A stretch of 64,000 nucleotides of DNA from the NCBI GenBank assembly GCA_963796455.1, contig CAWCLO010000001.1, positions 768,001 through 832,000 of the forward strand. The letters run 5' to 3'. Under the pieces are notes generated by a model that was given only the letters and a program-made list of their open reading frames with translations, was not told where the DNA came from and made no database searches. Positions 1-64,000 of the stretch are shown in pieces; within the stretch, counting starts at the first letter, position 1; each line of letters starts with the position of its first letter. The DNA comes from Candidatus Sulfomarinibacteraceae bacterium. Its GTDB lineage: Bacteria > Acidobacteriota > Thermoanaerobaculia > Thermoanaerobaculales > Sulfomarinibacteraceae. Made by a program: the position numbers and the translations under genes.

Positions 1-1216
1 CACATCGCAAACGCATTCAGCAAGGGTGATCGCTACCTCAACAGGTGGTGGAGGCGCGAGCCGCTGCAGGGTCAGAAGCGCCCACCCTGACGACAGCACA
101 TATGGATTCCATCGTTCCCAACAGTCCCTTGGCCAGCTCCCGTCACCGAGTTGGGAGTTGACCAAGACATCGGCAAACTGATCCGGGTCGAGGAACCAAT
201 CGATTTCTTCCCCACCGACTGTGATGGTATCGATATCGAGGCTCTCAAGACCTTTCATCAGGTTGTACATGGCCTGTAGGTGTGTCGGAGGATTCCATCC
301 TGTTCCACAGCCCCCCGGGTCGTTCCAGTGATTCTGGATGTACGCCATGGCGTCCTGAACACGTTGAGTCGCGGTCGTGTCGCCCACAAATGACATCTGG
401 ACCAACAAATTGCCCGTCTTCAAGAGATTCTCCCAATCACCGGGAGACGATCGTATCCCGAGCCCCCGTCCGGACTCTGAATATAATCGATCCACAGATT
501 GAGTTCGGATTTTACGAACGGAGGGATCGTGCTCGCAAACCCGAAGGCCGGGGCTTCAGCGTACCGAAGCCCGAGACACAACATATCCAGAAAAGCAGTT
601 ATCGCTACGATAGCACTGGTTATTTGCGTAGTCGTAGTTCCAGCCGCCGCGGTATTGGCAGGCTGGGTCTGTCTGCGCCCACGCCAACCAATCAACCAGG
701 TTTTGAACTACGACTCCATATGTCTGTCCCGTCAGCGGCCCAGCCGGTCACTGCCCTCGTCGGCTCCCTGCTTGAGACAACGGCCATCAGAGCGATACCA
801 GTGGAGTAATTCGCATAGTGGATCTGAGTCGAAGATACCGACCCCCACTCCGTCCCCGTTTGAATCCGGATCGCCCGCAATCTGCGAATTGAAGGTAAAA
901 CCAGTACATCACGGCCGAGAGCAAATAGTTTAGGCCGTCGATTACGTTCTGGGAGTACGGATATCCAGGGTCGAATGGAGAATCCATACCCGAGTTCGAA
1001 TGCACGTTCCTGAAGATTGACAAGGGCAATCCCGGTGGTGGCCACCTATTCTCCGCTACCCCACGAACCATTCGGGTTTTGAGTACTCGCAAGCCACGCG
1101 AGTCCGTCATCGATGGCCGTATGGATCTCCTCCTCGGTCGCCGCCCATGTCGGTGCGGTTCCGAGAAAACAACAAGAAAAGAACACAATCGACGCACAGA
1201 ACAATCTCCACCTCAT
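1..1216 (-). CDS. Secreted prenyltransferase/squalene-cyclase-repeat (QW-motif, alpha-barrel) protein; several frameshifts and one in-frame TAG; runs off the window edge
   Basis: ATG at 1216 after an AAGGAGA RBS; signal peptide MRWRLFCASIVFFSCCFLGTAPTWA. Stitching frames by hand gives AIDDGLAWLASTQNPNGSW, LVDWLAWAQTD...RGGWNY, WIDYIQSPDGGSGY and LVNSQLGDGSW (QW-type motifs). Confidence 0.7.
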
Positions 1217-1662
1217 CACAATTCTCCTTCATATTTGAATATCTGGATCAGGACAAGAATCGACACCGCGATCTTTCAGCTGCTCTCCAAAGGCACCACC
1301 TCCCCGCCGAAGGCGCATCTCCCCCATTCAGCCGATGGGCACATCGCACTGCCGGTAGGAACACTCCTCCAAACCGCTTCCGTTTCATTTCTCTGCGTTG
1401 TGATTAGGAATGTAGGTTTTGTGGACACTCTTGTCCACAATCATTTGAGCAATAACTCATTTTATTTCAATTATTTAATAATGATAACTGTTTACAGATC
1501 ATCTATAGACAGGCGACTGCAGAATAAATGGGCATATTGGGGCAGTAAGTCGGAGAATCATATAAGACAAAGGGCCAATCTGAAGGACCGTCCCGGTCAA
1601 TGGGCGCCGTCCCCCAGGGCGGCGACTTTCACACTATCGAATACTCCCCCCGGCCGTGGTGA

Positions 1663-1998
1663 TCAATCGACCCGTTCGAGGGTCGCCACGACATTGGTGT
1701 CGTCACCCGCGACGACGACGAGGTCGCGGGTCCACGTCTGATAACCCCGGAGGCGGAATTCGATCTTGTGGGTGCCCGCCAGGAGATCGAGTCTGACCGG
1801 TGCGGTTCCGCGGAACTCTCCGTCGATGGAGACTTCGGCCATGCCGGGACGAGAATCCAACGCGACGGTGGCCGACGGAGGAGGTGGAGGCGGGTTCTTC
1901 ACGTTGCCGGATTCGTCCACCGATATACAGGCAACGGAACCCGACAACAGCAGGATCAACGACAAAAGGGAAAAAACTCGGGATGCAATATTCGCCAT
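1663..1998 (-). CDS. PEGA domain-containing lipoprotein
   Basis: GGAGG RBS; hydrophobic signal ending in lipobox-like SVAC; Pro linker; SRPGMAEVSIDGEFRGTAP...GTHKIEFRLRGYQTW (PEGA pattern). Confidence 0.8.
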   Translation of the reverse strand: MANIASRVFSLLSLILLLSGSVACISVDESGNVKNPPPPPPSATVALDSRPGMAEVSIDGEFRGTAPVRLDLLAGTHKIEFRLRGYQTWTRDLVVVAGDDTNVVATLERVD

Positions 1999-2171
1999 GC
2001 AAGCCTCCTGGTATTTATACGTCCGTCGTCCTTGCTGCGTTCTGATCAATCCACACCGCGGAGATTCACCGGCACCCTTTCTCCCTTTCTCCTCTGCCCC
2101 TCTGCCCCTCTGCCATTCTCGGGCACAGGCACAGACTCAATCCTCAAGCTCCAGGGCCCAAGCCCCAAACC

Positions 2172-2525
2172 CTACTTATCCGACCACACCGCGAGTTGGT
2201 TGCCCGAGGGGTCGGCAAACTCGAATCTCCTGCCACCGGGAAAGCTGAAAATCTCCTTGACGATCGTGCCGCCGGCCGATCGGACCGCCGCCTCGACCCC
2301 TTCGAGATCCACAGCGTAGATCACGACAAGCGGTCCACCGGTGATGACCTCGTTTTCCTTGCGCAGACCTCCGTTCAACCGCCCATCCTCGAAGCTCGAA
2401 TAGTCGGGGCCCCAGTCCTGGAATGCCCAACCGAATGCGCCGGAATAAAAGGCCTTGGCGGCCTCGATATCGGTGGTCGGGAATTCGATGTAGTCGATTC
2501 TCCGGTCATGCTCTTCCTGACCCAT
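2172..2525 (-). CDS. VOC/glyoxalase family protein (in frame with the upstream peptidase ORF)
   Basis: IDYIEFPTTDIEAAKAFYSGAFGW...FSFPGGRRFEFADPSGNQLAVW; own GGAGG RBS before ATG at 2525. Confidence 0.85.
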   Translation of the reverse strand: MGQEEHDRRIDYIEFPTTDIEAAKAFYSGAFGWAFQDWGPDYSSFEDGRLNGGLRKENEVITGGPLVVIYAVDLEGVEAAVRSAGGTIVKEIFSFPGGRRFEFADPSGNQLAVWSDK

Positions 2526-3659
2526 GGGATCCTCCTGTCTGTGTGATTCAGCGAGCATATCCTGGAGCACCTCGATCGGAAAGGCCTCCAGCGTGTGGCC
2601 CTGATACCCGGTGACCGTGGTCGCGGTGAGGAGCGAGTTCAGTACCGCCTCCTCGACCGCCTCGACAGTGGCGAGAAAGAGCGGACTGGTGAAGTCGTTG
2701 GCGAGCAACTCATCGAATCGAGTCATTTCCTCGGCGGTATAAGGAACGGAGTTCCGGGTCGAAAACGCGATCACGAAATCTCCCGATCCGTTGCTCATAT
2801 AGGACCCGGTCCGGGCCAGACCCATCACCGCCCGCGAGGCCATCCGCTCGAGGTTGCGAGGCGAGAGAGGCGCGTCGGTGGCGAGGACGATCATGCACGA
2901 TCCCCCACTCGCCTCCACTCCGCCGCGGTAGGGCACGCGCCCGAGGCGCTCGCCGACCTGCATTCCATCAACGGTCAGCACCCCGCCGAAATTCGACTGA
3001 ACGAGAGCGCCCACCGTGAAGCCCCCACGATCCTCCGGGAGGACCCTCGAAGCGGTCCCGATTCCCCCCTTGAAGCCAAAGACGCTGGTGCCGGTTCCGG
3101 CGCCTATGGAGCCCTCGGCAACCGGGCCCTCGGAGGCGTCCTCGATCGCCCGTTCCACATCGACCGCGTTGATCGCGCAACGTCTGATATCGTTCAACCA
3201 ACCGTCGTTGGTCTCCCCCACCACCGCGTTGACCGACTGCACTTCTTCGTTACCGGGTTGCAGCAGGGTCCAATCCACCACCGCCTGAACCGCGGTTCCG
3301 ACACACAGAGTGTTGGTCAGAACGATGGGTGTTTCCAGGTTGCCGAGTTCCTGAACCTGGAGAAAACCGGCCGCCTTGCCAAATGCGTTGGCCGGAAAAA
3401 CCGCCGCCGGCACTTTGGACTGAAAGAGATTGTCGCCATGCGGGAGAATGGCCGTCACTCCGTGCGGACCGAACGGCCCTCGATCACTGTCCGGTGCCCT
3501 ACCGCCACGCCCGCCACATCGGTGATCGCGTTCAGTGGCCCCGGTTCGAGCACCCCTGGCTCGATCCCGAGTTCACGAAGTCGCGGACGTTCCGAAGCGA
3601 GAGCAAAGCCTGAGCAGCATACGAAAAGGGATAAAAACGACAAGGGTATTTCGGGACAC
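2526..3659 (-). CDS. DmpA/P1 family aminopeptidase, frameshifted near 3457
   Basis: PGPLNAITDVAGVAVGH, VVGETNDGWLND, EGSIGAGTG, KGGIGTASR, GGSCMIVLATDAPL, NGSGD; N-terminus lies in ORF 3455..3643. Confidence 0.85.
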
Positions 3660-3720
3660 TGAGACCCTCCACTGTGATCATTGGGCCACAGTGTCCCACA
3701 ATCAATGCCCGGGGTACTGG

Positions 3721-6700
3721 TTACTGCAGCCCGACGACGACGCTCCAGATCGAACAGTCCCCTGATTCGAATCCATCGACAAAGAACGGAAGTTCTCGAT
3801 AGCTCACCACGACCGCATGGTCGATACCCGGCATCGTCACCTGATTGACGAGCAATGTGCTGCCGTCGTCGTCAGAGCCGGTCCATCCCGAGACCTCCCA
3901 TCCCGGTGCCGGGACCGCTGTCAGGCTGATGATCTCGCCGGTTTCATACAACCCGGCATCACAGCCATCCGACTGCGCGGGGTCGGCCATCGGCGCGGCG
4001 CCGGCACCCATCGCACCCAAGGTCAGATAGTGGCAGTCCGAAGGATCCAGCAGAGCCCAGAGCTCCCGCGAGTGTGTGCCCTCGAATGCTCGGAAGAAGA
4101 CGAGGCCGTCGGCATCAGTGATCCAGTCCGGCTTCGAATCATATTCTCCGGGATTGATGTCCCGGAGCATCACGGTTCGGGCCTCCGAACCGTCGCTCCA
4201 CCACAACTCCCTCCCATGAACCTTGTCGTCGGCAACAAACACAAGTGAATTCCGGGCAGCCGTCAGATTGTACGGGCCACCAATTGGTCGGGTTCGGGTT
4301 GGGATATATATCCTTGACCATCACCGTCCCACCTTCGGTGCCATCCGACTTCCAAAGCTCGCCACCCCAGGTCCCCTGATCCGGCGTATTGCTTTGAAAT
4401 AGAGAGTGTCGCCGACAGGGGTCAGGAAGTTCGGCCATGAGTCGTTGGACCCGGGCAATGATGTCCTTGACCATCATGGTCCCTGCAGTGGTCCCATCAC
4501 TCTTCCAGAGTTCCTTTCCGTGATTGACGGACACCCCGCCGTCGTCGGCGCGGAAAAAGAGGGTTCCGTTCATCACCTCCAGGTCGGCGGGGTAAGACCC
4601 ACGATCTGCCGGAGCGATGCTCTTGACCATGACCGTGCCGGACTCGGACCCGTCACTCTTCCACAGCTCGTAATCGATAGCTTCGTCCCGCGCCGAGAAG
4701 AACACAGTCGATCCAATCGTTGTGAACTCCTTCGGGAAGGAGCCTGTACCCGAGTCTGGGTTGATGTCCTTGACCATCTGCGTCCCGGCGCCGGTGCCGT
4801 CGCTGATCCAAAACTCCTTACCGTTGGTACCGTCGTTGGCCGCGAAAACGAGCATGCCGTTGAAATCCGCCAACTCACCGGGATCGGAATCCGCCGCCCG
4901 GGTTGATGTCCTTGACCATGACGGTGCCGGCTGCGGTGCCGTCACTCTTCCAAATCTCCACGCCATCTTCGCCGTTGGAATGAGTAAAGAACAAGGTATC
5001 GCCGACACTCGTCAGATTGTCGGGGGTCTCCATCCAACCGTCGTAGATGTCCTTGACCATCTTCGTTCCGGCAGCAGTGCCGTCACTTTTCCAGACCTCA
5101 AAGTTGTGGACCCCGTCTCTGGCGATGAAAAAGACCGTACCGTCGACGTTGACAAAGGTCTGGGAGAACCACGTCATCGCACCAGTGTCCCAGGGGAAGG
5201 CGCTCGAGGCGCCGGGCCAGATGTCCTTGACCATCACGGTGCCCTCGGCCGTCCCGTCACTCTTCCACAGCTCCATGCCGTGAATACCGTCGTTGGCGGC
5301 AAAGAACAGGGTCGAACCGACATGGGTCGGTTCGGTGAGATCATCGGTCGAACCGTCTTTCAGATAGAAGGGACTTCCCGCTCCCAGCACGATATCCTTG
5401 ACCAGAGTCGGAGTTACATAACTCGCCCTGACCGTGTGGTCGCTCGATGGCATGCTGAGGCTGTTAGTCGTCAAAAAAGACCCGTCGTCATCGGTGCCGA
5501 CCCATCCACCAACGGTCCAATCGGCCGACGGGTATGTGGTCAAAAGAATCGTCTCTCCCGCGGAAAAGGTGCCACCCGGACAACCTGGGCTGTTCACCGG
5601 CGTGGGTTCCGGGTCGCTTCCCGAACCCGAATGGCGGAGGACCAGCTCATAACAGCCTGGAGGCACCTCCACATAGGTCACGGCGGCCGCATGGTTCGAC
5701 GCCGGCATCGTCAAGATATTGACGCGATCGAAGCTGGTCGTCGTCGTCGGTTCCCGACCATCCGGACACGGCCCAACCGGACATCGGAGAGGCCGTCAGG
5801 GTCACCGACTCTCCCGAGTGGTAACCACCTTGTCCACACCCCGGCGACGATGCCGGGTTGGCAAATGGATCGGCCCCCATCCCGGTATGACTCAGGCTGA
5901 TGGTGTAACACGGGATCTGCGAGTACTCGACGCCTGCAGAGTGTGCCGACGCCGGCATGGTCAGGGTGTTCGAGATCGCGGTGCTTCCGTCGTTGTCGGT
6001 GCCCGTCCAACCGCTGACCATCCAACCCGCCGATGGTGCCGCGGTCAGGGTGACCGGAGTCTCGGCAAAGAACTCACCGGCAGAACAACCCGGCGAGGAC
6101 GGTGGTATGACTGTCGGATCGGCGCCGAGACCGTGTGACCGAGGGTCAACGGGTAACACGTTGGCAGAGTCTCGGTGACGGCCCGGTAGGCGTTGACGCG
6201 ACCGAACCCGGTCCCCTGATCCCAACCGGGCAGCTCCCAGGTCATCGGCCGTCGCCATCAGCTGGGCCTCCACCTCGGCCGCGGTCATGCTCGGATCCTG
6301 ACCGAGCAGCAGGGCGGCCACACCCGCCACCACCGGAGTGGCGCTGGACGTGCCGTTGAAGTTGTAGTTGTAGTCGCCTTCGTCATAACCGGCCGAGCCA
6401 ACCTGGTCGGTGGTGTACATGTGAACCCCCGGCGCCACGATGTCGAGCTCCGGACCGTAGCAGCTTCCCCACCAGAACTCGCCGTCACAGCTCGTCGGCG
6501 CTTTCCGTTCATCACACGGGCTGGTGGCGCCCACGGCCAGAACCGTATCCAGAGCTCCCGGGATAGATCACCGGTCCGTTGCCGTTGCCGGAGGCAAAGA
6601 CCACCACCGACCCGAGACCACCTCTGCCGCCGGATTTGGCGTCCGCGATGGCCTCGTTGATCACCGTCGAAGGTGAGCCGCCTCCCCAGCTATTGCTCAA

Positions 6701-8446
6701 GACATCGGCGCCGTTGGCGACCGCCCAGTCGAATGCATCGGCCATCCACGAGTCCGACGTGATCAGGTTGGCGTCCGCATCTTCATAGAAGATTCGCACC
6801 GGCATGATCTTCGCCGCGCGGGCGATGCCCGCCACGCCGAGCGAGTTGTCCGTGATGGCGGCCGCGATGCCGGCACAGCCGGTGCCGTGGGAGTCGTCGC
6901 GGGTCGGAGCGCCGCCACCGGTTCCACCTCCATCGGTCGCGTCATAGCCGGTGACCAGCTTTCCGGCGAGATCAGGATGTGCCAGATCCACCCCGTCATC
7001 GAGAACCGCGAGGGTGATGGTGTCGCTGCCCAGGGTCACGCCCCAGGCGTCCGACGCCTGGATGTCGGCTCCATCGATCCCCCACATCTGCTGGTTGTTG
7101 CTGAGGCTCCACTGCAGCTCGTCGAATTCGTCCGAGGTCAGGTTCGCGTAACCACCGGTGATCTTCTCGATCACCACCTCGTCGACATAGACACCTTCGT
7201 AGCTGAAGAGATCGTCGCTGTCAACATCAGCCCGATCCACACCTCGCTCTCACCCCTGAGATCACCGAGGGAACCCGCGCGTTTGAGATCGAATGCAATA
7301 TTGACCCAGCCACCCAGACCGCCGGCAATGTTCCCCGAATATTGCCTGCCCAAGAAGTTCTCGCCATCGATCGATGCCAGAATTCTGAAGTAGTCGTACC
7401 CGCTCTCGGTGTTGATCCACGCCTGGAGGTTGACCTGGGCATCCTCGGCATCACTGAGATCGAACGGTCCGTACACCATCCACGAGTTCGCGTTCGTACG
7501 GATAGGGCCCTGGTGGGGTCACGCTCGACCCCACGCAATACCCGCTATTCGCGCCCTCGTAGGATCGATAGTCCACTTCTCCCCAGCTGGGGTTTCCATA
7601 GAGTGTCCAATCATCAGGAAATAGGCCCTCGAATCCCTCGGTCTTGATCTGCACCCGGGTCACCGCAGGCGGCGCGACTTTGGGAGAGGAGTCCATTTTC
7701 AAGGCCGGCAGGGTTGCGAACGCCGGTTCGACGATCCGTAGATCGTTTCTGCCCTTCTCGATCCGGGTATCGGGCGGGAGGATCGACCCATCCGGCGCAA
7801 CAATCAGCCGTCGATCGCCCGGTTGAAGATCGATCGGGCGAGGAGGCATGACCCTGACAAAATCGGGATGGGCGTATTCGATCTCGTACATTTCGTGGAA
7901 TTGGTTGGCGGCGCTGAGGGCGACCCCATCAGACGTTCGCAGCACAAAGGTATTCTCGCTCCGGCTCAGTCTCTTGACGATCTGCACCCCGTGTTCCCGG
8001 TTGATGCGATCGATCTCCGCTGCTGAAATTCCAGCCTTGAAGCTCGCAACGAACTCGTCGGTGACGATCATCAGCGCCCCCTGAGACCGATAGACCGGGC
8101 TCACCAGCTCCACCTCGCTCATCGATTGGAGCTCAGAAAAAAGAGCCTGCCGGCCCTCACCCGAGAGTCGATCCAGGATCGGGAGCATCATCAGCCGGTG
8201 CTTCGAGAGATTCCTTCTGCGATCCGCGGCGATCTCAGCCGGGAACGAAAGGCCGGTGGTCTTGGCCCCGGGTTCCCGCAAGCGGACCGCGACCCAATCT
8301 GGTGAGATCTCGAGATTGATGCGGTCTCCATCCGAAAAATAGAAGTCGGTTGGGGCTTTCCCAGAACCCTGTGAAAAAGCTGGCCCGACATTGCAGGCCA
8401 TCATCACGACCACAGCAAGCATCACAAAGCGAGATCTTCTCATCAT
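3721..8446 (-). CDS. Large secreted S8 (subtilisin-like) peptidase with Cys-containing InlB-B-like repeats, ELWxxDGT repeats and a C-terminal FVDGFESGD motif; about 7 frameshifts
   Basis: Pieces in ORFs 7451..8548, 7171..7479, 6512..7240, 5647..6534, 4875..5714, 4139..5008 and 3721..4242. Triad LAVLDDGVD, SHGTGCAG, NGTSSATP; oxyanion ASGN; repeated ELWKSDGT..GT.MVKDI; repeated LTA.P..GW.VSGW.GTD.DG. Confidence 0.85.
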
Positions 8447-8711
8447 TCCCCCCGAGGTCGAATACCTGAGCTGTACCCTCTTGAGACAAAAAACCGACTC
8501 GAGGACAGAGTTCACCCCCATTCGGACCGGGAGGAGAAATCTGTCCATCCATTATCGGTTTGTGCATGTAGGTGCCCGCGGGAAGGCTATCGACATTTTA
8601 GTGACTATTCAACAACCAGATAGACATAACCTATTGTTTTTGAATAACTTAAGAACAGGAATCATTTAGATTCGAACAGAGAAATCGATCGGCGAACAAG
8701 GCAGCAAGGTT

Positions 8712-11423
8712 TCACTGCGTCTCCGACGCTCCAGTGGCAACCCGCGCCGCGGCGATTCTGGCGGCGAGTTCGCCCGCCTCCACCACTTCCCCGAGACGAA
8801 GCAGCAGATCCTCGTAATCCTCCATCGCGGACACGAGATCAGGATGCCCGGCCTCGAGCGAATTCTCCCAGATGTAGATCGTGCGCGCGCGGTAAGGTCG
8901 GGCCCTCTCCGGTTCACCCATCGCGTCGTAGAGAGAACCCAGGCCGGCAGTCGTGTAGCCGATATCCGGGTGATCCAAACCAAGTACCTGCTCCTGAACC
9001 TCCAGCGATTTCATGAAGAGCTCTTCCGCCTCCTCATATTCACCGAGATCGGTGAGCAGTCTCGCCACATTGGCCCGGGCCTTCGCGACTTCGGGATGAT
9101 CGGGACCAAGGGCCTCCTCGAAGGCCACGAGCGCGCGCTCGTGGTAGACCTTCGCCATTTCATCATCACCCAAAGCGCGGTGATAGACACCGAGGTTGTT
9201 GAGACAACTGGCCACGATCGAATGATGGGGCCCGAAGGCCCGCTCGCGCACAGCGAGCGATTCTTCGAGGAGCGGTCCTGCACTCTCGAGGTCCTCGGTC
9301 GAGAGGAAAAGCGTCGCCAGATCGCTGAGGCTTTCACCGTAGGCCGGGTGATCCGGACCGAGAGACTCGCGGTAGATGACCACCGCCCGCTCCAGGGCCA
9401 CCTGTGCCCTGTCGTGTTCCTGGAGCGAAATCAACAGGGTTCCCAGATTCCCCAGGGTCCCCGCCAGGCTGGGATGATCCGGGCCCAGAATATCTTCCTT
9501 GATTGCCGCAGCTTTCTCGAGGTAGGGCAATGCGGCGGGGTAATCGCCCATTTCACCGAGCACTCCGCCGATGCTGTTCAGGCTCGAGGCAACCATGCGG
9601 TGATGCTCACCAAAAGCATTGCGATTGATTTCGAGAGCCTTTTCGAAGAGCTCGAGCGCCTCGTCGAACTCACCCAATCTGACGTGCAGAATCGCGACGT
9701 TTGAATACCCCATGCCGAGCACCGGATCGCCCGGTTCGAGGGTCTTGCTGTCGATGGCCAGCATTCGCTCGTAGAGCTTCAGTGCTCCATCGTAGTCGCC
9801 CCTGTCGCTCAGTATCAACGCCATGTTGTTCAATATGGCCGCCACCCTCGGGCTCTCCGGGCCGGCCGTCTGCTCGCGGATCACCAGTGCCCGCTCGTAA
9901 AAGGGCCAGGCCTCGTCATATTTCGCCTGTTCGCGGAGGGACTCTCCCAGCTGGTTCAGCACCTCGGCAATATCGGGATGATCGGGCGGCAGTTCCGCCT
10001 CGCGGATCGCCAGGCAGTCCTCGAAGAGCCCTTGAGCGGTGTCGAAGATGCCCAGGCCGATATAGACCCAACCCATGGTCGACATCAACCGGGCCTGCAC
10101 CAGCGGTTGATCGGTCAGCTCGACGCGGATCCTCTCCGTGCCTTTATCGAGAACTTCCCGCGCCGTGACCTTTTCGAACGAGCCCTCGGTGGGGTTGGAG
10201 ACCTTGAAGAGCCCGACCAGAAAATCCGACACCTGTTTCGCAGTCTCCGCCTCGCGCGATGCCTCCTGCTCCGCATTTCGGGCCCGGACCATGCCCAGCG
10301 TCGTACCAAAGATTCCGAGCACCAGGGCCAGGAAGACGATGGTGCCAGCAATGAACCCGAGGGTATGTCGGCGGACAAACTTCGTGAACCTGTAGGCGGT
10401 GCTCGGTGGCCCGGCCTGCACCGGTTGATCGCGTAAATGTCTCTCAATATCGGATGCCAACTCACCCGGCGAGCTATAGCGCCGCGTCCGGTCCTTCTCC
10501 AGCGCCTTCATGGCGATCCAGTCGAGATCACCTTTGAGTTGGCGGCGAAGTGTGGACGGCTCGGATCGACGGTTCTTTGCCGCCGTTGTCGTGTCCTCCC
10601 CGAGCCCCGAAAGCCGCGTGCTTGGTCGTGGTGGCTCGTCCTCGCGAATGACCCGCCGCATCTCGTCGAATCCGGCACGTCGAAGCTCACCGCCATCAAA
10701 CGGTTGAATGCCCACGAGCATCTCGTAGAGCACGACGCCGAGCGAGTAGACATCGGTCCTCGTGTCTACGTCGAGTCCCGTGAGATCCGCCTGCTCCGGA
10801 CTCATGTACTCCGGGGTTCCGATAAACTCGCCCATCGCAGTGAACACGGATTCTTCGGTCAGTCGTTGCGAGGTCGCCTTTGCGATGCCGAAGTCGATGA
10901 TCTTCGGCACCGCCTTCGAATCCTGGATCATCACCATCACGTTCGAGGGCTTGATGTCCCGGTGAATCACGCCCTTGTGGTGCGCGTGTTGGACACCATC
11001 GCAGATCTCGATAAAGAGGGCCAGCCTCTCGTTCGTATTCAACCTGTTGCGGTCGCAATACTCGGTCAACGACATACCCGGCACGAACTCCATCACGAAG
11101 TAGGGACGGCCATCGGCGGAGGTTCCCGCGTCGTAGACCTGGGCAATATTGGGGTGGCTCATCAAGGCGAGGGCCTGGCGCTCGCTGTCGAAGCGCGCCA
11201 GGACTTCCTTCGACTCCATCCCTCTCTTGATGAGCTTGAGCGCCACCTTTCGGCGGACCGGTTCGAGCTGCTCCGCCTCGTAGACCTCCCCCATCCCGCC
11301 CTCGCCGAGTTTTTGTAGAAGGCGGAAACCAGGGACCGTATCCGAAAGATCCCGGGGAGACGTCAATTTTTCAGTGATTTCTTCGGTCTCGATCGTCGGC
11401 TGGTCGTGATCGCTGTCCACCAT
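8712..11423 (-). CDS. Hanks-type Ser/Thr protein kinase with TM segment and C-terminal TPR array
   Basis: LGEGGMGEVY, VALK, HRDIKPSN, DFG, GTPEYMSPE, DVYSLG; TM at FIAGTIVFLALVLG; many kinesin-light-chain-type TPRs (LGPDHP). Confidence 0.95.
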   Translation of the reverse strand: MVDSDHDQPTIETEEITEKLTSPRDLSDTVPGFRLLQKLGEGGMGEVYEAEQLEPVRRKVALKLIKRGMESKEVLARFDSERQALALMSHPNIAQVYDAGTSADGRPYFVMEFVPGMSLTEYCDRNRLNTNERLALFIEICDGVQHAHHKGVIHRDIKPSNVMVMIQDSKAVPKIIDFGIAKATSQRLTEESVFTAMGEFIGTPEYMSPEQADLTGLDVDTRTDVYSLGVVLYEMLVGIQPFDGGELRRAGFDEMRRVIREDEPPRPSTRLSGLGEDTTTAAKNRRSEPSTLRRQLKGDLDWIAMKALEKDRTRRYSSPGELASDIERHLRDQPVQAGPPSTAYRFTKFVRRHTLGFIAGTIVFLALVLGIFGTTLGMVRARNAEQEASREAETAKQVSDFLVGLFKVSNPTEGSFEKVTAREVLDKGTERIRVELTDQPLVQARLMSTMGWVYIGLGIFDTAQGLFEDCLAIREAELPPDHPDIAEVLNQLGESLREQAKYDEAWPFYERALVIREQTAGPESPRVAAILNNMALILSDRGDYDGALKLYERMLAIDSKTLEPGDPVLGMGYSNVAILHVRLGEFDEALELFEKALEINRNAFGEHHRMVASSLNSIGGVLGEMGDYPAALPYLEKAAAIKEDILGPDHPSLAGTLGNLGTLLISLQEHDRAQVALERAVVIYRESLGPDHPAYGESLSDLATLFLSTEDLESAGPLLEESLAVRERAFGPHHSIVASCLNNLGVYHRALGDDEMAKVYHERALVAFEEALGPDHPEVAKARANVARLLTDLGEYEEAEELFMKSLEVQEQVLGLDHPDIGYTTAGLGSLYDAMGEPERARPYRARTIYIWENSLEAGHPDLVSAMEDYEDLLLRLGEVVEAGELAARIAAARVATGASETQ

Positions 11424-11649
11424 CGGAGATTTCCCCTCTCGCGTGGTTGTCGAGCTATCGGTCAGCTCAACCAAGAATCTCACCAAGTGCCAATCGTGGT
11501 CAGGCGTACACAGCCCATGTCGACCGCGCGACGATACTCAGTGTGACGAACCGATTTGACGGCGATGAGGATACCACCCGCATGCAAAATCGACACACCA
11601 AATGAACTGTTATCTCAATTACTGTGTCTAATTCAGGGGTTGTGAAAGG

Positions 11650-12381
11650 CTAAGGATCAATAGCCGAGTTCGGAGTTTCCCCGATGGTCGCTTCCCTGAT
11701 CAACGCCTGAGCAAGAACTGTCAGTGGATCCAACCACGGCAGACTCGGCGGGTATCTCTGCAGGATCAGCGAAATCTCGGTGCACCCGGCGATCAGCGCC
11801 GTCGCGCCCTGCTCGCTGACGTCTCGGATCGCAAGGCCGATGGAGGCCTTGGTTTCCTCCGAGACGCCGTGCAACTTGACCATTTCGAGTGCGTCCATGA
11901 CGGCGTTCTGGACCCCGGGAGCACTTGGACCAACCGCGATCAACGAGTTTCTTTCCAGCGCTTCGTGGTACAGCCGGGTGCGCAAAGTACCGTCGGTGGC
12001 CAACACTCCGATTGTGGTGTTTTCACCGAATTCTTCTCGTGCCTGGATGGCCGTCTCTTCCACCATATCGACGACCGGTGTGTCGATGCACTCCCGCACG
12101 TCCAGGAGAAAGGCGTGGGCGGTGTTGCAGGGAATCCCGATCACCTCCGCGCCAGCCGCCTCCAGATTGCGGGCGGTTTCGCCAAGCGCCCGGATAACCG
12201 GCTGCAATTGGCCGTCGAGCAGGGCGTCGCTTCGATTCGGAATTTTTGGATTCGAGTCGATGATGACCCGGAGATGGTCCTGTTCGACAGCCGCCGGTGT
12301 GTGTCGGGTGATCCGAACCAGAAGCTCCGCCGTCGATTCCGGGCCCATGCCACCAAGTAGACCGATGATTTTCTGTTTCAC
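11650..12381 (-). CDS. Aspartate/glutamate racemase family protein
   Basis: IGLLGGMGPEST; catalytic Cys pair in PCNTAH and AGCTE. Confidence 0.92.
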   Translation of the reverse strand: MKQKIIGLLGGMGPESTAELLVRITRHTPAAVEQDHLRVIIDSNPKIPNRSDALLDGQLQPVIRALGETARNLEAAGAEVIGIPCNTAHAFLLDVRECIDTPVVDMVEETAIQAREEFGENTTIGVLATDGTLRTRLYHEALERNSLIAVGPSAPGVQNAVMDALEMVKLHGVSEETKASIGLAIRDVSEQGATALIAGCTEISLILQRYPPSLPWLDPLTVLAQALIREATIGETPNSAIDP

Positions 12382-12416
12382 GCCGGATATCTTATCCCGG
12401 ACCTCTTCCGAGATCG

Positions 12417-12441
12417 AAAAAAGCCTCCCGAAGAGGGAGGC
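12417..12441 (-). terminator. Rho-independent terminator after the outer tRNA-Thr fragment
   Basis: Stem GCCTCCC/GGGAGGC with 5-nt loop, followed by T6 on the minus strand. Confidence 0.8.
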
Positions 12442-12453
12442 ATCGATTCAATC

Positions 12454-12505
12454 TGGAGCCAACGGTCGGATTCGAACCGACGGCCTGCTCATTACGATTG
12501 AGCTG
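12454..12505 (-). repeat. tRNA-Thr 3' fragment (att-like direct repeat, outer copy)
   Basis: TGGAGCCAACGGTCGGATTCGAACCGACGGCCTGCTCATTACGATTGAGCTG matches 34117-34168 with 3 mismatches; no D-arm or 5' acceptor strand. Confidence 0.92.
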
Positions 12506-12572
12506 GTGTGATATTGATTTTAAAGAATTTAGATAGTTCCTTATCCGGTTTTACCCCACCATGAGTATCCGG

Positions 12573-12766
12573 TCATGGTGGTACCGTCGAAGACCACGCG
12601 TCGGTATTACCGGACTCGAAGTCATCGGCGAATCGAAGAGAGCGAAATGTAGAGCTTTTCGAGGAGGCTGAAAAATGAACGATCGATTCGCGATGAAAAC
12701 CGCGAACGTGGGAGTCGCGTAGACCCATCAGATCAACGGCCTCGTCCATGTGGTTCCGCGAGATCG
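12573..12766 (-). pseudogene. C-terminal remnant of a secreted protein
   Basis: Ends FADDFESGNTDAWSSTVPP*, the same terminal motif as the S8 protein; cut off at the truncated attC at 12767. Confidence 0.6.
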
Positions 12767-12814
12767 AGGCCGCGCGAGGCGCGGGCTTGGGTCCGCTGGA
12801 ACGAGGTGTTAGGT
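12767..12814 (-). repeat. Truncated attC site (R''-L'' half only)
   Basis: Minus strand ACCTAAC-ACCTC-GTTCCAGCGGACCCAAGCCCGCGCCTCGCGCGGCCT; nearly identical to 17656-17703. Confidence 0.75.
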
Positions 12815-12827
12815 TCCAGCAGACTTC

Positions 12828-13328
12828 TCACCTGTTGATGTACCTGGTTCCAAGCTTAGGGGGTGGCTTTCGACGACTTCTCAACGGGGTCCTGCTGCGC
12901 CAATCTCGAGAGTTCCTATTTCGGTTTCGGCTGTGTAGATTCTGTGGGTCGTCTGACAACGCGGGTCCGTAAAAAGAGCTTTGATCGATGCCTTCCTGCC
13001 AATCGACGAATTGGTCTTCCTTCCGGAATATACCCAGGTCTTCTAGCGAGTGGCGAAGGAAGACAAATACCCAACCTGAAACAGTGCAGAGCAGAAGAAG
13101 CCAAGCAACGAACTTCAGGTCGCTTCCTGCTCCTTGCCGGATGTATTCGCCCAACTGACCAGAGACATCAAACAAATCGAAGGTTGCAAGAAATACAAAG
13201 AGCAGTATTCCGGCCGCGGCGGCCCAGATCGCTACAATGGCGCAGCGCGCGAGTTGGGACTTTTCTTCTGACACCTTGTCACCTACTCTCCATAAAATCT
13301 TTACGAAGAGCGAGGCCGTAAATTCCAT
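12828..13328 (-). CDS. Hypothetical two-TM membrane protein (putative cassette gene)
   Basis: Two hydrophobic segments; ends just before the attC half-site; degenerate R'-like GTTCGGT about 20 nt upstream of the start. Confidence 0.55.
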   Translation of the reverse strand: MEFTASLFVKILWRVGDKVSEEKSQLARCAIVAIWAAAAGILLFVFLATFDLFDVSGQLGEYIRQGAGSDLKFVAWLLLLCTVSGWVFVFLRHSLEDLGIFRKEDQFVDWQEGIDQSSFYGPALSDDPQNLHSRNRNRNSRDWRSRTPLRSRRKPPPKLGTRYINR

Positions 13329-13445
13329 TTTCCCAGCGCCGTTGATGAGACCGAACAGACGTGAAGGTATTGTTGAGCAGTCAATTACAGATTCGGTTCC
13401 CCGTTCTGTGCTCGTGCCAGATCACGGGTCCTCGTACAGGTAGCG

Positions 13446-14746
13446 TTAGAGGTCCGTCCGGTGACTGGCCCGTATCTCTGCCGCCCGGGAATCCGCGACG
13501 CCGGCTTCTTCGGCAAAACCGAGCCAATTGCCCACAGATTTGATGACGCCGTCCAGCATCTCGTTCGCGCGGCTCTTTTTGATCCCAGCGGTATCCGCCA
13601 GGTTGATCAGATCATCCCGACTGATGTCGGCGCGCTTGCCGTTGACACTCATCTGGTGCCGGCTTGCCAATCCCCGTCCGGGTCCCAGGCATAGGTCACA
13701 TCAAAGGCAGGAGTCAAACTCCAGTCTCCCCGCCGATTCATCAGAAAGGCGATGTTCTTGACGTGATCGTCGTGATTGCGACCGACGATGTTGAACATCG
13801 CCCGCAACACCTGCTGATCGAGGTCCGCGCGAGGCATCCCGAGCCTCTTCATGACCTGGATCGCCTGCTCATAGGAATAGCTTGCAGGCTGACTGTAGTC
13901 AAAATGGGCGATGGCACCCAGGGATTGCATGTGGCGTTTTCCACCTGTCGATGTGCGATCGAAACGTTTGGTCATGAAATGGCTCCGACCGCCTTCATCA
14001 TGAAGCCTGCATGGCGTCATCGAGATCCCGGACTCAACGGCCATCAAGTGATAGGCATATTCGATCCGGCCGTAACCCAGCGGATCCGCAAGCTCTTTGT
14101 CACGGTTGTTCGAGACCCCGTCAAACTTCATGAGCCAGTGTTCAAAACCCTCACCGCCATCGACCTGACCTGACCGAAATTCGTTCGTGCCAGGATTCCA
14201 GGCGAGAATAGCCTTGGCGCGTGCGCCCCCTGCTGAGGTCCCAACCCGGAGAATATCCTCGATCACTTCTTTATCGTCAACGCCGGAAAACACGCCACCC
14301 AGGGCAGACCGTTTGTCGAGGATCTGGTTTGCCAGACCGACAAGTTTCGCCACCTCGATTTTGCTGGTGCTCGTAGGTGGTCCCAGGGTGGCCGGCTCGA
14401 ACTCGAGCGCTCCCATGCCTCGCACACCCACATAACAGAGGCGTTCTACAGGGTGGAAGCTCGTTGCTGTTCTTCCCTGCGAAGCGAGCCACGCATCAAT
14501 GACGGCATTTCCAAATTTGTCCGGGAGTGAGTCGGCAAGCAATCCCGGCAACCCCTTGAAAGTATTTCGAGCAAGCGCCGGGAATTCGAATGGATTCTCA
14601 CCGAGCGGCATCATGAGGGGAGCCAACTGGATGCCGCTGTGCAGGAAATCCGGCGCATACTGAAATACACCGACCTCCCGATCCTCCAGCCACGTCACGG
14701 CTCCAATGGTACTGCCCCAAAGCACCACTCTCGCATCGTTATTCAT
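13446..14746 (-). CDS. hipA: HipA family kinase toxin (frameshift near 13670)
   Basis: GLPGLLADSLPDKFG, TSAGGARAKA, WLMKFD, KRFDR, RNHDDHVKN, PAFDV, HQMSVNGK. Confidence 0.9.
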
Positions 14747-15107
14747 CGTCGTTCTCGCTGTCGCCCCAGACCCAGGGCCCGTGTTCCTCACCCCGTGCGT
14801 TCGGGCGGGCCCGCTTGCGCTCGAAACCCGTCGCCCCTATACGCTCGATCGGCCTGACGGTCGGATCCGGAAGCAGCGTCTCGAGATTCTGCTGAATGCC
14901 GAGAGCCGCCATCACACGAATCAACGTGTCGAAGGACACGCCCTGGCCCTTTTCGAGTCGGCCGATCGTCCGGGTCGAAACCCCGGCTTCCCGCGCGAGC
15001 TGTTTCTGGGTCACGTTTCGAGCAAGCCTGATGTTCTCGAGTCGCCTGCAGAGCGCGGCCTCGATTTGACCGCTCGATGCAATCGAAAAATCTATTTTAT
15101 ACGACAT
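14739..15107 (-). CDS. XRE-family HTH antitoxin partner of HipA
   Basis: RLARNVTQKQLAREAGVSTRTIGRLEKG; overlaps the hipA start. Confidence 0.88.
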   Translation of the reverse strand: MSYKIDFSIASSGQIEAALCRRLENIRLARNVTQKQLAREAGVSTRTIGRLEKGQGVSFDTLIRVMAALGIQQNLETLLPDPTVRPIERIGATGFERKRARPNARGEEHGPWVWGDSENDDE

Positions 15108-15434
15108 ATTTTACCTGCTATCGTCAATATTTCAAATTAATACGAAACATATTACCGATTTTACCCGCATCAACCTCTCGCCTGTTATCGGCAACATAAT
15201 GCCTATTATATATGATCACACCACCAAACAAGTAATTTTTTACTGATTATCCCAAAAATATGAGAAGGATCCAGTAAAACGATCCCCTGACAGGGTTGCA
15301 CGATGCTCGCTCAACCTTGAACTGGTTCTAGGCCCCGCTCCGCGAAACTCGCGTCAATTTGAGACAAAATCCAGAAACAGTACCTCAAGAAGAGACGACC
15401 CCGAGAAATGTGCTTCCATATCCTCAGCTGATTC

Positions 15435-15450
15435 TGGCATCGATATTGCG
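15435..15450 (+). promoter_or_regulatory. sigma54 (-24/-12) promoter candidate
   Basis: TGGCATCGATATTGCG with GG-N10-GC spacing, about 120 nt upstream of the protease ATG. Confidence 0.6.
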
Positions 15451-15567
15451 ACTTATCTATCCGGGAGACGCATCGGTTCAATCCGAGGATTGCAAGATGG
15501 CCAATCGGTAATCGCTGCTCGCTTGAAAAGAGAACCCGAGCCGCGGAAGTGCAAAAGGGGCACGCCC

Positions 15568-17490
15568 ATGACAAATCCAACCTGTTCAAATCCTGAGAGC
15601 CGGCCCGAAAAGCCAAAACAAAGTGTGATCAAAAAACGGTTGGCGGCACTCAAAAGCGGAACAGCTTTCGGCCTTGTCGGCGGTGCGTGGGCCGTCGCGG
15701 GCATCGTGGCGATCGGCTGGTCAGCCTCTACCCACGGATCGACAGTCGATCGCGGTCTGATCCAAAAGGCGGTTCGGTCCACGGTTTATATCGAAGTCGA
15801 AAGGGTCTTTCGAGGTTCCGATTTTTCGAATGCCGGGAGTGGTTTCTTTGTTCACTCGGACGGATTCATCATGACCAATTGGCACGTGGTTGCCGATCAG
15901 GTCGAGCTGCGCATGAGGGGAGTCATGCGCGAAATCTCCCTCACCGTCCTTCAGATCAACGTAATTGTCGACCCCGGTACTCCTCGCGAGCGAAAGTTAC
16001 CGGCTCGAGTGGTGGGGCGAGACCGAAAAAGAGATCTCGCACTCCTCAAGGTGAATCACCAACCTTCCCATTGGATCGAACCCAGTGACAGAGTTCGTGT
16101 TGATTTGATGGACGAAGTCTTTGTCGTGGGTTTTCCTTTTGGAGATTTGTTGACCTTCAACGAACATGGAGGGATTTCCCTCAAGGGTCACCCGGAGCCA
16201 AGCATCAACTCGGGACGAGTGACGTCCCTCCGGAAAGACGACCGAAACCGGATCGTCGCGGTCCAGACTGATGCGGCGATCAACCCTGGGAATTCGGGTG
16301 GGCCCATGCTTACCACGAGCGGGCAACTCGCCGGCGTCGTGTACTCGGGTGTTTCGGGAGGCTCACAAATAGGATTTGCGATCTCGCCCCAATGGGTGTT
16401 CGGCTTCTACCTCGACCGGCTCTTGACGGTCAGTTTCGTTCCACCCTATATTCCGAATCCTCGAAGTCCCGTCAAAATCACGATAGAACCGGGAATATTG
16501 CCGCTCAAAGCCTCCCGCATTTCGCTCCATCTGGAAGGAGCTCACTTCGATCCTTTCGACATTGAAATGAACGAGTCCCTCTCAGGGTGGGAAGCCAAGA
16601 TCTCCGTTCCAGAACGGCCCGAAGAGATCTCTGCGGAGCAGTCCTACTCGGCCTCCCTCAGAGTGTTCGACCAGGCCGGGAGACAGTCATTCCAACGGAA
16701 GTACCGACTCACCGAGGTGAATTCAGCGGAAACCGGCTTGAAGAGCCATCGCGACCCTGAAGCGATGATGCGTGACCGGAGACTCGCAAACTCATTGACA
16801 CTCGAAGAATATGCCCGAAAAAAGTCAGCCGAACGCGCCGCTGGCGAAGAGGACAATTCGAACTCTTCACAACCAGAGCAAACATCACCGAAACGCGACC
16901 CCGACCTCAAGGCTGAATTCCGTAAAGACCCTCCCGAGCTTCACACGAATCTCACCCTGTATGCCAAAGAGATGTATCGAGAAGGCCGCTACCAGGAAGC
17001 GGTCGAGGTCCTCGAGAGAGTTCTGAAATATGACCCGGGCGATGAAATGGCTCGCGAGTATCTGGAACTGGCCTCCGAGCGCCTTCAGATCCAAGAGAAC
17101 TCGAGTTCGCCCCCGAGGGACGGTGGTTTCTCGGTGGAGGAGACCGTGGTTCCAACGGAAACAGAAACGGCTGAGATTCGAGTGATCTTCGAATCCCCAC
17201 TTCGTGCCGGGAGGATCAATTTCTGGCTCAACGACGAAACCCTGGAGGTCGTCGATTTCGCTTTCAAAAAGAAGCTGTTCGAGAAGGGTCTTTCAACCCG
17301 GGTCGAACGGATCTTCGAGATCGCGCCCGGCCACCATCGGTTTTCCTTTTCTCTTGCGGACCAAGACGGCACGTCGCTGGGGCTCTTCTCATTCGAAGAG
17401 CCCTTTCAATCTGGAAGCCGATGGACGCTACGAATCGATATGCCAACGGCGGGATCAAAACCTCAGGCATTCCTCATCGAGAGAAAATGA
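15568..17490 (+). CDS. Membrane-anchored trypsin-like (S1C) serine protease with a TPR and C-terminal beta domains, no PDZ evident
   Basis: GSGFFV, TNWHVV, RDLALLK, TDAAINPGNSGGP; TPR at AKEMYREGRYQEAVEVLERVLKYDP. Confidence 0.88.
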   Translation: MTNPTCSNPESRPEKPKQSVIKKRLAALKSGTAFGLVGGAWAVAGIVAIGWSASTHGSTVDRGLIQKAVRSTVYIEVERVFRGSDFSNAGSGFFVHSDGFIMTNWHVVADQVELRMRGVMREISLTVLQINVIVDPGTPRERKLPARVVGRDRKRDLALLKVNHQPSHWIEPSDRVRVDLMDEVFVVGFPFGDLLTFNEHGGISLKGHPEPSINSGRVTSLRKDDRNRIVAVQTDAAINPGNSGGPMLTTSGQLAGVVYSGVSGGSQIGFAISPQWVFGFYLDRLLTVSFVPPYIPNPRSPVKITIEPGILPLKASRISLHLEGAHFDPFDIEMNESLSGWEAKISVPERPEEISAEQSYSASLRVFDQAGRQSFQRKYRLTEVNSAETGLKSHRDPEAMMRDRRLANSLTLEEYARKKSAERAAGEEDNSNSSQPEQTSPKRDPDLKAEFRKDPPELHTNLTLYAKEMYREGRYQEAVEVLERVLKYDPGDEMAREYLELASERLQIQENSSSPPRDGGFSVEETVVPTETETAEIRVIFESPLRAGRINFWLNDETLEVVDFAFKKKLFEKGLSTRVERIFEIAPGHHRFSFSLADQDGTSLGLFSFEEPFQSGSRWTLRIDMPTAGSKPQAFLIERK

Positions 17491-17650
17491 TCAACTCATG
17501 AGGAAGATGGAACGCAGCAAACAGCAACACGAACAGCGTCGAGGCCTGCAGAATGTGCAACCCTCTTCAAAAACTCGGCGCCGGTGGGGAAGCATCCCGA
17601 CAATACCGGTGATTCGGGGCAGTCTCTTCGTTCATGAGCTGTCTTCGGTG

Positions 17651-17703
17651 GCCCAAGGCCGCGCGAGGCGCAGGCTTGGGTCCGCTGGAATGAGGTGTTA
17701 GGG
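17651..17703 (-). repeat. attC site of the mazEF cassette (right arm degenerate)
   Basis: Minus strand CCCTAAC-ACCTC-ATTCCAGCGGACCCAAG...CTTGGG; 25 nt after the mazF stop; R'' complements the cassette's leading GTTAGGG at 18367-18373. Confidence 0.75.
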
Positions 17704-17728
17704 CTCATAGTCATCGAGCGGTCCTTCA

Positions 17729-18070
17729 TCACGTTAGGAGCGCATTGAGTTTCCCGAGCACTTCATTCATGACGGACTGAGGCACTGTGCATGCACACTC
17801 AGCCCTGCGAACTCGCCAATCGAGACTCTTGACCTGATCGGCCAGTACCACGCCTCCGATCTCGAGGTCTTCTGGAAGGGTTACTTCGAACGGATAGCCC
17901 TTGACTTTGCTCGTCACCGGACACATGAGCGCCAAACCAACCCGTTCGTTGTACTCGATCGGCGACAGAACCAGCGCAGGCCTTCGACCTGCCTGTTCGT
18001 GGCCGGCCTGCGGGCTCAGCGAAACCCAGACCACGTCACCTCGTTGCGGGGCCTCTTTTCCGGCTACCAC
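17729..18070 (-). CDS. mazF: MazF endoribonuclease toxin
   Basis: PQRGDVVWVSLSPQAGHEQAGRRPALVLSP, CPVTSKVKGYPFEV, DQVKSLDWRVR. Confidence 0.95.
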   Translation of the reverse strand: MVAGKEAPQRGDVVWVSLSPQAGHEQAGRRPALVLSPIEYNERVGLALMCPVTSKVKGYPFEVTLPEDLEIGGVVLADQVKSLDWRVRRAECACTVPQSVMNEVLGKLNALLT

Positions 18071-18306
18071 TCTTCGGATCCGACAGCGTCGCCGTAGATC
18101 TGCTCACCATGCACGTTTGCTTCCGTGACTCGCGTCAACAGGCTGCTGAGTTTATAACGCTGAATCGACGATGGGCGGATTACAAGATTTCCGTCTTCGA
18201 GAGAAAGCTCAACCGGGGTGTCCTGTGCCAATCCCAAGTCAGCCGCAAAGGCTTTCGGAATTCTGAGAGCCAGGCTGTTTCCCCACTTCTGAACCTGAGT
18301 TTTCAT
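18064..18306 (-). CDS. mazE: MazE/AbrB antitoxin
   Basis: MKTQVQKWGNSLALRIPK; GGAGG RBS; overlaps mazF. Confidence 0.95.
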   Translation of the reverse strand: MKTQVQKWGNSLALRIPKAFAADLGLAQDTPVELSLEDGNLVIRPSSIQRYKLSSLLTRVTEANVHGEQIYGDAVGSEEW

Positions 18307-18315
18307 AACGCCTCC

Positions 18316-18356
18316 GTATCTACAAAGAAGATACATTCTGGCGAGTCTGCTGTCAA
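18316..18356 (-). promoter_or_regulatory. mazEF sigma70 promoter with palindromic operator
   Basis: TTGACA-17 nt-TATCTT; overlapping inverted repeat GTATCT-N7-AGATAC. Confidence 0.8.
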
Positions 18357-18366
18357 GCCGTGTCGC

Positions 18367-18445
18367 CCCTAACGGTCAGGAAGTTCAGCGGACTACAGTC
18401 GGACCCGCCGCTGAGGTGAGGGTCCGCTGGAATGAGGTGTTAGGT
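18367..18445 (-). repeat. attC site (complete, 79 bp)
   Basis: Minus strand ACCTAAC...TTCCAGCGGAC...GTCCGCTGAA...GTTAGGG, with one unpaired base in L''. Confidence 0.85.
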
Positions 18446-18452
18446 TGATGGA

Positions 18453-18663
18453 TCACAGCGACGCTCTGAACTCTTCAACGGTGAGGCCGGCGTCTCGGAC
18501 GATTCCACCCAGTGTGAATGCGTTGACAGGATTGTGCCGCGGAATCGTGACAATTCGCGTGCCGTCGGTCATAACGATATGTTTGCTCTGGCGGGCGATG
18601 CGAAATCCGGCCTTTTGAGTGCCCTGACGGCCGCAAGGTGGTTACGCCAGGTATTCGAGGCAA
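18453..18663 (-). CDS. hicA: HicA family toxin (frameshifted)
   Basis: Stitched: LPRIPGV..LAAVRAL..GFRIARQSKHIVMTDGTRIVTIPRHNPVNAFTLGGIVRDAGLTVEEFRASL. Confidence 0.8.
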
Positions 18664-18665
18664 CT

Positions 18666-18860
18666 TCAGACCGCGATATCGATCTCGTGAACCACGAGTC
18701 ACCGATGAGATCTCAACGACCTCAAGGTACTCACGAATCCTGCTTCGATATTTTCGAGAGCTTCCCTTTCGGTGTCACCTTGAGACCAACATCCTGGAAG
18801 TCCGGGTACAGAAACGGCGAAGCCTTCTTCGTCTTCGTGCAGGGCTACTTTGTACTTCAT
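18666..18860 (-). CDS. hicB: Short HicB family antitoxin (frameshifted)
   Basis: MKYKVALHEDEEGFAVSVPGLPGCWSQGDTEREALENIEA..IREYL; GGAG RBS. Confidence 0.85.
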
Positions 18861-18885
18861 GGCTGTGTCTCCAGACCCATTGTAA

Positions 18886-18954
18886 ACCTAACGGTCCGAG
18901 TTCAGCGGACACCACCCGCCGCGGGTTGGGGTCCGCTGAAACGAGGTGTTAGGT
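18886..18954 (-). repeat. attC site (complete, 69 bp)
   Basis: Minus strand ACCTAAC-ACCTC-GTTTCAGCGGAC...GTCCGCTGAAC-TCGGACC-GTTAGGT. Confidence 0.85.
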
Positions 18955-18970
18955 CATTCCATTTAAGTCT

Positions 18971-19366
18971 TTACATCCCCAAGAGGGAATCAAACCCCTG
19001 AATTTGGAAAAAGACTGCCAAAAGGCCAAGCGCACCCAAGATCCATCCGCAAATGGCGATTGTGGCCCATCGGCGATATCGAGCCAACAGATTGATGGCT
19101 TCAATTTCTCCGATAGCCCAATTTGGGGTTTCTCGGTACCACTTCCAGAATAACGAGCCGCCAGCCTGCGTGCTTGAGAGGTTCCAGGACCCAACCTCCC
19201 GTTTGCTTTCGCCGTCACCGGGTGGCCGTCCGTCGCTGATCCGATCTGATGGTGATTCTCATACTGATATTCGATGGTCTTGCGGCGACGCTTGTCGCTA
19301 TCGAAATGCTGTCACAAATACAACGAGACCGATAGATAGCAGTTCAAGTCAATGTCTCTAGAACAT
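18971..19366 (-). pseudogene. Small two-TM hypothetical cassette gene, broken reading frame
   Basis: Fragments ELLSIGLVVFVTAF and DGRPPGDG...SLFWKWYRETPNW...RYRRWATIAICGWILGALGLLAVFF..GM*; stop lies just before the attC. Confidence 0.5.
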
Positions 19367-19371
19367 CCGAA

Positions 19372-19436
19372 ACCTAACTACTGTTAGCGATACTAACGAA
19401 TCGGATGGAAACGTACTCCTGGAGCAAACTAACAAC
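19372..19436 (-). other. Candidate attI site
   Basis: Minus strand GTTAGT..GTTAGT-ATC-GCTAAC-AGTA-GTTAGGT: R box, inverted L-like box and two upstream direct GTTAG copies; the R box complements R'' of the first attC. Confidence 0.5.
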
Positions 19437-19555
19437 TCTCCTGCCGGTCGAGACACCTTTTCGCATGTCCCCTGTATCAAGCACTATCCCAGTGAATCGT
19501 GGCGCAGGCTTTTGAGTTGTTATCGTGCTTGGATCGCACCCTAACAGGACGGGGG

Positions 19556-19624
19556 TTAGCGTGCGCACGGTTTGCCCCAGGGCTTCGAATCAGGATCGCA
19601 GCTCGGAACAAACACTCGTCTCAT
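19556..19624 (-). CDS. Putative 22-aa peptide MRRVFVPSCDPDSKPWGKPCAR
   Basis: AAGGAGA RBS immediately before the ATG (short spacing); TACAAT and a sigma54-like motif upstream. Confidence 0.35.
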   Translation of the reverse strand: MRRVFVPSCDPDSKPWGKPCAR

Positions 19625-19850
19625 GTCTCCTTCTTCCATTGTAGTCCACCGGTTCACAACATCGGCATATCGATGCCAAGAGGAACGCTCCAACTGTCTT
19701 TTTCCGTCGCCCTGTTCATATTCTTGTTCGTGGCCGTATTCAGACGTTTTACCGCTCTCTTCGACAACTCCCGATCCAACGTTTCAGAGGCAAAACGAAT
19801 TTTGGCGCCTATCGGTACGTATGCGATGTGCCGGTGGCACCTCGATGGCC

Positions 19851-19885
19851 AAAAAAACTTCAGCCCGCCGATCTGGCGGGCTGAA
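19851..19885 (-). terminator. Rho-independent terminator after the middle tRNA-Thr fragment
   Basis: Stem TTCAGCCCGCC/GGCGGGCTGAA followed by a T-run on the minus strand. Confidence 0.82.
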
Positions 19886-19899
19886 AGTATTTTAGGCTT

Positions 19900-19947
19900 T
19901 GGAGCCAACGGTCGGATTTGAACCGACGACCTGCTGATTACGAATCA
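19900..19947 (-). repeat. tRNA-Thr 3' fragment (att-like direct repeat, middle copy)
   Basis: First 44 nt match 34117-34160 with one mismatch; similarity stops at the anticodon loop. Confidence 0.92.
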
Positions 19948-20015
19948 TGGCGGAGAAAGGGATGCCACTTGCTGGTCAATCCTTTGAGGACGGATGTTGT
20001 GCCAATGCTCTGGTT

Positions 20016-21531
20016 TCAAACCCGGATTGATTTACGAGAGCGATATCGCCAGTGGGCTGCAGAACCGCTCTCCGCCGCGTGATGCATTTCAACGGTACGG
20101 ATCTGGACTTCGAACACAAGTCCGTCGCGGTCTCGAACACTTGTGTGAAGGCTTTGGTACCCGTTGGCTTTCGGTTCGGCGATGTAATCCTTGAACCGAA
20201 ATGGTTCAGGATCGAAGAGCCGATGGACGGTATTGAGTGCAAGGTAGCATTCGTCTTGGCTCGGCACGATGATGCGGAAGGCGAGCAGGTCGTGAACTTC
20301 CTCGAACGTCAGGTTTTTCTCCTCCATTTTTCGCCACACCCCGGCGGCGTGTTTCGTGCGGCATTGAATCGCTACAAGTGATACTCCGTCCGCGGAAATC
20401 GAGGACTTGATATTCTCTTCGGTTGCCGCGCACCAATCTGCGCTGGCCATCGACCATCGTCTCGAGGTCGCGGGTGACTCGTCCAAAGGCAGCGCGAATC
20501 AAGCACTTTGAGAGCCGCGTTCTCGGCGCGGGCTGCGGAGCTCCATTTCACCAAACTTCTCAGCCTCCAAGGCATCTTGCTCCCAGATCTGGAGGGCAGC
20601 CTCCCACGCACGTGGATCTTCTGGAGCGTACTCCTCAAGAAGCGCGCAGCGGCTGCGGAGGTAGCGCCGGAAAACTCCCTGATCTGTGGGTTGCCCTGGG
20701 CGATTCAATTCAAGAGGGTCAAACAGCTGGGGATCGACATCAGACGTGGGAAGTGATTTCGAGGCTTCCATCGCTCGCCTGTGCGCGGCAACCAAGAGCC
20801 GGGCGCCATTGGTCAGACTGGCGCTCATATGGTGAAAACGCCAGGCTAGCCACCGCAGCTCGCGCGCAATATCACCCTGCCGAAGCTTGGCCGGGTAACC
20901 CATTTCGACCTTGTGGATGGACGTCAGCAGGTGATTCAACGGCCTCGTAACGAGCAAATGGATGGTCAGCTGGACCGCGATAATTATTGCCAAAAACTGC
21001 AACGCCTATATCGAGCCAGGCGGCGTATCGCCGGGTCGTCATTTCAGTGATGAATTCGGAATCACTCTGCCAGGCGGTCAGTACTCCACCTTCGGTTTCG
21101 AAAAATTTTGACCTGAACGGGAACCTCGGCGTGGAGTGAATCGGCGGCGGAGAGGAAATGGTGCTTGAGAGTGCCGACGCTATCGGTCGGCCGTCGTTAT
21201 TGACGAGCAATAGATTGAAGTCGGACTGGCCTCGGGCGACCTCTGCACGCGCACTGGACAACAGTTGTTTCTCTATCTCGCCCAGACTCGAGGCCCTCTC
21301 GATTTCAGCGGCCAACGGTGCCAACGATTCAGCCAAGAGATCCTGGCGGGCAACGAGTTCTCTGCGCTCCTCCCGATACAGTTGCACAGCTGTTAGCCCA
21401 CCGAGGAGCAGGCCAACGAGCACCGAGATGGTCACGCCGAGCACGACACCCAAAGGGAGCCCCCCTCGTGGTGGCAGGCGGTCCCCTTCAATGAACGAGC
21501 CCTTTTCCATGATTTTCGACGGGTCGGACAT
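20016..21531 (-). CDS. Membrane sensor (TM-extracytoplasmic-TM)-HAMP-(p)ppGpp synthetase (RelA/SpoT SYNTH) fusion, frameshifted
   Basis: TM1 LGVVLGVTISVLVGLLLGG; TM2 and HAMP FLAIIIAVQLTIHLLVTRPLNHLL...ELRWLAWRFHHM; SYNTH motifs RTKHAAGVWRK, DLLAFRII, KDYIAEPKANGYQSLH, EVQIRT..MH..AE.G.AAHW.Y. Confidence 0.75.
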
Positions 21532-21586
21532 TGTTTCGATGGTGGTAGAAGATGACGTCAAGGCATCCATACGCGCTTTGCGGAGC

Positions 21587-21602
21587 TGCAAACAACGTGC
21601 CC
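21587..21602 (-). promoter_or_regulatory. sigma54 promoter candidate for the HAMP-synthetase gene
   Basis: GGGCACGTTGTTTGCA (GG-N10-GC); inverted repeat GTGCAAT/ATTGCAC just upstream (21612-21643). Confidence 0.6.
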
Positions 21603-21787
21603 GTAACGACAGTGCAATGCTCCCACGGGGTTTGGGATTGCACGCCAAATTGGCACCTGCCGGGGTTTGATCGCGACGGACGCGGTTTTGCGAGAATTAG
21701 GCCGTGGGGAGCATAATAAGTTGTGTGGAACTCATTGATTGGAGAGGCGGGGCCCTCAGTCAGTTCTACGGAGTCATCGATTGAAAC

Positions 21788-22222
21788 ATGGGCAGAAAAC
21801 CATAAGCCGGCCGCGGCAGTACCGACACAACTGTTGCTGGCGTGGGTGATGTGGGCGACTGTGGGGTCCGCTCTGGTTTTTCTGGGGGCGTTGTGGCTGT
21901 GGGAGTCGGCACCGGTTGTTGCGCCTTGGGTCGCGGCGGGTTCTCAAGCGGTCGGACTGGTCAAATCACGGCTGGTGCTCGACCGAGCAGCGCGAAGGGT
22001 TGTCGACCGAATTTGTGCCCGAGGCGATGGCCGTTGCCTCGGAGGGTTCCTCTCCCTGCCCACTGGGGTCTTGTGGCCTTGATGATGATCGTCGGCCGCC
22101 TGCTCCGAGGCACCCTCGCACATGGAATCGTCGGTCCACTCTATATTGCGGTTGGCACGGCTCTCTGCTTGTCTTCACGCATCTCCTGGCGGGCGTGGCG
22201 CGAGTCACGCTCGACCACCTGA
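21788..22222 (+). CDS. Hypothetical 4-TM membrane protein (frameshifted)
   Basis: LLLAWVMWATVG, KSRLVLDRAARRVVDRI, CLGGFLS, WGLVALMMIVGRLLR, YIAVGTALCLSS in ORFs 21723..22082 and 21842..22222; start uncertain. Confidence 0.6.
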
Positions 22223-22258
22223 AACCGGCGCCTGCCAGCTACCGGCGCAGTGGGTCAC

Positions 22259-22960
22259 TCACCTTCTTCTTCTTGGACGCGTCGTCGATGATAGTGGACG
22301 CTCCAGTCTTCCAGTTCCTCTGCCGGTGGACAGGTGAGCCCAAGTACGGCTGCCGTCACCAGGAAGGCAAAGGGCGGTCGCCGCCACCAGCCAGGACGGA
22401 ATGAAATCACCCACGTGAAGCCGAGAGTAGAACTCGGCCAAGTTTGTGACGCGAGTCGGGTGAATGAAAAGCTTGGCAACCCAGACCGCAGACATGAAGC
22501 CGATGACCAACAGGTAATTTCGACGGAGCCTCAAGCGCATGCCGGTCAGCCAACTGATGGAGAAGTGGGTGTGGCGCAGGTCGGCCGCGAGCAGGCGCTT
22601 CCAGTCAGGACTCGGATCCGACTCTTTCGCTGGGCACAAGATATTGGCAAAGAACCCGGACTCGAGGAGGTAGAGCCTCCACTTGCTGTGGTGAAGGTGA
22701 CGGTACCGCCGGCCTTCCAGAAGAATCGAGATCATTACCAACGCCAGACCCAACAGCAGCGTGTAGTGAGGAACATCGGCTGACCCGAGGGTGAAGGTCG
22801 TCAGGGCGGTCGCGAGGATGACAGCCCAATTCGATGTGACGTCAAGGCGTTGACGCCACACCGACATGCGGTTCATCTCTGCCCGGTACAGGTGGGCCAC
22901 CGCCATGACCATGTCGCGGTCGTTGGTGGATGTGTTTGCCAATTCTGTATCTCGAACCAT
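22259..22960 (-). CDS. DUF2270-like membrane protein
   Basis: AHLYRAEMNRMSVWRQRLDVTSNWA, EGRRYR, RLRRNY; C-terminus probably frameshifted. Confidence 0.8.
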   Translation of the reverse strand: MVRDTELANTSTNDRDMVMAVAHLYRAEMNRMSVWRQRLDVTSNWAVILATALTTFTLGSADVPHYTLLLGLALVMISILLEGRRYRHLHHSKWRLYLLESGFFANILCPAKESDPSPDWKRLLAADLRHTHFSISWLTGMRLRLRRNYLLVIGFMSAVWVAKLFIHPTRVTNLAEFYSRLHVGDFIPSWLVAATALCLPGDGSRTWAHLSTGRGTGRLERPLSSTTRPRRRR

Positions 22961-23195
22961 CGGTGCACTCTAGCATGAGGGCATACGCTCGCCCCTCGAA
23001 GGCGGTTGCGTGGTTCGGATTGGCGGAGCTGAGAACATCGGTGCCAAGGTTTTCGAAGCTCGTTACCGACGCAGATCTCCAGAGATCTCTTGTTCAAAAA
23101 GCACAGACGGTATTCGTCCGGAACTGGAGGTGGCAAGCGAACGGGCGTACACTAACTTGGTGAATACCTACCGAAGTTATCCCATTATCAGAGGT

Positions 23196-25233
23196 GTGCT
23201 CGGGCTGGCGGATCGCATTCATCTTTTTTTGAAGTACACCGAACACTCATACATGGTGCTCGTGGCGGTTGTGATTGGGCTGCTCGGGGGTCTCGGTGCG
23301 GTGGGTTTCCGCGAGTGTATCCGCCTTTTTCAGCTGGCTGCGTGGCATACCGACAACGTGACCCTCGAGTTACCTCAGAGAGTTGCCCATTGGTGGAAGA
23401 TCATCGACGCCTGCGGCGGGCGGTCTGATCGTCGGGCTGATCATCGTGCGCTTCGCTTCCGAAGCCAAAGGGCATGGCGTGCCGGAAGTCATGGAGGCGG
23501 TGGCGCTTCGGGGCGGTCGTATTCGTCCGCGGGTGGTTATCGCCAAACTCGTCGCATCCGGTGTGTGCATTGCCTCAGGAGGATCTGTGGGTCGGGAAGG
23601 ACCGATCGTTCAGATCGGTTCGGCGATCGGTTCGGCGGTCGGCCAGTGGTTGCGGGTCGGCGAACGCCGGCTGCGGACTCTTGTCGGTTGCGGCGCCGCG
23701 GCCGGGATCGCCGCCACCTTCAATGCGCCGGTGGCTGGCGCCCTGTTTGCGGTCGAGATCATTCTCGGCGATTTCGGCGTCACCCAGTTTTCCCCGATTG
23801 TGATTTCCTCGGTCACGGCGACCGTGGTCAGCCGGCACTTCCTCGGCGATTTCCCGGCGTTCGAGGTTCCGGCCTATCGCCTCGTCAGCGCAAATGAGCT
23901 CTTCGCATATGGCGCACTCGGGATTATCGCTGGACTCGTTGCCCTGCTCTTCGTTCGGACCTTGTATGGCGCCGAAGATCTCTTCGACAAGATCCGCTTT
24001 CCCGCGGTCCTCAAACCTGGCGATCGGTGGCGTGCTCATCGGGTGATCGCGATCCGTTTCCCGGAGATCTTCGGCGTCGGCTATGAGGCGATCAACGAAG
24101 CGTCTGACTGGCGACCTGGGCTGGAGGCTGCTGCTCATCCTCGTGATTGTGAAGATCGTGGCGGTGTCGCTGACAATCGGTTCGGGCGGGTCGGGCGGAA
24201 TTTTCGCGCCGTCATTGTTCATCGGTGCGATGGCGGGTGGCGCTGTCGGTACGGTTGTTCACACCCTGTGGCCCGAGAATGTCGGGCAGCCCGGGAGCCT
24301 ACGCTTTGGTGGGCATGGGCGCCGTGGTGGCGGCTGGCACCCACGCGCCGATAACGGCCATCGTCATGATCTTCGAGCTCACCGGCGACTACAAGATCAT
24401 CCTTCCACTGATGATCAGCTGCATCATCGCGACGCTCCTGGCGACGCGGCTGCAGAAGGCGTCGATCTACACCCTCAAGCTTCTGCGGCGCGGCGTCGAC
24501 ATCCGCGGTGGGTTACTCGGCCAACGTGCTCGGCCACCTGACGGCCCGCGACGCGATGCGAACCGAGTATGCCGAGGTCGGGCGCGCCGACCAGCTCATG
24601 CCGGTGATCTCCCGCTTTGTCGAACGACCGGGCGACACGGTCGTGGTGACCGGCACCGATGATCAGCTTCTTCGGCGTGATCACCGTCGACGATATCCGA
24701 CCGTTGATGACCGATCCGGACAGTCGGTACAGGGCTGGTCATCGCCGAGGACATGATGCGGACGGGCGGTTTCCCGGTATTTGCACCCGACGATCCCCTC
24801 GAACGAGGTCATGCGACGATTTGGGCAGCTACCGATTCATCGCACCGGTGGTCGAGGACGGCCGGCTGGTCGGCACCCTGTGGCCCCAGGACGTGATCGA
24901 GTCCTACAACGCGGAAATCCTCAAGCGCGACATGGCCTCGACCATGGCCGTAACAGTCGGCAACGGCACCCCGGCGCGAGCCCTGCCCGGAGTGCGCGGC
25001 ATGAGCATGGCGGAGGTTCCGGCGCCGGCGAGCTTTTTCGGCCGCAGCCTCGGATCCCTCGACATCCGCAAACCGTTATGGGGTCAGCCTGCTCCTGATC
25101 AAACGGAAGCGGCGAGGACGATGAAGAGATCGTCGACGAATTGCCCGATGCGGCTTCGGTCTTCGAGGAAGGCGATGTGATGTTGGTTCTGGGGAACGAA
25201 GATCGCATCAGCCGATTCGAGAAGGATGGCTGA
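23196..25233 (+). CDS. ClC chloride/H+ transporter with CBS pair and TrkA_C domain (frameshifted)
   Basis: [47 protein letters not shown]-like and TrkA_C-like ([10 protein letters not shown]) segments. Confidence 0.88.
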
Positions 25234-25239
25234 AAGCGC

Positions 25240-25506
25240 TTGCGACCCGCGTTGTTGGTATTCATGACCTTCGGTGGTCTCATCATGGCCGGTTTTGGGG
25301 TGCTTCAGTTTTGGATCGATACGGAATGGCTGCATGAAGCCGTCATCGATGGTCATCGGGGTGGTGGATCCCGGAGATGGAGTCAAGGGAAGAGCACGGT
25401 CGTAGCTCCTCCTGCGGACACGGTTTTTTGCGAAGGGGAAGTATTGCTGCTCCTCGGGAGAATCGACAACCTCAATCCATTCACCACCACATATCAGACA
25501 TCCTGA
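25240..25506 (+). pseudogene. Short ORF with a TM segment and TrkA_C-like tail, probably a remnant
   Basis: VVAPPADTVFCEGEVLLLLG resembles the end of TrkA_C. Confidence 0.4.
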
Positions 25507-25558
25507 CGATAAAGATTAACCTCTGTCGAAAACCACCAAACAGAGGAGTATACGCAGA

Positions 25559-28500
25559 ATGGCTGGTGCGCTGTCATTAAAAAATCTGCTACGTAAGGTC
25601 TTCCCGTTTCTCGAATGGTTTAGGGAACTGACACCAGCGACGATTCGCGCCGACTTCGTTGCCGGCCTCACCGTCGCCCTGGTTCTGGTGCCCCAATCCA
25701 TGGCCTATGCGCAGCTTGCCGGTCTGCCTGCGTATTACGGTCTACGCGGCCTGCCCTCCCACCGATGATCGCAAATCTGTTCGGGTCGAGTCGGCAGCTG
25801 GCGACCGGACCGGTCGCTGTCGTGTCACTGATGACAGCGGCTTCCTTGGAACCCCCGCCACCGCCGGCGGCGAGCAGTTCATCGCCTACGCGATTTTGCT
25901 CGCGCTCATGGTGGGAATCTTCCAGTTCTTCCTTGGTGTAGCCCGGCTCGGGCTTGTCGTGAACTTCCTGTCGCACCCCGTGGTCAACGGTTTCACCAAC
26001 GCCGCGGCATTGATTATCGCCACCTCGCAGCTCAACAAAATCTTCGGTGTGCAGGTCGAGAAGGCCGAGCACCATTACGAAACGATCATCCGGGTGGTGG
26101 AATCCGCGGTCCACTGGACCCATCTGCCGACCTTTGCAATGGCTGTTGTTGCATTTGCCGTCACGTTCGGCCTGCGGCGTCTCAACCCGCGGCTGCCGAA
26201 TGTGCTCATCGCCGTGGTCGTGACCAGCCTTCTTGCGTGGGTTTTTGGATTCGAGCGCAATCAGACGCTGTCAGCAGGCGCAGTCGACTCGCCGCGGCTT
26301 CCTCTCCTGATCGAAGAATTCAATTCGGCAGTCACCGAGCAGCGCCACATGGAACAACTGCGGTCGGATATGTGCCATATTTGACGCTGGAGTCTCGGCT
26401 GAAAGCGGCTCCTTTTGTCAGGGTTGCCATTCGAGCCGAGATGTCGAGGCCTTCGTCAATAGTGCGGTGCTCACCAACGACGACGGCGTGCTCACCCGCG
26501 TGCTCGCCCTTCATCAGATGGCCGGACTCCTCGATACCCATATCGCCGAGCTCAAGGAGCAGGTGTCCGAGAAGCGGACCGACCTGCTCGATCATCTTCG
26601 ACCGGGTCGTGGGCGAGGACACGCATGGCGGCCTTTTCGAGCGTGGGCGCGTTCCGGACAATGGTTTCCACCAGATGGTCGGCGTGGTGGCGGCTCAAGG
26701 TTGGTGGCCAGGCCCTGACCCTGAAAACCTCGTGTTCGTTGGCGGTGGTGCGGTGGTCGGAACCATTCCACGCGGACTGCCTTCGCCAAAGATGCCCCGC
26801 CTCGACATGACCGTCATTCCGAAGCTCTTCGCACCGGCCATCATCATTTCGCTCCTGGGATTCATGGAGGCGATTTCGATCGCCAAGGCCATGGCCGCCA
26901 AGACGCGTCAAAGGCTCGACCCCAACCAGGAACTCATCGGCCAGGGTCTCGGCCATGGTTGGCTGCGTGTTCCAGAGCTACGCCGTTTCAGGTCGTTTTC
27001 GCGGTCGGCCGTCAACCTTCAGGCGGGGGCCAGGACGGGTCTGTCCACGTTTTTAAGTCGGCGTCGTGATGATCGTCCTCCTGTTTGCGCCGCCGATGCT
27101 CGATGACCTTCCCCAGGCGGTGCTCGCGGCGATCATCATGATAAGGTGATCGGCCTGCTCAATGTGAGTGGATTTGTTCATGCCTGGCGGACCAGCCCTT
27201 TCGACGGCCTGGTATCGGTCATTACATTCGTCGGCACCCTCGCCTTCGCCCCCCACCTCGAATGGGGCATTTTCCATCTGGGTCGTGCTTTCGCTGGGAG
27301 GCTATCTCTTCCGATCGATGCGGCCACACGTCGTGCGCCTTGCACCGGCCGCAGACGGAACCGTGCGCGAGCCCGGCTCACCGGCATGATCGGGCTCTGT
27401 CGCTACATTGCCGTTGTCGGTTTCGACGGTCCCTCGAATTTCGCCAGCACCTCGTACCTCGAGGATGAGATTCTGCGACAGGTTGCGGAGCATCCCGACC
27501 TCCGCTATTTGCTCCTTTCCGGTAAGGGCATTAGTGAGATTGACGCCTCCGGTGAGGAAACGTTGCGCGACCTCGTGGATAGGCTGCGGGCAACGCAGAT
27601 CGAGATCGCCGTCACGCACCTTTCGGACAAGGTTCTCAAACGTTCCTGAAACGCTCCCGCCTCTTCGATCGGATCGGCGAGGAAAACATTTTCGCGACGG
27701 ACGTGCGGGCGATAGCAGCAATCTCACCGACGGCTCACCGCCCTTCCGACGAGGTTGAATGCCCGTTTCACGGTGTCGTCCCTCGCCTCGCCGAACTTTC
27801 GTTGCACCCCGATGGCTCGTCGATGATGCCGAGCGCTACCGCCTGGCGACCTGTCGCCACCTGGCCGTGTTAGTATCGAAAGCCCGATCAACCGGCGAGC
27901 GTGCGCTATGTCGAGGAGTGGGTGTTCGAAAGAGTCGCGAATCGCCCCGATCTTCGTCACGTTGTGTTCGTCGCCCACGGGATGACCTCAATCGATGAGG
28001 AAGGAACATCGCCTGAGGCTGCTCGCGAGCGAACTCAACAAGAGGGGCTTAGAGGTTTCATTTTCTTGCGGGATCCCGGATGATGTGGTCGACGTGTTTG
28101 TCCGCGCTGGCCATCCCGAAATGTTGGAGCCATCCCACCTTTACCCGACCGGGGTAGTTGCCATAGCATCGGTCTGGGCGCAGGCCCATGTCGCCTCTGA
28201 TGAGCGGACCTGTCCGCTGTATCCCCTGGCACCTCAGTTGACCGAACTCGGTGTTCACCCGAAGGGTGGGCTTCGTGATGCCATCCGCTCCGGTCTGCAC
28301 GTCTGCCCGACGATCGGCGTTCTGAGGCTGGACAGCGCTTCGGGCTTTGCCACCCACGGGGTCGACGATCGGCGGCGAGTTCCATCGCTGGCGGCAACGT
28401 CGTGAACGGGTCAAGACGGTGATTTTTGTTTGTACCGCTCTAACCCGTTTGGAATCCGCCCAGGCCGAAAACCTCCTCGAACTGGTGAACCATGCCCGTA

Positions 28501-29152
28501 ACGCCGGATTCAAGGTGGCACTGTGCCGGCTGCCGGACGCGGCAATCGAACGCTTGCCCGTACCGGCGTCGGTGACAAAGTGGGTCTCGACGACATCTAA
28601 ATCGGTGACCGGCGCCCTCGCTGAAGCGTGGAATGAGGCACATCCGACCTCCGGCGATGAGCACTGTCCGCTCGAAAAGCTCTTGCCGCACGTCACCGAG
28701 CTCTCTCTCCACGAAGACGGCTCGTATCTGAAATTCCGCCAGATACTCTCTGGCGCGATGCCGTCATATCTCGATGGTCCGGTTTGACGGCAGGCTCGAT
28801 TACTCCACGCTTTCACATTTTGGTCGCGGTATCGACAGCGTGGTTGACAACTCTCCCGAGCTTCGCTGCCTCATCATCGCCGGCCACACCCTGGAACGGA
28901 TCGATGAAGAAAGCGGCGGAGGCCCACTGGAGGTCTTCGACCGCCTGCGAAAACGGGGTCTGCGGGTGTGTGAGCGGGCTCCGCGACGAAGTGATCGATG
29001 TTCTCAGACAGACGGGTGTTCGCGAAACCATTGGTGAAAAGTGCATCTTCCCGACCCAGGCAAAGGCCATTGAGAGCGCCTACGAGGAAACACATCAAGA
29101 TTCGGATGAGAATCACTGCCCGTTGATTGAGGTGGTGCCGCTGACGACGTGA
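25559..29152 (+). CDS. SulP/SLC26 anion transporter with a long loop insertion and four tandem STAS domains (heavily frameshifted)
   Basis: [67 protein letters not shown]; four STAS-like repeats, each ending H...CP. Confidence 0.85.
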
Positions 29153-29237
29153 CGGCACCGCTGAAACTCAGACCGGGAAACTCCAATGACAACCGAAACG
29201 GTCGCCTACGGGGATCGAAGAGGTGGAATCCTCGCCG

Positions 29238-29668
29238 CTACCAACCCTTTGTGTGCATGATGCCGTCGATGTTATCGAGGGCGATTTTTTCTTCGTGCGC
29301 CAGACGCGCCGCACGAGCAGATCGGATGCGCTCCACCAGAGTCTCGACATCGGTTGGTTTCTCGAAGATATCTACGGCTCCAAGCCGTGTCGCCTCGATA
29401 GCGGTTGCATGATCGCCCGTCCGGAAAGGATCATCACCTGCAGATCGGGGTGCGCCTCATGGAGTCTGCGGAGTGTCTCGATGCCGTCGAGACCAGGCAT
29501 GGCGAGATCCAGCAGTATGGCGTCAAAGCTTTGATCCTCGATCAATCTCAGAGCTTCCTGCCTGGACGAAGCGCAGGTGACCTCGAGACCCCGGATGCTC
29601 AACCGCTCGGCGAGCGCCTCGAGAAAGGTGGTCTCGTCATCAACCAGTAGAACGCGATCTTTTGCCAT
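29238..29668 (-). CDS. Single-domain response regulator (frameshift near 29400)
   Basis: VLLVDDE, LLDLAMPGLDG, ILSG, FEKP. Confidence 0.85.
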
Positions 29669-29687
29669 TCAAGCCTCCATTTTGCGA

Positions 29688-30378
29688 TCATACACCCGTT
29701 GTGGCCGCCTTCATCGGTGCATCAAGGCTGAGAACTATCCGTGTCCGCCATCGGGATCCGGCATGATGTGCGGTGCCGTTGTCAGAGCCGCACAGCCGGT
29801 TTCGAGTGCTGCGGCCCTCGATTCCTCGCTCGTAAGATCGGGCAATGGGTCGGCGCTGCTCACGACCACCTTCTAGGGCACCGGCCTGCTCTCCACCCAT
29901 AGCTCGATCCGTCGTTCGGATGAGGCAGACCCGATCGCGAACATGACACAACAATGCAGGGCCACCAGGAGAGAAACGGGTCGCCATGGTGTTCGATGGG
30001 CGACGCCGGAGGACGAACCGTCAATTTGACTTCCGCCAGACGCGCTTCCCTTGCGGCCAGCAGACCAAAAAGCGCCAGGTTCTCTCCGAGATCAAACGTC
30101 GTATCGGAGTTGTCGACGCTGTGCGACAGACTGTGGAGACAGCGGTTGATCTCTTCACCGCGGATGACCTGCGATTTGATCCGGCCCGCGAGATCGGCGA
30201 CTCGAGCAAGGCCGGCCCCACCGCCGTCGGCGTTGGCTTTGAGGATGTCCTGCTGAAGGCCGGTGAGTTCATTGATGATGTTGAAGATGTTGTTGACCTC
30301 GTGTGACAGTCCCGCACCCATCGAGCCGAAAAACAGCAGGCCCTCTCTCGCCAGGCGTTGTTGTGGGTCATCGCTCAT
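29688..30378 (-). CDS. Short cytoplasmic histidine-kinase-like protein (HisKA, degenerate HATPase)
   Basis: GSMGAGLSHEVNNIFNIINE H-box; frameshifted C-terminus. Confidence 0.7.
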
Positions 30379-30760
30379 CGCCGTGTATCTTTTCTGGGCT
30401 GTTGACAGCTTGCCTGATCGTCTCCAACAGGTCCTCGAGGTCAATCGGTTTTTGGAGGTAGGCCACCGCCCCGAGACGACGGCCGATCTCTCTGTCCTCG
30501 GTCGAGCCGTGACCAGTCATCAGTACGACCTTGACCTCTGGATGGCGTTGGGTGACCGTTCTTAGGACTTCCAATCCGCCGATCCCAGGCATCTTGACGT
30601 CCATGATCACCACACCGAAAGAACCGTCCCGTAGCAGATCGAGAGCCTCGTTCCCCGACGTGACACCAACGGACTCGATACCGCGCAATTCAAGCCTCTC
30701 GACGACGGTAGTGACAAGCTCCTCTTCGTCGTCAACGAACAACAACCGCTGGTTCTCCAT
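30368..30760 (-). CDS. Single-domain response regulator
   Basis: [25 protein letters not shown]. Confidence 0.9.
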
Positions 30761-30765
30761 ACTTC

Positions 30766-32482
30766 TCACCCCTCTTGAGACATCGGCAGAACGACCGTGA
30801 AACGGGTTCCCTTGCCGGGTTCACTTTGAACCCGGTCTCTCCACCGAGCTTCCGAACGATGCCATAGGTGATCGACAGCCCGAGACCGGTGCCGTCACCG
30901 GCCTTGGTAGTGAAAAACGGTTCAAAGATCCTCTCCATGTGTTCCTTCGGAATACCCACGCCATCGTCGGCAATCGCGACAAAAACCTGGGGAAGCTCCT
31001 TCCCTCGCGATCTCGATTCCGATGCTGCCCCCGTCCGAGACGGCTGCAAAGGCGTTGTTCAGAATATTGAGAAAGACCTGTTGCAGTTGTCCGCGATCAC
31101 TCGTGATGGTCGGAACATCGGGTTCGAGTTCAAAACTCACCTTGACGTCTCGATACTCGGCCTCCTTTTCGAGGAAGGTCAGAACTTCTTTGAGCAGGTT
31201 CTCGAGATCGATGGTCTCGGTCTGAACATCCATGTGGCGCGCAAATCCGAGCAATCGATGGGTGACCTTCTTGCAGCGTTGAACCGACCGCAGAATCGAA
31301 TCAACAGCCGCGATGAGCCGCTCTTTGTGTTCGATCTCGGGTCCAGCCGTGACCAGATCCCGAAGAAGACCTGCTTTTTCGTTGACGATTGCGAGCGGAT
31401 TGTTGATCTCGTGCGCAACGCCCGAGGCCAGCCGTCCGATAGAGGCCAGTTTGTTGCTGTACTCCATGTGGTGATACAGCGCCGCCCGTCTTTCATCAGA
31501 CTCTCGAATCCTCCGGATGAGGAGGCCGGAACCCCAAAGAATGACACCCAAAATCAAGGCCGCGCTGACGACCAGAAAGCCGACGAGTTCATTGCGAAGC
31601 GTGAACCACCGCCCCATCGCCTCGTGGGCAGGTTTGACGTGGACCAGGATGAAAGGTGAACTCGCGATGTATGCGGAGGACATGAAGATTCTTTCGCCGA
31701 GGATGTCGACGATCTCGACATCCTCAACGCTCGGGGAGAAGTGGGGCACCGGCATCGGAAACGGTTGCAGGATCTCTCCGTATCGCCGCGAAGGCGATTG
31801 CAGAATTCCGTCGCGATTGATGAGGAACACATCGTCGGATGGTTTCAAACCGGCTGTGAGAATCTGCTCGCTGAGCATGTCCGCATCGATGGTCGCGCGG
31901 AGAACGTAAAATGCACCGTCGACCTGATCGTGCTTGGTCGCGATGGCGAAGTGCGGCGAGTTGCGGAATCCGAGGAAAACATCGCTGGTGTAGGTGCCCA
32001 GTCGGGCAACCTCGTGAAACCAGTCTTGATCAACATAGTTTCGGCCCGAAAGCTCGAAGGGGCCCGAGTAGCATGGCTGTTCTCCTCGGTCGTCGATCAA
32101 CCCGAGGTCGACGAAAGCCCCCACCTCCAGCGAACGATTGAGGTTGGAAATCATCCGCATGAGGGTTTTTTCGTCACACAGATCGGAATATGGGCGTTCG
32201 TGAACCAGAAAAGTCAGGGCCGATCGTCTTTCGGACAAAAAAGAGCTCGAGCGATCTTTTGGTGTTGAGGGTCAGACGTGCCATAGGCTGCACCGCTTCG
32301 GCCTGCAGCGCGTCGCGGTACTGTACATAATTCATGAATGTCGTGATGAAGAGCGGAACGAGAGCCACCGTGGCCGTCGCAGCAACGACCAATCGTCGGA
32401 GTGTCCGATATGCCCTTTTTGGCACCCGTCCTTCCAACTCGGCGCGTTCTGCCGTGGCCTTGTCGGCAGGGCGGGCGCTCAT
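30766..32482 (-). CDS. Membrane sensor histidine kinase, Cache-type sensor, NtrB-like core (frameshifted)
   Basis: Two TMs; [46 protein letters not shown]. Confidence 0.88.
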
Positions 32483-32490
32483 GGACTCCT

Positions 32491-33716
32491 TCAATCTCCA
32501 GCTCGACCCGTGCGGGATTCTTCAAGCCGACGGTAGGCCGCTTTCATAGTTTCTGTGAGCTCCTCGATATCGACAGGTTTCTGGAGGTAAGCAAAGGCGC
32601 CGAGCTCTTTCGCCAGTCTTTTTTCTTTGTCAGATCCGTGCCCAGTGAGGATAATCACTTCGGTCAATGGATGAGTTCGCTTGACTCGGCGTAAAACTTC
32701 CAATCCATCAATACCCGGCATCTTCAGATCGAGAACCATGACCTCGGGTTCATCGCTCTCAATCATCGCCAGCGCCTGTTCACCGTCGTAGGCGATCCAG
32801 GTGTCATGCGCCGGGTCTGAAGGCGTTCGGAAAGGGCGTTGACGAATTCGTTCTCGTCATCGACAAGCAATATCTTGGACGGCACGTCGATGTCGATGTC
32901 GAATGAGATACCGGGTTCACGATACTGAGGTCCCGGTCGCGCGGTGGCCGATCGGACACCTGGCACTGTGCTTGCCGTTTCGGTGAGTTCCCGTTCGTAA
33001 CGCTCAAGAAATATTGAATGCTTTTTGATGAGAATCGTGATTCTGCCGTCACTGCAGATGACGTCAACGTCAGCGCCTGCCTCTGCCAGGGTTACCCCGA
33101 CTGCAGCGGCCAATCGGAAATCCTGCATCGCTTGCTCGACCGATGGGGTGACCACGACAGCGGGTAGCAAGGCATGGTTGGAGACCATCTCCACTGCATC
33201 GTCCACGGACATTTCCTGCATGGCGAGGAATATGTCGTACAAGTCCCGATCCCACGGACTGCGGTCGAAGAGCACACCGGTCCACTCCGCCCTTTGCTCA
33301 TCGTCCGCTCTGATCTGGCGTTGGGCTTCGCGGTTTGAGAATCCTTCGGACATCGCCTGCCTTTTCCGGGACTCGGGGGTGCCGGCGAGACAGACCTTCA
33401 GCACATGGGTCAGGGAGGGTGGCAAGAGATGCCCTGCCCGTCCCAGGTAAACTCGAGATTCGGCACCGAAAGTTTCGGCTGCCGCAGCCCGTAGGTGTGC
33501 GATAAGGCGGACCTGATCTTTGCGAAAACCATCGAGCAGTGAGCGAGGCCCATACATCAATTTTTTGAAACGGCTGGATTCGATACCCGACCGCTCCGCA
33601 GCAAGGTCAAACAGTTCTTCGTCGCTCAGCTTTCCTGCGCCGAGGCGCTCTTGTACCCCGTCAGCGACCTCTCGACCTCGGCAGAAGACACCGGCGTCAA
33701 TTGCAACTAATGCCAT
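32491..33716 (-). CDS. Cytidylate-kinase-like domain fused to a receiver domain (frameshift near 32800)
   Basis: N-terminal CMK-like fold with degenerate P-loop (YLGRAGHLL, DDEQRAEW, LYDI); C-terminal LLVDDE...LDLKMPGIDG...LTGHG...QKP. Confidence 0.8.
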
Positions 33717-34001
33717 GCCGTACGCTCCCTCCGGTTCTACGGGCTCGCCCTGAGCATTCCGCTCCGTTGCATAAGGTTTTACCCCGCGGCAACCTCCAGA
33801 GTCTAGCACCGAAATGAGACAACTCACGCCTGCTCGTGTGGCCTATTCAAGACTTTCTTGGCGCGAAGCCGAAGAGTTCTTGCCTCGAGATGAAAGCGAA
33901 TACTCATTGCAGAAAAAGGGCAAGCTGATTCGGGAAACGACGAACTCAGAAACAGCAACATCGAAGTGCAGACGGAGAAGCATACTGGCTGGGTCACGGG
34001 T

Positions 34002-34083
34002 TCGTTGATCGTCGAAACCAGTGGGCCGGAGGCCACCGCCGGATCAATACCGACGGTGCCGAGGATCATCGGCATCGCTGTGC
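34002..34083 (-). pseudogene. mgtE: C-terminal fragment of an MgtE magnesium transporter
   Basis: TAMPMILGTVGIDPAVASGPLVSTIN matches the MgtE DPA.asgP..tt..D motif; the rest of the gene is absent. Confidence 0.65.
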
Positions 34084-34116
34084 AAGGCCGGCTAGCCTCA
34101 CCAAGTTTGATTTCAA

Positions 34117-34191
34117 TGGAGCCAACGGTCGGATTTGAACCGACGACCTGCTCATTACGAGTGAGCTGCTCTACCCCTGAGCTACGTTGGC
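34117..34191 (-). tRNA. tRNA-Thr (CGT)
   Basis: GCCAACG acceptor, TAGCTCAG D-arm, GCTCA-CTCGTAA-TGAGC anticodon arm, GGTTCAAATCC T-arm, encoded CCA; 75 nt. Confidence 0.97.
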
Positions 34192-34237
34192 GCGGAGGGA
34201 ACTCTAGCATCGGTCAGCACGAGTGGCAATACCAATG

Positions 34238-34357
34238 GAAAGGGGGAGAGGGAGAAAGGGGGAAAGGGAGAAGGAGATACCGATCAATCCACCCGCCAGC
34301 CGCAGAGCGATATCACCCTTTCTTCCCTGCTCCCTTTCTCCCTTTCTCCCTTTCTCA
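34238..34357. repeat. Inverted pair of purine-rich and pyrimidine-rich 8-9-mer repeats
   Basis: GGGAGAAA-type repeats on the left and TTTCTCCC repeats on the right, around a core of about 40 nt. Confidence 0.6.
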
Positions 34358-34387
34358 CTCTTCGGAACACGCAGCCTCCAGTCACTA

Positions 34388-35521
34388 TCAGTGGTTCACG
34401 GCGGGAGAACGGAGCGTGATGCGATAAATCTCCGAGGGAGCAAACAGCCTCATCGGCGGTCCCCACTGGCCGGCCCCGCGGCAGACGACCTGCGTCATGT
34501 TGCCAACCCGGCGGACTCCCGACAGATGGGGAAAGACGCGCTGCACCAGATAGTGAGCGGGCCAGATTTGAGCCCCGTGGGTATGGCCGTCAAGCATCAA
34601 CCCGACCCCGGCTGCGGCAATTGCCTGCTCGTTGCCCGGTGCATGCTGGAGGTAGATCACCGCGGCATCAGGCTCCACCTGCGACATGGCTCGTTCGAAG
34701 AGCTGAAGTGGGCCTTCAGCCCCCCAACCTCGTGCGCCATCGGGAATCCCCGCCACCCACAGACCGGGGTTGATCTCTGCAGCCGACCCGTCAAGGACGT
34801 GAAACCCGGCACGCCGCATGAAGCCGATGGATCCCTCGGCGCCGGCATAGATGTCGTGATTGCCGAGGATGGAATAGACACCCAGAGGGGCCGTCAACCG
34901 GCCCATCAGAGGGACCAGCGGCTCCACCGACTCGGCATCGGAATCGATCAGATCTCCGGTGATGACCACCACATCCGGTCGCATGCCCTCGATCCGGGAA
35001 ATGACCGATGCCAATCGCCGAAACCCGATGAGGGACCCGAGATGAAGATCGGAGAGCTGGACGACCACCAACCCATCGGCCGCAGCAGGCAGATTCGCCA
35101 TCTCGACCTCGATATCGACCGTTCTGGGTGCAACCACACCACCGAGCCATGCCAATCCGGCCAGGACCAGGGCCACCGCCAACGCGCCGAAGCGGAGAGG
35201 GATCACCCACGCCTTCAGGACCAGGCCGAAGAGGGTCACGGTATCGATCACGGCCAACGCCGGGACCAAAAGCATCAGGGACCCCATCCAAACGGCGCCG
35301 AGATACTCAAGCAACCAACCGAGGGTGGTCCAACCGTTGTGCCCCAGGATGCGCCCTGCCGGATAAAGCACGAACCCCAGAGCAAGAACAAGCAGCAATA
35401 TCCGGTGTCCACTGTTGCCGTGGATCAAGGGCCACAACCGCCACCCAACGTAGAGGTGGAAGAGCAGCCAGACGGTCAGCACAAAGGAGAAAAAGCTCAC
35501 GATTTGCAGTGATCGACCCAT
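34388..35521 (-). CDS. Membrane-bound metallophosphoesterase (YkuE-like)
   Basis: Four TMs; SDLH, TGD.ID, GNHD, GHTH. Confidence 0.92.
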   Translation of the reverse strand: MGRSLQIVSFFSFVLTVWLLFHLYVGWRLWPLIHGNSGHRILLLVLALGFVLYPAGRILGHNGWTTLGWLLEYLGAVWMGSLMLLVPALAVIDTVTLFGLVLKAWVIPLRFGALAVALVLAGLAWLGGVVAPRTVDIEVEMANLPAAADGLVVVQLSDLHLGSLIGFRRLASVISRIEGMRPDVVVITGDLIDSDAESVEPLVPLMGRLTAPLGVYSILGNHDIYAGAEGSIGFMRRAGFHVLDGSAAEINPGLWVAGIPDGARGWGAEGPLQLFERAMSQVEPDAAVIYLQHAPGNEQAIAAAGVGLMLDGHTHGAQIWPAHYLVQRVFPHLSGVRRVGNMTQVVCRGAGQWGPPMRLFAPSEIYRITLRSPAVNH

Positions 35522-35597
35522 CGCCTCTTGCAACCAGGGGGGGTCTTCGAAATATTGCCGGTCGGCCCCAGAGTGCGGCCCCTCGGGGGCCGGACTC

Positions 35598-36209
35598 TCA
35601 GTTGCACCACCCGTGCTCCTCGGCGTGGAGGGCGGTGACGACGCGATAGGCGGGGAAATAGGTCATCTGGTAGCTCTGACTGTGATGGATCGCCGGAAAA
35701 CCCGTCTTTGCCATTTTCGTGCGCAGCCGGCCGAGCCCGTCCGCCTTGTCGACTTCGCCGATTGATTGCAGCCAGGTCTCCGTGATCTCCAGAGCCTGCT
35801 CCATTTCGGCCGGTGTCCCGTGAACCTCGTCGGCAGAAGCGACAAATGCCGCCAGCAAGGCCGCGAGATCATGGCCGCGGGCGACGAAGGGCCGAAGGTT
35901 GACGCGAACGATCTTCGGTTCCCCACCCATGGCCAGGCACGGGCGTTCCCCCACCATCTGCGGACCGAGCCCGCTCACCTCCTCCATGAGGTATTGCTCG
36001 GCGGCCTCCGGATCGGGAATCGCGTGACCGGGACCGAAGATGGCCTGATAGAGACCCTTGTAGATATCCTCCGCCTGACTGGCCGGGTGCGATCCGAAAT
36101 TGAAGGCCAGGGCCTGGAGGGCGGAGGTCACCCCGGTGTCCTGAGCCGATACCAGCGAGCAGCTCAACATCAGCAGACCGAAAACGACCGAGCGGGTCCG
36201 ATGGTTCAC
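35598..36209 (-). CDS. Secreted conserved hypothetical protein
   Basis: Signal peptide; DIYKGLYQAIFGPGH, RVNLRPF, HHS..Y...Y.PAYRVV. Confidence 0.7.
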   Translation of the reverse strand: MNHRTRSVVFGLLMLSCSLVSAQDTGVTSALQALAFNFGSHPASQAEDIYKGLYQAIFGPGHAIPDPEAAEQYLMEEVSGLGPQMVGERPCLAMGGEPKIVRVNLRPFVARGHDLAALLAAFVASADEVHGTPAEMEQALEITETWLQSIGEVDKADGLGRLRTKMAKTGFPAIHHSQSYQMTYFPAYRVVTALHAEEHGWCN

Positions 36210-36757
36210 AATTCGAGACGCTCGACGAAGGGTTCGTAGGTCATGAAGTCCGCGTGGTGCACGAGCCAGGCCTCGGTCGTGCGCGCAACCATATTGCCCT
36301 CACCGGCGTGGGTGGCAATGATGTGGCAGACCGCATCGGGCAGCCCACACTCCATCGCCACCGAGACTCCAGTGAAAGGATGGCGGAGGTATTTTCCGCG
36401 CGCACTCGCACGGCTGCCGCCTTCGCCATCGTCCTCGTACTCGAGGAGCTTGCCAACATCTGCCAGGATGGCTCCGGAAATCACCACATCCAGATCCACC
36501 GGCAGCGCCTCATCAAAGAACTTGTCCACCGTGAGGGCGGCGTCTCGCGCGACGTGAACCACCGCTCTCTTGTGGGCCATAAAGGTCACCGGACAGTTCG
36601 GGACCTTGAGGGTGAAGGGAATGCGCTCGAGATCCGCCGGCTCGAGCGGCGATTTTTCGAAGGCCAGAACCCAACAATCGGCAGTCTTTTCGCGCAGGGT
36701 TTCGTCGCCGATCCATTCGAGTTCGGGCCAGATTCGTTTGACTTCGTCTCGCAGCAT
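36206..36757 (-). CDS. HD-superfamily (HDIG-like) protein
   Basis: ILADVGK (HD position reads AD), RHPFTG, HIIATH, HHADF. Confidence 0.8.
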   Translation of the reverse strand: MLRDEVKRIWPELEWIGDETLREKTADCWVLAFEKSPLEPADLERIPFTLKVPNCPVTFMAHKRAVVHVARDAALTVDKFFDEALPVDLDVVISGAILADVGKLLEYEDDGEGGSRASARGKYLRHPFTGVSVAMECGLPDAVCHIIATHAGEGNMVARTTEAWLVHHADFMTYEPFVERLEL

Positions 36758-36788
36758 GGCAGCCTCCGCCGCGAGAATACCCTGGGAG

Positions 36789-36816
36789 TTCGGAATTCGG
36801 AATTCGGAATTCGGAA
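36789..36816. repeat. (TTCGGAA)4 heptamer repeat, with an ATCTGCG-type repeat nearby at 36895-36921
   Basis: Seen directly. Confidence 0.85.
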
Positions 36817-36958
36817 TTTTTTTGAGTCACCCTTCTTCGATTCCAAACTTTGATCGAGAAAGTGGATGCAGACGACGAGGAATCAGGTCGTTGTATCTGC
36901 GCTCATCTGCGTGATCTGCGGTTTCTCCGCGTCGCGAATTTTGCATCCAATCGAAGGT

Positions 36959-38218
36959 TCACTCCACCAAAGCGTAGGTGTCCGAAAAGGGAAGATCCTT
37001 GCCACAGGGGCGTTGCACGGCACCCCCGGTTTTTTCGATCAACTGCAGCAACCAGGATTGCTGGAGCGAACGCCACCCGAGTTCGTCCCACCCGGATCGC
37101 GGTGCCGCGATGCAGAACAACACCTGCTCCCGCTCCTTCGAGGTATAAAAACCGCCGAGAACCGCAACCCCGCCATCGGTGGTGGTCAGAGTGCCCGTCT
37201 TGACGACCACGCTCCCCTGGCGCTTGGAAACCGCCAACTTCGGAAACTTCCGATCCGTCGATCCGGGATCACAGCCGATCACCGGCAGCAGTTCAGACGG
37301 CGCCAAGCCCATCCCGGCGACCGTCTCGAGGAAGGCCCTCAGGAGACGAACCCCGTTTCGAGCCGTGAGACGGTTTCTCCCCTCACCCGAGGCGGAGCTC
37401 AGTTCGATCAAAGCGGTCGGCTGACCGAGGCGTTCTTCAAGAAAGTCTTCCAGATCCGCGACACCGCCGAGGCCCTCGGCAATTCGAATGATGTCGTTGT
37501 TGGAATAGACATTGAATCGTCTGAGAAGCACATGGAGAGGATTGGACAGGTGGGTCACGACCGGTTCCCACTCAGCCGGAGCGCCCGGCCGAACGGATCC
37601 GACGATATCGATTTTTGGTGGTTTAAAGGGATCCCAACCCCGCCGCTCACATACCGCTGTCCACGCCGCGATGGTGGTGTTATCCCAACGCCGGGGATCG
37701 AGGGCCATCCGCAGCCGCCTGCCCATCAACTCGACCCGGTCGCGTGGGTCGGAAACCGCCTTGGCGACTCCGTTTTCCCAACCCATCCAGAAATCACCAT
37801 CGATGCGGATCCAACCCTCGACTCTCGTGAGACCGAGATCATTGAGACGGCGGGCCACCAGAAAGAGATTCTCGGCCTGGAAATCGGGGTCACCAAGGCC
37901 CTGTACTACCAGCGACCCAACGAGGCGTCCGGTCTCTTTTTCCCAATCTCCTGCGATCCCGAAGACGGTGCGGTATCGATATTCCTTGCCGAGACTTTCA
38001 AGGGCCCACAACGAGGTTCCAACCTTGACCAGGGATGCCGGATTGAAGGGAATATCCGCCGCTCGGCTGTCAATCACCTCGCCGCCCAAAGTTTCGGCAT
38101 GAAAACGCAGTCGATCACGATCAGCAGCCGAGACGACTCCGGCGAACGCCAGGACAAGCACCACCAGGCCTTGAATCGACCGTGACACGGCCCGGGAGCC
38201 CTTGACGTCACTCGTCAT
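36959..38218 (-). CDS. D-Ala-D-Ala carboxypeptidase/endopeptidase (S13, DacB/PBP4-like)
   Basis: FNPASLVK (SxxK), GLGDP, SNN, KTGT; signal peptide; start 38218 or 38188. Confidence 0.82.
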   Translation of the reverse strand: MTSDVKGSRAVSRSIQGLVVLVLAFAGVVSAADRDRLRFHAETLGGEVIDSRAADIPFNPASLVKVGTSLWALESLGKEYRYRTVFGIAGDWEKETGRLVGSLVVQGLGDPDFQAENLFLVARRLNDLGLTRVEGWIRIDGDFWMGWENGVAKAVSDPRDRVELMGRRLRMALDPRRWDNTTIAAWTAVCERRGWDPFKPPKIDIVGSVRPGAPAEWEPVVTHLSNPLHVLLRRFNVYSNNDIIRIAEGLGGVADLEDFLEERLGQPTALIELSSASGEGRNRLTARNGVRLLRAFLETVAGMGLAPSELLPVIGCDPGSTDRKFPKLAVSKRQGSVVVKTGTLTTTDGGVAVLGGFYTSKEREQVLFCIAAPRSGWDELGWRSLQQSWLLQLIEKTGGAVQRPCGKDLPFSDTYALVE

Positions 38219-39623
38219 AAAGCAGGCGATCGGCGAGAGCCGACCGCAACAGATGATCACCATCGAGCCGGCCCTTGATCTCGGCAAATCGTTCGAGTTG
38301 GCCGTCGCGGAAGGTGTCCCGGTACATCCGAGCGGGCAGGGCGGCGTCTTTGGCGGGGTAGAAACGACCTCCGGCGGCGACCACCGGTCCCGCCATTTCG
38401 CGGACCATGGCCCACAGTTTTTCCCTACCTCCGGCAGGAACCGGGAAATCCATCGCGAGCGAGAATCCGTCGACCGCGTGGCTGAGCAAGAAATCATCGG
38501 GCCGGTGCCGTTTGAGAACCACGAGGAAGGAGGGCATGCCGCACTCGTGGCATACCTCGAGCTGGTTGCGAAAGACGTCCAGGGCCTTGTCCTTGGGAAC
38601 AAAACTCTGGTGTTGGATGAGACCGCCCGGTTTGTAAACGAGCTTCCAGTCGGGGACGTAATCAAGAAGGAATGAGAACCCGGCGAGTGATTGCCGATAG
38701 GTCGAGTTGTTGCCGATGGTGTTGCCGGCAAAATTCTTCGCAGAATTGATCAACTGCATGCCGGGGCGGTTGGTGAAGGGTTTGAGGAAGCGCCACATCA
38801 TGGACTTCGGCACCACCCCGAACATTTTTGACGGAAGATCCTGCCCTGCCGTGCTGAGGCTGGTGGCGGGATCGGGATCCTCATCGGCCCGAATGTGACG
38901 TGCAAAGTGGAGCAGGCCGCGACCGAGTTTCGAGCCTTTGGCAAAGGCGTCGATCCACCCGACCACGTACTCCCATTCATCTTTGGCCTCGTCCGTCAAT
39001 CGAAGCATGGCTTCCAGATCGGGCGCCGCCACCGCCTTGACCTCGACCAGCCCCGAGTGGACCTTTTTCAATTGCAGACGAGCACGAGTGATGATCCCCA
39101 ACTGTCCAAAGGAGCCCAGCACCGCGTGAAAAAGCTCGTTGTCGCTGCCGGGCGAGATGGTCACGGCCTCGCCGTTCGGCATGACCAGATCGAATTCGAG
39201 GCAGTGTTCACCGATGGTGCCGCGTTGCCAGTTGTTTTTGCCGTGGACATTCATCGCCAGGGCGCCACCGATGGTGGGCTCCATGGTTCCGGTGACCACC
39301 GGCGGCCACCAGCCGTCTGCGATGGTCATCCGCCACAACGCGCGCAGGCTGACCCCCGGTTCGACATCCACGATGCCGGTCTCGGGTTCCCAATCGAGAA
39401 CCCTGCCCAATTGCGAACAATCAAGCACCACCGATTCTGCGCGGAGGGCCGCGTCGCCATAGGAACAACCGGAGCCCCGCAGCACGACCGAAGTGCCGGA
39501 TGTTCGAGCGGCCTCGAGCGCCTCGGCCACCCCGGCCGCATCCTGCGGTCGGTAAACATAGCCGGCTGCTCCGACAGCCATGCCCCATCCTTCGACCCAT
39601 TCGACACGTTCTGCGCTCAACAT
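38208..39623 (-). CDS. FAD-binding oxidoreductase, DprE1-like
   Basis: RGSGCSYGDAA, PPVVTGT..PTIGG, NVHGKN, GFSLAMDF, GGRFYPAKD. Confidence 0.85.
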   Translation of the reverse strand: MLSAERVEWVEGWGMAVGAAGYVYRPQDAAGVAEALEAARTSGTSVVLRGSGCSYGDAALRAESVVLDCSQLGRVLDWEPETGIVDVEPGVSLRALWRMTIADGWWPPVVTGTMEPTIGGALAMNVHGKNNWQRGTIGEHCLEFDLVMPNGEAVTISPGSDNELFHAVLGSFGQLGIITRARLQLKKVHSGLVEVKAVAAPDLEAMLRLTDEAKDEWEYVVGWIDAFAKGSKLGRGLLHFARHIRADEDPDPATSLSTAGQDLPSKMFGVVPKSMMWRFLKPFTNRPGMQLINSAKNFAGNTIGNNSTYRQSLAGFSFLLDYVPDWKLVYKPGGLIQHQSFVPKDKALDVFRNQLEVCHECGMPSFLVVLKRHRPDDFLLSHAVDGFSLAMDFPVPAGGREKLWAMVREMAGPVVAAGGRFYPAKDAALPARMYRDTFRDGQLERFAEIKGRLDGDHLLRSALADRLLYDE

Positions 39624-39625
39624 CT

Positions 39626-40381
39626 TCAAATCCCCAACCGGGTGAAGATGAACGAAGGAATCGATCGGATAATGGTCATCACCACCCGCCAGCGGGCCGG
39701 AACATAGGCCGTCACCACACCTCGTCGCGCCTTTGTCAGGATGATCTCGGCGGCGCGATCGGCCGAAATCAGCCAGAAAAGGCCTTCCTTGCCCCGGGTC
39801 ATGGGGGTGTCGACAAACCCGGGTTTGATCGTCACCACCCGGACTCCCAACCGCGTGACCCGATTCCGGAGCGCCTCCAAATAGGCGTGGAATCCGGCTT
39901 TTGACGCGCAGTAGACCGGGTTGGGCGCCCGTCCGCGATCTCCAGCCACCGAGCCGATCCCGACGACCGTTCCCTGGCCGAGGCGCGCAAAACGATCGGC
40001 GGCTGGGTTGAGCCATGCAACAGCGCCCAAGAAATTGACGTCAATCATCTGTTGATCTTTGTTTGTATCGAACTCATCCGGCGCCACCTCCGGCATCGCG
40101 CCGGCAGCGTAGATCACCAGATCGAGACCGCCGATCGCGCGCGCGATTTCCTGAAAAAGCTCCGGGATCTCTTGCCTTGAAATGACATCGTGGGTGATCG
40201 CCACCGCGCGATCCTCACCGGCGGCAGAGTTGATGTCATCCATGATGGTGCGCAGCTCGTTTTCCCGGCGCGCCACCATCGCCACGCGAGTGCCACCAAC
40301 TGCGAGCCGGCGCGCCAGCGCCTCGCCAATCCCCGACGAAGCTCCCACCACCAGGGCATGTTGGAATCCGAACTCAGCCAC
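39626..40381 (-). CDS. SDR oxidoreductase, DprE2-like
   Basis: VVGASSGIG, SVAGDRGR..N..YCASK, KPGFVDTPMT; directly upstream of the DprE1-like gene. Confidence 0.85.
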   Translation of the reverse strand: MAEFGFQHALVVGASSGIGEALARRLAVGGTRVAMVARRENELRTIMDDINSAAGEDRAVAITHDVISRQEIPELFQEIARAIGGLDLVIYAAGAMPEVAPDEFDTNKDQQMIDVNFLGAVAWLNPAADRFARLGQGTVVGIGSVAGDRGRAPNPVYCASKAGFHAYLEALRNRVTRLGVRVVTIKPGFVDTPMTRGKEGLFWLISADRAAEIILTKARRGVVTAYVPARWRVVMTIIRSIPSFIFTRLGI

Positions 40382-40465
40382 ACGCTCCTCCTTGGGCCAT
40401 CATCATGACGCCTCTAGGATTATCCCACGACCCGAAATCGGCGTTGATCCGGTGATCTGACCAGA

Positions 40466-42319
40466 TCAGGCCTCGGGCTCGTCGACCAGCAGCGTTAAAC
40501 CCGCTTTTTCCTCGGCGACCAGGGCGTCGTAGGCCGCACCGGAGACCCTTTTCTGCAGCTTGTCCGAGACTGCCAGAACCATCGGGAAGCCTTCCCAGCC
40601 GAGTTGCTCACCGCTTTTTTCGATCACCACCCTGCCGTCGGCTATGAGGCTGCTCGCCTCGGCCAGCGGACGCCCGGCAAACAGGGATTCCAGGGTCTGG
40701 ATGACGGCTTCGTGGTCGGGATTGAGAAACTGGACCCGGCGACGGCTCTGGATCGCCACGTGATAGCTGGCCGGGACATAGTAGATCCCGTCGAGTTCGA
40801 GAATTTCGGCCACCGCCACCAGCAGTCCAAAGACGTCTTTGAGCAGCCCCAAGCCGGGGTGATTCTGACCGGGAAGCTGTTGTTGGTAGGGCCCGAAATG
40901 AGCCCGTGGGTTCTGCAGCAACAACCACTCGATCACGAGCATCTCGCACCCGCTGACCACCCGAGCGCTGCGGTTGACTCGAAGCTCCACCAACAGCTCA
41001 CGGTGATCCGGATGCGAGTAGACGCGGAGCGTGTCGCCGATGCTGCCGGTGAGATCGACCTCGACCGAGGGGTGGCGGAAACCCCGCAAACGAAGCTGAT
41101 CGAGCAACCCAAGGCGTTCCAGAAGCAACTCGATTCCGTGCTGCGAAAAGTGCCCGAGAAACCGCGTTCTGCGCGGCGCTTCCGGAAGCACCCCCACCAG
41201 ATCCTCCTCGGTCAATTGCCATGCAAAGCCCGACGGCTCCGACGTCAGATCCGAAGGATTGATCGAACTGCGAATCCGTCTGAAACGGCGAAGAATCATC
41301 TCGGCATTGTCGGGTGTCCTGGCCACCGTTCCGGAAATCAGCCAGGAAAAGAACCTCGCACTGTAGCGCCAACTGCCGCCCCCATAACCACCTGCGAGAA
41401 CGATGACCAGGGGAACCCGCCGACGCGCCCGCCGCAGGAGCTCGACCACCAACCGGTCGCGACGGAACATCCCGTCAGCAGTGATTTTCCAGTTCCCGAG
41501 TTTGTCGTCGATGGCCGGGTCCGTGCCCGCTACGTAGATGACCAGCCCGGGCCGAACCTTCGAGCCAACATCAGGGAGAGTCTTGAGCAGGGTGCCGAGA
41601 TAGACCTCATCACCGACCTCGTCACCGAGGGCGATCGAGGTCGAGGCCTCGGCCTCTGTTTCGCTCCAGTGATGGTTGTGAACCGAGTAGGTATGAACCG
41701 TTGAGTCGTGAGCAAAAACCTCGCGGGTCCCGTTGCCGTCGTGGATATCGAGATCGACAACCAGGATGGGTTCTTTGAAGCCCTTGGCCCGCAGCCGCGC
41801 GATGGCGATGGCGATATCGTTGAAAATGCAGAAGCCCATGCCCTTGTCGCGCGAGGCGTGGTGGAAGCCGCCACCGAGGTTGATGGCCACCGATCTGCTC
41901 TGAAGGGCCAGACGCGTGGCCAGAATCGTCCCGCCCACTCCCACCCGTTGGTGGTCGATCATTCGCTCGGCATCCGCATCGCTGATCTTCTCCCCGAAAA
42001 TCCTCTCGGTCACCGCAGGGTCTTGACCGATAGCATCCACATATTCGGGGTCGTGGACCCGCAGCAGGCTGCGCACCGCCGGTCGCCGGGGAAGCGAGAT
42101 GTCATCGCGATCGAGCAGCCCCTCGTCGACCAGAAAACCGAGGATCTTCGCCCCCCGCATCGGATCGAGAGGCGCCCCGTCAAGGGTTTGTCCATAGAGA
42201 TCGTGGTAGATGAAACGAACCGACGAGGAGGACCACCGCCGCCTGATTTGCCGCCAGCCCCGCCGGAAGGCGCGACCAAACCGCATGATCGGGTTCACCG
42301 GCGCGGGATGGGTGTCCAT
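40466..42319 (-). CDS. Histone deacetylase family protein with an extra C-terminal domain of about 280 aa
   Basis: GGGFHHA, GFCIFND, DLDIHDGNG, GTDP, LAGGY; C-terminal domain with EWLLLQNP...LPGQNHPGLG. Confidence 0.85.
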   Translation of the reverse strand: MDTHPAPVNPIMRFGRAFRRGWRQIRRRWSSSSVRFIYHDLYGQTLDGAPLDPMRGAKILGFLVDEGLLDRDDISLPRRPAVRSLLRVHDPEYVDAIGQDPAVTERIFGEKISDADAERMIDHQRVGVGGTILATRLALQSRSVAINLGGGFHHASRDKGMGFCIFNDIAIAIARLRAKGFKEPILVVDLDIHDGNGTREVFAHDSTVHTYSVHNHHWSETEAEASTSIALGDEVGDEVYLGTLLKTLPDVGSKVRPGLVIYVAGTDPAIDDKLGNWKITADGMFRRDRLVVELLRRARRRVPLVIVLAGGYGGGSWRYSARFFSWLISGTVARTPDNAEMILRRFRRIRSSINPSDLTSEPSGFAWQLTEEDLVGVLPEAPRRTRFLGHFSQHGIELLLERLGLLDQLRLRGFRHPSVEVDLTGSIGDTLRVYSHPDHRELLVELRVNRSARVVSGCEMLVIEWLLLQNPRAHFGPYQQQLPGQNHPGLGLLKDVFGLLVAVAEILELDGIYYVPASYHVAIQSRRRVQFLNPDHEAVIQTLESLFAGRPLAEASSLIADGRVVIEKSGEQLGWEGFPMVLAVSDKLQKRVSGAAYDALVAEEKAGLTLLVDEPEA

Positions 42320-42425
42320 GGGGAAAGGATAGTCCGAGAATGAAGAATTAGGAATGAGGAATTCGAAGTTCGGAGTTCGGAGTTCGGAATATTGAGGTTT
42401 GAGTTTATCGAGGGCACCGGTCTGG

Positions 42426-43310
42426 CTAGAGCTGCTCGATCTTGTAGCCTCGCGATTTGAGTTCGCTGATCAGACCCTTTTCTCCGACAAGATGGAGGCC
42501 GCCTACGACCACGAGGGCATCGGTGGTGCCCGCAAGGAGCATTTCGATCGGCACCATCCACTCCTGGTTGCGGTCGCTCACCATTTTCGTGAAAACGGTC
42601 GGAAACTCCTCGAAACCGTCCAACAACAGCTTCTCGACGGGTTCCACCTCCCCCACTCTCCAGTGGGCCGAGAGCTCATCGAGCTCCGCAATCATGGACT
42701 TCAAATCGACCAGGGTGTACTCGAGGAAGGCGAGGCTCTGCTCCGCCGTCAGATCGGCAAAGAGACTGACTTGAAAATCAACGGTTTCAAGGGGCACGCG
42801 GTCTTTTCCGTCCTTGCCCGCGCGTTGCGAGAAATAGGAGTCGAGACCCTTTGCCGGCAGATACCCTGCACCCATCATCTCGAGTACGGTGAGGTTGAGC
42901 GCAGCCATCCACGGCTTCATGACCTGGAACATCTCCGCAGGGAAGCCCTTCGCATCGAGGTGGCTCTTGAAATCCGCCCAGATCACGGGCCCGACCAGCG
43001 TTTCCAGACGTTGCCCGTCTGCGAGGCTTCCGGCCGCCAGCATCTTCGCGGCTGCAGTGTTCATCTCGTCGAGATTGACCTCGAACACGACCGTATTGAC
43101 GGCGTCGTAGGCCTTTTCCATCGCTGCGGGCAACGGATAGGATTCCTCTTTCATCGCGTGAATCGATCCCAACAGATACACCGAAGCAGTTGGACTCGAA
43201 GCACGCCAGAGAAAAGTCTTTTCAGCCGCGGTCGCCGGAGCCGGCGCCACCAGCACCGCTCCCCCGAAACCCAAAACCGCCAGCGACACCATCAACATTC
43301 GATTGCTCAT
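42426..43310 (-). CDS. TraB/GumN family protein
   Basis: Signal peptide; [39 protein letters not shown]. Confidence 0.92.
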
Positions 43311-43482
43311 CAATCCTCCCAAATACCAAAACCAGTGTATCGGCCTCGAGGCCTCGCGCCGCCCATCTGCTGAGGATTTACCGATCTTTGACGTGGCTGG
43401 GACAAGGCGGGGACCGCATTTTCTGCTGCATGATATGGTGTATCAACGACGATCGAAACTGTCCACTACGGGAGAAATACTT

Positions 43483-43998
43483 ATGGCAAACCCCAGTGCG
43501 AAATTTGAAACATCGATGGGAAATTTTACGGTCGAGATCTTTCTTGACGAGATGCCGACGACGGCGGGCAACTTCATCGCCCTCGCCAACGACGGCTTTT
43601 ATGACGGGCTCCATTTTCACCGCGTCATCAAAAAATTCATGATCCAGTTCGGGTGCCCGCACTCGAAGGATCCGGAAAGCTCGCGGGCCGGCACCGGCGG
43701 ACCTCCCCATGGCACCATTGCGGACGAACATCTGGAGAACGCAAAATTCTCGAACGAGCCGGGCACCCTGTCGATGGCGAACACCGGCCGCCCCAACAGC
43801 GGCGGGTCCCAGTTCTTCATCAACACCGCAAAAAACAGCTTCCTCGACTGGTTCAGCGCTGGGCAATCCAAACACCCGGTCTTTGGCAAGGTGACCGAGG
43901 GCATGGATGTGGTGCAGGCTATCGAGGCCACCAAGACCAATGCCCAGGATCGACCTCTGACCCCGGTGAAGGTGGAGAAGATCACCATCAGCACCTAG
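43483..43998 (+). CDS. Cyclophilin-type peptidyl-prolyl isomerase
   Basis: [43 protein letters not shown]. Confidence 0.95.
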
Positions 43999-44141
43999 CG
44001 AGGCAGGATACTGGATGCTGGATCACTGCTGTCCAAAACAGATGGTCATGAAGTTTCCCACCTGACAACACGTGGTTTACGGGTTGGTTTTTGGAAAACC
44101 CAGTTCGCGGTTGCCCCGTGCCCGTGTCCGCGTCCGAATTA

Positions 44142-44453
44142 CAGCGGCAGCGACAGTGTCCAGCGTCAGCGACAGGCAACAGCGAACAGGGACAGCGGTC
44201 AGTGTTCAGCGACGGAGAGCAGCCGCAGCGATCAGGTGCAGTGACGGCGTAGCCACCTCCGGGTCGTTCAACAGGAAGGGGTAGCCGGTGGGCGGCCGCT
44301 CGTGACGTGATGAAGGTCTTCAATCAGGTCCGTGCCATGACCCGGCGACTCTTGGGCCCGAAGAAGTGAGTGTTGAACGCGGATCGCTGGCGCTGATCAC
44401 TGTCGCTGCCGCTGATTCCTGTCCGCTGTCGCTGAATTCTGTCGCTGTCCCTG
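44142..44453. repeat. Imperfect palindrome of CAGCG-rich and CGCTG-rich repeats around a short coding-like core
   Basis: Left arm 44142-44252, right arm 44383-44453; core encodes VMKVFNQVRAMTRRLLGPKK* (44307-44369). Confidence 0.65.
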
Positions 44454-44577
44454 TACGCAATCCGAGACTCTGTCTTGGACAAGAGTGATGCTGGATTCAT
44501 TGAGATCGTAGATTCACGTTATAGCTTATCAACGGTCTTGTGCGATGGAATTCAATTCCTAATTCCTAATTCTGAAC

Positions 44578-45474
44578 CTATTCCTCGAGATTGAGAGCAT
44601 CCTTGGCGAGTTGTTTCGCGTACTCCATGGGCTCGGGGAGATCGGTGTTCTCGACCACGTGCCACTCGACGCGGTGGTGCTTCGAAAGCTCGTCGAGGCG
44701 CTGCCACAGATCGCGGTGCGAAACATCCTTGCCATCCCGGGTCTTCCACCCGCGGTCCTTCCAACCCGGCACCCAGGCGGTCGCACCATCTTTGAGGTAA
44801 TCGGAGACCGTATAAAGATGGACCCGGACCTGCCGTTTGAGTTCTTCAAGACCCGCGATCGCTCCCAGCAGGTGCATCCGGTTGGGTGAGGCCCCCGGGG
44901 ATCTCCCGCTGAGACCCTTTTCTTCGTCGCCGAAACGCATGACCAGGCCCCACGTGCCAGTCTTTTTCTTTCCCGAATATGCGACGGCCGTGAAGAGATG
45001 GACCGCTTTGGGGTCTTGGAGCGGCAAGGGCGCCCGGGGTATGGCAGCTGAAGCCAGGCGATCGGCGGCTTCGTTCCACTGGTCGCCGGCATGGCCCTTG
45101 GTCCAGCGCCAGGTCACGTCGTGGATCTCGAGAACCGCCGAAAGCTCCTCCCACAGGTCCCGGTTCTTGACGTCTTTCTTTCCGGCGGTCTTCCACCCTT
45201 TCGCCCGCCACTTGGACATCCACTCGGTAATACCGCTGCGCAAATAGGTGGAATCGGTGAAGAGTTCGACGCGGTGAGGAGTTTCGAGAGCGCGCAGCGC
45301 CTCGATGGCCGCCCGGATCTCCATTCTGTTGTTGGTGGCTTCTTTTTCGCCACCCGAAAGCTCGCGCACCTCCGCGCTGCCATACAGCAACACCGCGCCC
45401 CATCCTCCGGGGCCGGGATTCGGCCGACAACCGCCGTCGGTGTAAATGGTGATCTTGGGAAGGTCAGAAGTCAT
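44578..45474 (-). CDS. rnhA: Ribonuclease HI with a second, degenerate RNase H domain
   Basis: YTDGGCRPNPGPGGW, TNNRME, TDS, WTKGHAG..NE.AD; second copy FTAVAY, PNRMH, TVSDY. Confidence 0.9.
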   Translation of the reverse strand: MTSDLPKITIYTDGGCRPNPGPGGWGAVLLYGSAEVRELSGGEKEATNNRMEIRAAIEALRALETPHRVELFTDSTYLRSGITEWMSKWRAKGWKTAGKKDVKNRDLWEELSAVLEIHDVTWRWTKGHAGDQWNEAADRLASAAIPRAPLPLQDPKAVHLFTAVAYSGKKKTGTWGLVMRFGDEEKGLSGRSPGASPNRMHLLGAIAGLEELKRQVRVHLYTVSDYLKDGATAWVPGWKDRGWKTRDGKDVSHRDLWQRLDELSKHHRVEWHVVENTDLPEPMEYAKQLAKDALNLEE

Positions 45475-45674
45475 GGTCGGAGACGATAGCAGAAGCGATG
45501 CTCGGTTGGTAATTCTGGATGCTAGATGCTACGAAAGCGTAGATTCCCCTCGCGGAGTGTGAAGGGCCGTGTACGACTATTCCTGAATCAGTGGTCTGAA
45601 TCTTGTGCCCGGGCGTGTGGGTTGGCCAAATCCCAAATCCGAAATCCGAAATTGAGCGAAGCGTGCGGCCGGTA

Positions 45675-46490
45675 TCACCCTTCCCGCTCACCCCTTTTGT
45701 CGACCCCGAGCCTCTTGACCAGAAAGGCCGTCAGCCATGGGGCGTGGCGTTCGAGGAATACGAGCGCCTTGCCGTGGCCGGTGATGACGACCACCCTCTT
45801 CCGTTTCAATACACCCTTGACCAGAGCAGCCGCAGCCTTCGTGGTGTCCATGCTGAGCCAGGCGGGAATCGGATCGGCGGCGTCTTTCCGGTATTCGCCA
45901 TCGTTGTCGACCTGGCGTATTTCGGAATCGACAAAGCCGGGCGCCAGCAGGGTCACCGCAACACCGTGCCGATCCATCTCTGCTTCGAGCGATCCGGCGA
46001 GCGCGCGCATGGCGTGTTTGGACATGGAATAGGGCGAACTCACCGGAATCGAAATATAGCTCATGACGCTGCCCATGATCGCCAGACCGCCGCGGCTCGC
46101 GATCAGGGCATCGCGAGTCGCATGTACCGTCCGCAAGACGCCAAAGATATTGGTTTCGAACTGGCGTCGGTAATCGTCCAACTCGAGCTTGTGAACGGCG
46201 CCTGCAACCCCGAAACCGGCATTTGCGATGACCCAGTCAATTCTGCCGAATTTTTCGAGGGCCTTTTCGACCGCAGCTTCCAGGTCGCCGTCCACGGTCA
46301 CATCGCAACGGATGGTCAGAGCGCTTCGACCGCGCGCCCGGACCTCGAGCGCGAGCGCTTCGAGGCGTTCCCAACGCCGGGCGAGCAGCACCACATCGGC
46401 CCCTCGCCGTGCGAACTCTCGACTCATGGCGGCTCCGATTCCGGATGAAGCGCCGGTGATGAACGCGACCTTGCCTTTCAGATTCGCCAT
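45675..46490 (-). CDS. SDR family oxidoreductase
   Basis: TGASSGIG, NAG, YSMSK, PGFVDS. Confidence 0.92.
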   Translation of the reverse strand: MANLKGKVAFITGASSGIGAAMSREFARRGADVVLLARRWERLEALALEVRARGRSALTIRCDVTVDGDLEAAVEKALEKFGRIDWVIANAGFGVAGAVHKLELDDYRRQFETNIFGVLRTVHATRDALIASRGGLAIMGSVMSYISIPVSSPYSMSKHAMRALAGSLEAEMDRHGVAVTLLAPGFVDSEIRQVDNDGEYRKDAADPIPAWLSMDTTKAAAALVKGVLKRKRVVVITGHGKALVFLERHAPWLTAFLVKRLGVDKRGEREG

Positions 46491-46554
46491 GTTGACCTCG
46501 TGGAATGATTGTAACGGAGGATGCGGCATGCGGGATCCATGGGTTCACCCAATT

Positions 46555-46717
46555 CACCACCAAGACACCAAGGGCGCCAAGAGCGCAAAAAAATGAACTC
46601 GCATCGCGTCGCGGACGGGTCCATTTGTCCCCGCGGCCCAGAGGAGAGGAACCGCGAGATCCTTCGATGATTGATGAGCACATCAAAAACTTTGGTGGCC
46701 TCGGTGTCTTGGTGGTT
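46555..46717. repeat. Inverted repeat pair CACCAAGACACC / GGTGTCTTGGTG
   Basis: Seen directly between divergent genes. Confidence 0.7.
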
Positions 46718-46826
46718 CCTCCGGTGGGCGGGCCGATATTCCGATATCCAGAATCCGACGTCCCCTCGGTCGGGTGGTCGGGTTCCTGTATTCTCTCTCG
46801 GTACGGAAACCGGAAAAGGAGCGACC

Positions 46827-47990
46827 ATGACCACATCAAGAAGAGACTTTGTTCAGCTTTCCCTGATCGCCGGCGGCGCCGTCGGCCTCGGCCTCGCACG
46901 AAATGCCCGGGCGGCCTCGTCCGACGTCGGCACCGCCGCCAAAAAACTCAAAATCCTCATTCTCGGTGGCACCGGTCTGATCGGACCGCCGATGGTCGAG
47001 TACGCCATCGCCCGCGGACACGAGATCACCCTCTTCAATCGCGGCAAGACCAACTCGCATCTCTTCCCGGACCTGGAAAAGCTCAAGGGCGACCGCAACG
47101 ACGATATCTCGGCCCTCAAGGCCCAGGTCGACGCCGGCCGCAGGTGGGACGTGGTCGTCGACAACACCGCTTCGATCCCGCGTTGGGTCAACGAAAGCGC
47201 CACTCTTCTCGCCGACTCTGCCGATTTTTACCTCTATACATCGTCGGTCTCCGCCTATGCAGATCACTCGGTGGCGGGCGCCGATGAGACCGCGGCACTC
47301 GGCCAGATAACCCCTGAAGACGAGGCCAAGGTCCTGACCACCAAGGACATCACCGGCGACAACTACGGCCCCCTCAAGGCCCGATGCGAAGAAGAGGCCT
47401 GCAAGGCCTTCCCTGAGGCCTGCTGCGTGGTTCGGCCAGGGCTGATCGTCGGTCCCGGCGACTACTCCGACCGCTTTACCTATTGGCCGGTCCGGGTCTA
47501 CCGCGGCGGCGAGGTCATGGCACCCGGCAACCCCACCGACCCCGTCCAGTTCATCGACAGCCGCGACCTCGGCGAATGGTATGTGGAGCTGGTGGAGAAT
47601 CGGACCACCGGACATTTCAACGGTGTCGGTCCGAAATCGCCGATGAGCATCGCCGGCATGCTGCACGGAATCCGGGCCACGGTCTCCAACGACATCTCCT
47701 TTACCTGGGTGCCGGCCGACTTCCTCGAGGAGCACGAGGTCGAGGCGTGGCGTCACATGACGGTCTGGGTGCCGGCCATCGGCGAATTTGCGGGGTACTC
47801 CACGTCCAATATCGATCGCGCAATCGAGGCCGGTCTCACCTTCCGCCCCCTTGCCGATACCGTCGTGGCGACGATGGATTATTGGAACTCCCTGCCCGCA
47901 GACCGTCGGGAGAAACCGCGCGCCGGTTGTCCGCCCGAGCTCGAGGAGAAAACCCTTGCCGCGTGGCATGCCAAGGAAGATTCGGATTGA
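46827..47990 (+). CDS. NAD-dependent epimerase/dehydratase family protein with Tat signal
   Basis: MTTSRRDFV; ILGGTGLIG, YGPLK, RPGLIVGP.D..DRFTYW. Confidence 0.88.
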   Translation: MTTSRRDFVQLSLIAGGAVGLGLARNARAASSDVGTAAKKLKILILGGTGLIGPPMVEYAIARGHEITLFNRGKTNSHLFPDLEKLKGDRNDDISALKAQVDAGRRWDVVVDNTASIPRWVNESATLLADSADFYLYTSSVSAYADHSVAGADETAALGQITPEDEAKVLTTKDITGDNYGPLKARCEEEACKAFPEACCVVRPGLIVGPGDYSDRFTYWPVRVYRGGEVMAPGNPTDPVQFIDSRDLGEWYVELVENRTTGHFNGVGPKSPMSIAGMLHGIRATVSNDISFTWVPADFLEEHEVEAWRHMTVWVPAIGEFAGYSTSNIDRAIEAGLTFRPLADTVVATMDYWNSLPADRREKPRAGCPPELEEKTLAAWHAKEDSD

Positions 47991-48021
47991 GGAGCTAGGG
48001 ACCAGGGCCAGGGTCTAGGAT

Positions 48022-49317
48022 ATGGGATTTCTTACCCGTCTTGTTGCCGTCGAGAAGGGCGAAGTCCGGCCCATGTTGTGGGCTGTGGCCTACTATTTTC
48101 TCCTGCTTGCCGCCTATTTCGTAATCCGCCCGATTCGCGACGAAATGGGTGTGGCAGGAGGGGTGGGAAATCTCCAATGGCTCTTCCTGGGTACTCTGAT
48201 CGGGATGCTGCTTTTCCATCCGATTTACACTGCGCTGGTCTCGAAGCTGAGGCGCAGCCTGTTCATCCCGCTCTCCTATACTTTTTTTGCGCTCAACATT
48301 CTCGTTTTCTGGTTTCTCTTTCGGAACATCGACGAGGGCTCCGCGATCTGGGCGGGACGGGTCTTCTTTGTCTGGACGTCGGTCTTCAACCTCTTTGTGG
48401 TTTCGATCTTCTGGTCGCTGATGGCAGATCTCTTTCGACCCGGGCAGGCCGCCCGCCTCTTCGGATTTGTGGCCGTCGGGGGCACAATCGGCGCAGTAAC
48501 CGGTTCCTCGATCACCGCCTTCCTCGCAGAGATACTCACGCCAAACAATCTGCTGTTGGTGTCGGCGACTTTGCTCGGCCTGGCGATACTTGCCGCCCGG
48601 CAATTGATGAAATCGGCACCCCGCAGGAATGACGAAGACATGACAGTTTCGGTGGATGCCGACGCACCGGTCGGCGGCAAAATCCTCGACGGTATTCGGT
48701 TCGTGTTTTCGTCGCCCTATCTCCTCGGAATTGTCGGCTACATGTTTCTGTACACCGTGACAGCGACCTTCCTCTACTTCCAACAGGCCGAAATCGTCGA
48801 AGTGAGTTTTTCGGATCGGACTCTGAGGACGGTGTTTTTTGCCCGAGTCGATCTTGCGGTCAACTCCTTGACGGCCATCATGCAGATCTTTTTGACCGGC
48901 CGGATCGTTCGCCGAATCGGGGTGGCCCTCGCGCTCGCGACCCTGCCGTTGGTCTGCATCCTCGGATTCATCGCGATCGGCGCAACACCAACACTTTTGG
49001 CTATCGCCGTCTTCCAGATTCTGCGCCGAACCAGCAACTACGCGATCGCCAGACCTTGTCGCGAAATGCTCTACACGGTCATCCCGCGAGGCGCGAAGTA
49101 CAAAGCAAAGAACTTCATCGACACCTTTATCTATCGAGTCGGCGACCAGATTGGAGCGTGGTCCTACACCGGCCTCGCCGCCATCGGACTCACGACAGCC
49201 GGCATCTCGATGGTTGCTGCACCGCTGGCCGCGGTGTGGCTGGGGATCGGCCTCTGGCTCGGCCGGCGCCAGAAGGAAATGGCTACAGATTCTGAAATGA
49301 TTTTGCGCTCAGATTGA
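48022..49317 (+). CDS. MFS transporter, ATP:ADP antiporter-like
   Basis: About 12 TMs; RPIRDEMG, VVSIFWS, RPCREMLYT, KYKAKNFIDT..YR.GD. Confidence 0.85.
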   Translation: MGFLTRLVAVEKGEVRPMLWAVAYYFLLLAAYFVIRPIRDEMGVAGGVGNLQWLFLGTLIGMLLFHPIYTALVSKLRRSLFIPLSYTFFALNILVFWFLFRNIDEGSAIWAGRVFFVWTSVFNLFVVSIFWSLMADLFRPGQAARLFGFVAVGGTIGAVTGSSITAFLAEILTPNNLLLVSATLLGLAILAARQLMKSAPRRNDEDMTVSVDADAPVGGKILDGIRFVFSSPYLLGIVGYMFLYTVTATFLYFQQAEIVEVSFSDRTLRTVFFARVDLAVNSLTAIMQIFLTGRIVRRIGVALALATLPLVCILGFIAIGATPTLLAIAVFQILRRTSNYAIARPCREMLYTVIPRGAKYKAKNFIDTFIYRVGDQIGAWSYTGLAAIGLTTAGISMVAAPLAAVWLGIGLWLGRRQKEMATDSEMILRSD

Positions 49318-49747
49318 CCGCGCGGGCGAAGCCGCCGACCAGACGACCGCGCTCGAAGCACAATCGGTAGAGGTTGAAATCACCCAGGCTGAAGGTCTGT
49401 TCGGATGTCGGGAAGCGATGGATATAGGCCATTCGCGATGCCGCATACTCGCCGTCCGTCCGGGCTACCAGCTGGACTGTGCCCGAAATGGTCACACGGG
49501 CAACCTGGAGGGCATCCTCTCGCTCACTGACGGCACCGTGGATGAGCGCACTGAACGGCAGACCGGGTTGAAGCCCCCGGCTGTGTCGAGCCAGCTGCGA
49601 AGCATGAACCAGTGCAGAACCGTGGTCCGCAGCAACCACAAAAGGCAACAACCCGACGTGGGGTTCGCCCTCGACCAGAACCCCGAGGGACAAAACTCGG
49701 GTCTCGGTGAGAAGCGCTCTGAGAAGGTCACGATCTTCCATTTTCAT
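49283..49747 (-). CDS. Pyridoxamine 5'-phosphate oxidase-like (HugZ-type split barrel) protein
   Basis: SQLARHSR, RVTISG, LGDFNLY, VGGFARA. Confidence 0.8.
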   Translation of the reverse strand: MKMEDRDLLRALLTETRVLSLGVLVEGEPHVGLLPFVVAADHGSALVHASQLARHSRGLQPGLPFSALIHGAVSEREDALQVARVTISGTVQLVARTDGEYAASRMAYIHRFPTSEQTFSLGDFNLYRLCFERGRLVGGFARAVNLSAKSFQNL

Positions 49748-49849
49748 AACAGCTGTCCGATCTCTATCCTCCGAGTCGACTCATCCACTCGTACATCCCC
49801 AGACCCGCCAGCTCGGGGTAGAGGCTACTTACAAGGTTAGAATCCCATT

Positions 49850-50639
49850 ATGACCAAAAAGTCACATCGCGTCCGCCTTGTCTCGTGGAAGGCTGATCGG
49901 GCAAGTGAGATTGCAGCCGGTCTCGAAACGGCCGGTTTTCAGGTCGATGCTGGAGCCATCGACAACGCCGCCCTGAAGGCCATGGCCAAAGCCCCACCCG
50001 AGGCGGTGGTCATCGATCTCGGCCGCCTGCCGGCACAGGGGCGGGATATCGGCATCGCAGTCCGCACCCGGGCGAGCACTCGAAATGTGCCTCTCGTGTT
50101 CGTCGACGGCGCAGCAGAAAAGGTCGCTAAGAGCCAGGCAACAACTCCCAGATGCGGTCTACACGACTCGCTCGGAGATGGTCACAGAAACTTTCGAAGC
50201 GATCGCGAACCCTCCCGCCAACCCGGTCGTTCCCGCTTCGAATCTGGCCGGGTACTCGGGAACCCCACTGGCGAAGAAGCTCGGCATCAAGACCGATTCG
50301 ACCGTTGCCCTGGTGGATGCTCCGGACAATTTTGCCTCGACCCTGGTTGAGCTGTCGCCGGAAGTGTCCCTGGTTGCCGGCGTCAATACCGATGCGCAGG
50401 TCACCTTTTGGTTCATCCGCTCCCTTGCGGATCTGAAGGACGGAATCAAGAACATGGCGGCAAGCTCCGCGGACGGACGATTGTGGATCTGCTGGCCGAA
50501 AAAGGCTTCCGGCATCGCCACCGACGTGACCCAGAACGAGGTCCGCAACCGCGGGCTCGCGACCGGCATCGTCGATTTCAAGATCTGCGCCATCGACAGC
50601 ACATGGTCGGGTCTGTGCTTCACCCGCCGCAAGAATTGA
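49850..50639 (+). CDS. Receiver-like domain fused to a DUF3052-like domain (frameshift near 50130)
   Basis: AVVIDLGRLPAQG...VPLVFV; then AGYSGTPLAKKLGIK, WICWPKKASG, DFKICAID.TWSGL. Confidence 0.7.
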
Positions 50640-50690
50640 CCCTTCGATCAAGGCTGAAGACCGATTACAATCTCTGCCGAGGGGGCAGCC

Positions 50691-51449
50691 ATGGATTTCA
50701 GCGGCAAGACAGTGCTCGTCACCGGTGGGGCGCGTGGAATCGGTCGCGCGATCTGCAGAGCTTTTGCTGCGCGTGGCGCGAGAGTTGCTGTGAACTATCG
50801 CGAAAACCGTGAGGCGGCCGAGCAGACGGTTTCGATCCTGCCCGGCGGTCCCCACATCGCCGTCCAGGCGGATGTGACCGATCCTGCCTCGGTGGAGCGA
50901 CTCTTCGAGACCGTCACCGACGCCTTCAGCCGGCTCCATATCGTGGTCAACAACGCGGGCATCTACCAATACCATCGAATTGAAGAGGTGGACTACGAGG
51001 AGTGGCAGCGCTCGTGGCGCGAGGTCCTCGACACCAACCTGGTCGGCCCGTCAAACGTTCTGTACTGCGCCGCCCGCCACATGATCGAACACGGGGGTGG
51101 GAGGATCGTCGCCGTCTCGTCGCGGGGCGCGTTCCGAGGCGAACCCGAGGGGCCGGCATATGGTGCGAGCAAGGCGGGGCTCAACGCCATGTGCCAGTCA
51201 TTCGCCCAACGGTTGGCCCCGCACGCCATTTCGGTTGGGGTTGTGGCCCCGGGTTTTGTCGAGACCGAGATGGCGGCGAGGGTACTCGATGCTCCGGGAG
51301 GTGATGCGGTCCGGGCCCAGAGCCCCTACGGCCGGGTCGCCAAACCCGAGGAGGTCGCCCACGCGGTGCTCTTCCTGGCCTCCGATGGAGCCGAGTTCTC
51401 CACCGGCGCCATCATCGATGTCAATGGAGCGTCGTATCTGCGGACTTAA
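50691..51449 (+). CDS. SDR (FabG-like) oxidoreductase
   Basis: [23 protein letters not shown]. Confidence 0.92.
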
Positions 51450-51459
51450 CCCGTAAAAT

Positions 51460-52395
51460 CACAGAATCGATTGAGCACGGATGATGTCGGGAAGCGGTGG
51501 CACTGAGTTCACGCCCTCGCCGATCGATTCTTCAACGCGAAGACGCAAAGACGCGAAGCCATCGCGAAGTAGCGCGCTATGCCCACAGATCACACAGATA
51601 GACCCAGATAGCAGCCTGATTGCGGAGGCATCGGCAACATCAGCAGCCAAGCGGTGTCCGCCTGTCTTGTTTTTAACGCAGAGACGCAAAGGCGCAGAGA
51701 CGCAGAGACGCAGAGGACATCCTGGAAGAGCCCTCCATCCGGCGAGGTCCTGGTCGCCATCCGGCGGCCAGGAACCGCTGGGTCAGGAAATCGCCCCGAA
51801 AACCAGCTCTCGTCGCGATTTACTGACCCAGCGGCCCTGCGCGACCGCGCAGGCCTCGCCTCCTTCCTCCCCTTTCCTTCAATCAAGGAAGGGGGTCTCC
51901 GATGCAAGGCAGATCCGGCATGCAGTAGGCGCGCCGGTCCGGTGGGGAGCGGGTTGACTCCGAGCGCTGGCGATCGGAGCCAACCCGCTTCTCACCGGTG
52001 ACGGACGATCGGAGATCGTCTGTCGATCTGCCGACTCTGGTGGCTACACCGCCCAAGTTCGCCGACCAGACCTTGGCGTCTTTGCGTCTTTGCGTTCTTT
52101 GCGGTTCAACCATGTGCACGCGAGACGCGTGCACCACCATGGCGGTGCAGCCGTCTCGGCTGCACTCCGGTCGTGCCTTTGCGATGGCTTCTGTGTTTTT
52201 CTGTGTGTTCTGCGGGCCTTTGCGCCAGCCCTCTGTGTTCCCTCTCTGTGTCTTCGTGCCTCTGTGGTTTTCTGGGTGTGACTTCTTCGTGCCTTGGTGT
52301 CTTCGTGTTTGCGACGAGGGCGAGCGCGGCGGGTCTGCGTCCATCTGCGGGATCTGCGGGCGTTCTCTCTCTGTACCTCCGGGCCACCGCGGTTT
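51460..52395. repeat. Composite non-coding cluster of several REP-like and simple-repeat families between convergent genes
   Basis: Left: ACGCAAAG/ACGCAGAG and CACAGAT repeats. Centre: hairpins at 51833-51855 and 51941-51996. Right: CTTTGCGT, CTCTGTG, CTTCGTG and ATCTGCG repeats in the opposite sense. Confidence 0.8.
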
Positions 52396-52397
52396 TC

Positions 52398-53675
52398 CTA
52401 GCCGGGCTCCTCGAGCAGGGTGACGATCTTTTCCTCCATCTCGGCTACCAGCTCTTCGTGGTGGTTGCCGGTACCCGGGCCGGCAAAGCCCGAGTGAATC
52501 CACCGCACCCGGCCATCCCGACCGATGAAAATCGTCGTCGGATACGAGAGCACGGCACTGATATCGGGCACCGCAAGGGCGGCCTCCGCTTTGTCAGAGA
52601 TTCCCGCGAGCAGCAGCGGGTACTCGATGTCGTATCGTTGCCTGAATCGATCCAGGACCCTACGATCCCGTTCGGGGTCTCCCGAAAACTCGAACGCGAG
52701 TCCCACGATCTCGAGCCCTTCGGCCGACCACCGACGGTGCCAACCGGCAAGAATCGGCGCCTCGTCATTGCAGTTTGGGCACCACGAACCGAAGAGATTG
52801 ACGAGCACCACCTTGTTCTCGAACACAGGTTCGTCAGAGGCCAGGACCGACCCGCTCCGATCAGCAAAGCTGAAGCGAAAGCGCCGGTCATCGGAGGTCA
52901 CCTTGACCTCGTTCCACGGGTCCGGCAATACCGGGTCCTCCGCTCCTGCGCGCTCCGCCGTCCACTTCGTATGTGAGCTGTCACGCGACCAGAAATCGCC
53001 GTCCAGGGTCCCGTCGGCAAGTTCGACAGCGTGAAAGAGAAAGGCATGGGCGCCATCGAAGGTCGACAGCCGCAAGACTCCCTTCTCGTAGGAGCCCTCG
53101 AGATATCGATAGTCTCCGGTCGAGGTCAGAATGGTGCCGCTCACCCGCTCGCCGTCCTGCTCGAACTCGCCGCGAGCGTCTTCGTCGCCTGAATCATCTG
53201 TGAAGGTGATCCGCCAGGCGCCGGCAACGTCGGTCACGGCAGCGAGACCGGTGGTCTGAATGCCGCTCGATTCGATCGCCTGAAACCTTCTCAATACAGA
53301 CTTTTCCGCCATCCATGGCAGTTCGGACACACCCCCAGGTACGATTTTTCTCCAGGTGCCCTCGATGTTCAAACCATCACCGGAAATCCGACCGTCGAGC
53401 TTCGAGTCGTACCAGTCCATTTCGATGCTGACGCGGTCACCGTCGACAACAACCGCAGAGGTCGGGACCTCCTCTTGACCGTTGCGAATGACGGCCTGCA
53501 GCCTGCCCTCTGAGAACGTGATCGCGAGACCAAAGGGAAGCTCGCCACCCGGCGAGATCAGAACCGAGCGCCACTCGCCCCTGAGCGCGTCAGCGGCGAG
53601 GATCCGGTCGACCTCCGGGCTCGCACCACAAGAAACAGTCGCTGCAACCGCCAGTATGAATGTGATCCATCTCAT
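52398..53675 (-). CDS. TlpA/redoxin family lipoprotein with N-terminal beta domains
   Basis: Lipobox TVSC; GDYRYLEG, STFDGAHAFLF; GSWCPNC; YPTTIFI. Confidence 0.9.
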   Translation of the reverse strand: MRWITFILAVAATVSCGASPEVDRILAADALRGEWRSVLISPGGELPFGLAITFSEGRLQAVIRNGQEEVPTSAVVVDGDRVSIEMDWYDSKLDGRISGDGLNIEGTWRKIVPGGVSELPWMAEKSVLRRFQAIESSGIQTTGLAAVTDVAGAWRITFTDDSGDEDARGEFEQDGERVSGTILTSTGDYRYLEGSYEKGVLRLSTFDGAHAFLFHAVELADGTLDGDFWSRDSSHTKWTAERAGAEDPVLPDPWNEVKVTSDDRRFRFSFADRSGSVLASDEPVFENKVVLVNLFGSWCPNCNDEAPILAGWHRRWSAEGLEIVGLAFEFSGDPERDRRVLDRFRQRYDIEYPLLLAGISDKAEAALAVPDISAVLSYPTTIFIGRDGRVRWIHSGFAGPGTGNHHEELVAEMEEKIVTLLEEPG

Positions 53676-53857
53676 AGCCAGAGCCTACACGAGCGCGGAT
53701 GATCTCGGGGGCAGGATGCAGGCGAGATGATCGACCGGCAGTTTTCGGAGTCAAGGACAATCTGAAGTCGCCTGGAGTCCCGTAGCTGGAATCCGGGTGG
53801 AGGGTACCGAGAAGCATTTCGTGCCAATGCGTGTTCTCTATCAAGAGGGAAAAAAAT

Positions 53858-54712
53858 TTGAAGAACCAAGTCAGATCCGTGGCATTGTTACTGGCCGGCA
53901 AACCGACCGTCGAAGGGGCCGGAGTCCGTCTCCTCCGCGTCTTCGGATTGCCAGAATTGCCGCGCTTCGACCCTTTTTTGCTCTTCGACGATTTCGGATC
54001 AGACAACCCCGACGACTATCTGTCGGGTTTCCCCTGGCATCCCCATCGCGGCATCGAGACCGTGACCTACATGTTCTCGGGCTCGGTCGAGCATGGCGAC
54101 AGCCTCGGCAACAAGGGAGTGATAGCGACCGGCGACATCCAGTGGATGACGGCGGGAAGCGGCATCATCCATCAGGAGATGCCACAACGGGTTGACGAAC
54201 GTCTTCGTGGCTTTCAGCTGTGGGTCAACCTGCCGGCACGATCAAAGATGATGGCGCCTCGGTATCAAGACATCAAGGCGGACTCGATTCCCGAGGTTTC
54301 TCCCCATGACGGGTTGCGGATCAAGGTCATCGCGGGTGAGATCGTCGGTGTGCGCGGTCCGGTAAGGAACGTCATCGCCGAACCCGAGTACCTGGATATC
54401 ACCCTCGAGCCCGGTGCGGACCTCGAACACCCCACGACACCCGGCCACACAGTCTTCGCCTATGCCGTCAACGGCCGTGGCAAGATCGGACCGGGAGGCG
54501 CCTACGAACTCGAAAGGGGACAACTGGCACTCTTCACCGACGGAGACTCGGTGATCGTCCGCGCCGAAGACGTCCCTTTCCGCTTTCTACTTGTTTCGGG
54601 AAAACCCCTCGGTGAGCCGGTGGCATGGTCGGGACCGATCGTCATGAACACCCAAGAAGAACTGGCCGTAGCGTTCCAGGAGTATCGGACAGACACCTTT
54701 ATCAAGTCGTGA
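53858..54712 (+). CDS. Pirin family protein
   Basis: DPFLLFD, FPWHPHRGIETVTY, WMTAGSGIIHQE, QLWVNLP, GPIVMN. Confidence 0.95.
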   Translation: MKNQVRSVALLLAGKPTVEGAGVRLLRVFGLPELPRFDPFLLFDDFGSDNPDDYLSGFPWHPHRGIETVTYMFSGSVEHGDSLGNKGVIATGDIQWMTAGSGIIHQEMPQRVDERLRGFQLWVNLPARSKMMAPRYQDIKADSIPEVSPHDGLRIKVIAGEIVGVRGPVRNVIAEPEYLDITLEPGADLEHPTTPGHTVFAYAVNGRGKIGPGGAYELERGQLALFTDGDSVIVRAEDVPFRFLLVSGKPLGEPVAWSGPIVMNTQEELAVAFQEYRTDTFIKS

Positions 54713-55066
54713 TCACCCCTTGACCTGCCACCCCTTGGCCTTGAGTAACTCGCGCAGTTTGTCGCGGTGATCGCCCTGGATCTCGATATGGGTGTCGCCC
54801 GCCTTGCCGCCGCTTCCGCAGCCACGTTTAAGTTCCTTTACGAGATTCTTGAGGAACTCCTTGTTGCGCGGCAAACTCTCGACCACCGTCACCGTCTTTC
54901 CCTTGCGCCCGGCCTTTTCGATCCGCAAGCGAGCGATGACCCGGTCCGGCACTTTTTCTTCGGCCGTCGTGGAGCAACGGCATGTCTTCACCGGCCAACC
55001 GCATTTGGGACACACGCGGCCCTTTTCGGTCGTAAAGACCGTTCTTCCCGGAGCCCGGCCCTTCAT
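54713..55066 (-). CDS. yciH: SUI1/YciH translation factor
   Basis: GRKGKTVT, LKRGCGSGG, IEIQGDHR; N-terminal Cys cluster. Confidence 0.9.
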   Translation of the reverse strand: MKGRAPGRTVFTTEKGRVCPKCGWPVKTCRCSTTAEEKVPDRVIARLRIEKAGRKGKTVTVVESLPRNKEFLKNLVKELKRGCGSGGKAGDTHIEIQGDHRDKLRELLKAKGWQVKG

Positions 55067-55545
55067 TACTTATTCATCGGTTTGACCAACGTCTCAGGTT
55101 TCGGCTTCGTCACCCACAACACATTGATGATCTTCCATTCACCATTGACCTTGCCGATGTGGAGATAGTCGACCCAGTCGCGAGCCTCGGCCCTGACGGT
55201 GGCTGCGTTGCCGTAGATATCCAGAATTTTCACATCCGCCTGACGTTCGGCGACCGGCACCTTTTTGCCATAACCCTTGCGGGTGTATTGGATCAGGGTC
55301 AAGGCCGACATATTCTCCACCCGGTCCCACTTCCCCTTGGGATCGACCCGAACGATGCGCTTGGCGAGATCCGGATGCAGCGCGCGCTCCATGCGATCCG
55401 CGTCGCCCGTGTACCAACCCTCGAGATAGTCGAGGGCGGCGCCTCGGATTCCCGCTTCGTCTGCCGAGTCACCGGCAACACACGGAACAGCGAGGGCCAG
55501 AAAAATAACGAAAACGAACACGCCGGTGGTTTTCTTGAGCATCAT
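55066..55545 (-). CDS. Secreted NTF2-like (putative lumazine-binding) protein
   Basis: Signal peptide; LDYLEGWYTGDADRMERALHPDLAKR, WVDYLH..K.NGEWKIINVLW. Confidence 0.8.
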   Translation of the reverse strand: MMLKKTTGVFVFVIFLALAVPCVAGDSADEAGIRGAALDYLEGWYTGDADRMERALHPDLAKRIVRVDPKGKWDRVENMSALTLIQYTRKGYGKKVPVAERQADVKILDIYGNAATVRAEARDWVDYLHIGKVNGEWKIINVLWVTKPKPETLVKPMNK

Positions 55546-55636
55546 CAATCTCCCTTCGGTTGCAGGAATGATACGTGAACCGGCGACAGGGGTTGCTGAG
55601 ATCACAACAGTCCAATCAATCGGACCGGAGCAACAC

Positions 55637-55740
55637 CCGATTCGCAATCGCTATCGCTATCGGTATCGCTATCGAGACGACAGGAAACCACCGTGGTCGC
55701 CGAGAGCGATTGCGATAGCGATTGCGATAGCGAAAGAGCG
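55637..55740. repeat. Inverted hexamer repeats (CGCTAT)n / (ATAGCG, ATTGCG)n
   Basis: Seen directly; core of about 30 nt. Confidence 0.75.
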
Positions 55741-55856
55741 GTCAGTCGAGGAACAACAAAGGGTCTTTGGAACATCTAGTTGTATTTACACCTTATTTAT
55801 GCCATACTGTATACCCGGACGAGGTCCACGGGTCCGGGCGGAAACGGAGCAGCGAC

Positions 55857-56060
55857 ATGGAATCCATCAGCCGCCACAACCCACCCCAGAGTATTCACCC
55901 GATCGAGGTGCTTCCGGACGACCGCGGCAACTGGCCTCATGATGCGGAACAGAGTTATTCGCAGGTGCTCAAAGAGTTGGACCGCTGGAGCCGAGAACAC
56001 GGCTTTTCGACCGTCACCAACTCATGTATCGCCGAAGAGGCCATTCGTCAAAGTTGGTAA
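55857..56060 (+). CDS. Small hypothetical protein (67 aa)
   Basis: GGAG RBS; TTGTAT-17-CATACT promoter-like sequence upstream. Confidence 0.45.
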   Translation: MESISRHNPPQSIHPIEVLPDDRGNWPHDAEQSYSQVLKELDRWSREHGFSTVTNSCIAEEAIRQSW

Positions 56061-56103
56061 ATCACAGGGCCTGGATTCTGCGGGCGGGAAAATTTCCGAC
56101 GTA

Positions 56104-57159
56104 TTATTCGGCCGGATATCGATCGAGGTCGAAGGCCTTCTGGCCACTTGATAAGGCATCGTGAAGATCGCAGGCAACTCGGTCGATCACATCACGAAGC
56201 TCGAGCTTTTTGAGCCATTTCGCAGGAATTACATCGACTCCGTGGAGCGTCCCCATGATTTGACCGGTGATGGATCCTGTCGAATCCGAGTCTCCCGAAT
56301 GGGTCACGGCGAGCCGCACGGCCGACTCGAAGTCCGATGAAATCATGGAGCAGAAAACGCCGATCGCCAGTGCTTCTTCTGCGACCCAACCACCACCGAG
56401 GCATTCCACTTCTTCGGCATTGCCGAGACCGAGGGCCTCGAAAGCAAGGGCATGGTCGAGGGCGTTCAGGGTCTCCTCGTGCTCGGGATAACCCGCCAGT
56501 TCGCTCATGGCCCGCTCGATCGCCGGTTCGAGATCGAGGCCGGTCATCAAGCCGGCGATGATCTGAGCCATGGTCCCCGATGCGAGCCAACCCGTGGTGT
56601 GGCCGTGGGTAAGAGCCGCCACTTCACACCCGCACAGAAAAGGATCGCCCGGCCATCCGAGACCGACGGGAGCAACCCGCATGACGCCGCCACAGCCCTT
56701 CGAGTCGTTGAGAGAATTTGCCAGGGTGCCGAGATCGCCGCCCTCGAGAGCTGTGATGCAGGTATTGCCGGGGGCTCTCTGATCATTGAGGGCCTTCGTT
56801 TCGGTCAACCAACTCGTGAGCGCACGGCGGTCGCCCCGACCGAGCGGATACCGCCCCTGGGTCGTCAACCATCGCCAGTGGGCGTCGAGCAGAATTTCGA
56901 TCGGGGGCACATCATCATGAACGGCGGCATAGTTGAGTGATCGAATCACTCCTTCGGCGACAAAGAGCGTCATCTGCGTATCGTCGGTAATGGATCCCGC
57001 CGGAAAAGCGCCATCCACCAAATCAGCCGGTCCGTCAGAACCGTAGATCTGTTCGATTTCTTCGAGTGGCATGAACTCCAAAGGCGCGCCGAGTGCGTCA
57101 CCAACAGCGCCTCCAAGGAGGCAGCCTCTGATCCGGTCACGAGGTGTCAGCCGGCTCAT
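56104..57159 (-). CDS. ADP-ribosylglycohydrolase (ARH/DraG family)
   Basis: GDALG, TDDTQMT, SKGCGGVMR, ALTH, GDSDSTG. Confidence 0.92.
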   Translation of the reverse strand: MSRLTPRDRIRGCLLGGAVGDALGAPLEFMPLEEIEQIYGSDGPADLVDGAFPAGSITDDTQMTLFVAEGVIRSLNYAAVHDDVPPIEILLDAHWRWLTTQGRYPLGRGDRRALTSWLTETKALNDQRAPGNTCITALEGGDLGTLANSLNDSKGCGGVMRVAPVGLGWPGDPFLCGCEVAALTHGHTTGWLASGTMAQIIAGLMTGLDLEPAIERAMSELAGYPEHEETLNALDHALAFEALGLGNAEEVECLGGGWVAEEALAIGVFCSMISSDFESAVRLAVTHSGDSDSTGSITGQIMGTLHGVDVIPAKWLKKLELRDVIDRVACDLHDALSSGQKAFDLDRYPAE

Positions 57160-57211
57160 CGTCCGCCTCCCCTATCCTCGATTTCCGAGCCCCCGTTTCG
57201 GGCAGGCCGTT

Positions 57212-57466
57212 TCACAACCGATTACCGTCCGCGATGGATTCATCCTTTGACGGCAGCGGTTCTGCCAGGTTCTCCGACCCTTCGAGTAGCGACAATTGCT
57301 GAAGCTTCTTCTGCATTGCGATCCAGTCAGTCTCGGACACCAGCACCGCATTGCCGCGAAGCCCGGTGATCAGAACCGGTCCGAGACCTGAGAGAACCTG
57401 GTCCATGACGAACTGAAACTCGTTCTGGGCATCATTGGTCGGGACTTTTTGAATCGACACTGTCAA
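57212..57466 (-). CDS. Phd/YefM-like antitoxin without an adjacent YoeB/RelE toxin
   Basis: DAQNEF..VMDQV...GPVLITG.RGNAVLVSETDWIAMQ. Confidence 0.7.
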   Translation of the reverse strand: MTVSIQKVPTNDAQNEFQFVMDQVLSGLGPVLITGLRGNAVLVSETDWIAMQKKLQQLSLLEGSENLAEPLPSKDESIADGNRL

Positions 57467-57487
57467 ACCCCCGCTATCTTCGGTCCC

Positions 57488-57868
57488 TCACAGATCGGCA
57501 TCGACCCGATGTTCTAAATTCAACTGCACCCTCATCGCCTGACGGATTGCGGATCTCAGATCCGGATCGTCGATAGTCGCCAGGGGTGCCTCGAGCCGTT
57601 TTTTCGAAATGGTCCTTGTCTGGTGGGCCATCGCAACCGCGTCGTTGTTGAGTCCAATAACAAGCGACGGAAGCAAAACCTCGTTCGGGTAGATCCTGCG
57701 GCCGGGCGTGTGCGGGGTCAGAGGAAGCACCGTGACGATCGGCAGCGCCAAATTCGCGGTTTCGCGCGATACCACGAGCACCGGTCTCCTGGCCGCTCGA
57801 TCCGAGCCGATCAGTGGCTCGAGATCGACCTCGAAGATCGACCATTGAAGCGATGATTCGTCCATCAA
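57488..57868 (-). CDS. PemK/MazF family toxin
   Basis: VDLEPLIGSD...RRPVLVVS, VLPLT, YPNEV, HQTRTISKKRL. Confidence 0.88.
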   Translation of the reverse strand: MMDESSLQWSIFEVDLEPLIGSDRAARRPVLVVSRETANLALPIVTVLPLTPHTPGRRIYPNEVLLPSLVIGLNNDAVAMAHQTRTISKKRLEAPLATIDDPDLRSAIRQAMRVQLNLEHRVDADL

Positions 57869-58143
57869 CCGGTTGGTTCCAATCCTTCATTGCCATTGCC
57901 AAAATCACGCAATACCTGTTCGACATCGGACAGAAACTCGGGGTCCGATGCCGCCGAATGAAAGGCCTCTGCAAGCTGGCTTTCACGCGCCCTGAGGACA
58001 CCATCTAAGAGAGCCCGCTCCACAAACGCGCTGTATGACGGCGCCGCACCATCGCGGACCACCTCTCGAACGTCTTCGACCAGATCGGTCGGCAACGAGT
58101 AAGTGACCTTCTGCAGTCTCTTGGTTGGCGCGTTTGGTCCCAC
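57865..58143 (-). CDS. Ribbon-helix-helix antitoxin
   Basis: KVTYSLPTDLVEDVR...SYSAFVERAL; acidic tail AASDPEFLSD; overlaps the toxin start. Confidence 0.8.
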   Translation of the reverse strand: MGPNAPTKRLQKVTYSLPTDLVEDVREVVRDGAAPSYSAFVERALLDGVLRARESQLAEAFHSAASDPEFLSDVEQVLRDFGNGNEGLEPTG

Positions 58144-58259
58144 TGTTTTATGGTAGAACAGTATTCCCTAAATGGCAATACTTTCGTTACGGCGTACACA
58201 ACCCGCACCTGACCTGGAAAACCAGGGAATTCTGGCCTATGTGCTGAAATACCGACTGT

Positions 58260-59339
58260 TTACGGGCTTGAGGTAGAAGGATCGTCCGCCCGGGCGGTCG
58301 CCACCAACTCTCCATCAGCTGCGGCGTTGTCCTGAGCCTGAATCGATCGCCCACCACATCCGAATCCCGTCGGATATGGAAGCCACATCGTCGCCACCTC
58401 CGGCGCAGGTTTCGGGTATTTCTTCCACAGCACCCATCCAATCAACAGCACGAAAAATGCCGTCGACAAAATGCTGCCCTCCAACCCGAACTCGCCGCCG
58501 GTGACCAGGTCGGCATCGGATGGAGTCATCACGAAAAGCTGGTCCGTGATCTTGATTCCACTCACATCAAAGCCCCACAACCAACTCTGCGCGAGGTTCC
58601 AGGAGACGTGAAAACCGATCGGCAGCCACAGCCGTTGTGTCCGAAAATAGAGCACCGCCAGGATCACACCGGCGAGGAAGATGTTGCTGACACCGACGAA
58701 GGTGACATCGGGGTTATCGACGTGGGCCCAGGTGAATACGAGGGAGGTCACGAGGCCCGCAATCCACCGTCGGCTGCCTTCCGAGAGGGCCTGCATCAGA
58801 TAGCCCCGAAACAGAAGTTCTTCGAGCGTACCCGCAACGAGGAAGATCCAGGCGAGGAGGGGCAGCGCGGAAAAGCTCGCCGCAGGGTCGGCCGCAAGTT
58901 CCAGCTTGACCGATCCGGTCGCGATCAGGACCAACACCAGAAACCCGGTGATACCGACCCCCGCGAGGAGACCCGCGGCCAACTCGCGGAGCCAGCCGCG
59001 AGTGAATCCGAGACCAAGCATGGCCACCGGCCTCCGGTCGAAAAAACGGAGCACGAGCACTGCCGCCAGGATCAGGGCAAGATCGCCCGCGAGCCAGGTC
59101 ACAGATCTGGTCCACGATATGAAACCGGCACCGGGATAAGAACGGGCGACTCCGGCGGCAAGGAAACCAAACGGCACGATGAGCGCCGCTGTCAGAATCC
59201 CATAGACCACGATTCTCCATCCTGCGCGCCACTGCCCGAAACGATTCCGGAAGACACGAGACAGTGTGGATGATTTTGCCGGTGGCTGCGGTTCGGTTTC
59301 TTCCGAGACCGGGACCTCGTTGTGATTTTCGTGAGTCAC
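58260..59339 (-). CDS. CPBP (CAAX/Abi) family intramembrane metalloprotease
   Basis: EELLFRG, FTWAH, HVSWN, GGEFGLEG. Confidence 0.92.
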   Translation of the reverse strand: MTHENHNEVPVSEETEPQPPAKSSTLSRVFRNRFGQWRAGWRIVVYGILTAALIVPFGFLAAGVARSYPGAGFISWTRSVTWLAGDLALILAAVLVLRFFDRRPVAMLGLGFTRGWLRELAAGLLAGVGITGFLVLVLIATGSVKLELAADPAASFSALPLLAWIFLVAGTLEELLFRGYLMQALSEGSRRWIAGLVTSLVFTWAHVDNPDVTFVGVSNIFLAGVILAVLYFRTQRLWLPIGFHVSWNLAQSWLWGFDVSGIKITDQLFVMTPSDADLVTGGEFGLEGSILSTAFFVLLIGWVLWKKYPKPAPEVATMWLPYPTGFGCGGRSIQAQDNAAADGELVATARADDPSTSSP

Positions 59340-59462
59340 TCCTGATACCTCCGTATGATCTACGTTGTCGTCAGGGCTCGGTTTTGCGGGCGAATCTCGA
59401 GTTCTCGACCGCGACTGACAATTGGTTCATAATCGATGCTGCCGGACGCCCGCGGTCTTGCG

Positions 59463-60710
59463 ATGATGGAGGCCGATGTGACTCAAAATATCACTCCCGC
59501 TGATCGTACTCGGATCAGAGATCAATTCCCGACCCTGAGCGGTGACACCATTTTTCTCGAAAATGCCGGCGGGTCGCAGGTACCGGCGGTGGTGGCGGAT
59601 GCAATCCGAGACTACATGCTCGGTTCATACGTCCAGATCGGGGCCGGCTACACCCTGTCGCAACGCTGTACCGAGCTGATCGATGAGGCCCATGATTTCG
59701 TGCGTCTCATGATGAACGGCGGCGACGGCGAAGTCATCCTGGGATCCTCCACCTCGGCCCTTCTCTCCATGCTTTCCAAGTGTTACGCAAACCAACTTTC
59801 ACCGGGAAGCGAGATCATCGTCGCTCAGACCGGACACGAGGCCAACGTCGGACCATGGAAGCACTTGCAGGAACAGGGCTTTGAATTGCGGTGGTGGGAA
59901 ATGGACCCGCACAGCTTCGAGTGTCCCCTCGATGCACTCGAAGAACTGCTCTGTGAGCGCACCGCGCTGGTCGCCTTTCCCCACGTTTCCAATTTGCTCG
60001 GCGGGATCGTCGATGTCCGGGCCATCTCCGATCTTGCCCACTCGGCGGGTGCCCGGGTCGTTGTCGATGGTGTCGCCTATGCCCCCCACCGCGCGATGGA
60101 TGTCAGTGCCTGGAACGTCGACTGGTACGGTTACTCCACCTACAAGGTCTACGGCCCTCACATGGCCGCGCTCTGGGGACGGCGTGATGCCATCGAGGAA
60201 CTGCATGGACCGAACCACTTTTTCGTCCCCGATGACGACCTCCCCTACAAATTCGAGGTCGGTGGACCGAGCCACGAAGGCTGCGCCGGTATTCTCGGAC
60301 TGCGCAATTATCTGGCCTACCTGGTCGATGTGCCACCGGAAAGTTTCGACCGGGCGGCGGTCGAAAAGGCCTTTGCGATCATGACCGCCTGTGAGCTGCC
60401 ACTCCAGGCTCAGCTCCTGGATTATCTCCGCAGACGTTCCGACGTGAAGATCATCGGACCCGCAACCGCGGGGCCCGAGCGAGTGGGAACCGTGAGTTTT
60501 GTCCACGAAAGCAAAAGCTCAGCCGAGATCACCGCTACTGTCGATCAATCCGGCGTCGGTATCCGCCATGGTCATATGTACGCCTATCACCTCTGCGAGG
60601 CGGCGGGGCTTGTCCCGGACGACGGCGTGGTTCGAAGCAGCCTCGTCCACTACAACACCCCGGCTGAAATGGAACGGTTAATCGAGGTCTTCGAGCAAGC
60701 GCTGGCCTGA
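59463..60710 (+). CDS. Class V aminotransferase, cysteine-desulfurase-like, lacking the catalytic Cys loop
   Basis: ENAGGSQ, HEANV, DGVAYAPH, STYKVYGPH; RHGHMYA where SufS has RxGHHCA. Confidence 0.88.
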   Translation: MMEADVTQNITPADRTRIRDQFPTLSGDTIFLENAGGSQVPAVVADAIRDYMLGSYVQIGAGYTLSQRCTELIDEAHDFVRLMMNGGDGEVILGSSTSALLSMLSKCYANQLSPGSEIIVAQTGHEANVGPWKHLQEQGFELRWWEMDPHSFECPLDALEELLCERTALVAFPHVSNLLGGIVDVRAISDLAHSAGARVVVDGVAYAPHRAMDVSAWNVDWYGYSTYKVYGPHMAALWGRRDAIEELHGPNHFFVPDDDLPYKFEVGGPSHEGCAGILGLRNYLAYLVDVPPESFDRAAVEKAFAIMTACELPLQAQLLDYLRRRSDVKIIGPATAGPERVGTVSFVHESKSSAEITATVDQSGVGIRHGHMYAYHLCEAAGLVPDDGVVRSSLVHYNTPAEMERLIEVFEQALA

Positions 60711-60747
60711 TCCGAATCGACAACCGCCTACGGGAAGGCACGCAAGA

Positions 60748-61602
60748 ATGAAACACAGCGAGGGCTGGACCGAGAGCCGGGACGACAACCGGCTGTATTG
60801 GCAACGATGGCAGCCGAAGGGAGAGGCCCGAGCCGTGATCATCTATGTTCATGGCCTGTCGGAGCACTCCGGGCGTTATACCCACGTCATGCGCCACTTC
60901 GCCGAACGGGGCTTCGATGGCTGGGCGGTCGACTACCGGGGCCACGGACAAAGCCCGGGTCGCCGCGTCCACGTCCGTCGCTTCGATGACTACCTGCTCG
61001 ACCTCGAGGCCGTGTATCGACGGATGCGCCGCGAGCAAACATGGCTGCCGTGCTTCTTTGTCGGTCACTCCCAAGGCGGTCTGCTCACTCTACGCTATGC
61101 GTTGTCCCGACCGGAAGGTCTCAGCGGAATCGTGGTCTCGTCCCCATTCCTCAAGCTCCATCCCGACTCGGCCCCGCCGGCCCCCCTCCACATGATCGCA
61201 AATATCCTTTCGACCTTTTCGCCGACGATGATGTTTTCCAAGGTCGCAAAACCGGAACTGCTCAGCCGCGATCCAAAGGTCGGTCAGGCCTATGTCGATG
61301 ATCCGCTGGTCAGCGATACCGTGTCGGCGCGTTGGTTTGCATCGATTCTCGGGGCTCAGGCAGACACCCGGCGGCGTCCATCGGAACTTTCACTTCAGGC
61401 ATTGATCATGCAGTCGGGTGATGACCGGCTGGTGGATCCGGCTGCCACCCTTGAATGGGCTGAAGCGGCGCCGACGGAACTGGTGGAATACGAGGAGTGG
61501 GAAGGTTTCTACCACGAAATGTTCAATGAAAACGGCAAGGAAATGGTCTTCGATCGGATGGAGGCCTGGTTCGAGGCGCGACTCGAGGAGATTGGGAGCT
61601 AG
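60748..61602 (+). CDS. Lysophospholipase-like alpha/beta hydrolase
   Basis: HGLSEHSGRY, DYRGHG.S, GHSQGG, DRLV, YHEMFNE. Confidence 0.92.
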   Translation: MKHSEGWTESRDDNRLYWQRWQPKGEARAVIIYVHGLSEHSGRYTHVMRHFAERGFDGWAVDYRGHGQSPGRRVHVRRFDDYLLDLEAVYRRMRREQTWLPCFFVGHSQGGLLTLRYALSRPEGLSGIVVSSPFLKLHPDSAPPAPLHMIANILSTFSPTMMFSKVAKPELLSRDPKVGQAYVDDPLVSDTVSARWFASILGAQADTRRRPSELSLQALIMQSGDDRLVDPAATLEWAEAAPTELVEYEEWEGFYHEMFNENGKEMVFDRMEAWFEARLEEIGS

Positions 61603-61770
61603 CCCGGCTGTTCGCCACTCGATACTCGATACTCGATGCTGGATGCTGTATCCCGAGCCCGTTGCCGTTATCGAAAGGGAGAAAGGGAGATCGCCAGTCC
61701 ACCCTCTCCGATCTCGAAAGGAAGAATCGCCCATCACGGGTATCCCATGTATGTGAACTCCGCCCCCCGA

Positions 61771-61949
61771 TGTCATCCTCAGCGGAACACGCGACCCCGG
61801 TGTCTCCTGTCTGCGCACAGCGCCAAATGATGTCATCCTGAGCGCAGCCCGCCCTGGGGCGGAGTCGAAGGATCTATGAGATGGACTGAAACGCCCGTGA
61901 ACCGCAGATCCTTCGACTCGGCCGTCGGACGGCCTCCCTCAGGATGACA
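61771..61949. repeat. REP-like doublet TGTCATCCTGAG...GAAGGATCT / AGATCCTTCG...CTCAGGATGACA plus a partial copy
   Basis: Inverted units at 61831-61875 and 61905-61949, each with an internal hairpin; partial unit at 61771. Confidence 0.8.
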
Positions 61950-62041
61950 TATTGAACGATTGTGCCGTTCCCGATCCCGATCCCGTTCCCGAAAGAAATA
62001 AACGGGCCCTACCGGCTCGTCGTTCGTGAAAAGGGCCGAGT

Positions 62042-62116
62042 CTCCTCTGCTCCTCTGCTCCTCTGCTCCTCTGCTCCTCTGCTCCTCTGCTCCTCTGCTC
62101 CTCTGCTCCTCTGCTC
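62042..62116. repeat. Perfect octamer tandem repeat (CTCCTCTG)9
   Basis: Counted directly; abuts the yidD stop codon. Confidence 0.95.
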
Positions 62117-62363
62117 AATCTGAATCGTCGGATCCCGGCGACTCCCGCGGCGGCACCGGATCGTATCCTCCCGGGTGGAAGGGGTGGCATTTTCCGATGC
62201 GCTTGATGGCCATCCAGACGCCGAGTAGACCGTGGGTCTCGATCGCCTCGGCCGCATAGACCGAACAGGTCGGTTCGAAACGGCACGCCGGCGGCATGAA
62301 CGGCGAAATAAACCGTTTGTAGAAACGGGCCGGAGAAGCGACAACGCGCCACAGCAGACTCAT
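62115..62363 (-). CDS. yidD: Membrane protein insertion efficiency factor YidD
   Basis: [37 protein letters not shown]. Confidence 0.93.
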
Positions 62364-62403
62364 CGGAAGGGTTATTCTACCGAAGTCGAAAAGGAGGCGA
62401 ACA

Positions 62404-62793
62404 ATGAGCGAAAATCGAAACATCATCTCAACCAACGAGGCCCCGGGAGCGGTCGGTCCTTACTCCCAGGCCGTCGCATCCGGCAACTTCGTTTTCACCG
62501 CCGGTCAGATCCCCATCAACCCCGCCAGCGGCCAGATCGAGGCCGAGACCATCGAAGACCAGACCCGGCAGGTGCTGCGCAACGTGGACGGCGTCCTCCG
62601 TGCCGCCGGCAGTGGGCTCAACCGGATCGTCAAGATGACGGTCTTCATGACCGACCTCGGTGATTTTCAGAGGATGAACGGCGTCTATGCGGAGTTTTTT
62701 CCATTCGAACCGCCGGCTCGCTCGGCCGTCCAGGTGGTCGCGTTGCCGCTCGGCGTACAGATCGAGATGGAAGCGGTCGCACTCGCTCCCTGA
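62404..62793 (+). CDS. ridA: RidA family enamine deaminase
   Basis: [31 protein letters not shown]. Confidence 0.93.
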
Positions 62794-62800
62794 GCGAACG

Positions 62801-62890
62801 AGAGTTCGGAGTTCGGAGTTCAGCGTACCGCTCCGCCGCCACTTGACGGACGGAGAGGTTTTGATCTCCGAACTCCGAACTCCGAACTCT
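62801..62890. repeat. Inverted heptamer repeats (GTTCGGA)n / (TCCGAAC)n
   Basis: Arms at 62801-62820 and 62866-62890 form a long hairpin upstream of gatE. Confidence 0.8.
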
Positions 62891-62934
62891 CGCCCTGTTA
62901 TGATCAGCCGGTTTCGCGCCCTGGAGGGAATCGC

Positions 62935-64000
62935 GTGCAGCAGAGCATCAACTACGAAGAGGTCGGGCTGCGAGTCGGACTCGAAGTCCACCAACAATTG
63001 TTGACCGAAAAAAAGATGTTCTGCCACTGTCCTGCCGGGCTTTACACCCGGGATCACGACGGTTCGGTCCTGCGCCACATGCGACCCACTTTGTCCGAAC
63101 TCGGCGAATACGATGGCACGGCCTTGATGGAGTTCAAGACTCGTAAAAACATCGTGTACCTCCTCCACACCAGCAATGTCTGCACCTATGAAATGGACGA
63201 TACGCCGCCCTTTCTGGTCAATGAACAGGCCATCGACATCGCCATCGAGCAGTGTTTGATGCTCGGCTGCGACATCGTCGACGAGCTGCATATCGCCCGC
63301 AAGCAGTATCTGGATGGGTCCATTCCCACCGGTTTTCAACGCACCGCCATCGTCGGTGTCGAGGGCCGCCTGCCCTTTCGCGGACGCGAGCTGAGCATCA
63401 CCCAGGTCAGTGTCGAGGAAGACTCGTGCCGCGAAGTCTCCGACCGCGGCCACCTCATCGTCTGGCGTACCGATCGGCTCGGAATGCCTTTGATCGAGAC
63501 CGTCACAGGCCCCGAACTCCAGACTCCCGAAGAAGTCGAAGAGGCCATCCTGCTGGTCGGCCGGGTCTGCCGTTCCACCGGTCACGTTCGAGTCGGGATG
63601 GGTGCGAGCCGCCAAGATGTCAACGTGTCCGTCAGAGGCGGTCAGAGGGTCGAGATCAAGGGTGTGCCAAAGGCAGGATGGGCCCCGGGTCTAGTCCACG
63701 GCGAGGCGATCCGTCAGGTCAATCTCCTGGCCCTACGGGATGAACTGCACAATCGGGGATTCAAGATCGCCGATCACATCGTCATCGATCACGCCGAGGT
63801 CACGAACATGGTTTCCGACGCAGCGATCGAACTTTTCAAAGCAACGAACTGGGAGCGGTTCCTCGCCGCGGACGACCGCCGTGCCACCTTCGAACGTGGT
63901 GCGGGGCCGTTCTGCGTCCGCGCCGTGCGTCTGCGAGGCCTCGACGGAACTCTCGGGTGGCCGACGCAGCCGGACCGTGTTTTCGCCGACGAGCTCCGGG
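62935..64000 (+). CDS. gatE: Archaeal-type Glu-tRNA(Gln) amidotransferase subunit E (partial, open to the window end)
   Basis: GGAGG RBS and GTG start; manual translation gives GLRVGLEVHQQL, RPTLSELGEYD, RKQYLDGSIPTGFQRT, EEDSCR, DRLGMPLIE, RQDVNVSVRGGQRVEIKGV. Missing from the ORF track because there is no stop in the window. Confidence 0.88.
   Translation, partial: MQQSINYEEVGLRVGLEVHQQLLTEKKMFCHCPAGLYTRDHDGSVLRHMRPTLSELGEYDGTALMEFKTRKNIVYLLHTSNVCTYEMDDTPPFLVNEQAIDIAIEQCLMLGCDIVDELHIARKQYLDGSIPTGFQRTAIVGVEGRLPFRGRELSITQVSVEEDSCREVSDRGHLIVWRTDRLGMPLIETVTGPELQTPEEVEEAILLVGRVCRSTGHVRVGMGASRQDVNVSVRGGQRVEIKGVPKAGWAPGLVHGEAIRQVNLLALRDELHNRGFKIADHIVIDHAEVTNMVSDAAIELFKATNWERFLAADDRRATFERGAGPFCVRAVRLRGLDGTLGWPTQPDRVFADELR

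Follow-up and report, generated by a model that had tools for sequence, protein, structure and literature searches.

The signals known to control (p)ppGpp synthesis, namely stalled ribosomes, metabolites and partner proteins, are cytoplasmic (PMC10118264, accessible part). Long RSH enzymes are distinguished by the specific motifs C-Y-x-x-L..H and RxKD (PMC3153485, accessible part). In Rel-Tt, a central three-helix bundle together with helix alpha-13 has been described as a "transmission core" that swivels as the synthetase opens (10.1101/670703, portion available), and Rel/RelA proteins without the Core domain are said to be SYNTH-inactive (PMC9974481, portion available). The words "transmembrane" and "HAMP" are absent from the main text of the RSH classifications PMC3153485 and PMC7229694, which mention no TM/HAMP subfamily in their accessible parts; in the available supplements of PMC7229694 HAMP is named for neighbouring kinases only, among the matches listed, and the family treated here is not described in the accessible parts of PMC10118264, PMC7797070 and PMC10902248 or in the supplements of PMC8528874. 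Full-text literature searches, with subscription papers outside their scope, yielded no paper describing a TM-HAMP-SYNTH architecture, in agreement with an earlier note on this DNA whose author knew of no characterised protein of this kind. Two JGI records carry the automatic label "ppGpp synthetase/HAMP".

A gene with this architecture is present in the window, i.e., the whole stretch of 64,000 nucleotides that was analysed. The fusion of sensor and synthetase is real; its reading frame, domain organization, distribution and possible function are described below.

Reading frame and domain organization of the fusion gene

The complete TM-sensor-TM-HAMP-linker-SYNTH gene occupies 20016..21570 on the minus strand, as delimited by tblastn and DNA alignment to intact homologs and by an indel-free short-read contig. 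After discounting six single-base indels (net +4) it comprises 516 codons, the most frequent length in close homologs. DNA alignment to four intact relatives localized a compensating pair in the sensor domain (a deleted base near 21140 and an inserted one near 21116) and single extra bases near 20992, 20534, 20491 and 20447. The earlier note had counted about four indels and placed the start at 21643; the DNA alignment and the short-read contig give six, and residue 1 of two intact homologs maps to the ATG at 21570, which is the gene start. The parts it had named (TM1, outer domain, TM2, HAMP-like segment, linker and SYNTH) are all present in the sequence.

A short-read contig (run X1) that is 98% identical to the window covers 20035-21788 with 33 substitutions and has none of the six indels, and contigs of a second study lack five of them; these contigs represent close strains, not certainly the strain of the window. 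In addition, when the neighbouring clc and sulP genes are aligned to intact orthologs, 7-8 gaps per kb break the frame, a rough figure in which alignment noise is included. Because the indels are absent in close strains and clc and sulP have frame-breaking gaps as well, the six frame breaks most likely arose as errors of the assembly. In the close strains no stop separates the HAMP and SYNTH parts, and intact fused homologs are many, evidencing a single fused gene, as had been proposed.

All parts of the input half are encoded on the minus strand. TM1 (21391..21459) was placed by homolog hydropathy and is a helix in both models. It is followed by an extracytoplasmic domain of ~125 aa (21019..21390), for which AlphaFold2 (pLDDT 89), Foldseek and Atlas predict two helices and four strands in a small PAS/PDC-like arrangement. 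TM2 (20949..21018), which contains the frameshift near 20992, was located by homolog hydropathy, DNA alignment and the short-read contig. The HAMP domain and the signalling helix after it (20757..20948) were delimited by PF00672 matches in the distant members P0069 and P0099, by invariant residues and by a dN/dS of 0.13, and a variable linker (20688..20756) shows low pLDDT and a dN/dS of 0.37.

The AlphaFold2 model of residues 33-272, built from 91 sequences (pLDDT 89), contains a long TM1 helix, another helix, four strands, a TM2 that continues into HAMP and then a long helix. Its best Foldseek match is an integrative WalK model (E 1.6e-5, TM 0.69), and weaker matches (E 0.006-0.02) include an LapD-like output domain, the CusS sensor and a kinase PAS domain, with ribosomal chains mixed in. 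Atlas clusters for the outer domain are GAPES3, LapD and sCache at 0.97-0.98. A dCache_1 match was obtained in one member only (E 0.007), the Cache/PDC likeness being otherwise at the fold level. HH-align matched the input module, sensor included, to a SpoIIE group with 99.3% over 227 columns, an alignment that is not independent because the group was found with the same profile. The full-length model has a pTM of 0.45, so that its HAMP-to-bundle geometry is of low confidence.

The designation of the segment after TM2 as HAMP-like holds in that P210, G224 and E237 are invariant in 76 members and PF00672 exceeds the Pfam cut-off in the two distant members mentioned above, but the cut-off is not reached in the close homologs of the window's clade or in most members; NarQ and MCP matches are weak (E 0.1-0.6). 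The sensor domain keeps one length across phyla and has no invariant polar residue in the 76-member alignment. Three His residues (positions 107, 118 and 187 of P0003) are conserved in part of the distant members (26, 36 and 29 of 62, respectively) and absent from the window's clade, and one of them aligns with a His of SpoIIE-type receptors. As judged from sequence, this set is a possible metal or pH site.

The output half begins with a three-helix bundle derived from long Rel, consisting of the HD end and the HD-SYNTH linker (20500..20687, minus strand), which was recognized by a Rel profile match, by alignment to 26 long RSHs and by model helices at residues 295-313, 319-338 and 342-356. 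Homology to long Rel extends from approximately residue 300, corresponding to the KLADRLHN helix of Rel, through the HWxY motif. The absence of an HD hydrolase, claimed previously, is correct for the metal-binding part, which is gone, but in the alignment to Rel the last HD helix still aligns, a degenerate remnant with which the linker bundle now begins. In the genome of the window PF13328 matches only the separate rel gene. The equivalence of the retained bundle to that of the Rel-Tt transmission core is proposed from the alignment and from domain boundaries. Four shorter members of 373-437 aa (P0093, P0103, P0108 and P0110) are devoid of the bundle, which therefore is not universal in the family; P0110 also lacks motif 1. 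These shorter forms may be either true deletions or artefacts of assembly.

The SYNTH domain (20043..20378, minus strand) contains the RxK, catalytic Asp, RFKD, G-loop Tyr, EVQIR and HWxY motifs and was defined by PF04607, conservation and a dN/dS of 0.115; the piece 20016-20486 matches RelA_SpoT (PF04607) with E 1.9e-39 and 134.9 bits versus a cut-off of 27. R403, K405 and K413 are invariant in all 75 rows with coverage there, and D426, R431, Y470, E486, Q488 and R490 in 76 of 76 members. By motif spacing, not superposition, the conserved SYNTH residues match R249, D272, R277, Y329 and Q347 of Rel-Tt, and loss of the equivalents of these five marks the dead pseudo-SYNTH of Acinetobacter baumannii SpoT (PMC9974481, portion available). 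Motif 1 reads RxKHxAGxWxK, with Gly where Rel has Ser: this position is Gly in 62 of 75 members, including the window, Ser in 10 and Ala in 3. In FaRel2 the Ser holds the ATP triphosphate (PMC11782079, accessible part). Thus the SYNTH motif blocks, described earlier as complete, are so with respect to PF04607 and the catalytic residues but not to the Ser of motif 1. The RFKD sequence suggests a preference for GTP (PMC3153485, accessible part). Among 16 close genes dN/dS was 0.115 for SYNTH, 0.13 for HAMP, 0.18 for the bundle, 0.25 for the sensor and 0.37 for the linker, values obtained from pooled, non-independent pairs. Foldseek superposed the output half on Rel catalytic regions with an rmsd of 2.2-2.7 A over ~210 columns for the best chains.

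Proteins of the family end 3-67 aa past HWxY in the 76 members (median 32, window 14), evidencing that the Core domain is missing in addition to the TGS/ACT tail whose absence had been noted; TGS, helical, ZFD and ACT/RRM domains are absent from the 76 members. Rel-Tt 1-355, whose end lies before the Core as judged by motif mapping, yielded product in the crystal (10.1101/670703, portion available). The absence of the Core makes this family a test of the published claim that the Core is needed. The C-termini encoded at six loci (L019, L020, L022, L026, L028 and L029), as those of many distant members, carry a short helix rich in Trp and Arg, which may be what is left of the first helix of the Core or may bind to the membrane.

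Distribution, promoter and genomic neighbourhood

A search with a 152-aa middle piece provided 54 longer homologs, 53 of which contain PF04607. At least two TM peaks were predicted by hydropathy in 47, the remaining seven being proteins of 270-439 aa, mostly fragments, and two predicted TM helices occur together with a RelA_SpoT domain in 46 of the 54. An N-terminal 297-residue profile that excluded SYNTH retrieved 127 representatives at 50% clustering, 124 of them new, and domains were scanned in 93 of these (31 under 260 aa were left out): PF04607 was found in 63, no output domain in 10, and 20 formed a weak tail of HAMP receptors with SpoIIE (6), kinase (7), GGDEF (1) or no listed output (6). 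At E<=1e-10, 61 of 70 scanned matches have PF04607 and the other nine no different output domain.

Among species-representative genomes the gene was located at 21 loci, distributed over Acidobacteriota, Myxococcota, Thermodesulfobacteriota, Pseudomonadota (two tubeworm symbionts among them) and a single Nitrospirota record. The closest relatives with a name are Ca. Sulfomarinibacteraceae and Thermoanaerobaculia, and the host probably belongs to this group. One frame runs through into SYNTH at 19 of these loci and a frameshift is present at two; with the 46 fused homologs, this confirms the existence of intact TM-HAMP-RelA_SpoT proteins that the earlier note had proposed to search for. One further member, P0036, is also broken, at positions other than those of the window gene. 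The family is rare, and every carrier found is uncultured: the gene occurs in 5 of 24 genomes of the same genus, in none of 16 of another family of the order (one false kinase match removed) and in 2 of 400 in a phylum-wide sample with five candidates scored per genome. No members were found in the viral contigs or plasmids searched. A separate long RSH (Rel/SpoT) is encoded in all 21 carrier genomes, and the separate rel gene of the host is intact, as are its HD motifs. A tree built from 39 members and 26 long RSHs of carrier genomes places the family on one side of a 100/100 branch, apart from the long RSHs; this tree is unrooted, does not include small synthetases and its bootstrap is not fully settled.

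A sigma-54 type -24/-12 element precedes the gene at 21587..21602 (minus strand), with 10 of 11 consensus positions and in the same place in relatives. Scores of at least 9/11 within 170 nt of the anchor were obtained for 11 of 20 upstream regions, ten of these among the 12 acidobacterial ones, and for 18 of the 22 metagenome loci with enough upstream DNA, several of which are near-copies; only 2.5% of 5121 random windows reached 9/11, and seven of eight non-acidobacterial loci have no such site within 170 nt. The genome carries rpoN and 19 full-length activator domains. The upstream sigma54-type promoter reported before is thus supported as a sequence element by its conservation in acidobacterial and metagenome loci. 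In the window and at L011, L012, L014 and L015 the ATG is fixed 16 nt past the site, which predicts a leader of ~6 nt; such a leader would be too short for a ribosome-binding site. A short palindrome ~40 nt 5' of the -24 element (21644..21656, minus strand), seen by eye in the window and at L011-L015, is a candidate activator site, and showed no genome-wide enrichment (26 matches vs 21 for the control). A terminator-like hairpin of 12 pairs, scored on both strands, lies at 19858..19886.

The fusion gene is located at the end of a 14.2-kb islet together with clc, sulP, DUF2270 and two-component genes. This islet is bounded by an intact tRNA-Thr (34117-34191) and a copy of its 3' part directly downstream of the fusion gene (19900..19951, minus strand), a copy not seen at 21 related loci. 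With another 3'-part copy at 12454-12505, these elements bound tandem islets of 14.2 and 7.4 kb; no integrase was found within the former and no tyrosine integrase on the contig. The adjoining islet (12506-19899) has a lower GC content (54.7%) and contains HipA with an HTH protein, MazEF, an HicB-like fragment and a trypsin-like protease, with a 47-nt repeat between genes, at 12767, 17656, 18398 and 18907, reminiscent of cassette boundaries. The region 25500-33830 encodes an extended SulP with STAS, a cytidylate-kinase-like/receiver protein, a Cache kinase and several receivers, and parts of this set recur, in other orders, beside the fusion gene at L011, L012 and L015. Eight repeats of ~150 nt at 4156-5303 probably encode a repeat protein.

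The commonest neighbour in the close clade is a divergent gene on the plus strand (21780..22222), frameshifted in the window, for a small membrane protein of 145 aa; it adjoins the fusion gene at 16 of 46 loci, in that clade only, has no Pfam or NCBIfam match and falls in unnamed Atlas clusters. Clusters of this small protein are also found in Thermodesulfobacteriota and Bacteroidota. Among the 46 loci clc occurs at 8, DUF2270 at 9 and sulP at 2, all within the close clade, and none of these genes nor that of the small membrane protein was found at the 19 distant loci; many of the contigs are short. Neighbours at distant loci are often related to ion or metal transport (Kdp, copper ATPases, ZIP, HupE, ArsR and Cus) and several are not, a tally made with no background control. 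Neither a small hydrolase (PF13328) nor a conserved antitoxin-like neighbour was detected among 142 + 42 neighbouring ORFs or beside the 46 loci. The earlier note had proposed that a long-RSH synthetase was rewired to an extracytoplasmic signal and, from clc, sulP and DUF2270, that this signal is an ion, an anion or pH. The first part agrees, as to gene structure, with a fused gene that places a long-RSH-derived catalytic region behind TM-sensor-TM-HAMP, control by an outside signal being putative; the second is weak because the link to clc and sulP is limited to close kin, and the synteny with these genes is likewise conserved only there.

Proposed function and alternative explanations

Since a predicted membrane sensor is joined to an alarmone synthetase, an outside signal likely triggers (p)ppGpp synthesis without the ribosome. 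We estimate a probability of about 0.6 that the protein is a one-component transmembrane receptor that makes (p)ppGpp in response to a signal from outside. The fuller proposal falls somewhat short of even odds and is advanced tentatively: a new class of one-component receptors in which an outside signal directly switches (p)ppGpp synthesis, independently of the ribosome, through HAMP and the allosteric bundle of Rel, and in which the three His of distant branches may read metal or pH. The predicted topology (TM1, PAS/PDC-like domain, TM2, HAMP) would share ancestry with the input half of receptors of the phosphatase, kinase and cyclase types, and by analogy with HAMP proteins the protein is probably dimeric. 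A stimulus at the outer domain would move TM2 and HAMP, and this motion would be relayed via the signalling helix to the retained three-helix bundle, opening the synthetase site much as the bundle of Rel swivels with helix alpha-13. The product would be pppGpp made from GTP, as the RxKD motif suggests, and could be cleared by the host's own bifunctional Rel, whereas a sigma-54 activator may set when the receptor is made. The signal probably differs between branches of the family.

It is unlikely that the protein is a weak or dead membrane RSH that binds nucleotides or a partner, such as the host Rel, and signals without making alarmone. The missing Core, said to be necessary in long RSHs (PMC9974481, portion available), the mostly Gly-substituted Ser of motif 1 and P0110, possibly an artefact, in which even motif 1 is missing, point in this direction; nevertheless, all residues that mark the known pseudo-SYNTH by their loss are invariant in 75 or 76 of the 76 members, SYNTH has the lowest dN/dS of all parts, and the Rel-Tt construct mentioned above made product in the crystal although motif mapping places its end before the Core (10.1101/670703, portion available). 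Quite unlikely, too, is a membrane-tethered synthetase whose output depends chiefly on sigma-54 transcription, with the outer domain and HAMP serving as anchor and dimer scaffold and not as a switch. Such a role would suit a small sensor lacking an invariant polar site and the sigma-54 sites at 18 of 22 metagenome loci, but it is at odds with the invariance of the HAMP core residues under strong selection, with a single sensor length held across phyla and with the seven of eight non-acidobacterial loci that have no sigma-54 site within 170 nt.

A signal-triggered toxin, which by (p)ppApp, tRNA pyrophosphorylation or a ppGpp flood would produce an abortive response to envelope attack, for instance by phage, is very unlikely. 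The long-RSH residues C-Y-x-x-L..H and RFKD are kept, SYNTH matches long Rel (E ~1e-45) far better than it does small synthetases (E no stronger than 1e-10), the 142 + 42 ORFs include neither a PF13328 hydrolase nor a conserved antitoxin-like neighbour, and none of the viral contigs or plasmids searched has a member; these observations outweigh the patchy distribution (5/24 and 2/400 genomes), the location in a tRNA-bounded islet adjoining one rich in toxin-antitoxin genes and a partial PADLOC PDC-S33 match over SYNTH only. Finally, that the window copy is a decayed pseudogene, or that two genes are involved (a membrane HAMP protein and a small synthetase), is highly improbable and, for the family, largely refuted: the six frameshifts, the breaks at 2 of 21 genome loci and in P0036 and the intact host rel gene would fit decay, but the 98%-identical contig has none of the indels, the second study lacks five of the six, clc and sulP have frame-breaking gaps too, and P0036 breaks elsewhere.

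If the preferred reading of a transmembrane receptor is true, it would link the exterior of the cell directly to the stringent alarm, giving this alarmone a cross-membrane, ribosome-independent input like those of cAMP and c-di-GMP. The family may also be regarded as a natural experiment on RSH allostery, with the hydrolase cut off at the start of the proposed signal-relay bundle, and a chimera gated by a ligand would make a useful tool.

Comparison with known systems

The family resembles long RSHs, compared through the structures of Rel from S. aureus (7oiw), B. subtilis (8acu/6yxa), S. equisimilis (1vj7), M. tuberculosis (5xnx) and T. thermophilus (6s2t) and of E. coli RelA (5kpv), in the three-helix bundle, the linker helices, the SYNTH fold and RxKD, in the retention of the long-RSH-specific Cys/Tyr/Leu/His/Phe and in 39% identity over 181 aa to the host's Rel. 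Unlike them, it has TM-sensor-TM-HAMP in place of the HD active site, no Core, TGS, helical, zinc-finger or ACT/RRM domain and mostly Gly for the motif-1 Ser, and forms a separate branch; the TIGR00691 score is 189 bits versus a cut-off of 499. With small alarmone synthetases (RelP/RelQ, YwaC/YjbM) and toxSAS (FaRel, FaRel2, CapRel, Tas1) it shares being synthetase-only, accessory to a long RSH and patchily distributed, but the sequence match is much weaker (32 bits for the YjbM model versus a cut-off of 320), the long-RSH linker is kept and the proteins are ~510-550 aa long with two TM helices. In contrast to toxSAS, no adjacent antitoxin or small hydrolase was found at the 46 loci, the small membrane gene being restricted to the close clade; a toxSAS with a fused, self-inhibiting arrangement is conceivable. 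Assignment to either long RSHs or small alarmone synthetases therefore fails by domain criteria.

The input module, whose homology to a SpoIIE-type group extends over 227 columns, is like that of TM-sensor-TM-HAMP receptors with PP2C/SpoIIE, histidine kinase or GGDEF outputs. Among the solved relatives of this half (WalK, CusS and LapD), it matches the WalK model and, weakly, LapD-like and CusS sensor domains. What distinguishes the family from these receptors is its output, an RSH synthetase, and we know of no characterised HAMP receptor with such an output. It is a conserved RSH architecture, apparently undescribed, that represents a variant on a known receptor plan.
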